From contig RBNJ01000262.1 of NCBI GenBank assembly GCA_003990765.1, forward strand, positions 1 to 35,074: DNA of 35,074 nucleotides. The letters are read 5' to 3'. Of this stretch, positions 1 to 35,074 are shown one piece after another. This stretch comes from Jimgerdemannia flammicorona (lineage: Eukaryota). Each line of letters begins with the position of its first letter. Positions within the stretch are counted from its first letter, which is position 1. The position numbers and the translations under genes were made by a program. The notes under the pieces were generated by a model. It had not been told where the DNA came from and did no database searches. It was given only the letters and a program-made list of their open reading frames with translations.

Positions 1-15
1 AAAAAAAAAAAAAAC

Positions 16-53
<38 letters not shown>
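1..53. repeat. poly-A homopolymer tract (one CC interruption)
   Basis: Direct read of the window start. Origin (retro-tail, microsatellite or assembly artefact) cannot be determined. Confidence 0.9.
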
Positions 54-57
<4 letters not shown>

Positions 58-1284
58 ATTGAAATAAAGCTACTAGCTGGGTTCAAACTCCTCTCAGTTG
101 GTTAGTCTAGTAATAAGCCCTCTGCTCTATATGAGGATGGCTAATCCCCACTAATATGCTGATACAAGTTTGAGAAATTTTGGTTAAGTATATCTAGTCT
201 TGTGTTATCTAAGAACTCAATAAGAATGTTGGTTCTTATAGAGAGAGGGGTATAATAATTTCACAGTTATATTTAGTCTTAGTATATTTTTGCATCTTTT
301 AGTTAGTCTTTTCTTATTATTTATTGAATATTCCACTATGTTCTACCACCTTCTACTTGCTTAGAAACCTTTTCTTAGTACCCAGATATATACTATTAGA
401 ATATTCTCATCTTTTCTTGGCACTAAGTATCTTATCTTAGCTAGTTATGGAACCTTTCAGAATATTGTAGAATAGTATTAGTCAGCTTTACTAAGAACTT
501 ATTTCTTGGCATTTCTCTTTTTTTTTAAGATTCTTCCAGATCTTTCTTTCAGATTATATAAATATCCTTATTCTCTACCTAAATAAAGCTCAGAATATTT
601 TCTCTCAGAAATCCTTTGAGAATACTTGAACCTTTAAGTATCTCTTTAAGCTACTTTAGGCTAACTAGAACCATTATAGTTATAGTTATCTAAAGTAGTA
701 TAACTATATATAAATATATCCAGTATATCATATTTAGTTATAGTCTTTGAATATATATAAATACTTTCTACTGAGTATATTGTAATCTCAGCTTCACTTT
801 CTGCAAATATAAGAATTCTTATCACAAACTCTCAGATCTGACTTATTAATAATTCTGAGTTTAATTAACTTAGAATATAAGTATAGTTATTCCTATATCT
901 GAACTCTGCTGCAATAAACAATTAGAACTCAGTACTTTCTCAAGAACTTAGAACTTAGGGCTAATAGTCACTATTGATTATTCATAATATATTAATTCTA
1001 TTAGTATATTATTTTATTATATTATATAATATAAACTAAGAGATAGAATAACTTAGGGTCTGTTCAGTTGTATTAGTTTAGAAAATAATACCTGTATTTC
1101 AAGATAATGTTATTTTTGAATATTATGGCAAAATTATGATATATTCAGTACAACATTACCATTAGAATACAATATCATGCAAAATTACATATAACTTCTT
1201 ATTTTGAAATATAGGTCCAAATCTGTATTTTGACTGTTATTTCTACTACCTCTACTACCTCTTGTTATATTTATCTTTGTCCCT

Positions 1285-2390
1285 ATGAACCCATTATCTC
1301 TATAAACCCCACTACCCCTGTTAAAGAAAACTCTAAAGGAAAGAAGAAGGCACTGCACCTCTAATAGGACTTAATAATGGAAAACTATCTGATATTCCAG
1401 CTGCTTGATATAGTTTAATATGAAAAAAAAAACTAAAAATAGTTTCAAGCCAGAGACATGGGTCTTGATAGCTAAAAAATACTTAGAACACTTTGACTAA
1501 TTGATCAATATCAGCCAGATCAAGTCAAAGTTTCACCAGTCATTTAAGTCAGACTATGACACATTCAACCACTTAAAGAACAGAAGTAGGTTTGGTTGAA
1601 ATAAGGAGATACAAACAGTGGAGACTCCTTCAAAAGTATGAGATGATTACTTAAAGGTACAAATACTCATTATTCAGGCTTTCTGCAAGCTGGATATCAC
1701 CTTTTCTAATTTTTTCTATGTTTACAGAAGTACCCCTAGGCAAAAAAGTTCCAGAATAGGACCTTTTCTCAGTACAATAACTTTAATGAGCTATTTGGGA
1801 CAATAGGGACAACTGGCCATTACACTACTATACAAGGCCAGGCCATGTAGTATCACACTCAGACTAAGATGCCTTCTGAAGATGAAGATGAGCACCAATT
1901 ATCAATCTCCTCTCAAACCTCTTCCAATACTAATAAGTATCAAATTTGAAATGAGATGCTCTTCAAAGATAAAGATGAGCTTCAAGATATCTCTCAAAAC
2001 ATCTCCAATATCAATAAACCTTTCTCTATCACCACTTTCTCTACCACTACTTTCTCTTACAACACTACTCTCTTCTGCAATACTACTTCCAAAAAACATA
2101 AGTGAACTAACCCTAACTTGACAATTACCTCTGCCATTGACCAGCTGACTGATATTGCAAAGGCACTACTGCTGACAAGTCCCAGTATCCATTGAGATAC
2201 CATTCTTGCTCTCTATAAAGAATATAGTAATATATTAAATAGTATGGACATGGCTAAAACTTATAGTATTATGAAGTCTAAAGTAAATACGATGATATTC
2301 TGTATAATATCTACTAGAGAGGCATACAATATTTGGTTGAAAGAGGAGATTAACAATATAAATAAAGATACTTTGGGATAATTACAATAG
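1285..2390 (+). pseudogene. Harbinger Myb/SANT-like DNA-binding protein, disrupted
   Basis: Manual translation gives SFKPETWVLIA...QIKSKFHQSFKSDYDTFNHLKNRSRFG*NKEIQTVETPSKV*DDYLK | intron GTACAA..TTTACAG ~1657-1727 | KYPRAKKFQNRTFSQYNNFNELFGTIGTTG. This matches the Myb/SANT-like pattern of PIF ORF1. Many stops; end coordinate approximate. Confidence 0.75.
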
Positions 2391-2449
2391 TTATGCATGT
2401 GATTTAATAAAAAAGTACAATCAATGTAACATATCTATCATTGTCAGTA

Positions 2450-4140
2450 TTGTTGATAATTTTCCCATATTTGATAGGCAATTTTATCTCACCATTCACT
2501 CACACTATCATCCTCTTCAACCCAATGTCCTTTTCTATTTTCATACTCCTCTAAGTCTCATGTAAATTCTTTCTAGAAGAACATATCATCCTGGTTGTTT
2601 TATTGTATGATAAAGTTATGTAAGCAAGCCAATATATGTAGGAGGTCTGCTTATATTTCCAGTAAATATATGATCTGTATGTTTAAGATCGGAAAGTGGT
2701 ATTTTAGTACCTCAAAGGTCTGCTCTACCACATTTCTCAGGCTTATATGTCTGAGGTTAAAGAGCTCCTCTTTTATTTGTAGCTACAAATTAGCAGTTGC
2801 CTAGTAAAAAATAAAAAAAATAAAATAAAATTAAACTTCTGATAGTCTGTCCTCTGCCCTCTCTTGAAGCAAATACTTCTCTGTTCACAAAGGTAGTATC
2901 AAATGCATCAGTAGGGAGTAAGGACTTGATACAACAGTCTATAGCTAGTATCTCCCAAATAGAACCTGCTTTTCAGAATAAAAAGGTCTTTGCTGAGCAT
3001 ATCTTTAAGGACTCACCCATTATATGTAGAACTCTCTCAGCTGCTCAGAATATAAGAAAATATCATATCGAAATTACAGACTACCAGTATATTCTGTGAA
3101 ATGAACCCCTTTCTGTTCCTGTATGCTATAACTAGTGCTTCCAATGAATCGAATCAAGGGTCCAATTCGATTCGATTCAAATTGAATCAAAGGTCCAATT
3201 CGATTTGAAGTTTGATTTGAACCTTAATTTTCAAAATGTAATAACTCGACGAAAACTCATCCAAATTTAACATATTTTAGCTTGGTAGATTCACCATATT
3301 AATGTGATTCTAACAAGCTAAAGTATGTTAGATTTGGATGAGTTTATGCTGAGTTATTGCATTTTGAAAATTAGGGTTTGAATCAGACCCTCAATTTAAT
3401 TTGACTTTTGATTCAATTTGAATTGATTCAAATTGAAAAATCTCCAATTCGATTCAACTTGTTTAACCCTCAATTCGATTCAATTCGAATTGATTTGACT
3501 TGTTTAGGAGCACTAGCTGTAACTAAGTTGATAGGTACCAAAGTGGAAATGTGGAAACTATTGAGTATACCAATGCAGTTCTTGAAGTAAGGAAAAAACT
3601 TTGAGTTTTTCCTCACTTTGGGAGGCCAGCTGTTTGAATGTGGTAGACATATAAAGTCAGGAGTAAGGCACACCAATACCTTGAGAACTAAGTGGAAGAT
3701 TATGCTGATCGTATCCCCACTGTGTTGGAAGCACTCCATCATCTGTCTGTTGGACATGTTGTGTCTGACAACCCAAAGGAAGATCATAACCTGTTCAGCA
3801 ATACTGATGATCTGACACTTCTTAAGGAGTCCACAGATCTTCAGAAGATAATATAGATACTGAAATGTGGCAAGAAGCATCTGCAAAATACTATCAATGC
3901 ATTATGCATTTCTCATCAGCAACTTCTCTATGTAGTAAGTACCTAATAATAGTGTGTTAATTGGTAAGTTTTTTTATTAAAAATAGCAACTTAAAAAATA
4001 AAGAGTACTTGATAGAGGAGACATATTATATGACTGCTTTCTATATAGTAGCAGTGCATACTCAGCAGCAATGTGGGCAAGAAGCATAAGGAAATGTGGT
4101 GAGTGAATGAGTTTACAAAGGCTAGGTTGGATGTCATGGA
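2450..4140 (-). pseudogene. Harbinger/PIF DDE transposase, disrupted and interrupted by a MITE
   Basis: FQHSGDTIS...FFPYFKNCIGILNSFHI (degenerate CIGALDGTHI), YRNRKG..SQNIL, FYLGDTSY..LTPY, ELFNLRHISLRNVVEQTFEVLK..FPIL, LHNFI. Boundaries approximate. Confidence 0.85.
3133..3515. mobile_element. hAT-type non-autonomous foldback element (MITE) nested in the Harbinger transposase
   Basis: Termini TAGTGCT...AGCACTA; 8-bp TSD GCTATAAC (3125-3132) / GCTGTAAC (3516-3523); subterminal ATTCG/ATTTG repeats; internal ~150-bp palindrome. Removing it rejoins transposase NLVTA-YRNRKG. Confidence 0.85.
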
Positions 4141-4556
4141 GGATAGCAGTAAATTGCTATAAAAGAGGTAGCAGCACATTTGGAAAAGACATAGCAGCAA
4201 GGTTGTGGCTGATTCAAAATAACATCATAATTTTATTATTAGTATTTGGTAACAGCATGATCTTTTGAGTGTTAGAATTATTTTGATTCAGAAATAATTC
4301 TCATACTATATAATTCAAAATAATGTTATTTTGAACCAAACAGGTCCTTAATAATATAGAAATTTTTAATAATTTTTAAATAAAATTATTTAGTTATCAA
4401 TCAATAGTATTTTGAGTTATAAGTATATAAAGAATCTGAACTTTATTTTCCTCTAATGCATTAATGGTGGGGTAATTATAAAGCGTGAGGTGTCATGTGA
4501 CAACGTGACGATTTGGTAATCCCTGTTTACTTCCCCCCTTGACTTTGAGAATAACC

Positions 4557-6559
4557 ATGCCGAAACAACCCCACAAACATCCTTTGTTACCAAACTACAC
4601 CTTCTCCCTATCCATCCTTCTTCTCTGCCTTCTTCCCCCACTCATATTTACTTCCCCAGCACCCGCGAACCCCCAAACCGCCCTCATACCTCCGACTCCG
4701 ATCCTACGCGAAGGCGACCGCAGGACCTTCCATCTTAAGCACATCTACCACCGTGGCAGCTCCAGTGGCCCATTCTCCAGTCTCTTCCGTCGCCTCGATT
4801 TTACCCCCTCACAGCTCGCCACGCAGCACCGCTTGTCCCCGCACGAGGAGACGAGCTATGCGATTGGTATGCAGTTTGGTAGCACGTTCAAGCCACCCGT
4901 CGGGTACACGCAGGATATGCGTCGTGCCAGGACAAACGGCGAGATGAGTTCCCTCTGCAGGACCATGGGCGCTTACGAGGAAGGATATGGCTTGGTGCCA
5001 GACACGACCGACAATGAGACCATCGTTGGACTGGCCAAGATGTGCTACAACGCATACAACGACGCGAACAAGAGGGATGATTGGTACGATCTGGGAGAGA
5101 AATGGGGTGTGGTGAGTCTTTGTTTCTTGTGGCTTCTATGTTTTGGAGGCGATCAATCAATTGCGGCTGATAACAAGCGTCTTGGCATTTCCCCCAAAAT
5201 TACTTACGCACCTCCTACTTTTGCCTGCGGCCAATAGAACGTCTCCTTTGGATGGGAAACCAACGGTCTCCGCGGTCATATCTTTGGCGACGATGAAAAC
5301 ACCACCTTGATCTTGGCGATCAAGGGCACCAGCGCCGGCATCTTTGGCGGAGGAGACACGGGCAGCAACGATAAGCTTAATGTGAGTTTTGACGAGATGC
5401 CATGGCTATTGTGTAGGCAGTATTATCGGTTTTGTTGGCGAGGTTCCGGCGACTGGATCTCTCCCAGTCTGGGATTTTGCAGACCTCTATTACTCGTAAA
5501 TTTCTCTCGAACATACCCGACGATATCTCCCACCCGGCCACATAGGACAACCTCCTCTGGTCGTGCTGCTGCGCGCGCGTCGACCGGACTTGGCAGCCCG
5601 TCTGCGGTTGTTATATGGGCGACGACTACAAGTGCAACGGGACCTGCGTAGAGGAAAGCCTGGCCGGCGAGGAGTTGTATTATGCAGTGGCTATGGTTTG
5701 TTGAATGATTACCATGACTTCGTTTGTTGCGTTGTCTTTTATGTCTTTATTCCCAAGTATCTCCTGTTAGTCGGCGGACCTCTTACGTCAAGAAGGAAAC
5801 GGTGGCAGCCGATCTGACGGTTGGAAATGCGCGAATAAGTTTCGCCTCTCGCCCACATCGACTCGTTTACATTGACTAGCCCTCCAACCCCCCCTCCAAA
5901 CACAAAAAAAAAAAAAAAAAAAAAAAAAACCAACTCCACCCGAAACATAGCAAATCTACTTTGAGGTCGCCGACGCCTACCCGAACGCAGAGATATGGTT
6001 GACAGGCCACTCTCTCGGTGGGTCATTGGCCTCTCTTCTGGGCCTCACGTTTGGCTTGCCCACCGTCACATTCGAGGATCCCGGGGATCGCCTCGCCGCT
6101 CGAAGGCTCCACCTCCCTGGTCCGCCTGCGCTCAACTACGCGAAAATCCCCATGTGGCATATTGGGAATACGGCCGACCCAATATTTATGGGCGTGTGTA
6201 CGGTGGGTTTTGGAGGGTGACGATTGGAGATGAATTGGGAGGACATGCGCATCGTGCTTTTCGCAAAATGATTTCACCCCAATCACACCATCTCCCCTTC
6301 TCAGGGCCCTTTGAGTAGCTGTTGGTACGGCGGGTTCGCGGTCGAGTCACGGTGTCACACGGGCCGCACATGCATCTACGACGTGGTCAACCAGTCCGGT
6401 TGGAAGATGGACATTCGCTCACACCGTATCGGTGACGTCATTGAGAAGATCCTCACAAAGTGGGAAGGCGTCCCAGACTGCTTCGAAGAGCAACAATGCG
6501 ACGACTGCGACATGTGGGAATTTGAAAAGTTACAGAGAAAGTCTGGGTGTCCGGCGTGA
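4557..6559 (+). CDS. ATG15: Autophagy-related lipase Atg15-like (alpha/beta hydrolase, Lipase_3 type), ~451 aa; exons 4557-5111, 5238-5381, 5546-5695, 5951-6202, 6305-6559
   Basis: GT-AG introns restore a continuous frame with an N-terminal hydrophobic anchor and motifs [54 protein letters not shown] (GxSxG), [19 protein letters not shown] and IRSHRI. Confidence 0.93.
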
Positions 6560-9500
6560 GGTGGGGGGAAATTTTATTGAATGGGTTACTGGTCATTTGA
6601 TAGGTTGTTTCATTTCAATTTATTTATTTTTTTGTACTTGTACGTGCTCGTCCAGCTTTTTCGCCAGAGTCGTTGCGTTTCTTCTCTTGATCGAACACCT
6701 CTTTCCCCACACCTCCCTCCAACGGCAGCAAACCTCCATCACTATGGATCCCTCGACCCCTTATATAAACATTGTGTCAGCTGCGCCTATGTGTTCCTCC
6801 ATAGCTTCTTTTCTTCTTTATGTACATATGTTAACAATGACAGGATGTTCATCGTTCTTGACGCTCCTGGTTTTATTTTATTTTATTTTATTTTATTGGG
6901 AGATCGGTCGATATGGTCGTTGGACATTTCCGTCGGGATTTGCTGTTGGCGGGAACCTCGGTGAGGGAACGACGAGCAGCATGGAATGGGTTCCACTCTT
7001 CTATCCAGCAAATGTTAATCAAATAAGCAAATTAAACAGATTGGATCCATCTGAACATGGATGTGTCTGCATCGTCTCTTCAAGATTCATCTTAATTCAA
7101 TAAAAGACAAGCCGCTTCTCCCACTGTGCGGGTACGGCTGATTGTGGGTGTCGACAGTGGATGTTTATCGATTGCGCTTCCCGAAGACATGAAAAAAAGT
7201 CGAGGTTGTCGGCTAGGGTGCCGGCTCACCAGATTTACCGTCAGTAACACTTTCTGCCGAACTTTGATAAGCCCGCTCGCCGCATAACATTTTCTGGAAA
7301 AATCGAGTTTCACTAGTCCTAGACCGATTTATGCGTGCTGGGCTACATTTCAGATTCTGAAACGATCGGGTTGACGATATACAGCAGTGAAACTTGGATG
7401 GCACGCGCGTAGGAAAGCCAACGATTGGGTGGGTTCCTTGTGCGCACGAATTGAAACCGGCGTTGCGGATGTGGCGCTGCTGCTGAGCCTTGATTGTCGT
7501 GCCACCTTGCCCCGCGGGCTATCACCATCTCAGAGGGACCCCCAAAGCCGCGCCTCATACCCCTCGGTTGCTTTGTTCTTCTCGATAGCCTGCCTGGAAC
7601 AGCGATGTTATTGATGTCTTAATGTGGCCGTTTTCAATGGCTGGCTTCCTCAATTTGGGAAGACGAAATCTTTAGGGTGAAGCGAGGGGTTCGATCGAGT
7701 AGATGATTTTGGTCTCGCTTTGCTTTCTTTTAGCACGGTTGAAGCTCATAGCCAAGAATATAGTGCCCTTTATTTTATTATTATTATTTTCCTATGGAAA
7801 ACCTAAGAGTTTGTTTTACGTGGTCATAATAATAAGCTGAAAAAAAAAAAAAAAAAAAAGGAGGGAGGGAGGTCATTCTGGCTTGAGAATTTTCCTCGTA
7901 TGCGTGTGGTGATTGTTTGATTCAAACCTACACTCACATCTCTGAAACGAGGTTAGAGTTAAGCTTCACACTGTTCAGCAGAATATTTATCAAGCACGCT
8001 TGATTCCTTATTTCAGATCAAGGCCGCCATTTGCTAGCCACTGCGACTAATCCTTCTTCCGAGATGAAAGAAGCGAACGGGATCGGCTTACGATAGGTGA
8101 TAGGCACGCTTCGGAGAGTTAGCTAATCCTACTTGTCAGCTGACTTGACATCAGCACGTGAACGCGCGCTGCTTTACTATTTGTGACTGACGGCCCGACT
8201 GGTAAGTCCCTCGATTATGCCCATCCGTCGATACATGAGACGGAGGTGACGTTAGGGGATCTTTGTTTTCCTTCGTTCCGGCACTGCTGGGAATAGCGCA
8301 CGTCCACGGGGATTTGGTTTGTCAGGGGAATCAGAAGCATACAGACACTCTATCGCGGATTCATCATGGCACGGTCTTGCCCCTCACTGAAGATCATGAC
8401 CCAGATAAATTCGGACCCAGTAATGTGAGCATTCCTATGCCCCCAAGGATGACTCTCTTATGAACATTCCAATAGAGTCGCCAAACTCCGCAAATAGATT
8501 ATCATTTCCAGCCTGCTGGAATTTCGAGGGACAAATCGTTCATGTCATCGAACAATGTTCTTTCTTTCTTTCTCAGATCTTTGTCTCGCCATTATTGGAT
8601 GGACTATCCCTTTCATTTCCGCGTTCACGGATGTAGCAAATTCCCTCGACGCGGAAATCGCCTATATTATATTCCGCAGGTCCGTCGAGAACAGATTACG
8701 TGGTCATAATCAAGCGCGCGAAAATTTGTCTTCTGAAAAAGAAAGATTCTCTCCACACCAATTTCGCGGAACGACTATCCGTTGACGTACTCGCTGACTC
8801 CCTAAAATCGATCCGTGGTTGGAACAAAAAAGCAGCGAATAGGCTTCATGCATAGCTCATCAAGTCATCAACTCACTTCCTTCGCACGTCTCAAGCACCA
8901 ATCAAATACACGAAAGGCTGGTACACGTGGAAGTGGCCCCAAGGGGATCAATAGCCGAGATCTGCGTTTCTGTGGATCGTTCTCTGGCGGATCAACGAAA
9001 GGCCGTGAGAGAAGCTGATGATCTTTTCGAATGGCGTACGTGGGGTAGCGGGGGGGGGGGAATGGCTTTCGTGCTATGGTGCAGCTAACGGATGTCAGCA
9101 ATACTATTATAAAATTTATACAGTATTATAAATTTATATAGTGATCTCCTTTTTAAGAGTGGTCAAAATTTGGCGGAACAATAAAAAGTGCGTTCATAGA
9201 ATTATAACAAATCCATCAAACAATATTTCTATGATTTTATTTTTTGAATATCTTTTTCCTCATCACGTTCTATTCCTTCAAAATTTATGTAACTTTTGTG
9301 AGGTCGTACTATATACACGTGGGATCGGCGGGGGTTTTTCTGTGGATCATTCTCGTCGTTCCATTCTCGTGACCCTTCGAGCGGTGCATGCGGAACCGTC
9401 TGTCATCTCTGTGCATCAATTCCTGTTTGATGGAATAATCTTTAAGTGGCGGCCCGTGCGTTTGGAAAGTCTTTTCTTTCTTTCCCTTTAGTCTTTCCTC

Positions 9501-10116
9501 TTTTCCCTTTTCCCTTTCCATTCGTCATTTTCGGGGATTCTTCATTTTTCTCGATGTGGAGGGAAAAACATTTTTTTACGCGATCATTATTTTTAGAAAC
9601 GTTCTGCCGTCGCTAATTGGTTTATCCCCAACTGACTGACATCAGCGTGCACTGCGAACGTTGGTCCGTGTGAAGGGGGGACCTTCTTGCGTGAGCTGGG
9701 AGTTTCAGATAATGAGAGCCATTATGAAATTCCCGAGATTTCGAACGGTCGGTCCCGTGACACGCCGAACCACTCGATGTTCGATCCGTACAAGATTTAA
9801 GGTTTTCTCTATCGGGACAGCCAGCTACATATCCGTCCAAAATCTTGGTTTAATTGTTTTTGTAATTTCCGGGTACGATGAACGCAAATAGCTCATAACC
9901 ACAAACAGGGTCATAATCGATCAGCTGCGCTATAAGTCTTACACAAGATCACCATCGCAGGGTCGGCACAAGGTGAAATAGTTACATAGCTACTTATCAG
10001 TGTTTATAGTTCGTATGTATGTACACGCTACCCTCTCGCTCGCGAGCCGTAACATGAAGATATAAACGTAAAAAAAAAAAAAACATGGTGAATTCACAGG
10101 AAACATGGCGCCAAGC

Positions 10117-10778
10117 TCAGGACCCAATAGGCTGGTTATCACTGTCGTCATTCGTGCGGCTAAGCTTTTCATTCGCGGGGCTGTACTCCAGAGGATTGGT
10201 ATCCTGAAGTCAGGGGAGAAGGAGAAGTTGACCATAATCGGAAGTACGAGTGTGCGGAATCGGCGAGAATTCTCAGTAAGTCGATCGATCTGGTTGTCGC
10301 ACGTATGACTATCGGTGGCTGATCCCATTTTTTTTTTTTTTTTTTTTGTTTTTTTTACAAGGATGGAAATTATCGCGCGTAATTTCTGCGTACCTGGGTG
10401 TCCTCAATTCTGCCTTGGGATCCGTGGTGGCGGGATCGAACGCGGTTGGACTCTTCTCCACGTCCTCGACCGTTCCGGACAGTGTAGAGGTGCTGCCGTA
10501 CGGCGTATCGGCTTTCTTGCCGTCGGCGGTAGAGGCAGGTTCGCTAGAATTGACGGCATTCGACGTGGAACGAGTGTGGGTTTTACGGGTCTTCTCGGTA
10601 ACGGTGGTCATAGTGTTGAGGGTGGCAACAAACACTCCCGAATGTCGAACGGTCAGAAATGATCGCGTGGCTGGTTGCGGAACAGCCATGTTGGAGGGCA
10701 GTGCTGCATCCAGGACCGTTATGTTTGGGTTTGGGGATTCTTGATGCAGCGGGCGAGGCGGAGGGCGTTACGGTGCAT
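10117..10778 (-). CDS. Small conserved-hypothetical fungal protein, possibly mitochondrial; apparent frameshifts
   Basis: ATG 10778 gives an Arg-rich start MHRNALRLARCIKNP. The ORF 10689-10394 ends SGTVEDVEKSPTAFDPATTDPKAE. After an intron GTACGC(10393)..TTCAG(10204), the last exon reads DTNPLEYSPANEKLSRTNDDSDNQPIGS*. The AFDP..T.P..E / NPLE.SPAN pair is recalled from an uncharacterised fungal family. Two frame corrections are needed to join the parts. Confidence 0.5.
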
Positions 10779-11267
10779 TGTGTGTTTGTTTTTTTTGGGG
10801 GGGTGAGGGGTGAATTGGATTTGTCGTTTAAGGGGGGTTGAATCGGAGAAGATCCAAGTTGAGATTTATGGGATGGAAATTACGCCCAGGACTTGCCGTG
10901 TTAGTGCAGGCGGGCGGGCGTAGATGCAGGCATGTGACGGAGCTCGCTCCGGCCTAGCCACCTTTTTCGGGAGGCAGCTGCACCCGCAGGGCCCAGAAAG
11001 GCCAGGACTGCCCGTGGTGGCGCGACCGGCACGCCACGAGAAGGCTTCGACGCATAGGCACAGGGTATTAGGTAGGCCAAGAATATCTTGTGTCATATAT
11101 TAAAAGAGCAAGGGCTATGGGAGCTATTTTTATAAACAGCGTCGTGGGTGACTGCCCAATCCTCGACCCCTTTATGAACGAGCAACAAGAAAACAAAAGC
11201 TCTCCCCCGCTAGACCCACCCCATCCCATCCCTATCGACATACCATCACCGCCCACCCACAACCATA

Positions 11268-12975
11268 ATGCTCAACGAGCTACCAGGACAACCCTCCTTT
11301 CTTTCCCCACTCTACACTCCGCGTCCCTCGGACGGCACGGTCCGACGCCCCCCCCGTGTCTCGCCAAAGTTGTTCGACGACGACACCGACACCACCTTCC
11401 GCCGGCGGCGAGACGACGACGACGACGACGACGCGCTTCAGATCATGACCCTCGGCAAGTCCGGCGAAGGCAAGAGCAGCCTGCTGAACGCGATCCTTGG
11501 TGACGACGCATTTCAGGCCAAGATATCTGTATCGGTAAGTAATAGTCCATACCTCATGAACACGGGCTGCGGCATATCTGATGCCGAATAAAATATATAC
11601 GTGTGTACAGTGCCCTTTCTGTCTTTCGCTCGATCCAGCTGAACCAAAATAAATCGCTTGTTTTATCCCCCACCACAGGAGGTGACGAAGGCTGTGGAGT
11701 CACACAGTGGCCGTTGGCTTGGACGACCGGAACATACAGCGGTCAAGTGCGTTGACACACCCACACTCGCCGGTCAGCTGGGCGACCGGGCGAGAGTGGC
11801 GCAGATCGGTAACCTTTTGGAGGCTTGTTTGAATGGTGTGGACGCGTTTCTAATTGTGACCAAAGTCACGCACTATCGGTAGGTACTTGCGTATTTTTGA
11901 ATTAGTATATATTATATTTATCGGAGAAGGGAGAAATTCCTTTTTACGGTTAATAAACAAGTATTTTTTATTTATAGCTTGAGCTGCTTTGAGGATTTGT
12001 TATTATTACTCACTCCAACGAATACTGTCTTGCATGTTTATTTATTAATCCTTCAGGTACGACTCCTCCATCCACGCAACCCTAAAAGTCTACGAGACGA
12101 TCCTCAACCCTTCTTTTTGGCAAAATGCGATCCTAGTGTTTTCCCACGCTGACCCAGAAACCGCCACCTCCTGGTCCGACTCACAACGTCACTTTGACGA
12201 CTTTGCCGCACAAATCGCCAAACAATTCAAGCTCACGACTCCCCCGCCTATCTGCTTCGCCTCGGACCGCCGCAGCTTTGGCAAGACTTCCGCAACGGCG
12301 GGCGGGATCGGCAACATGGGCGCACGGGGCGAGATCATCGTCCACGACGGCACACGGATATGCACGATAGAACCCCCAGCGCGTACGCTCTACGAGAGGA
12401 TCCGCGAGTTTCACACCCGCCCCTACTTCCCCACACATCTCACGCAGTACCTCCATCAGAATCCGCGCCGGACTGTCGCCGATTTCGCCGAGAGGCTCAT
12501 GACGGCTGTCGAGCAGCTCGACGAGTTCCGCGAAGTCGACCGCAGCGCTCATAAGAGATCCCTCTCGGCAGCTTTGTCGCCACGCCCCTCCCTATCTTCC
12601 CAGATCTACGGCATGGGCTCTAACCCTAGCATGGCGTCGTCCATTGCGTCGTTGTCCGGTGCGTCGTCCGGTGCGTCGTCCGCTACGTCGTCCGCTACGA
12701 CGTCTGTTATATCGTCCTCTGCAAAGTGCCGCGTGCCTTGGGAGGGCAGGAACAGGCCGAGAGCCGTTAGCGCAGAGTCGTCGCCTACCCCGTCAGAGAG
12801 TGGGAGCGATCATGGCGGTGGGGGAGGCAGCGGAAGAGTCACTATGACGGCTATGGCGGGGTTGCTGCAGTTGCCCAACAGGCTGAGGCGGAGTAGTTCC
12901 GCCGTTACGTTAAGGGCGAAGGGATTGAAGAGATCTAGTACGTACCTGCCGGCGTCGACGTCGGTCGGTGTGTAG
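11268..12975 (+). CDS. AIG1/GIMAP-like (TRAFAC septin/Toc-related) GTPase, copy 1, ~461 aa, with Ser-rich C-tail; exons 11268-11534, 11679-11878, 12057-12975
   Basis: P-loop LGKSGEGKSSLLNAILG, G2 EVT, G3-like VDTPT, conserved box NGVDAFLIV...R, G4 AILVFSHAD. Canonical GT-AG introns keep the frame. Confidence 0.85.
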
Positions 12976-13500
12976 CGGAAAATGATGGGTGTCGAGGGCG
13001 TGGGTGTGTTGATTTTCTGGATATGGCGCATCTCCGTTGTGTGGCGTAATACTTCACTTCCGATCGGTGGTTGCAATCTCTTTTGTATCCATATTTCTTT
13101 TTTTTTTTTTTTTTTTTTTTTTTTTGTGCAGCCACGATCGGAGGGATGGCCACAACGGGACGGGTAAAATCTTTCCCCTCCCGACCATTTCTCGCTCACA
13201 CGTTGTGTGCTCAAGTGAGAAATGGATGCAGTATGTAATATATAGATAGTAGGGAGAAACCCGAGGAGGACGACATACGTGACCCGCCAAATCGGTCACT
13301 AGCATGGTTACCCTTATTTTAGTACCTGCGGGTGTTACCGACAGGTGGGTTCTGTATCGTTTTTGTATGTCGTCGGTCCATACATAGCTGGGCGGGCCCA
13401 TAGGTGGGCGGGGTTAGGGGAGGGGTAGGTGGGGTGGGGTGGGTGGATAGGTGAGGAAGAAATGTTCAATGTGATTGTAGGTAATAATGTAATTTTCGGT

Positions 13501-13556
13501 TCGATGGGCTCGATGGGCTCGATGGGCTCGATGGGCTCGATGGGCTCGATGGGCTC
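13501..13556. repeat. Perfect 9-bp tandem repeat (TCGATGGGC)x6
   Basis: Directly visible, ~200 bp upstream of the second GTPase ATG. Confidence 0.95.
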
Positions 13557-13750
13557 AATCAGGATAATTAATAATGCGAATGAATGAATGGGTACAAGAC
13601 TTAACAAGTACCATCCCGAATCGCCCCCTGCCTGAATGGCTGCTGTCCCCACGTGCCACCGCTCCTTCTACAAAAATCCGGAGGCTCAGCCCCAAGTCAA
13701 GTCACATCCCGCCCCTTACACCACTCCCCTCAGCATTACAGCCCCTCGCC

Positions 13751-14397
13751 ATGTCTGGCGCTACCTACTACAACTACTACCAGAACGACCCCAATACCCT
13801 TGTTCTGTCCGTCATGGGCGCCATGGGACGGGGAAAGTCCAGCCTACTCAACTCCATCGCTGGCGAGCAGATCTACCAAACTGGCCGCGCTGTCGAGGTG
13901 AGTACTGCGGCGCGTTGTCATTGGTAGCGCCACGTCGATTGAGGCCGGAGTTGAGGTGACAGTGGCGTGCGCATTTGCCGTATGACTGGCCGCAGCAGCT
14001 ATCGGTAGCGCGTACACTCGACGAGCGGACTTGGGCGAGGAGCTCCGTGGGTGGATCAATCTTGGTTGTTGAACACGGCGCGTGTGAGAGATCGCGGTAG
14101 CGAATGACAGCAAAGGTGACTCCTGGTCTAGCCTACTCACGCATCTCTCCATTGCTCTCTCCCTCATCCAGCCCATTACCACGCACGTCGAGTCGGTCAT
14201 CCGACCATGGCGCAACCCGCCCATCTCGCGCTTCTGCCACCTCATCGACACGCCCGGAATGTGCGACTCATCCGTGAGAGACAAGAAGAATGTGCAAGAG
14301 ATGGTTAAGTACTTCAAGAGCCTGTCGTACGGCGTGAGCGCGTTTATTCTAGTATTCAATGTGGAGGATGTCAGGTAGGTCGGGGGGGGGGTGGGGG

Positions 14398-14428
<31 letters not shown>

Positions 14429-15111
14429 ACGCATACGCGAGCTTAATCGTTGTAGATAATTCTTCAGCTCCCACTACGAGGGTAGCATGTAATTCTCCGT
14501 GGCTAAATAATTATCACGCTCACCACACTCTCTCGCACGTGAAACACCCCAGGCTCGACGCCTACACGCAAAACATGCTTCACCTCTTTGAACGCCTCCT
14601 AGGCCGAGACTTTTGGCGCTACGTGATCATTGTCTTCACGCACGTAGACGAGGACAACCGCGACCTTCTCGATGATAACATCGATGTCCTCTCCGACCCT
14701 ACGGACGGCTTCGCGGCAGAGCTTGGGCGGATCTTCGCTCTTGACCCGGCCACGGTCAAGCTCCCAACCATCTTCTTGACGACTAAGAATGTCAAGTACT
14801 CGACATACGCGCACCAGTGCCTGCAGGACCTTTACGACTCCATTCGCGTGCGCGAGGAGCAAGCCCGCGGCAAGAAGTTTTCCTGCCACTGGTTCCGCCA
14901 AATCCTTGCCACACCCTCTGACGAGGAGAAGACAGGATTTATCGTCGCTTCCGTCAGAGAAGCCGTCGGCGCGCTCAGGAACATATTTAGCAGTGGCGGT
15001 GGCGGCGGCAGCGGCGGATCATCCCAAGCGAGGACTGGGTACTCCGGGAGGGGCTCACAGCCGAGGGAGGAGAGGGGGGGTAGTGGAGGTGGATGGTGCC
15101 CGATTCAGTGA
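13751..15111 (+). CDS. AIG1/GIMAP-like GTPase, copy 2, ~302 aa, with C-terminal CaaX (CPIQ); exons 13751-13897, 14172-14374, 14553-15111
   Basis: MGAMGRGKSSLLNSIAG, G2 PITT, G3 LIDTPGMCDS, YGVSAFILVFN...RLD, G4 VIIVFTHVD, Gly-rich linker then CPIQ*. GT-AG introns. Confidence 0.9.
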
Positions 15112-16499
15112 GAGGTTGGGAGGCGTGGGCGTGTTGGAAGACGGCGGGATTTCCCTTGCCGGTGGAGAATTCTTTTTTTTCTTTTTACTTTGTTCCTTTG
15201 TCGGGTTGTGCAGTTGGACCAGGTGGGAAGTCAAATGTGTGTATACTCTGCTTGTTTTTTCTTCTCTTTTGACCCTCTTGTTTCTTCCGCGGGCTTGCCC
15301 GTGTACATCATTCCAGACTGTACCCTTCGCCGGTATCCAGCTACCTTCTCTTAAAAACTTCAACATGTTGTCTTTTCGGACCAGCGTGCTTGGCTATCCC
15401 TGTGCTTGGCTATCCCTTTTCCCCTATCGGATTTAATTGTGGTGGTCCTATCCTCGCTTCGCCCGTCATCTACATTGTCTATCCTTTCCCCCATCCACCT
15501 CCACCATCCACCTCCGTATCGCTTACACTCACCTCCCTTTTCACCCCTGCACTGTAATGCGTCTCGCTCGAGCGCCGCAACCACGTCGACGGCGCAGGCT
15601 GCAACATCGTTCGCGTTCCATAGAGAAGAAGGAATTACGAAAAGGGGGGAATCAAGATTCCCGAAACGACGAAGATATCCGCCTCCAAATCCGACGCCTC
15701 GCGTTCTCCTCCTCCTCACGGTATGGCAGGTTAGGAGACTCTGAAGGGACGGTCGGTGTGTGTTGACTGTCAGTCGGGGATTATTATTATTATTATGGAG
15801 CAAGGGGCGGAGGAGGGGGGAAGTAGAATAGGGAACCGTTTGTTGTATGTGCCTTCCCTGTCGCGACGCTCAACATGGGTCCGTCCGGATCGCACTGGGA
15901 TCTGTGTTGAACCAACATAATGAGAGATTATAAGCAGCGAAAAAGTCCATTACATCTCGCATGCGCGCATGATAAACTCTTGGGCGAGGACCCGCGAAGA
16001 TCTCGAGGGTAGCCATATCGAAAAAGAGGCAGATGTGGGCGCGATGTAATTATGACATTACTGAGCCGCGCTTACTCATGTAGGGTTCCGCGTTGCGGTT
16101 TTTCTCGAGTACGAAGCTCGAAGATATGATACATCTCATACGTTAAGTACATGTGTACGTCATGTATGCGATGCGGTTTTATGGTGTATTATTACAAATG
16201 ACCACACTTGAACACTTTATAACCTTGGTTCGTGTCCAAAAAGAAGGCCTGTCGTTGCGAACATCTCCCTGATGCAGGATGAATCGAATCACGATGCATT
16301 ATCTATATTTTATTAATGTTCAATCAATTCCTTCCTATACAAAATACAAATCGAAGAGCGATGCGCGGCAACCCTCCCTCCCCACCCCCCCTCTTCCCTT
16401 CTCGTCTCTCGCTTACCTCCATCACCGAATCGTCCCCTCCATCTCCACTTTATTCACACAAGTCACACACTTGCACCTCGGCACAAACTTCTTGTCTAC

Positions 16500-16970
16500 T
16501 CATCTTACATGCACCGCAAGGCACGTATCACAAAACCTCCTGCTAATTGTCACGCCCGTCAGGCTGGACCCTGCCGGATCATGCTATCGATCGGGGAAAG
16601 GAAGTACATGGTCTCGAGTAGGACGGCGGGCCGTCGCGCAGAGCGACCGCGGTCCTTGCCGCATTTTTGCGGCCCATTTCATCGCTTGCCGGTGCAAGAA
16701 CCGGCATAAAGATGCCGCACGACTCGCAGGAAGCCCCCGCGTCGAGATAGGCCGCCATCGAGGTCGGGAGGAGGACGCGGATCTTGGCCAGGGTAAGGTC
16801 GAGGGCTGTGCTGGTGTGGGTCGACTTGGGACGCTGCCGAGCGTGGCGAAGGATAATCCCGGCGCAAGTGGCCTGCAAGCTTGGCGGGTAGCGAGTGGTT
16901 TGGAGGGAGACCCAGGCGCGGATGGGGTTCCAGTTAGAGGGATCTCGACACGGACAGGCCAACAAAAGTC
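16500..16970 (-). pseudogene. Truncated/frameshifted gene remnant resembling the Cys-rich C-terminus of LRR proteins
   Basis: NWNPI...PPSLQATCAGIIL...LPTSMAAYLDAGASCESCG, then in another frame TISRRFCDTCLAVHVR*. The 5' part is missing next to the TE block starting ~17.1 kb. Family resemblance is from memory only. Confidence 0.35.
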
Positions 16971-17126
16971 ACAGTTCAAGGATTTATATGAAAACACAGG
17001 TATTTATGACATCTACTTTTGGCCATATCGTATCATGAACAAAATGTCAAAGAAGAGAAGTTGAGCATGATTGTTATATATATTTCAATCAAAGCTGCAT
17101 TACCAGCCAAACTTGTTTTCACATAA

Positions 17127-17232
17127 CAGACCTCACGTTACAGACCTCACGTTGCAGACCTCACATTGCAGACCTCATATTGCAGACCTCACATTACAGA
17201 CTTCACATTAAAGACCTAATTACAGACCTTAC
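17127..17232. repeat. 14-bp tandem repeat CAGACCTCAC(G/A)TT(A/G), ~7 copies decaying rightwards
   Basis: Directly visible at the island/AT-rich boundary. Probably subterminal repeats of the adjacent transposon remnant. Confidence 0.9.
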
Positions 17233-17235
17233 AAG

Positions 17236-18350
17236 ATGTCTCACACTTCAGAAAATTCTGCAGTCATTAAGGCAATAAGATTTTTGACCATACAAGCTAT
17301 AATATATGAAATCTATAATGATACAAAAGAGGACAAAGATAAGACTTATTATTATAATAATAGTAGCAGCAGAGATGATATCTATAACAGTAGTAACAAA
17401 TTCACAACCACTTTAAGCAAAAACCCCAACATCTTCTAACTGGACATATAATGTCCTTCTAAAGTACAATAATAAGAAATATAAAGAGATTCTATATATA
17501 AGTAGAGTTATCTTTAACAAATTAATTTCTGAGATAGAAAACTATACTGTATTTCAGAATAAGTCATCAAACTCTCAGACTCAAGTCTATATTCAAGTTA
17601 TTGTTCTGCTTAAAATCTTGATAGATTGATGATATATGTTGAACTGGTAGTTTTATTTGAAATATCTGAAAGCTCTATTGATATTTTCTATATATAGTTA
17701 ATTATAGCAATTATAGATAATCTTGGTAAAAAATATATACAGTAGTCTCAGAATGATAATTAATATTACAAAGTCTATGCTGAATTTGAATGTCTTGCTG
17801 AATTTCCCAGAGTTATTAGAGCAATTAACTGCACATATCCTATTTCAAAAGTCTCTAAAAAGTACAAAATAGTATACTAGTTAAAAAAAATAAGATATTT
17901 ACTTAATGTTTAAGAAACTATCAATCATCTTAGCTTCTTTACTAGTTATTATATTGGGTGGTCTAAATAGAAGAATATTTAATAAGTTAATTATTTTATA
18001 ATAATATAAAATACTTATATATAATAATTATATTATTAGAGATAATAGATATAAACCTTATACATTATTTCTAATCTATCTATATCTAAAACCAAAGCTA
18101 TCAAAAGATTGTCAAAGAATATTCAATAAGAAACTATCAAAAACAAGAGTGATAGTTAAATTACCTTTAGCTACTTAAAGATAAAATATATTAATTACAA
18201 AATAGTTTATTACTCAATATTGAGCTAATAATTACCTTTATTATATAAGTAAGATTTTCACATTTAATAGGTCTTTAAAACAAAGATATTTCAAAAGCTG
18301 TAGATCTTATTTAAACTACTTTTATTTTCTATAATTTTATTCAAATCACT
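17236..18350 (+). pseudogene. Second, heavily decayed Harbinger (HARBI1-like) DDE transposase
   Basis: FQNKSSNSQTQVYIQVIVLL, EFPRVIRAINCTYP (=GFP.VIGAIDGTH), FFTSYYIGWS, IIRDNRY (=GDSGY), FNKKLSKTRVIV, TFSYLK, FYNFI. Many stops. Confidence 0.7.
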
Positions 18351-18568
18351 AGTAATAGAGATGAAACAAAAATATAGATAATAAGAATATAAATAAAGAT
18401 AAGAATGAAAATATAGAAAAGAAAGATAAGAGCAAAAATAAGCAAAGAAGTAGAAAAGTGAAGGTATAAAATTCTCAGCTATATTATTATTAGTTTTTAT
18501 TCTTACTTTTTCTTTATATTAATTGACAGTTAGTTTTTAATAATCTTAATTATAAAGATCAAGATATT

Positions 18569-18906
18569 GCAGAGGAGGAAGAAGGCTCAGCGGGAGCCAA
18601 GGGAGTGAACCCAGAGCCAGTGTCAAAGCGAACAGAAGACATGTGGAAGAGCATGTATAAGGGGGATGAACAAAGAACGTAACCGAAAATGCATCAGCCA
18701 TTTATTGCCACGTAAAAACGTGGTCCTTATATACAAAATACGACATCCCAAAAGGGAGGATACGCCACAACTCGGGGCAAACTGAATTAGGAACCACATG
18801 ACTGCCGGAGATAGGCGGAGATAAAGGGGGAGCCAATCCCAGTTGCAGGATAAAAATCACAAACAAACACAAACAAAACAAATCCAAATCGAGATTAAAA
18901 AACATC
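18569..18906 (-). repeat. Inverted pseudo-LTR arm (338 bp), reverse complement of 19060-19397
   Basis: Aligned by eye; differences seen are transitions, mostly at CpG. Confidence 0.95.
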
Positions 18907-19395
18907 CTTGCCCCCTCCGGGGTCTCACGCTCACTCCGGGGTCTCGGCCTTACTCCGCTCCCCTCTGCTGCCTTCGGCCCCTCGCTTCGCTCGGGCTCAC
19001 TGCGGCTCGCTCCGTTTCGGCCTCACCCCTCGCTCGCACTCACCCCTCCGGGGTCTGCAGATGTTTTTTAATCTTGATTTGGATTTGTTTTGTTTGTGTT
19101 TGTTTGTGATTTTTATCCTGCAACTGGGATTGGCTCCCCCTTTATCTCCGCCTATCTCCGGCGGTCATGTGGTTCCTAATTCGGTTTGCCCCGAGTTGTG
19201 GCACATCCTCCCTTTTGGGATGTCGTATTTTGTATATAAGGACTGCGTTTTTATGTGGCAATAAACGGCTGATGTATTTTTGATTACATTCTTTGTTCGT
19301 CCCCCTTATACATGCTCTTCCACATGTCTTCCATTCGCTTTGACACTGGCTCTGGGTTCGCTCCCTTGGCTCCCGCTGGGCCTTCTTCCTCCTCT
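18893..19395 (+). repeat. 5' pseudo-LTR (503 bp)
   Basis: Direct repeat of 22330-22832. Includes the GC-rich hairpin cassette, TATATAAG (19233), AATAAA (19260) and the first ~24 codons of ORF1. Confidence 0.95.
19233..19265 (+). promoter_or_regulatory. Candidate TATA box (TATATAAG) and AATAAA within the pseudo-LTR
   Basis: Both motifs are present in all three repeat copies, ~90 and ~60 nt upstream of the ORF1 ATG. Function inferred. Confidence 0.45.
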
Positions 19396-20320
19396 GCTGT
19401 ACCGCCTGCCCTCGGGGCCTCCGTCCTCATCGACGAGCTCATGGATGAGGTACATACTTCCTCCTCCCCCTCCCCCTGCCTTCACCCCCGCCACTGTCTC
19501 CTTCGAGACCTACATCTCTTCTGCCATCCTTTCCCTCCCCCTGGACCTTCGTCCTTCTGGTCGTCCGCTCCTCTCTCAGTTCCGGTCGGTTCTTGCCCTC
19601 TCCGCCAAGGAGGCTCGTCTCCGTCATGATGTCGACGTCATCGCTCCGCCTGCCGTCCGCTATTCCATTCTCCCCGAGGCCTGCCACCAAGCCCTCTCCA
19701 AAGAGGTCCGTGCCGCCACTGCCACCGCCAAGCTTACTGCCGCTGATGCCGCCGCTGCTTCCACCACCACTGCTCCTCTGCCTACCTCCCCCGAGGTTTC
19801 GGTCTCCAAGGCCATCCGCGCCAAAGCTCGTGCTGCTGCTCGTGCTGAGGTTTATTCCTTCGCCACTGCCGCCGCCAAGGCCCCCTCCAAGACCCCCACC
19901 AAGACCCCCACCAAGCCCAACCAGGCTTTGTCGGCCTCTTCCTGGTCCCCCTCCCCTGCCAAGGCTTCCTCCTCCATTCCCCCTGCCCCCAAGCATGGCC
20001 GCCAACTTGGTTCTCGCCCCGTCGGGGCCTGGCCTTGTGCTGTCTGCTCCGGTCGCCTCCACCATGCCTACTGGCATCCGGCCAAGTCCGTCTGTCCTCA
20101 TGGTGGTGTTCCTCATGCTGCTGCCCCTTCGGCTGCTTGCTCGCCTTCAGCCTCCTCTGCTGGTTCTTCCTCCGCCTCTTCTCCCTGTGCCCCTGAATGT
20201 AAGGGCTGCACGAAAGCCTGTGGCTGCAAGGTCTGGCACTCTGATGGGGTGTGCTCTCATTCGTCGAGTTCGCCACCTTCAAAAAAAGTCAGAGGGAAGG
20301 GGAAGGCCTCCTGCTCTTAA
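19324..20320 (+). CDS. PLE ORF1: Ala/Pro/Ser-rich, basic, with C-terminal Cys/His clusters (putative Zn/nucleic-acid binding) and NLS-like PPSKKVRGKGK
   Basis: Long open frame 19280-20320. The likely start ATG 19324 (MSSIRFDTGSGFAP...LIDELMDEV) is in another frame, implying a frameshift near 19455. Motifs CAVCSGRLHHAYWH..VCPH and CAPECKGCTKACGCKVWH..VCSH. Confidence 0.65.
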
Positions 20321-22335
20321 ACTTCCCCCTAGCATGGTTCTCCCCCGGTGTCCCCGTCCCTTCTCGGATTCCGTCGTCACTTCTGGTGCGCCCTGAGTGG
20401 TTCCTCATATTGTCCCCCCTTTGCCTTTCCCAGTTGCTTGTCCCAAATTTTCGAGTTTACTCTTCTCTTAGAACACTTTTGTCTCTTCCTTTTTCTTCGG
20501 CTGACTGCCCCCTTTCTCCCCTTCAAGTCTTTGCCTTATTCTTGGGTCCTCGCTTTGTTTTTCCTGCAACTCCCTCACAATTCTCCTTCACCGATCCGGC
20601 TCGTCTAACACGTTTTCATCGTGCTCTTGACCTTGCCATTTTCTTTCAAGATCGCGGTGAGATGCCCTCTCGCTATTTTGTTCCTAGCAATTGGGTCCCC
20701 CCTCCCAATGTCTCTTCACACTGCGTATTCCTCGACATGGCTTGCTCACTGTCCATTCCTGGATGAGCTCGCTCTTGCTTGGTTTCGGACTGTGCCGTGC
20801 ATACCGCGCTTAAATCGGTCAAGCAATTGCCTATGCACTTGCTCACAGTCACTGATAAGAATCAGGGTTTTGCACTTATTCCTAAGTCGCTCTACCTTGA
20901 TGGCCTTTCTGCCCTCCTTCGAGCCACGGCTTACGAGCCTAGTGCTCTTGGATTGGATGAGGTTCTCACTCTTCTTCAGGTTTCTCTGGCTCACACTAGA
21001 TCACTTTCGGATTCCCCATTCGCGAACCCTGTTTTTAACTTCTTCCAGGACTCTTTGTCCTCCCCGGATATTTCTCTTCTGGTTTTCTATGCTCTTCCTA
21101 AAGTTCATAAGCCTATTTTGGCTTGGCGTCCTATTACGGCTGCTTACAGTTCTCCTACTACCGAGATTTCGAAGTGGTTATCCCGCTTCTTTCTCTCCTG
21201 GATGGCTCTCTTACAACACCATCTTGGGCCTGAGTATACTATTCTTCGCGATACTCAGGAGCTCGCCCTTCTCTGCTCCACCATTGTGCCTGTTCATCAC
21301 TTTTCCCATTTGGCCTCTGGTGACTTCTCTTCCTTCTATACTGCTATTCGTTTTGATGAGATCGATGATTGCCTTCGCTTCTTGGGTTCCTTGGTTTTTC
21401 CTTTGGATTCCTCGGTTTCGCTGGCTTCTATTGTTGAGCTTACGCTTCTCGTCTGCAGCTCCAATTATTTTGAGTCGGCCCTTGGCTCCTTTCACCAGAC
21501 TTCTGATATTGCCATGGGTACGAATTGTGCCCCCACCCTTGCCAACCTCGTTGGCCTGGCCCACGAATTGCATACGTTACGTGATATTACTTCACCTCTT
21601 TCCATTGCATTCTGGGCTGGGGATATCTTCTTTCGCCGATACATTGATGACTTTATTGTCTTCGCTGTTGCTGGTGTTGATATCCCTAGTATGTTCCTGG
21701 GCGTCTACCCTCTCCACCATTCTATTACCTGGGTGTGTGGTATGACTAGTATTCTCTTTTTGGACCTTTCCATTTCTCTTTCTCCTTTCCGAACTGTTGT
21801 TTATTCTCGTTTTCCCCGTTCCCAACAGTTCCCTGACTTCTTGTCCAACCATCCTTGTCACACTCTTCTTGAATGTGTTTGGGGTGAGGCTCATCGTCTT
21901 GCACTATGCTGCTCCCGTTGTTCGGATTGGGTGTCTGCTGTTCGGGTTCTTGGCAACTTCGTAGTCCATCGTCGTGCCTACCCTATTTCTATCGTTCGCG
22001 ATCTGCTTGCTTCTGTTGAATGGTCTGTTGTTCGCTCTACCCTTCTCTCTCCTCTTTATCTCCCCTCCCTTCCCTCTCTCCCCCCTTACCCTCTCCGTAC
22101 CCCCTCTTCTTTCCCACCCCCGATTCTCGTTATATCATTTGATCATGCTCGCTGGGTCGCTCAATGCCCTGATACCGTCCTGTGCTCTTCTCTTTCACAC
22201 CATGGACTTTCATCTCTTTCCCGACGCCCTCTGATTGCTCATTTGCATCTTCCTTCTGTTTCTTCTTCAATCCATCGCTCTCGTTTTGCATTTTCGTCAC
22301 CTTCTGGTGCCTCCGGTTCTGCCGGAGAGGATTAA
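20251..22335 (+). CDS. Penelope-type reverse transcriptase (ORF2), no GIY-YIG domain, one in-frame TGA at 20764-20766
   Basis: ORFs 20251-20766 and 20779-22335 share a frame. PLE motifs: LFLGPRFV, SNWVPP, TDKNQG, FYALPKVHK..AWRPI..SPT, GDFSSFYTAI, Q..IAMGTNCAPTLANL, RYIDD, FLDL, SNHP, and linker P.IAH..LPS..HRS, followed by a stop. Confidence 0.92.
20281..20330 (+). promoter_or_regulatory. Candidate -1 programmed ribosomal frameshift signal
   Basis: A-AAA-AAA is in the correct ORF1 phase (TCA AAA AAA), followed by a stem GGGGAAG (20299-20305) / CTTCCCC (20322-20328). ORF2 is -1 relative to ORF1 and has no ATG in the overlap. Confidence 0.6.
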
Positions 22336-22832
22336 AAAACATCCTTGCCCCCTCCGGGGTCTCACACTCGCTCTGGGGTCTCAGCCTTACTCCGCTCCCC
22401 TCCGCTGCCTTCGGCCCCTCGCTTCGCTCAGGCTCGCTGCGGCTCGCTCCATTTCGGCCTCACCCCTCACTCGCGCTCACCCCTCTGGGGTCTGCGGATG
22501 TTTTTTAATCTCGATTTGGATTTGTTTTGTTTGTGTTTGTTTGTGATTTTTATCCTGCAACTGAGATTGTCTCCCCCTTTATCTCTGCCTATCTCCGGCG
22601 GTCATGTGGTTTCTAATTCGGTTTGCCCTGAGTTGTGGTGCATCCTCCCTTTTGGGATATCGTATTTTGTATATAAGGACCGCATTTTTACGTGGCAATA
22701 AACGGCTGATGCATTTTCGGTTACATTCTTTGTTCGTCCCCCTTATACACACTCTTCCATATATCTTCCGTTTGCTTTGACACTGGCTCTGGGTTCGCTC
22801 CCTTGGCTCCCGCTGGGCCTTCTTCCTCCTCT
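22330..22832 (+). repeat. 3' pseudo-LTR (503 bp)
   Basis: Direct repeat of 18893-19395. The RT stop codon (22333-22335) lies within its first stem arm. Confidence 0.95.
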
Positions 22833-23649
22833 ATTTTTACTTTGAAGTAAGTGATCACTACTATTCAAGGTAGTGAAAGAGTTAGAATTATAATTATAAT
22901 TAGTAGTATATAGACTACTACTATGAAGATAGATATTTTTATAGTTATTAAATTATTTATAACTTAGAAAAATCAGCTAAATTAGTAAACTAACTTGAAA
23001 GTTTTTGATATATACATATTATCTGTAACTTTCTATATTCTATATATATTTTTCATTTTTAATTATCAGTATAGTCATATGATATATAAGCTGTAATATA
23101 TTGTAAATTCTATTCAAGTAGAGAATATAGAGCCTATAGTAAAGAAAAAGTAAGTTAAAGAGGACTAATTTAAATACAATGAGCTGAATCAGATAGAAAT
23201 AAGATATAGTGAGATAGTGTAAGATGAGGTAAAAGTAATAATATAAAATAATAGAGGTGATGAGATGAGATTGAAAAGTAGTAAAACAGACTACTAGATA
23301 ATTATTCTAAACTATCAAAGAATTATAAGCTATATTTTAAATATAAAACAAAATATATGAACTACTAGATCAGATAATTATTACTAAAACTATTATAGTA
23401 TTATTAACTAGTACTGGTCTTTTTTGTAGCTAAGAACCTTTAGTATCTAAATAATCTTGCTCAGTATTTTCTTTATACTTTTTCTAAAAAAAATATCATT
23501 ACTCAACTTTAGATCTAATGTATCTCTAAATATCTCTCTACTAGTTTTTCAAATACTATTAGTTTTTTTTAGAATATATTACTAGCTAGGTCCAGTAGTA
23601 ACAACTCTGTAAATATAATTAAAATCTATATCATTCTATTTATATTTAT

Positions 23650-25237
23650 TGTCACATAGTAGTTGCTGAGTCTTTCAAATATATCAGATTCTCTCCAAGA
23701 TATATCTCTTAGACTAATCTCAAGTTTGTTATAAGCAAGTTCTTATTGAAGTACCTTTCCAAGATCTTATAGTCCTCAAACTTCTTATCTTTAAAGTATC
23801 CTATTATTTCTTAGATTGTTTACATAGAATTGAGAGTAAGTGAACTGGAACTGACTTTATTTTAAAGGAAATAAGAAGGGTATTTATACAAAATATAATT
23901 CAATGATTGCTAAGTTATAAAGCTAAATATAAATTTCAATAACCAAACAAAATACTGGAATATAGAAAACTATAGTTGTCCATATAAATAGTTATATAAG
24001 TTTAGGATAGTAGTAGAATTTCAGTAGTATAGAAAAAGAATATCAGAAGAATTTTAAGTTACATAAGATCAGAATATCAGAAAAATAACAATTATATAGA
24101 AAAAGGATACTGGTAGAATCTGATGTTACTAAGAACTTAGAGCAGAAAGTTCAGAACTATAGAGGCTTTATCTTTATCACTATTAAGACTAGAGATTAGA
24201 GATAGGATGTCTTTGAAGAAGATGAGGTCTGTAAATATTTTGTCTATTTTGCATACTTTACATATCTCATATATGTCATGCAGGATGATGTCATCACTAA
24301 TAATATTATCACATTCAGTAGCAGTGAGAACAAAGAGGTCTGGGGCTCTCCAATCTATGATATTCTCTTCTACAAAATAAGAAATAAATGTAGGGTCTTA
24401 GAGAGATCTAACCTAGATACTGGGGCCTTGGAATTCTGAGATCAATTATTGTAGAAATTGATCTGGGTTGTTCTGGAAGATGGGATACCAGAAGTCTTCT
24501 ACTTCATTACTATTGAGGGTGATAGTAGACTGAGTCTCTGTGGCCACTATGGTCTCCAGTACATTAGTATAGCAGGCAGACAGTTTCTTGAAGTCTAAGA
24601 TTCTAGTATACTCTAAGTTGGAGATTAATCATAGTGCATGCCAGAAGATCTGATAAATCTTCTTTACTATCCTTATTTTATATATATCCATGGAGATAGC
24701 ATCTTGAATCTCCTGAAGACTGGCTTGAGGAAACTTCTGACAGAAGAGGTTTCTTATTTCATACTTTTGCTATATCTAGAGATATTCAGTAGTGATGGTG
24801 ATCCTTGTTTCCATTTCATAGTAATAGAGGATATAATGATAGGGGTTACCAGTATCTAGGTTGATGTTAGGAGTCCTTCTTGTATAGGTCCCTATGACTC
24901 TTCTGATGTCTTGGAACATCTTATCCTAGACTGAGGGGTCTTGGTGATTTCTGGATCTTAAGGTTTGGCAAGTGGTAGGCATTTTGTTTATAGTAAGTCT
25001 TTAGAACTATGTATTTCTGTGAGCTTTATTTGGATTGCTACTACTATAGTTTCTTGATCCTTCTTTTATATTTCTCAAGATGTCTGTCTTGTAGTCATAA
25101 TGACTCATGGTTGGTCATTATTACTTATCTTATAGCTCAGATGAGTTATGCTATATAATCTTCTTGTACTCTGATCTGGTAGTATAAGGAAAGGCTGTCT
25201 TCTGTACTGATATCATTATTCTGAGGTCACTATTACA
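23650..25237 (-). mobile_element. Solo LTR copy A of a Gypsy family (~1.59 kb)
   Basis: In element orientation TGTAATAG...GTGACA; 4-bp flanks TTAT/TTGT; homologous to copies B-D. Confidence 0.8.
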
Positions 25238-25313
25238 TTGTTTTTATTAATAGTATTATATCAGTAATAATTTTTCTATTATATAAATAATATTTATTAG
25301 TTAATATATATAA

Positions 25314-26914
25314 TATAACAGTAATCTTAGAATAGTAATATTATCATAGAAGATAGCCTTTCCTTATAAGCTATCAATTAAAGTATAAGAAGATTATATA
25401 GCATAACTTATCCAAGCTATAAGATGAGCAATAATGACTAACTATGAGTCATGAAAACCATAAGATAGACATCTTAAGGAATATAAAAGAAGAACTAGAA
25501 AACTACAGTAGTAGCAACTCTAATAAGACTTATAAAAACTTAAAATAGTTCAAAAGACTTATTATAAATAAAATGCCTATCACTTACTAAACTATAAGGT
25601 CCAGAAACTACCAAGGCTTCTCAGTCTAAGAAAGGATATTCCAAGACATCAGAAGAGCTATGAGGATCTGCACTAGAAGGATTTCTAGTCTCAATCTGGG
25701 TACTAGTGACTCTTATTACTTTACTCTCTACTACTATAAAATAGAGACAAGGATCACTACTACTATTGAATATCTCTAGATATAGCAGAAATATGAAATA
25801 GGAAATCTCCTCTACTGAAAATTCTCTCAGGCCAGTTCCCAAGAGATACAAGATACTACCTCTATAGATATATATAAATTGAGAGTAGCTAAAAAGATCT
25901 ATTAGATCTTCAGATATACATCTTAGTCAATTCTCAACTTAAAGTATACCAAAGTCTCAGACTTCAAGAAATTATCAGCTTACTACAAAATATACTAGAA
26001 GCCATAGTGGCTACAGAAGCCCAATTTACTATTACTCTCAAAAGTGATGAGGTAGAAGAGTTCTGAAATCCCATCCTTGAGGACAATCCAGATCAATTCT
26101 TATAAGGATTAATCTCAGTATTCTAAGGTCTCAGTATCCAGATCAGATACCCTCAAGATTTCACCTTTTTTCCCTACTTTGTGAAGAAAAATATCATAGA
26201 TTAGAGAACTCCTGATCTCCTTTCCACCACCATCAAATATGATGATGTCATCAGCAATAATATCATCCTACTAATTGATATTTGTGAAATGAATGAAACA
26301 GAAATATTTACTGATCTTATTTTCTTTAAAGATATTCTGTCTCTGACCTCTAGTCTTAATGATAGTAATGAAGATAAAGTCCCCAGAATTCTAAATATTC
26401 TACTCTAATTTGTTTATATAACTATTTTTTTGAACACTTGAATATTCTGATATCTTGATCTCATATAACTATCAGAAATTATTTCAATATTCTGATCTTG
26501 TGCAACTGATTGTACAGGTACTTAAATTTATACTTATAATCTGATATTTCCTATATTCAAATATTTTATTTAGTTATTGAATTTTATATTTAGCTTTATA
26601 TCTTAGTAATTATTGAATTATATTCTATATAAATACCCCTCTTATTTCTTTTAAAATAAAGTTAGTATTAAAAACACTCAAGCATTCAAGTACTCAACTA
26701 TTCAAAAGTACAAAAGTTCTAGTCCTCTATTCAATTCTATGCAAGTAAATCCAAGAAACAATAGAACAGTTTAAAGATAAGAAGTTTGAAGACTATAAGA
26801 TCTTGAGAAAGTACTCCAATAGAACTTACTTATAAGAAACTTATAGTTGGTCTAAGAGATATATCTTGAAAAGAATCTGACATACTTGAAGAACTCAGTA
26901 CCTACTATATGACA
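25314..26914 (+). mobile_element. Solo LTR copy B (~1.6 kb)
   Basis: TATAACAG...ATGACA (decayed TGTAAC...GTGACA) with a perfect 4-bp TSD ATAA (25310-25313, 26915-26918). Confidence 0.82.
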
Positions 26915-27345
26915 ATAAATAAATATTATTAAAGAATTTTGAATCTTTTGATCTTATTCTCATATATCTTGAAATAATTCTTTAAGAGAAAAAAGTGTCT
27001 GTATAAAATCTCTATAGATATTATTTTACTTGATCTCAAAGATACATATAAATAAGTTGGTCATCATTACGTTTAGTTACTTTGAAATCAATATAACTAT
27101 ATTCTTTATCACTATTTACATATTGCTCTAGATATAACTCTATACTAGTAACTATTATTACTACTATTAGCAAGATACTACCAATAAATTGAGTATGAAT
27201 TATTTTATTTTTATGAGCACTTATTGTGATAAGCAAATAGTATAATATAGCTAGAGATGTAAACTTCTAGCATAGCATAGTTACTCATGACTACTATACT
27301 TATAATTAGTCAGGATACCAAATCAGAGTTATTTATCTATATTCT

Positions 27346-28270
27346 GAGGACATACTTATGTTTGACAGATACACTTATGTCTTGCAGATATACTTATATC
27401 CTACAGATATACCCATATCCTATGAACACACTCAAACATTACTAGAGATAGTAAATTTATAATTATCCAGATAGCAATCAGATAGTAACTATAATATATA
27501 AAATACTTCAGAGATAAGAGTGAATAAATCTCAATCTAAATTGAAGTATAAACTAAAGAAGCCTCTAAAGATTGAGCATTGGTCTCCTTTTCCCACTTTG
27601 GTCTACTTTCTAATATAAAGAACAAGTCTGTTTTTGATTCACTTGCTAGATAAGTCTAAAGAATCTGAGAAATCTACCAAGTTCAAGGAAGAACTTTACC
27701 ACTATTTGAATAATCTGTTACTTAAGAAATAAGCTACCATTTTTAAAAAAAAAAGTCTGTCATCTTATCACCAAAGTCAGTCTGTTGATACAACTTTATA
27801 GTAGAGCCAGTCTATTAACATAACTATATATAAACAAAGTTAGTCTTGATACAACTTTGCTCAAGAAGTCTGCCATTCCCAGAGAACCCATAAGAAACCT
27901 TACTATAAGTCGGTCTTCTGATATAACTTCACAGTAAAGCCAGTCTATGATATAACTCTGTACAAATGAAGCTAGTTTTTGATATAACTTACTAAGAATC
28001 TATGATATCTAAGTTATCTAAGTTATTCAAATTATCTGCTCTCTGAGTTATTCAAATTATTCATACTATCTGAGTTATTTATCTATTCTTAGTAAGCCTA
28101 ATTCAGAAGAATTTACACTATCTGATATTTCCAGAAGAACCAATTCAGAAAGAATCTGCATCATTTGAGTTATCTAAGTTATCTGTACCATTTAAGTTAT
28201 TATTCAAGAAGTATACTGATTTAGAAGAATCTATACCAAACTAAGTTATTCACTAAATCAAGTTATCTAC
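27346..28270. repeat. Degenerate tandem repeat arrays in unclassified decayed DNA
   Basis: ~19-bp unit CAGATACACTTATGTCTTG (~27346-27430), repeated AGTCT..GATACAACTT units (~27775-27990) and GAGTTATC/AAGTTATT units (~28005-28270). Confidence 0.55.
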
Positions 28271-29173
28271 CAAATTGTATAAAGAAGTCCACCAAGATCA
28301 TTATGCTAAAAATTGTATACTTTTGGAGATCATTGTGCTATATAGAGATTGTCTACTACTCAAGAAAGAAACTGCTAAATTGCTAGATTATTCTATATAA
28401 GAAATTCTGTCATACTATACTAAATTATCTATTATATCAAATCACTACTATATCTAGTTCCAATAAGGAAATCAATACCATTGTATTCAGACTTGACTAT
28501 TATACTGCTAAATACTAAGAACCTCAGGAATTTTAGAATATTTTATTGCTTTTTGACAAAGTAACTAAAGGCTCAAGCCAAACTATATTAACCCCCAATC
28601 TTATAATTTATCTCTATTGAGCCAGGTACATATATTACACTATACTAAATCTACAATTTTTATCTAAAATAATAATTTAGAAATAATTAATTATATATAA
28701 AATAATACAATCTTATATAAAAGCAAAATATATATATCTTAATATTATTTATATAATGAGTAAAATTTTTATTTTTTTTTTATCAATTATTATAGTATAT
28801 ATAATATAATATATTAATAATAAATATAATATTTCTTCCAAAATAAAGAACTGATATTATAATATCAGTTAGCAGTAAATATACTCTACTTTATATCACA
28901 ATTATAAATATTATTAAAAATATAAATTTATATCCAAATTAAAAGTAAGTATATATTTAATATTATTAGTAATACTATTTTTTATCAAGAATATAGATAG
29001 GTGATTTCTCTTATTACTTAAAAATAAGTACTTCTTAACTAATTCTAAAAAATATAAAAGGATATATTATATATATATATAATGAGTATATATTTCTACT
29101 CTATATAAAATCTTTATTTTTTATTTAAGATATAAAATCTTTATTATTATCTAGAATATATATATATTATTAT

Positions 29174-30707
29174 TGTAATAGTGACTCCAGAATGATGATA
29201 TCAGCACAAAAGACAGCCTTTTCTTGCAAGCCACCAGATTAGAGCACAAGAAGATTATACAGCATATGAGATGAGCAATGATGACCAACTGTAAGTCATT
29301 GTGACTATAGTATAAGTATTCTAAAGAATATAAAAAAAGGATCAAGGAACCACAGTAGCAGCAACCAACAAGAACCACCAATCCCAAAATAGCTCAAATA
29401 CTTACTACAAATAAAATGCCTGCTGCCCACCAAACCTCAAGGTCAAGGAATCACCAAAGTATCTTGGTCGAGGAAAGGATGTTCTAAGACATTAGAAGAG
29501 CCATGGGGACCTGCTCAAGAAGGACTCCTAGTGTCAACCTGGGTACTGCAGACTCTTATCACTTCATTCTCTACTACTGTGAAATGGAAACAAGGATCAC
29601 CATTGCTAATGAATGCTTCCAAATATGGTAGGAGTACAAAATAGGAAACCTCCTCTGCTGGGAGTTCCCACAGGCCAGCACCCAAGAGCTACAAGATACC
29701 ACTCCTATGGATATATGTGAAATGAGGACAGCTAAGAAGATCCATCAGATCTTCAGGTATATACCATGGTTGATCCCCAACTTGGAGTATATCAGAGTCT
29801 CAGACTTCAGAGACCTATCATCCCACCATATCAATGCACTAGAAGCCAGGGTGGCTACAGAAGCCCAGTCCACTATCACCCTCAACAGTGAAGAAGTAGA
29901 AGACTTCTGGCATCCTATCCTTCAGGACAACCCAGACCAATTCCTGCAAGGATTGATCTCAGTATTCCAAGACCCAAGCATCCAGGTTAGACCTCCCCAA
30001 GACTCCACATTTATTCCCTATTTTGTGGAAGAGAACCTCATAGACTGGAGAGCTTCAGATCTTGTTCCTGATTTCCCCGCCAAACATGATGATGTCATTG
30101 GTGATAACATCATCCTGTGCGATATATGCAAAATATGTGACCTACACAATAAGTTCGCAGATCTCATCTCCTTCAGTGATGATGATGATGAGGATGAAGC
30201 TCCCATGGTCCTGAACTTTCTGCTCTAAGTTCTTTGTTACACTGAATAATGCCAGCACCAGTATTCTCATGTAACACTGGATAATACCAGTACTGGTATT
30301 CTGAGATAATGTGAAATTGTTCCAGCATTGGCATTTTGATGTGACACTAAATAATGCCAGCATCCTGAACCTGTATAACCATCAGTGCCAGCCCTGGAAC
30401 TTAGTAGTTTTAGTTATTGGAATTTATATTTAGCTTTATATCTTAGCAACTATTGAATTATATTCTGTATAAATACCCCTCTTATTTCCTCTGAAATAAA
30501 GTCAGTTTCTCTTAGTACAATACACACACTTCCTTACAAGCAATCTAAGAGATAACAAGACAGTTAAAGATAAGAAGTTTGAGGACTATAAGACCTTGGG
30601 AAGGTACTCCAATAAGAACTTGCTTATAACAAACTTGAGTTAGTCTAAGAGATATACCTTGAAGAGAATCTGGTATATTTGAAGGACTCAGTGACCACTA
30701 CATGATA
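29174..30707 (+). mobile_element. Solo LTR copy C (~1.53 kb), least decayed
   Basis: TGTAATAG...CATGATA, flanked by TTAT (29170-29173, 30708-30711); TATAAATA at 30468, AATAAA at 30495. Confidence 0.82.
29416..30228 (+). pseudogene. LTR-encoded ORF of unknown function (~270 aa; two premature stops in this copy)
   Basis: ATG 29416 is in frame with the 173-aa ORF 29707-30228. The first stop (TAA) is CAA in sister copies. The homologous frame is recognisable in all four LTRs. Confidence 0.7.
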
Positions 30708-32312
30708 TTATATAGTGAGTGCTGAGCTCTCCAAGTATATCAGATTCTCTTCAAGATATATCTCTTAGACCAACTACAAGTTTCTTATAAGTAAGTTCTA
30801 TTGGAGTATCTTCTCAAAGTCTTATAGTCCTCAAAGTTCTTATCTTTAAACTGTTTTATTGTCTCTTGGATTTACTTACATAGAATTGAATAGAGGACCA
30901 GAACTTTTGTGCTCTTGAGTAGTTGGGTACTTGAATACTTGAGTATTTTAATACTGACTTTATTTCAAAGGAAATGAGAGGAGTATTTATATAAAATATA
31001 ATTTGATAGTTACTAAGATATAAAGCTAAATATAAAATCCAATAACCAAATAAGATATTTGAACATAGAAAACTTCAGATTGTAAGTATAAATTCAAGTA
31101 TCTGTACAATTGATTATATAAGATCAAAATACTGAAATAATTTCTGATAGTTATACAAAGTCAGAGTGCTAGAATATTCAAGTATTCAAACAAATAGTTA
31201 TATAAACAAATTAGAGTATAATGTTCAAAATTCTCAAGGCCTCATCTTCATTACTATCATTAAGACTGGAGATTAGAAATAAGATATCTTCAAAAGAAAT
31301 AAGATCAGTGAGAATTTCTGTAAGCATTTTATTCATTTTGTATATATTGATTAGCAAGATAATGTCATCAACAATAATATCATCATGTTCAGCAGTAGTG
31401 ATAAGGAGATCAAGGGCTCTCCAATCTATGATGTTTTTCTCTACAAAGTAGGGGACAAAGGTGGGATCTTGAGGGGGTCTGATCTGGATACTGGGGCCTT
31501 AGAATACTGAGATTAATTCTTATAGAAATTGATCTGGATTGTCCTGGAGAATGGGATTCTAGAACTCTTCTATTTTATCACTTTTGAGAGTGATGGTAAA
31601 TTGGACTTCTGTGGCCACTATGGCTTCTAGTGCATCTGTATAGCAGGCTGACAATTTCTTGAAGTCTGAGACTCTGGTATGCTCTAAGTTGGAGATTGAC
31701 TAAGATGTATATCTGAAGATCTGATGGATATTTTTAGCTACTCTCAATTTATATATATTAATAGAGATATTATCTTGTATCTCTTAGAGACTAGCCTAGG
31801 GGAATTCCCAGTAGAGGAGATTTATTATTTTATATTCCTACTATATTTAGAGGTATTCAGTAGCAATAGTGATCCTTGTCTCTATTTTACAGTAGTAGAG
31901 AGTAAAGTGATAAGAGTTACTAATACCCAGGTTGAGACTAGGAATTCTTCTGGTGCAGGTCCTCATGGCTCTCCTGATGTCTTGAAATATTCTTTCTTAC
32001 ACTGAGAGACCTTGGTAGTTCCTGGACATTGAGTTTGACAAGTGGTAGGCATTTTGTTTATAGTGAGTCTTTTGAACTATTTCAGAGTTTTATAAGTCTT
32101 ATTTGAGTTACTGCTACTGTAGTTTCTTGGTTCTTCTTTTATATTCCTTGAGATATCTATCTTGTGGTCATTATGATTCATGGTTTGTCATCATTACTTA
32201 TCTTATAGCCTGGATGAGTTATGCTATATGATCTTCTTGTGCTCTGATCTAGTAGCTTATAAGGAAAGACTCTCTTCTGTGATGATATCACTATTCTGAG
32301 ATCACTATTATA
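30708..32312 (-). mobile_element. LTR copy D = 3' LTR of the adjacent Gypsy element
   Basis: Homologous to A-C. Preceded on the minus strand by the purine tract AGGAAGAAGA (32322-32313) and pol remnants. Confidence 0.85.
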
Positions 32313-32322
32313 TCTTCTTCCT
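32313..32322 (-). other. Polypurine tract (PPT)
   Basis: AGGAAGAAGA abuts the start of the 3' LTR. Confidence 0.65.
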
Positions 32323-32329
32323 GAATAAG

Positions 32330-34830
32330 AATCTTCTCTTATATATCCTTATTTATTGATCTAGACTGAAAAATTTTCTGATTCCATAACCTCTAACAGT
32401 AGGTCAAAAAGTGGAGTTTATAGGCTGATATCTTTTTTATATATTTTGGCATAATGGTGAAGAGTAGCTCCTTTCATATAGAATAAGAGCCTGATTCTGA
32501 TCTTAATTAATCAGTTGATAGTTCAAACTTCTCTAGCTTCAAAAGTCTTATAAATTAGTAGTTGCTAATACTGTATTCCTTAGAGAATAGTCTAGATGGA
32601 TTGCCTGCTAGTTACAGAACATACTGTTATGATTTGCAGACTAGAACTTTATAGGCAGTTATTATATTTTACTTCTCTTATATAGGTTCATAGTACTTCT
32701 TGAGTCTGTTCCTATATACCATAGTAGATAGTATGATCTTTGAGAGATTTCTAAGCTAGAAGATAGTTTTCTTGATATCTTATATATAAAAGAATCTTTT
32801 CCATTTAGGCTCCAGTTTTTATAACTATGAGACTTCATTCATATTTTGATATAATAGGACCTTTTCTCTAATTTGGATGAGTTCTAGGGTCTTGTGATTC
32901 CTTTCTACATTCTTTTCTTATTAGTACTTATGACTTGGATGTAATCTTCTGCCTTCTTCCTGATTTGGTATAGTCTCTGGATTTCTGAGTCAATCTGTCA
33001 CTAAGTTAGATCTAGATTTATGGCTGAAGTTCTATCAGAATCTTCTTCTCCAAAGAGTAGTTCTCTTAGAGTAAAGTATATACTCTGTGACTATATATCT
33101 TATAGAATAGAGAGGATAGTTGGGAGGTAGTTATCTCAATTCTCATATGTATCTAAGATCTTGACCAAGATGTTCTTGAAGGTTTTGTTGGTTCTTTCTA
33201 TCTATCTATTTCCTTGAGAGTGATATGTGGTAATCTTGATATACTGAATTTTGTATTTCTGATATATTATCTTATAGGAATCTATTGACAAATTCTATAC
33301 TATAGTCTGTGGTGATTTGCCTTGATATCTTATAGCAGCAGATGATTTCTTGGTATAAAAAGTTAGCAATAGAGAGAACATTGGTTTCTTATAATACTCT
33401 TGCTTCTATCTATTTAGTAAAGAGATCTACAATAACTATAATATAGCAGCTTCCTAATAAAGTTACTGATAGTAGTCTAATAATGTCTATTGCAATGTAG
33501 TAGAAGAGGATAAGTTCAATTCTTGATGACCTGGATATCTGGTTTTGCTGATCTTATTTCTGTTTTTAGTACTTATCACACCTTTTGACAAATTGATACA
33601 GGTCTTCTTTTATCTTAGGCCACTATATGGTTTTTTTTGTCTTATTATATATATTGATTCCTCCTAAGTATACTTGTTCATATACTTTCTTCATTACTTG
33701 ATACTTTTTATATTTAGATATAATAAGCTTTTCTCCTTTTCTGAGTATAGTGTTATTTAGTTTGAATTACTTCTAAGTCTGATTGATGATAGTGATAGTC
33801 CAGAGTTCAAGATGGTTGAGTATCTTTTGCTGCCCAAGATAGCTAATTAATCTATAGTATAGCTCCTTATTTTTGTTGAATAGTCTTGATAGAGGTATTT
33901 TAGGGTATTCTTGAAAGTATATCAGTATTGGCATTAGTTCTTTCTGAGTGGTGTTTGACAGTATAGTCATACTCTTGCAATCTGTAGATCTATCTGATAG
34001 AGGTTCAAAGTGTAGAATAGCTAGGTGAGAGCAGAATGGTCCATTTGAATAGTGAAGTATTTTCCAACTAGGTAGTAGTGGAACTTGTCTACTACTCAGA
34101 CTACTGTTAAGTATTTAAGCTTATATGTCTTATAGTTTTGTTCTGCTCTACAGATACCTCAGCTTATATAAGAGATGACATATTCATATCTATCTTTCTT
34201 CTGAGCTAATACTGCTCCAAGTCCTATAGTACTTGTATCTATCTATAAGATGAACTAGGTTTCAATCTAGTTTTTTAAGAATAAGTGCTTAGATCAACTT
34301 GGTCTTGAGTTTATTGAAGTTTTCTTAATATTCTATAGTCTATTCAAACTTGATCTTCTTCTTCAGTAGCTCATAGATAGGTGCTACAATGTTGGAGTAT
34401 TCTTTGATTAATCTTCTATAGTAGGAGGCTAGTTTAAGGAAGATATGGACTTCTATAGTTGTTCTGAGTCTTGGGTAGGCTGCAACAGTCTCAATCTTCA
34501 TAGGGTCTATATGAATTCTAGTCTGATTGATAATGTATCCTAGGTAGATGATTTCTTGAGCTACAAACTTATACTTCTTGAGCTTAATATAGAGACTATG
34601 CTCCTTAAGCTTCTTGAGAGCTAGCTATATATAGTTAATATATTCTTATATAGTATTACTGAAGATAATTATATCATTAATATAGACAAAGAGCTATTTT
34701 CCAATTTCATTGCTGAAGACTCTATTCATTATTTACTGAAAACTTGCTAGGGTATTGCACATTCTAAATAGCATTTATAGGTAGATATAGATAGTATCAG
34801 ATATGATAAAGGCTGATTTCTCACTAATAT
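32330..34830 (-). pseudogene. Decayed Ty3/Gypsy pol (RT-RNase H-integrase order), 5'-truncated
   Basis: EKSAF...MLFRMCNTLASFQ*IMN...FVYINDIIIFS (RT, decayed YIDD); LASYYRRLI; VDKFHYYLVGKYFTIQMDHSAL (RH); LGGINN...WPKIKEDLYQFVKRCDK (Zn finger); IAIDII...IVDLFTK and YHSQGNR*IERTNKT (integrase core); LEPKWKRFF (GPY/F-like). Confidence 0.9.
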
Positions 34831-35074
34831 CTTGAGTGAGAGAGAAGTGACTACTATAGTGAGAAGAGTTGATGGAGGATATCTTAACAGGCTGGTAGCT
34901 GGGATGAGGTCTACAGAGTGGTCAGAGGTGTTATTTAGTAGAGAAAATTTGTGGGCAGAGTAGGAAAAGAGTTGGGATAGTGAGTAGTAGAGTGGTGTTC
35001 AAGTATAAAGGTATAGAGGGGGGGGGCCCTAGGGGGATTGGGTAGTAGAAGAGAGCACTGTATTTATATTTAAT

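Follow-up and report, generated by a model that had tools for sequence, protein, structure and literature searches.

A short inverted repeat (H and H') enclosing a GC-rich loop (L) stands twice in a 35,074-nt stretch of DNA from Jimgerdemannia flammicorona (contig RBNJ01000262.1, positions 1 to 35,074, here called the window). The feature is the palindrome known from the heads of pseudo-LTRs (pLTRs) in Penelope-like elements (PLEs), interrupted in this case by a long loop. The stretch is probably the pLTR head of a decayed, endonuclease (EN)-less PLE, in which H and H' served as the annealing or fold-back site that joined an inverted copy to the rest of the insertion. What is new in this variant is that the palindrome is interrupted and that it belongs to a fungal, EN-less, hammerhead-less and chromosome-internal element. 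The case for a candidate new RNA or ribozyme is weak.

What kind of element carries the repeat? It is a decayed PLE without an endonuclease. Its RT ORF occupies the frame 20245-22335 on the plus strand, with an in-frame TGA at 20764-20766; an N-terminal Cys-rich ORF ends at 20320, and an A7 run lies at 20281-20287. Similarity to other RTs spans 20497-22293, and all 36 homologues map to that one locus (the best at 48% identity, the rest at 30% or less). The translation contains a DKN motif (...TVTDKNQGF...), LPKVHKP and RYIDDF, and thus has the DKN/DKG upstream of the RT core that marks RTs of the PLE/TERT type. The Pfam RVT_1 match of the window's ORF is weak (E 0.025, below the cut-off). Besides RVT_1, the sole Pfam domain among the 36 homologues is GIY-YIG, which occurs in two of them, scoring 25.4 bits in P0014 (above the cut-off) and 21.9 bits in P0012 (just below it). 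The precomputed annotation of 17 longer homologues (915-1433 aa) contains no PF01541, and no GIY-YIG domain, the C-terminal endonuclease of other PLEs, was found in the window's ORF pieces at E<=0.1. The assignment to the EN-less PLEs follows from this combination, in which the RT homologues include GIY-YIG carriers while the element's own ORFs are without the domain. The RT ORF ends about 12 residues past the end of its alignment to P0001. An extension of the protein by read-through of the TAA, along a 121-codon open frame, was considered and discarded as meaningless; with only 8 A in its 153 nt, the cassette is open in every plus-strand frame.

The insertion unit consists, in order, of an inverted pLTR (338 bp), a direct pLTR (505 bp), the ORFs and a second direct pLTR (505 bp). 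The inverted pLTR (18569-18906, minus strand) is 5'-truncated, being made up of tail and H', and its 3' end points leftward, that is, outward. It sits at the 5' side and is 167 bp shorter than a direct pLTR, which comprises H (14 bp), L (153 bp) and H' plus tail (338 bp). The upstream direct pLTR, on the plus strand, begins with H (18893-18906), continues through L (18907-19059), a C/T-rich, CpG-dense loop of 153 nt that is recognizable by its composition and by its direct repetition in the 3' copy, and closes with H' (19060-19073) and the tail, which reaches 19397. The inverted pLTR extends to H' and no further, the upstream direct pLTR has H as its very first bases, and the two overlap by precisely the 14-nt H that they share. 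The element body, with the Cys-rich ORF and the RT ORF, follows on the plus strand at 19398-22329. The 3' pLTR, also on the plus strand, starts with a 15-nt H (22330-22344) that contains the last codon and the TAA stop of the RT ORF, and continues with a 151-nt L (22345-22495) and with H' plus tail (22496-22832), where the insertion has its right end. H/H' is therefore found at the head of both direct pLTRs, and the loop is in sense orientation in both.

The three tails end at the same bases, ...CTTCTTCCTCCTCT, in a three-copy alignment. Beyond this point one copy enters the element body and the other two enter unrelated AT-rich DNA. The flanks of the element are unique AT-rich DNA, and the copy is internal, not telomeric: the telomere repeat unit, which we take to be TTAGGG, was searched for throughout the window, and no TTAGGGTTAGGG was found within 1 mismatch. 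A target-site duplication was not found either: direct matches between the 1.5-kb flanks do not exceed 15 nt in length, and a long repeat is absent. The upstream tail contains TATATAAGG (19233-19241) and AATAAA (19260-19265), both of which are motif observations only, and the upstream pLTR has ATGs at 19312 and 19324 in frame with the RT ORF.

The 14-nt H, GATTAAAAAACATC, lies at 18893-18906 and 22330-22343, and its reverse complement H' at 19060-19073 and 22497-22510. These are the four matches to the 14-mer in the window (two per strand, where 0.08 are expected and none of 100 shuffles reaches four), and the pair is confined to the two cassette sites. In the 5' copy, 153 nt lie between H and H', which there form the innermost part of an inverted repeat of 338 nt (arms 18569-18906 and 19060-19397; 95% complementary, 94.7% by blastn). 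In the 3' copy, the arms are 15 nt long and 100% complementary, enclose 151 nt and have no longer repeat around them. Since the 3' pair stands alone beside the end of the ORF, H/H' is intrinsic to the element. The cassette and the right arm together make up a direct repeat (18893-19395 against 22330-22832, 93.4% over 503 nt by blastn), of which there are no further copies elsewhere in the window.

Much of this had been noticed in the initial annotation, which described a cassette of about 153 nt, closed by a 14-15 bp stem immediately after the RT stop codon of the 3' copy, repeated at 22330-22510 and belonging to a PLE pseudo-LTR. The enclosed length holds for both copies. The stop codon is even closer than described, with its TAA (22333-22335) inside the left arm, and the repetition extends well past the cassette. 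The assignment to a PLE is borne out by the direct and inverted repeats, the RT motifs and the homologues. The closing stem exists as perfect arms of 14 and 15 nt, but at 18893-19073 it is just the inner end of the 338-bp repeat. As this repeat was missed, the description was correct about the sequence present but incomplete.

How old are the copies relative to one another? All 12 differences between the two 181-nt cassettes are transitions at CpG sites. Pairwise identities among the three tails are 93.2-94.6% over 336 columns; 31 of these columns vary, 28 of them by C>T or G>A relative to the majority. Between the 338-bp arms there are 18 mismatched positions in 338, most of them transitions. 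This fits an origin of all three copies in a single insertion event and subsequent CpG decay of the methylation type. An assembly fold-back is ruled out by the equal divergence of the tails and by the dominance of C>T and G>A among the differences.

The family is also present outside the window. One soil-metagenome run contains 12% of the sequence words; among the runs listed as containing such words, none is an RNA run. The soil run includes 190 contig pieces that are 80-99% identical and differ predominantly by transitions. One soil contig aligns to 22264-22467 without gaps and with 37 differences (82% identity), taking in the end of the ORF, H and most of the cassette; another spans 22136-22359; and a contig from a second run covers cassette, H' and tail (19015-19182). 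Because these contigs bridge the joints, the order ORF-H-L-H'-tail is a feature of the family, and because the first of them is gapless, the length of the cassette is kept at 82% identity. A contig that seemed to join 18769 to 22641 on opposite strands was set aside, since it represents a continuous tail mapped onto two arms. When metagenome contigs were searched with an alignment of the RT and P0001, none of the 78 pattern stretches matched was confirmed. A 28-nt tail pattern had no match in metagenome contigs or viral contigs, and an RT alignment search of the viral contigs gave no match. The prokaryote genome contigs yielded one distant PLE locus (L001) on a bacterial MAG contig, with 24% identity and a tandem unit that measures 3,634 bp; a GC-rich cassette behind the stop codon is missing there, and Rfam gave no match.

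How does the element compare with the PLEs already described? The general layout of PLE insertions, according to PMC8557442, is a partial tandem that forms the pLTRs, together with an inverted 5'-truncated copy, and this is the layout found here (93.4% identity for the direct repeat, 94.7% for the inverted one). In PMC3846280, "palindromes at the inverted junction" of PLEs are interpreted as a self-priming site, further pLTRs are described with palindromes of 18 bp and 38 bp at their 5' ends, and a TATA box and the ORF's first codons are reported to lie in the pLTRs. The present element, too, has a junction palindrome at the pLTR 5' end, though one interrupted by about 152 nt. A match to a known PLE motif would have counted against the reading of the initial annotation; there is such a match in part, as a palindrome at the pLTR-head junction is on record (PMC3846280).

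The closest parallel is the Penelope unit of Adineta vaga (Pen2a_Av, Pen2 and Pen3a), as presented in PMC3846280. As in Pen2a_Av, two direct pLTRs bracket the ORF, and an inverted, shorter pLTR adjoins them at the 5' side, the overlap consisting of a short palindrome (15 bp in Pen2a_Av, 14 bp here). As in the A. vaga units generally, the palindrome is at the 5' end of the pLTR, and the ORF has its first codons in the pLTR, where a TATA-like box is also found. Unlike that of Pen2a_Av, however, the palindrome here has an asymmetric, GC-rich loop of about 152 nt between its halves, and the inverted pLTR is shorter by 167 bp, compared with 37 bp in the A. vaga unit. The present element also differs in being without GIY-YIG, a hammerhead, a detectable target-site duplication and the 30-40-bp "tail" extension, and in residing in a fungus-like host rather than an animal.

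With Coprina and Athena, the element has in common that it is an RT-only PLE without an endonuclease domain, and with Coprina that the host is fungal; direct terminal repeats and two ORFs, as seen here, have been reported for Coprina-1_Alen (PMC8557442, PMC13159263). In these reports, Coprina and Athena are found at chromosome ends between telomeric repeats and carry reverse-complement telomere repeats and adjacent hammerhead motifs. The present copy, in contrast, is internal, has neither of these motifs, and lies in a 35-kb window with no TTAGGG, and its tail ends in the bases given above, not in telomeric repeats. Fungal and protist EN-deficient PLEs are said in PMC3846280 not to share the inverted-pLTR organization, a statement that counts against the joining reading; together with its internal location, it also makes this copy a notable variant.

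Why does the inverted copy end where it does? Among the readings offered in the initial annotation, a role of the cassette in priming or second-strand synthesis is the best supported, the inverted copy being joined exactly at H/H'. We infer that pairing between H and H' made the joint, and two routes fit. In the first, sense RNA would be reverse-transcribed from two outward-facing 3' ends. A short left cDNA, primed at the left target end, would copy the RNA tail and end in H. A long right cDNA, primed at the right end, would copy the whole RNA, jump to the 3' end of a second RNA, copy the tail, H', L and H of that molecule, and end in H'. The two cDNA 3' ends, being complementary over 14-15 A/T-rich bases, could then anneal and prime each other's second strands, and two-ended priming of this kind would also solve second-strand synthesis. 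In the second route, a single cDNA would snap back on itself at H/H'. Either would give the observed order of inverted tail, H, L, H', tail and body. On the snap-back route, it takes a separate explanation to account for an inverted copy that stops precisely at the tail end. As for the loop, our guesses are that it may make the RT pause at the H'/L border and that it may be upstream promoter DNA of the pLTR, with the TATA-like box and the ORF ATG further down.

In the "twin priming" of L1, annealing of the second primer takes place within the same RNA, and microhomologies of a few bases are involved. As in twin priming and in LINE 5' joining, two target 3' ends would here prime cDNAs that are joined at a short complementarity, giving inverted and direct segments. 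Unlike in L1, both arms start at the 3' end of the RNA, and the joint uses an inverted repeat of 14-15 nt that is built into the element. A microhomology joining model for LINEs is cited in PMC3846280. The joint at H/H' could also be a single microhomology accident, one insertion having been examined. Furthermore, since no target-site duplication was found, two-ended priming would have left no footprint here. The joining reading also leaves unexplained why the antisense RNA folds more stably than its shuffles (z -3 to -3.9).

A bolder version of the joining reading, which we put forward tentatively and think rather doubtful, is that H-L-H' is a dedicated "joining hairpin" by which an EN-less, hammerhead-less PLE finishes its integration in the interior of a chromosome. 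The loop would stall the RT at the H'/L border, and the A/T-rich arms of the two cDNAs growing outward would then anneal and start the synthesis of the second strands.

The loop has an unusual composition, and other functions may be considered for it. In the 5' copy, the 153 nt of L contain 8 A, 73 C, 36 G and 36 T. There are 16 CpG in the sequence as it stands and 21 after CpG restoration, and the restored observed/expected ratio of 1.09, compared with 0.69-0.79 in the tails and body, makes L the most CpG-dense part of the element. Repeated motifs include three CCGGGGTCT, five CTCGCT, eight CGG and three CCGG, as well as a 19-nt tandem unit (2.3 repeats) at 18915-18957; the short motifs listed in the initial annotation, such as GCC-TTC-GGC, are present as described. 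A G-quadruplex on the minus strand was considered and set aside; there are five G4-5 runs, but the spacing between them is 13-48 nt.

Such features would suit a CpG-dense promoter or enhancer block of the pLTR, acting at the DNA level and flanked by an inverted repeat that has no function of its own. The restored CpG content, the repeated motifs and the tandem unit all point this way, as does the location of the cassette, which TATATAAGG (19233) follows at a distance of about 170 nt and the ORF ATGs at about 250 nt. In PLEs, promoter and transcription start are known to lie within the pLTR (PMC3846280, PMC8557442). This reading, which is drawn from sequence features, does not, however, account for the inverted pLTR ending exactly at H', and we consider it fairly unlikely. 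It is compatible with the joining reading and not exclusive of it.

Is the cassette instead a structured RNA? The initial annotation had described a multi-hairpin interior and had proposed a different structured RNA, possibly a non-hammerhead ribozyme. Stability was expressed as a z value by comparison with dinucleotide shuffles (n=300 for the folds without the closing stem). Folded with the stem, the 181-nt sense RNA reaches -62.6 kcal/mol in the 5' copy and -59.8 kcal/mol in the 3' copy (z -4.0 in both), the antisense RNA -79.1 kcal/mol (z -6.4), and the minus-strand DNA a z of -3.1. When the stem is left out, the sense RNA has z values of -0.49 (5' copy), +0.67 (3' copy) and -0.48 (CpG-restored), with 89, 230 and 81 of the 300 shuffles, respectively, folding as well. 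Since these values are ordinary, much of the strength of the 181-nt fold on the sense strand comes from the closing stem. DNA parameters without the stem give z +0.5 to +0.9 for both strands. The sole form that beats its shuffles without the stem is the antisense RNA, with z values of -3.16, -2.99 and -3.87 in the same order and 2, 3 and 0 of 300 shuffles as good. The CpG-restored form, which the initial annotation had suggested folding on both strands, stands out on the antisense strand but not on the sense strand.

The closing stem itself is found in both the MFE and the centroid structures of the sense RNA and the minus-strand DNA, and it persists within the whole 533-nt 3' UTR, for which z is -0.83. 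Inside the stem there is little else: MFE structures account for 0.0004-0.05 of the ensemble, and few pairs other than those of the stem remain in the centroids. The mini-hairpins and the rod are largely self-complementary CG, CCGG and GGCC units in a pyrimidine matrix, and with such a base composition, pairs of this kind arise without any design. As far as the folding models go, the GC-rich, CpG-dense loop is probably not a defined RNA fold.

Searches for known RNAs gave a similar picture. Rfam, which the initial annotation had recommended scanning, has no family in the cassette at E<=10 (18300-23100 searched), the known self-cleaving ribozymes among its models included, and nothing reaches the gathering score in the whole window. 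The only two sub-threshold matches, both outside the cassette, were NEAT1_2 (19.7 bits against 60) and snoR77Y (19.4 bits against 52). The hammerhead core CTGANGA, already reported as missing, is indeed absent from both strands of both pLTRs, and ARAGORN found no tRNA-like structure. A scan for bacterial-type promoters and terminators, which is uninformative for a eukaryote, returned small tail hairpins only.

A functional structured sense RNA in the 3' UTR, whether as a recognition or loading site for the RT, as a 3'-end processing signal or as a non-hammerhead ribozyme, is thus unlikely. The cassette does lie directly after the stop codon, in a part of the RNA that an RT would meet early; every fold shows a stable closing stem; and the cassette is gapless in the metagenome contig at 82% identity. 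Apart from Naiads and most Chlamys, all PLE clades are reported to have canonical hammerhead motifs (PMC8557442), and an element that has none, unlike most of these clades, might have a substitute. Against these points stand the ordinary stability of the sense interior and of the 3' UTR, the tiny MFE frequencies, the nearly empty centroids, the origin of most pairs in self-complementary units and the blank result from Rfam. The multi-hairpin interior is therefore not an exceptional fold, and neither the different structured RNA nor the ribozyme is borne out.

The antisense strand, on the other hand, does fold more stably than its shuffles, and in its RNA a GC-rich rod would be followed by a terminal U6 run. 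Could an antisense transcript have primed itself? Such a transcript would end at the pLTR head, fold back via H/H' and prime its own reverse transcription, producing a head-to-head repeat; this is the model favored in PMC3846280 for the Penelope elements of animals. It predicts a junction loop that is antisense to the downstream body. Because L is strongly asymmetric (C/T-rich on one strand, G/A-rich on the other), the template strand can be read directly, and because the upstream loop keeps the sense orientation, antisense self-priming is argued against and seems very improbable here. The loop could, however, have been flipped after the insertion by recombination between the 338-bp arms, which would void the argument from polarity. 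Finally, it is hardly credible that the 829 bp with 338-bp terminal inverted repeats, which resemble a foldback element, are a foreign foldback or MITE-type element beside which the PLE landed, or a palindrome created by an assembly process that PLE tandem and inverted structures are known to trouble (PMC8557442), since cassette and tail recur directly behind the RT stop codon, the pLTR carries an ORF ATG in the RT frame, the arms have diverged at 18 positions, mostly by transitions, as an assembly fold-back would not, and independent metagenome contigs bridge both ORF-H-cassette and cassette-H'-tail.

What would a joining of cDNAs at H/H' mean for PLEs? It would bear on how these elements build their tandem and inverted repeats, and on how those without an endonuclease enter the interior of chromosomes. 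The short perfect junction palindromes seen so far cannot tell which strand was the template, whereas a palindrome whose loop is asymmetric does reveal it. Should many copies prove to have the loop in sense orientation, this would speak against antisense self-priming and for the joining of sense-templated cDNAs. In that case, the pLTR architecture of animal elements would also extend to a fungal, EN-less and hammerhead-less lineage. And if H-L-H' is indeed a joining hairpin, each insertion would record the strand that was copied, which would provide the first direct read-out of a sense-template origin for head-to-head repeats.

The Penelope-like element (PLE) is strongly pyrimidine-rich along the coding strand of its entire length, with a GC skew of -0.19 to -0.31 and an AT skew of -0.38 to -0.47 across 19000-23000. 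Because of this composition, all three plus-strand frames are open over long stretches of the element, and stop-free frames within 19000-23000 therefore carry little weight as evidence. Open frames are also numerous, on both strands, in a separate 13-kb block of the window (4000-17000), where GC content is about 43-59% against a background of 22-34%; a Pfam search of the 10 longest open pieces of this block gave no credible match.

Further palindromes occur elsewhere in the window, all of them AT-rich: a 3.3-kb stretch at 23643-26921, which aligns to itself at 72.6% when reverse-complemented; at 29115-32313, a related pair that is 72-84% similar to that palindrome; and a 273-bp self-complementary stretch at 3163-3435. 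The only ORF of more than 110 aa in these three regions, at 29632-30228, had no match in a Pfam search. These palindromes could be older inverted-dimer insertions of a different repeat family.

A distant PLE-like RT ORF of 685 aa, with 24% identity to the RT of the window, is encoded by L001 (1-3775). This contig is assigned to a bacterial metagenome-assembled genome (MAG) and is probably eukaryotic DNA wrongly binned. It contains a unit of 3,634 bp whose ends overlap by 141 bp (tandem or circular assembly).

Two defects of the window's copy, at 19452-19456 and 20764-20766, are not present in its relatives among metagenome contigs. One such contig lacks three plus one bases of the window, at 19452 and 19456, and without them the ATG-started frame of the pseudo-LTR would run unbroken into the N-terminal ORF. 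At position 20766, two metagenome contigs have T where the window has A, and the in-frame TGA (20764-20766) is thus gone from both.

About 75 nt on the plus strand of the window (20245-20320) belong to two ORFs at once: the RT ORF is open in frame 1 from 20245, and the N-terminal ORF, in frame 2, does not reach its stop until 20320. Within this overlap lies an A7 run (20281-20287). It reads A_AAA_AAA in the upstream, N-terminal frame, and the ORFs become continuous through a -1 shift at this site. Since one metagenome contig aligns to the window without gaps over 20067-20492, the frame change may be native, by programmed -1 frameshifting or slippage, rather than a product of decay.

What the first reader, a model, noticed from the sequence alone, without database searches (positions are those of the whole stretch)
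18569..19397. 830-bp foldback whose outer end stops at the same repeat position as the element's far end
Seen: 18569-18906 is the reverse complement of 19060-19397, and the 3' repeat ends at 22832, equivalent to 19395. Both element termini therefore fall within 2 nt of the same site (...CTTCCTCCTCT), giving ~340-bp terminal inverted repeats. The inversion point coincides with a 14-15 bp inverted repeat that is intrinsic to the repeat unit. Inference: the ends are not random truncations. Either both sides of a DNA break primed cDNA from the same defined RNA end and were joined through the stem, or the element replicates via a hairpin/ITR intermediate.
Basis: partly seen in the sequence, partly recalled or inferred. 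Interest (0 to 1): 0.8.

Follow-up and report, generated by a model that had tools for sequence, protein, structure and literature searches.

The report
Nuclease-less retroelement with flip-flop hairpin end
The foldback is the standard left end of a fungal jumping gene, present in hundreds of copies, that has a reverse transcriptase but no DNA-cutting enzyme; its insertion scars suggest it copies itself onto both sides of a chromosome break and joins the two copies through a built-in palindrome.

Summary
The foldback is the left end of a 4.5-kb Penelope-like retroelement (ORF1 plus telomerase-like RT, no endonuclease found, no telomeric repeats) with roughly 300 copies in an Endogonales fungus. 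All 94 termini end within 4 nt of one site 72 nt into ORF1, and the flanks echo the next template bases (G, C, T). The spacer is 153-154 nt in 57 of 58 hairpins. The loop occurs in both orientations (33:8); three copies switch strand inside it, in register; 9 are head-to-head dimers. Arms of one insertion share subfamily alleles, so they are not assembly chimeras. Targets lose 1-15 nt or gain ~850-nt duplications, never a short duplication. Best reading: both ends of a DNA break prime reverse transcription at one internal site, present twice on the RNA, and the cDNAs pair through the palindrome. The layout is known from endonuclease-bearing animal Penelope elements; the literature seen says fungal nuclease-less ones lack it. 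This scan noted such elements before elsewhere in this genome; the family-wide statistics, loop isomers and allele phasing are added here. No raw reads or RNA were available.

The parts
18569..18906 (-). Inverted outer arm (copy of the pseudo-LTR arm, its 3' end facing the left flank)
   Evidence: shares alleles with the internal arm in family copies
18893..18907 (+). 15-nt stem, first half; the inversion junction lies within it
18907..19059 (+). 153-nt spacer: imperfect palindrome of G/C blocks and C/T linkers; found in both orientations in the family
19059..19073 (+). 15-nt stem, second half (first base mutated in this copy)
18893..19395 (+). 5' pseudo-LTR (stem-loop-stem plus arm), overlapping the first 72 nt of ORF1
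19394..19398 (+). Inferred reverse-transcription start site (all termini map here; next template bases echoed in flanks)
   Evidence: inference
19324..20320 (+). ORF1, alanine-rich, long helices, Cys/His tail; about 405 aa in intact copies; here frameshifted near 19452 and lacking 225 nt at 19760/19761
   Evidence: no family or fold match
20281..20330 (+). Candidate -1 frameshift signal (A7 run followed by a stem) where ORF1 overlaps ORF2
   Evidence: A7+GTCA in 64 of 71 copies, ORF2 is -1 to ORF1; function inferred
20245..22335 (+). ORF2: Penelope-like reverse transcriptase (DKN motif, RT core, thumb), no GIY-YIG; in-frame stop at 20764-20766 in this copy; its stop codon lies in the 3' stem
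22330..22832 (+). 3' pseudo-LTR, ending at the same site
18568..22833 (.). Target site inside an older AT-rich repeat: about 4 nt lost, no duplication, not telomeric
   Evidence: empty-site homologues L102, L104

Best explanation
An endonuclease-less Penelope-like retroelement that inserts at pre-existing chromosomal breaks by two-ended priming. (1, shown) The unit is stem-loop-stem + arm + ORF1 + RT + stem-loop-stem + arm. (2, inferred) The RNA starts near the first stem and holds the RT start site twice, at the end of each arm. (3, inferred from microhomology and scars) The two 3' ends of a host break each anneal by 1-3 bases at a start site: one copies the whole RNA from the 3' site, the other only the 5' repeat. 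(4, inferred from isomers and mosaics) Both cDNAs end in the same palindrome, which pairs in register within or between them; extension and repair fix one loop orientation or the other, or a mosaic. Two long cDNAs give a head-to-head dimer, two short ones a solo hairpin, re-priming from a cDNA end gives tandems. (5, shown) Copies then decay by CpG transitions.
For: Fixed ends: 94 of 94 termini within -4..+4, 71 within -1..+1. Flank bases match the template's continuation at both end types: +1 G 46 of 94 (background 0.17, p 2e-12), +2 C 42 of 94, +3 T 46 of 94. Fixed junction: spacer 153-154 nt in 57 of 58. Loop as in window 33, flipped 8, dimers 9, solo 1-2; three flipped copies switch strand inside the loop at paired positions. 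Arms of one hairpin share non-CpG minor alleles: 131 vs 33+/-6 permuted (41 pairs), dimers 33 vs 11+/-5 (9 pairs). In 24 monomers the outer arm carries the 5'-repeat haplotype and the 3' repeat another in 3, the reverse pattern in 0, and a haplotype of its own in 1. Long+short joins exceed independent pairing (27 vs about 18 expected, p 0.0005-0.008). Scars in 11 of 33 elements with a homologous empty site: 1-15 nt lost in 5, 846 and 876 nt duplicated in 2, about 170-1030 nt apparently lost in 3, 1 unresolved; no short duplication in 10 of 10 or 15 further blocks. No GIY-YIG motif in 22 of 22 copies; none of 31 fetched GIY-YIG loci (holding the 34 matches) has a Penelope RT; 66 scored matches to an EN+ protein all stop before its nuclease domain. 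Fixed internal RT starts are shown in vitro for an EN+ relative (PMC11167929).
Against: All mechanistic steps are inferred from decayed copies (about 4.5% from the family majority); no RNA or raw reads. Symmetric pairing predicts 1:1 loop orientations, but 33:8 is seen (p 1e-4), which needs an extra bias. The rod fold of the cDNA strand is significant with RNA parameters (z -4.1) but not with DNA parameters (z 0.2). The 3' ends also echo ORF1 bases, so source copies must have been tandems or the 3' end arises by strand transfer. ORF1 has no known fold, so a hidden nuclease is not excluded; only 66 of 458 candidates were scored. Duplications of about 850 nt are not explained by a simple break. 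Samples are top-scoring hits and favour intact copies; about 6 of 44 blocks seen on both sides have one non-standard end.
Confidence: 0.6

Rival explanations
1. Single start site with LTR-like strand transfer: both break ends prime at the 5'-repeat/ORF1 site; one cDNA jumps from the RNA 5' end to the 3' repeat and copies the whole element before meeting the other.
For: Both end types echo ORF1 bases equally; seamless tandems exist (C270, C2247); all three arms share 28 variant calls in 24 monomers.
Against: In 3 of 24 monomers the 3' arm has another haplotype than the two 5' arms, which would need jumps between RNAs; tandem copies that could serve as two-site templates exist (4 of 51 3' repeats continue into ORF1).
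Confidence: 0.17
2. The foldback is inherited, not remade: source copies are transcribed end to end, and flipped loops and dimers come from later recombination between the inverted arms.
For: Explains the near-invariant junction and the excess of one loop orientation; recombination between 336-nt inverted arms would flip the loop (established knowledge).
Against: Left ends show the same primer-type microhomology as right ends; three distinct in-register mosaics switch within 4-7-nt blocks; tandem junctions start at loop positions 4-22; flipped copies have arms no more alike than others (median 16 vs 18 differences); one copy has an outer arm from another haplotype.
Confidence: 0.08
3. Hairpin/ITR replicon: cDNA snaps back at the stem, self-primes, and replicates or integrates as a hairpin-ended DNA, as parvoviruses or poxviruses do (their flip/flop ends are recalled, not tested).
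For: Two loop isomers, head-to-head dimers centred on the loop, purine-purine mismatches in 55 of 61 non-canonical juxtapositions on the cDNA strand; snap-back would also make the two 5' arms alike.
Against: No Rep/HUH, resolvase or integrase found; does not explain why the outer left end stops at the RT start site with primer-type microhomology. Snap-back may still be one step of the best explanation.
Confidence: 0.07
4. A nuclease acts after all: ORF1 hides one, or a host or partner enzyme nicks the target; or self-priming occurs on an antisense RNA, as proposed for rotifer Penelope palindromes (PMC3846280).
For: Hundreds of internal copies are many for chance breaks; 846- and 876-nt duplications imply two distant nicks; the antisense strand folds well with RNA parameters (z -4.1).
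Against: Scars are heterogeneous with no short duplication; no target consensus beyond +3 apart from a weak C at +8; no Penelope-type nuclease among scored candidates.
Confidence: 0.12
5. Assembly artefact: short-read foldback or misjoins produce the palindrome, the flips or the dimers.
For: Fragmented assembly (35,354 contigs); long identical runs between arms in many copies; C270 and C778 share a 239-nt flank at 100%; no reads could be checked.
Against: Arms differ by 6-38 changes yet share subfamily alleles; flips occur with longest identical runs of 41-58 nt and runs do not differ between classes (p 0.48); a flipped copy has continuous flanks in 4 homologues; mosaics cannot come from a graph misjoin.
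Confidence: 0.04

Closest known systems
EN+ Penelope-like insertions with two direct and one inverted pseudo-LTR (Pen2a_Av of Adineta vaga, PMC3846280; Naiad/Chlamys, PMC8557442)
   Same: Same layout; in Pen2a_Av the inverted repeat also overlaps the direct one by 15 bp, and the repeat includes the start of the ORF; palindromes at the inverted junction.
   Different: Those encode GIY-YIG and give 8-10-bp duplications and an optional 30-40-nt tail; here no nuclease, no short duplication, one end site only, a 183-nt imperfect palindrome in two orientations.
Coprina (EN- Penelope-like elements of fungi; PMC13159263, PMC8557442)
   Same: DKN motif, RT plus thumb without nuclease, upstream coiled ORF1, fungal host.
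   Different: Coprina are telomeric, low-copy, flanked by telomeric repeats and direct repeats, with hammerhead ribozymes; this family is internal, has hundreds of copies, an inverted end, and neither telomeric repeats nor a hammerhead were found.
PAc (Poseidon of Anolis) internal RT initiation (PMC11167929)
   Same: Genomic ends map to a fixed site inside the start of the ORF (111-118 nt there, 72 nt here); both DNA strands are extended from the same site.
   Different: PAc cuts its own target, starts at two adjacent sites and without homology to the primer; here 1-3 nt of homology are seen.
L1 twin priming and endonuclease-independent insertion (PMC1920257 abstract; twin priming from search listings and recall)
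   Same: Two target ends priming on one RNA; target deletions at break-repair insertions.
   Different: In L1 these are minority events with variable inversion points; here they appear to be the rule, with a dedicated joining palindrome.
Flip/flop hairpin termini of parvoviruses and poxviruses (recalled)
   Same: An incompletely paired hairpin found as two inverted-complement isomers; head-to-head dimers.
   Different: No Rep or resolvase, no capsid; isomers are integrated retro-copies.

Membership tests
Penelope-like elements (PLE) | RT of the PLE clade with N-terminal motifs, DK(G/N) motif, core and thumb | tested here: met
   2,564 hits at E<=0.001, including RT+GIY-YIG proteins; motifs aligned
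Penelope-like elements (PLE) | Pseudo-LTRs, direct and inverted, partial tandems | tested here: met
Penelope-like elements (PLE) | Hammerhead ribozyme in the pseudo-LTR (absent in Naiads) | tested here: not met
   Rfam scan gave two chance hits only; core motif absent from the repeat in 22 of 22 copies
EN+ PLE (Penelope/Poseidon, Neptune, Nematis, Hydra, Naiad, Chlamys) | GIY-YIG endonuclease N- or C-terminal to RT | tested here: not met
   ORF2 ends after the thumb; no motif in six frames of 22 copies; no Pfam hit
EN+ PLE (Penelope/Poseidon, Neptune, Nematis, Hydra, Naiad, Chlamys) | Short target-site duplications | tested here: not met
   small losses or ~850-nt duplications
Coprina (EN- PLE) | No endonuclease; DKN-type RT | tested here: met
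Coprina (EN- PLE) | RT falls in the Coprina clade | tested here: inconclusive
   Quick tree of 52 rows: 5-row clade (SH-aLRT 98) with P0001, P0038 (Racocetra fulgida), P0039, P0041, apart from the GIY-YIG rows; no named Coprina reference was in the set and the careful tree did not finish
Coprina (EN- PLE) | Telomeric position with telomeric repeats at the junction | tested here: not met
   No (TTAGGG)2 in 22 elements or their 200-nt flanks (host repeat unit assumed); internal empty sites in ordinary repeats
Hairpin/ITR replicons (parvovirus-like, Rep/HUH) | Rep/HUH or resolvase gene | tested here: not met
   ORF1 model is low-confidence, so weak
Hairpin/ITR replicons (parvovirus-like, Rep/HUH) | Extrachromosomal hairpin DNA | not testable with these tools
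   no raw reads listed
DIRS / TIR DNA transposons | Tyrosine recombinase or DDE transposase acting on the inverted ends | tested here: not met
   no such domain; RT is PLE-type

The most novel reading that the evidence does not exclude
A distinct lineage of fungal Penelope-like elements has replaced both the endonuclease and the telomere-docking module with a dedicated cis-acting 'joining palindrome': a purine-laddered cDNA hairpin that pairs two independently primed cDNAs, so that the element routinely spreads by bridging double-strand breaks, leaving virus-like flip/flop isomers. The inverted ends of all Penelope-like elements would then be made by the RT and the palindrome, not by the nuclease.
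Probability: 0.4. Interest if true: 0.8.

Novelty: new variant of a known kind. Interest (0 to 1): 0.62.

Why it matters
How Penelope-like elements make their inverted ends is an open question; PMC8557442 ascribes it 'very likely' to endonuclease cleavage, and PMC3846280 states that fungal nuclease-less elements lack this organisation. A nuclease-less family with hundreds of internal copies, one fixed start site and one fixed joining palindrome is a natural control: it separates what the RT does from what the nuclease does, and gives a minimal two-component system (RT, RNA, broken DNA) to test in vitro. It also bears on how a telomerase-related RT can heal or bridge breaks away from telomeres.

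Tried and rejected
Rfam scan of 18300-23100: two chance hits. Metagenome locus scans with the window RT and with P0039 found no relative, so the architecture could not be checked in another species. Sequencing runs: no RNA holder listed; one soil metagenome with share 0.12; its contigs cover 30 of 30 bins at 88-99% but list no joint and only 8 of 145 pieces are shown, so they neither confirm nor refute the junction. ORF1: no homologue, Atlas best 0.79 unnamed, no match to a fused Coprina-like N-terminus, pLDDT 45 helical model, no fold hit. RNAalifold on 16 loops shows no real covariation (copies too close). Single decayed window repeat folds only weakly (z -1.6/-1.8). A circular or rolling template with one stop probability was rejected because solo hairpins are rare. 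An intron between ORF1 and ORF2 was considered; the apparent acceptor would cut a conserved RT N-terminal motif (my reading), so a -1 frameshift is preferred. My first 'no duplication' result (30-nt flanks) was incomplete: longer flanks showed two ~850-nt duplications; longer ones are missed where both flanks are short. RIP-type mutation rejected: loss is CpG-biased (21% vs 2-4%). Look-ups of earlier findings by sequence and by words were blank.

Full report
Observation. The inverted pair 18569-18906 / 19060-19397 is 338 nt at 95% with 153 nt between the arms, and 22330-22832 repeats 18893-19395. The junction lies in a 15-nt inverted repeat that also brackets the loop in the 3' repeat.

The element. 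18569-22832 is a GC-rich block in AT-rich DNA. ORF2 (20245-22335) is a Penelope-like RT: 2,564 relatives at E<=0.001, some with GIY-YIG. In a quick tree of 52 rows it sits in a 5-row clade (SH-aLRT 98) with an RT from Racocetra fulgida and three metagenome proteins, all of DKN type where the motif is covered, apart from the GIY-YIG rows (the careful tree did not finish, and no named Coprina was included). The ORF ends after the thumb, as do P0001 and P0039. ORF1 starts at 19324, inside the repeat, and has no homologue or fold match. ORF2 is in the -1 frame to ORF1 at an A7 run kept in 64 of 71 copies and followed by a stem, so a frameshift fusion is likely but untested. A neighbouring lipase gene matches proteins labelled Jimgerdemannia and Endogone, so the host is an Endogonales fungus.

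No nuclease, no telomere module. No GIY-YIG motif, no hammerhead core in the repeat and no (TTAGGG)2 in element or flanks in 22 of 22 copies; Rfam is blank. Of 34 GIY-YIG matches in the genome, the 20 and 11 loci fetched hold no Penelope RT and most read as homing endonucleases (my reading). A search with an RT+nuclease protein gave 66 scored matches of 458 candidates, none reaching the nuclease part. This is not exhaustive.

Family survey. The repeat has 819 candidates, ORF1 327, and an exact 30-mer 185 matches: roughly 300 elements. Among 116 distinct loops in fetched loci, 51 follow the RT (44 end in flank, 4 continue into ORF1, 3 other), 61 are hairpins and 4 are other junctions. Hairpins: 33 as in the window, 8 with the loop reversed relative to the ORFs, 9 head-to-head dimers, 2 flank-to-flank (1 true solo), 9 cut off or complex. 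Of 58 with both arms, the spacer is 153 nt in 54, 154 in 3 and 136 in 1 (internal deletion). One search selected for this junction; the ORF1-selected sample (30 loci) did not, and gave 11 window-type, 5 flipped, 4 dimers, 2 tandems, 4 complex or cut off, with 2 loci lacking a loop. Three flipped copies in that sample switch strand inside the loop (positions about 17, 21-25 and 40), at positions that pair in the fold. Complete monomers are 4444-4494 nt; the window copy is 4262 nt. About 6 of 44 blocks seen on both sides have a truly non-standard end; 5 more were flagged only because of the gap in my reference or a nested insertion.

Ends. All 94 termini (43 right, 41 left, 10 other) stop within -4..+4 of 19395, 71 within -1..+1. 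Flank bases match the template's continuation at +1 (46 of 94), +2 (42) and +3 (46), in both end types, and G at +1 is enriched even when position 0 mismatches (10 of 25, p 0.006). This is the signature expected of a DNA 3' end annealing to the RNA at a fixed internal site, in line with the internal start shown for PAc (PMC11167929).

Target scars. No short duplication in 10 copies or 15 further blocks. With long flanks, 2 of 33 testable blocks have junction-to-junction duplications of 876 and 844-846 nt, and one is unclear. Homologous empty sites were found for 11 of 33: losses of 4 (window), 15, 2, 5 and 1 nt; the two duplications; apparent losses of about 174, 966 and 1034 nt, which could be indels in diverged homologues; one unresolved. 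Deletion-type scars are what endonuclease-independent L1 insertions leave (PMC1920257, abstract).

Artefact tests. Arms of one hairpin share non-CpG minor alleles far above permutation (131 vs 33+/-6, 41 pairs; dimers 33 vs 11+/-5, 9 pairs) while differing by 6-38 mostly CpG-type changes. Flips do not need long identical runs (minimum 41 nt; p 0.48 against window-type). A flipped copy has continuous flanks in four homologues. No reads could be laid; an independent soil sample holds the family but shows no junction.

Origin of the arms. In 24 monomers, non-decay variant calls were shared by all three arms 28 times, by outer and inner 5' arms only 9 times (3 elements), by outer and 3' arm only 0 times, by inner and 3' arm only 2 times (1 element whose outer arm has its own haplotype). 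So the outer arm is normally copied from the 5' repeat of the same template, occasionally from another molecule. Long+short joins are over-represented against independent pairing (7: 27: 1-4, p 0.0005-0.008).

The palindrome. The 181-nt stem-loop-stem of a little-mutated natural copy folds as a rod; aligned to its own complement, 55 of 61 non-canonical juxtapositions on the cDNA strand are purine-purine, partly a matter of composition. The loop alone beats shuffles on that strand with RNA parameters (z -4.1) but not with DNA parameters (z 0.2), nor on the sense strand. The in-register mosaics are the better evidence that it pairs during insertion.

Mechanism and rivals. Best: two-ended priming at breaks, joined by the palindrome (0.6). 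The 33:8 bias, the ~850-nt duplications and the source of breaks are unexplained. Rivals: single site with strand transfer (0.17), hidden or host nuclease or antisense self-priming (0.12), inherited foldback with later recombination (0.08), hairpin replicon (0.07), artefact (0.04).

Comparison and novelty. It works like EN+ Penelope insertions in layout and like EN-independent twin priming in scars. It is a Penelope-like element; it fails the nuclease test for EN+ clades and the telomere and hammerhead tests for Coprina. PMC3846280 describes the same layout in rotifers and says fungal EN- elements do not share it; PMC8557442 notes rare EN- elements inside EN+ clades (shrimp, Selaginella, Chara). 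[quoted passage not shown] Seen: PMC11167929 parts 1-2 of 4; passages of PMC3846280, PMC8557442, PMC13159263, PMC6431247, PMC4209133; abstract and outline of PMC1920257. Earlier notes of this scan describe such elements in this genome; two match my loci in length (8139-8140 and 5583 nt) and so are probably the same DNA, not independent support. They prompted the long-duplication test and the purine-ladder check.

Verdict. Real, a new variant of a known kind, interest 0.62.

Noticed in passing
window 20281-20330: A7 run plus downstream stem where ORF1 and ORF2 overlap in the -1 frame; kept in 64 of 71 copies: candidate programmed frameshift.
   Followed up: partly
G000 C2437:2866-7347 (L179) and C6624:941-5423 (L182): Ordinary monomers flanked by 876-nt and 844-846-nt target duplications abutting both ends, confirmed by single-copy homologues; origin unexplained.
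   Followed up: partly
G000 C270:9054-20862 and C778:10231-15004: An 11.8-kb trimer (dimer plus seamless tandem); its flanks share 49 and 239 nt at 100% with the flank of the C778 copy: recent rearrangement, allele or local misassembly.
   Followed up: partly
G000 C20 (L137), C778 (L134), C4758 (L124), C26052 (L071), C23063 (L046): Extra tandem arms or whole repeats joined at the fixed end site, starting at loop positions 4-22 or arm positions 1-46: looks like re-priming from a cDNA end.
   Followed up: partly
window 23640-32313: Four decayed copies of another ~1.6-kb repeat in alternating orientation, 72-84% alike; no RT match, no Pfam hit for 29632-30225.
   Followed up: no
window 3163-3435 and 3470-3901 (-): 132-nt inverted repeat with a 9-nt spacer beside a frame that reads like a PIF/Harbinger transposase fragment (recalled motif; Pfam gave only a weak unrelated hit).
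   Followed up: no
window 11214-15111: Two adjacent small-GTPase-like genes with P-loop motifs; weak AIG1 hit for 14353-15108 (E 0.002).
   Followed up: no
window 17119-17233 and 13501-13556: Tandem arrays of 14-nt (8.4 copies) and 9-nt (6.2 copies) units.
   Followed up: no
L081-L100, L227-L237: Many GIY-YIG homing-endonuclease-like frames on contigs up to about 26 kb or more, one beside cox3-like sequence: an intron-rich mitochondrial genome or nuclear copies of it.
   Followed up: no
run X1 laid on window 18500-22900: A soil metagenome holds the same family; the listed differences are mostly T-to-C and A-to-G against the window, i.e. a less decayed version, and it continues into the segment missing near 19770.
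   Followed up: partly

What the first reader, a model, noticed from the sequence alone, without database searches (positions are those of the whole stretch)
18569..22832. Two-ORF, endonuclease-less Penelope-like retroelement inserted away from any telomeric repeat
Seen: a PLE-type RT whose frame ends right after the thumb/linker with no GIY-YIG nuclease, an upstream Cys/His-rich ORF1, and direct plus inverted pseudo-LTRs. There is no TSD and no telomeric repeats at either junction; the element sits inside transposon debris. Known: EN-minus PLEs (Athena, Coprina) are typically telomere-associated and prime on exposed chromosome ends. Inference: this may be a distinct fungal EN-minus lineage that integrates at internal breaks.
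Basis: partly seen in the sequence, partly recalled or inferred. Interest (0 to 1): 0.85.

Follow-up and report, generated by a model that had tools for sequence, protein, structure and literature searches.

The report
Dispersed nuclease-less fungal Penelope-like retroelement
A decayed copy of a jumping gene that has a reverse transcriptase but no recognisable DNA-cutting enzyme belongs to a family with over 200 copies inside the chromosomes of a soil fungus, and its insertion scars suggest that it enters at DNA breaks that already exist.

Summary
Confirmed. 18572-22831 is a broken copy of a two-ORF Penelope-like element (PLE) with no GIY-YIG domain. The genome (Endogonales-like host) holds at least 209 copies; sampled copies end ORF2 at the same place, so the missing nuclease is not this copy's deletion. 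ORF1 (helical, two Cys/His knuckles) joins ORF2 by a conserved -1 slippery site. Layout is the animal EN+ Penelope one: two direct pseudo-LTRs plus an inverted arm joined at a 14-bp stem; 138 exact palindrome centres were counted. No telomeric repeat at any sampled end. Empty-site paralogues show blunt joins or small deletions, and 4 of 43 copies carry 250-1000-bp duplications, so 'no TSD' holds for this copy only. A sister family shares the layout; a telomere-repeat-ended Coprina-type family in the same genome branches elsewhere. Best model: both ends of a pre-existing break prime reverse transcription and the two cDNAs join at the stem (0.55). No named Coprina references were in the tree. 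The scan noted this family before on other pieces of this genome; I found no paper describing it. New variant of a known kind.

The parts
18572..18906 (-). Inverted arm: reverse copy of the distal part of the pseudo-LTR, ending at the same base as the right end; 18569-18571 are 3 bases of microhomology
18893..19394 (+). 5' pseudo-LTR (hairpin + promoter-like part + first 24 codons of ORF1)
   Evidence: 93% identical to 22330-22832
18893..19073 (+). Hairpin at the palindrome centre: 14-bp perfect stem (18893-18906 / 19060-19073) around a 153-nt structured loop
   Evidence: -62.6 kcal/mol, z -4.0, 0 of 200 shuffles as stable; 138 exact centre patterns in the genome
18981..18993 (+). 13-nt loop motif shared with the sister family
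   Evidence: 70 of 76 loops with a CpG-decay-tolerant pattern; present in the sister family's loop
19233..19265 (+). TATA-like (19233-19240) and AATAAA (19260-19265) motifs upstream of ORF1; function not shown
   Evidence: sequence only
19324..20320 (+). ORF1, about 405 aa in intact copies: Pro-rich start, Ala-rich helices, two Cys/His knuckles, basic tail; broken here by a 4-nt insertion and a deletion of about 225 nt
   Evidence: 17 of 23 copies read to the common stop; indels placed; low-confidence helical model
20036..20260 (+). Two Cys/His knuckles (20036-20101, 20198-20260)
   Evidence: translation; second knuckle weakly matches the sister family ORF1
20281..20287 (+). A-AAA-AAA slippery heptamer linking ORF1 to ORF2 in the -1 frame; purine/pyrimidine stems follow
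   Evidence: 74 of 74 distinct contexts keep it; sister family has A-AAA-AAC plus stop at the same place; downstream fold not better than shuffles
20245..22335 (+). ORF2 (696 codons stop to stop): PLE N-terminal motifs, DKN, RT with YIDD, thumb, linker; no endonuclease; premature TGA at 20764-20766 in this copy
   Evidence: model pLDDT 85.6, best structural matches telomerase RT
22330..22831 (+). 3' pseudo-LTR; 22832 is 1 base of microhomology
18150..18571 (.). Left flank: old AT-rich, CpG-depleted repeat (target)
   Evidence: paralogues L120, L121, L123
22832..23000 (.). Right flank: continuation of the same target repeat
   Evidence: collinear with the left flank in L120, L121, L123

Best explanation
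An autonomous endonuclease-less PLE that spreads through chromosome interiors by priming on DNA 3' ends it does not make itself. Shown: architecture, copy number, lack of a recognisable nuclease, dispersed sites, junction types. Inferred: (1) ORF1 and an ORF1-RT fusion are made by -1 ribosomal frameshifting; (2) the RT starts inside the RNA at one fixed site about 70 nt into ORF1, helped by 0-4 (up to 10) bases of pairing with any free 3' end; (3) both ends of a break or gap are extended, one usually to full length with a template jump that rebuilds the 5' pseudo-LTR, the other only to the hairpin (single copy with inverted arm) or also to full length (head-to-head dimer); (4) the two cDNAs anneal through the element's 14-bp inverted repeat and are filled in. 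Blunt or trimmed breaks give no TSD or small deletions; widely staggered 3' ends give 250-1000-bp duplications.
For: Arm ends and 3' ends stop at the same base with the same spread of microhomology (24 arm ends, 32 3' ends; 17 of the 50 that reach the core extend 2 or more bases into the ORF1-type continuation, about 3 expected from flank composition). No short TSD beyond chance in 31 pairs. Empty-site paralogues for 14 of 43 pairs: gaps 0, 0-1, 2, 2, 3, 5, 9, 11, 15, 23, 77, 219 and duplications of 297 and 879 bp; four long duplications in 43 pairs. No target consensus seen in base counts outside 98 junctions. The loop lies in either orientation (27 sense, 5 antisense of 32 single elements). 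No GIY-YIG in ORF1/ORF2 and no PLE-type endonuclease found in the genome with one query. A sister family with a 42% identical RT and almost no DNA similarity keeps hairpin, dimer and slippery site. Internal initiation is shown in vitro for the EN+ PLE PAc (PMC11167929).
Against: Both arms of 4 of 4 full dimers tested share one haplotype, and in two elements (L085, L097) the arm follows the 5' rather than the 3' repeat; this fits fold-back copying at least as well. The loop orientation is strongly biased (27:5), and antisense loops could come from later inversion or assembly. Blunt joins, small deletions and microhomology are also what end-joining of a finished DNA gives. A nuclease supplied in trans is not excluded: 22 of 34 GIY-YIG hits were not examined, LINE-type nucleases were not searched, and ORF1 has no reliable fold (pLDDT 42). 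No activity assay.
Confidence: 0.55

Rival explanations
1. Fold-back model: cDNA self-primes at the 14-bp stem and makes a free hairpin or palindromic double-stranded DNA, which host end-joining then captures at existing breaks. Still nuclease-independent, but the left junction is not made by reverse transcription on the target.
For: Same haplotype in both arms of 4 of 4 dimers; arm equals the 5' repeat in L085 and L097; sense-loop bias 27:5; stable hairpin. Self-priming was proposed for such palindromes in rotifer Penelope (PMC3846280).
Against: The common short arm must stop exactly at the terminal base although its template continues into ORF1; 250-1000-bp target duplications are not expected from ligating a finished DNA into a break; antisense loops exist.
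Confidence: 0.25
2. A nuclease makes the priming ends: a partner EN+ PLE, a LINE endonuclease acting in trans, or an unrecognised nuclease activity in the Cys/His part of ORF1.
For: Over 200 interior copies and the exact EN+ Penelope layout; GIY-YIG sequences exist in the assembly (34 hits); ORF1 is uncharacterised.
Against: Junctions range from 219-bp deletion to 1-kb duplication with no short TSD, unlike the 8-10-bp TSDs reported for rotifer EN+ Penelope; 12 of 12 GIY-YIG loci examined have no RT and lie in DNA without CpG depletion, several per contig, as organellar introns would (inference); a PLE endonuclease query found nothing; all 14 tree neighbours and members of the enclosing group lack GIY-YIG (13-row clade plus P0003).
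Confidence: 0.15
3. An ordinary telomere-priming Coprina whose copies became internal by later rearrangement or break healing.
For: RT is related to fungal EN-minus RTs; two-ORF Coprina exists (PMC13159263); the assembly is fragmented (35,354 contigs), so chromosome position is unknown for most copies.
Against: No telomeric repeat in the element or within the loci of 98 junctions; 0 genome-wide matches of the element end followed by CCCTAA repeats; no PLE in 14 telomere-repeat loci; copies interrupt collinear targets; the in-genome family that does end in CCCTAA repeats is a different, single-ORF family.
Confidence: 0.05

Closest known systems
Coprina (EN-minus PLEs of fungi), incl. two-ORF Coprina-1_Alen of Ascochyta lentis (PMC13159263)
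   Same: Fungal host, PLE RT with DKN, thumb and no endonuclease, direct terminal repeats; Coprina-1_Alen also has a helical ORF1 and separate RT ORF.
   Different: Coprina-1_Alen sits at chromosome ends between telomeric repeats, 13 copies, one orientation. This family has over 200 dispersed copies, no telomeric repeats, no hammerhead found, a hairpin-centred inverted arm and head-to-head dimers.
EN+ Penelope/Poseidon insertion unit, e.g. Pen2a_Av of Adineta vaga (PMC3846280)
   Same: Two direct pseudo-LTRs plus an inverted one overlapping the direct one by about 15 bp (14 here); pseudo-LTR holds a TATA-like motif and the first codons of the ORF; partial tandems.
   Different: No GIY-YIG, two ORFs, no 8-10-bp TSD. 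That paper states that fungal and protist EN-deficient PLEs do not share this organisation; this family does.
Athena (EN-minus PLEs of bdelloid rotifers)
   Same: EN-minus, ORF1 that can be separated from the RT ORF by a frameshift with a pseudoknot (Fig. 1 legend of PMC8557442).
   Different: Athena attaches to telomeric overhangs through complementary repeats and hammerhead motifs; neither found here.
PLE-X of Chara braunii and Selaginella; MjPLE01 of shrimp (PMC8557442)
   Same: EN-minus PLEs away from telomeres; the Chara families appear genome-wide.
   Different: PLE-X lies in the Chlamys clade, has a CxC linker and canonical hammerheads; not fungal; no mechanism given in the passages read.
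Endonuclease-independent and twin-primed LINE-1 insertions (PMC11702581; PMC1920257 listing only)
   Same: Use of existing DNA ends, joining of two independently extended ends, target deletions or duplications.
   Different: There it is an occasional outcome of an EN-bearing element; here it appears to be the normal route, with a built-in inverted repeat as the joint.

Membership tests
Penelope-like elements | RT related to PLE/telomerase RTs, with DKN motif and thumb | tested here: met
   1875 relatives at E<=0.001 incl. GIY-YIG-bearing RTs; best structural matches are telomerase RTs
Penelope-like elements | Pseudo-LTRs, direct and/or inverted, overlapping the ORF start | tested here: met
EN+ PLEs (Penelope/Poseidon, Neptune, Nematis, Hydra, Naiad, Chlamys) | GIY-YIG endonuclease C- or N-terminal to RT | tested here: not met
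   none in ORF1 or ORF2 by Pfam or by a local PLE-EN profile that found 11 other proteins
EN+ PLEs | Short target-site duplication | tested here: not met
   31 pairs no different from shuffled pairs; instead deletions or 250-1000-bp duplications
Coprina | No endonuclease | tested here: met
Coprina | Reverse-complement telomeric repeats at the 3' end; telomeric location | tested here: not met
   positive example in another family of the same genome (L143)
Coprina | Hammerhead ribozyme in the pseudo-LTR | tested here: not met
   no Rfam match; no CTGAnGA core on either strand of the window's repeats; a non-canonical ribozyme is not excluded
Coprina | RT falls in the Coprina clade | tested here: inconclusive
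   tree of 135 unnamed or partly named RTs without published references; own group SH-aLRT 99, backbone unresolved
Athena | Two ORFs, frameshift between them | tested here: met
   (frameshifting itself inferred)
Athena | Telomere attachment and Athena-clade RT | tested here: not met
   no telomere attachment; clade placement not testable without references
DIRS / tyrosine-recombinase retroelements | LTR-type RT with RNase H and a tyrosine recombinase | tested here: not met
   no such domain by Pfam; ORF2 model is filled by a telomerase-like RT

The most novel reading that the evidence does not exclude
This is a PLE lineage that has replaced both the endonuclease and telomere targeting with a dedicated break-bridging system: the RT extends both 3' ends of any chromosomal break or replication gap from one fixed RNA site, and a conserved hairpin with a 14-bp stem and a 13-nt loop motif is the programmed joint. 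It would show that the unexplained tandem/inverted structure of all Penelope elements is made by the RT and RNA alone, and give a natural telomerase-related enzyme that seals internal breaks.
Probability: 0.4. Interest if true: 0.85.

Novelty: new variant of a known kind. Interest (0 to 1): 0.62.

Why it matters
How PLEs complete integration and why they form inverted structures is stated to be undefined (PMC8557442). EN-minus PLEs are described as generally confined to chromosome ends, and fungal ones as lacking the Penelope layout (PMC3846280). A nuclease-less family with hundreds of stereotyped interior insertions separates what the RT/RNA does from what the nuclease does, and naturally open ORFs make this testable. 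It also bears on how a telomerase-related RT can act at internal breaks.

Tried and rejected
Rfam scan of the element: two chance-level hits only. Hammerhead core search: none. ORF1 homologues: none in the word-indexed protein search, one 0.79 unnamed cluster in the Atlas; two-sequence fold model unusable, so no fold search was run on it. PDB sequence search with ORF2: none. Metagenome locus scans for relatives P0003 and P0004 found nothing confirmed, so architecture outside this genome is untested. Frameshift stimulator: hairpin not more stable than shuffles; four-copy consensus fold has almost no covariation. No RNA holder listed. One soil metagenome run holds contigs across the element; it may or may not be independent and is not used as support. 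My first TSD test looked only at 40 nt and missed long duplications; earlier notes prompted the long-range test. DIRS-like reading rejected (no recombinase or RNase H). Assembly or amplification chimera rejected: the centre recurs at one position 138 times and the arms have diverged by about 5%. [quoted passage not shown] 2017) were not held; supplements of PMC8557442 were not opened and may list fungal EN-minus families.
Full report
Observation. The element is real and its coordinates are right to within three bases. A G+C-rich, pyrimidine-skewed block lies in AT-rich, CpG-depleted DNA (CpG observed/expected 0.73 inside, 0.16 and 0.02 in the flanks). It has direct repeats at 18893-19395 and 22330-22832 (93% identical) and an inverted copy of their distal 338 bases at 18569-18906. 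The repeat begins with a 181-nt hairpin closed by a perfect 14-bp stem (z -4.0), so the left end is a palindrome centred on that hairpin's loop. The window has no TTAGGG or CCCTAA array; TTAGGG arrays mark contig ends elsewhere in this genome. A host gene in the window has its best match in Endogone (51%), so the host is an Endogonales-like fungus.

Coding anatomy. In 17 of 23 copies where the start was found (of 30 loci), ORF1 runs from an ATG inside the 5' repeat to a common stop, about 405 aa. The window copy has a 4-nt insertion and about 225 nt missing. ORF1 is Pro-rich, then helical, then has two Cys/His knuckles and a basic tail; it has no Pfam match, no homologue in the protein search and only a low-confidence model. 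ORF2 overlaps ORF1 in the -1 frame and lacks a conserved ATG before its N-terminal motifs; an A-AAA-AAA heptamer sits in the overlap in 74 of 74 distinct contexts. ORF2 is 696 codons stop to stop; 11 of 64 scored copies have no internal stop, and all 64 match the same frame at 86-100% identity (64 scored of 1333 candidates). Its model (pLDDT 85.6) matches telomerase RTs best. No GIY-YIG was found by Pfam or by a profile that found 11 other proteins among 154. The missing nuclease is thus a family trait.

Family and layout. Exact patterns give 209 slippery sites, 138 palindrome centres and 599 terminal motifs in 231 Mb (lower bounds). I fetched 40 of the 138 centres, chosen from the largest contigs and selected for having a centre: 27 are single elements with a sense loop, 5 single with an antisense loop (one complex), 5 head-to-head dimers, 3 neither or cut off. 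Of 98 distinct non-internal junctions in 70 loci (a few join other element pieces), 86 reach the same core end, with a mode of 0-1 extra bases and a tail to 7 extra. Arm ends and 3' ends behave alike, and 17 of 50 extend two or more bases into the ORF1-type continuation against about 3 expected. I read this as internal initiation at a fixed site with short pairing to the target, as shown in vitro for the lizard element PAc (PMC11167929, part 2 of 4 read).

Target sites. No telomeric dimer lies in those 70 loci; the element end followed by CCCTAA repeats has 0 matches genome-wide; no PLE lies in 14 loci around telomere repeats, 9 of them contig-terminal. Short TSDs in 31 pairs match shuffled pairs. 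Empty-site paralogues, found for 14 of 43 paired elements, give gaps of 0, 0-1, 2, 2, 3, 5, 9, 11, 15, 23, 77 and 219 bases and duplications of 297 and 879; 4 of 43 have duplications of about 252, 296, 878 and 1006 bases at 98% identity. The window copy has a gap of 2. This spread is not what one nuclease with a fixed geometry leaves.

Relatives. The genome has a sister family (RT 42% identical) with almost no DNA similarity, yet with a hairpin-centred 9-kb dimer, two ORFs, a Cys/His knuckle, an A-AAA-AAC heptamer followed by the ORF1 stop at the same place, and the same 13-nt loop motif. On the cDNA strand that motif contains GCGAAGC, recalled as a very stable DNA mini-hairpin (no call). A third, single-ORF family ends in CCCTAA repeats (L143), as Coprina should. 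In a tree of 135 of 153 RTs (18 dropped because my motif cut failed, among them the closest hit P0003 and a Puccinia RT; SH-aLRT only), the two families group (98) with two unnamed proteins and a Racocetra protein (99), inside an EN-less group (99) that includes a Stenamoeba protein; the CCCTAA-ended family and the GIY-YIG-bearing RTs fall elsewhere and the backbone is open. No published Coprina, Athena or TERT sequence was in the tree.

Mechanism. Best: both ends of an existing break or gap prime reverse transcription, and the two cDNAs anneal at the 14-bp stem (0.55). Against it, or for fold-back self-priming (0.25): both arms share one haplotype in 4 of 4 dimers, the arm follows the 5' repeat in two discordant elements, and loops are mostly sense. 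A trans-acting or cryptic nuclease stays possible (0.15): 12 of 34 GIY-YIG hits were examined and look organellar, one PLE-endonuclease query found nothing, LINE nucleases were not searched.

Comparison with print. PMC3846280 (passages) describes the same layout for EN+ Pen2a_Av, with a 9-bp TSD, and states that fungal and protist EN-deficient PLEs do not share it. PMC8557442 (passages and sections 3 and 17) calls EN-minus PLEs generally restricted to termini, notes a frameshift option for ORF1, and reports genome-wide EN-minus PLE-X in Chara. PMC13159263 (passages and section 17) describes a two-ORF but telomeric Coprina. PMC11702581 (passages) gives LINE-1 analogies. Nine searches (listings only for the rest) showed no description of a dispersed fungal EN-minus family with this layout; subscription papers, Repbase and supplements were not seen.

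Verdict. A new variant of PLE: each ingredient has a precedent, the combination contradicts a printed generalisation and makes the integration step testable. Earlier notes of this scan cover other copies in this genome; they gave the lead to long duplications, which I confirmed. Interest 0.62.

Noticed in passing
G000:C2487 (L161, L159), L158: Sister two-ORF EN-minus PLE family: 9-kb head-to-head palindrome on its own hairpin, A-AAA-AAC slippery site, shared 13-nt loop motif.
   Followed up: partly
L141, L142, L143: Single-ORF Coprina-type family; L143 ends in CCCTAA repeats yet lies inside its contig.
   Followed up: partly
L084, L097: The 3' repeat lacks the whole hairpin, as if the RT skipped across its base.
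   Followed up: no
L085, L097: Inverted arm and 5' repeat share one haplotype, the 3' repeat another: jump between two RNAs or later recombination.
   Followed up: partly
L090, L111: Palindromes of two terminal repeats with no ORF attached (solo form).
   Followed up: no
window 23600-32330: About four decayed copies, direct and inverted, of one repeat (72-91% alike) in DNA almost free of CpG.
   Followed up: no
window 4509-5817: Intron-containing lipase-like gene; best match an Endogone alpha/beta hydrolase.
   Followed up: partly
window 11072-12975 and 13568-15111: Two neighbouring genes with P-loop GTPase motifs; weak AIG1/dynamin-type Pfam hits for the second.
   Followed up: no
window 3163-3435 and 3470-3901: 132-bp inverted repeat next to a decayed frame that resembles a PIF/Harbinger transposase (resemblance recalled; Pfam did not confirm).
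   Followed up: no
window 17119-17233: 14-bp minisatellite, 8.4 copies.
   Followed up: no
L067-L078: Clusters of GIY-YIG frames in DNA without CpG depletion, probably organellar introns.
   Followed up: partly
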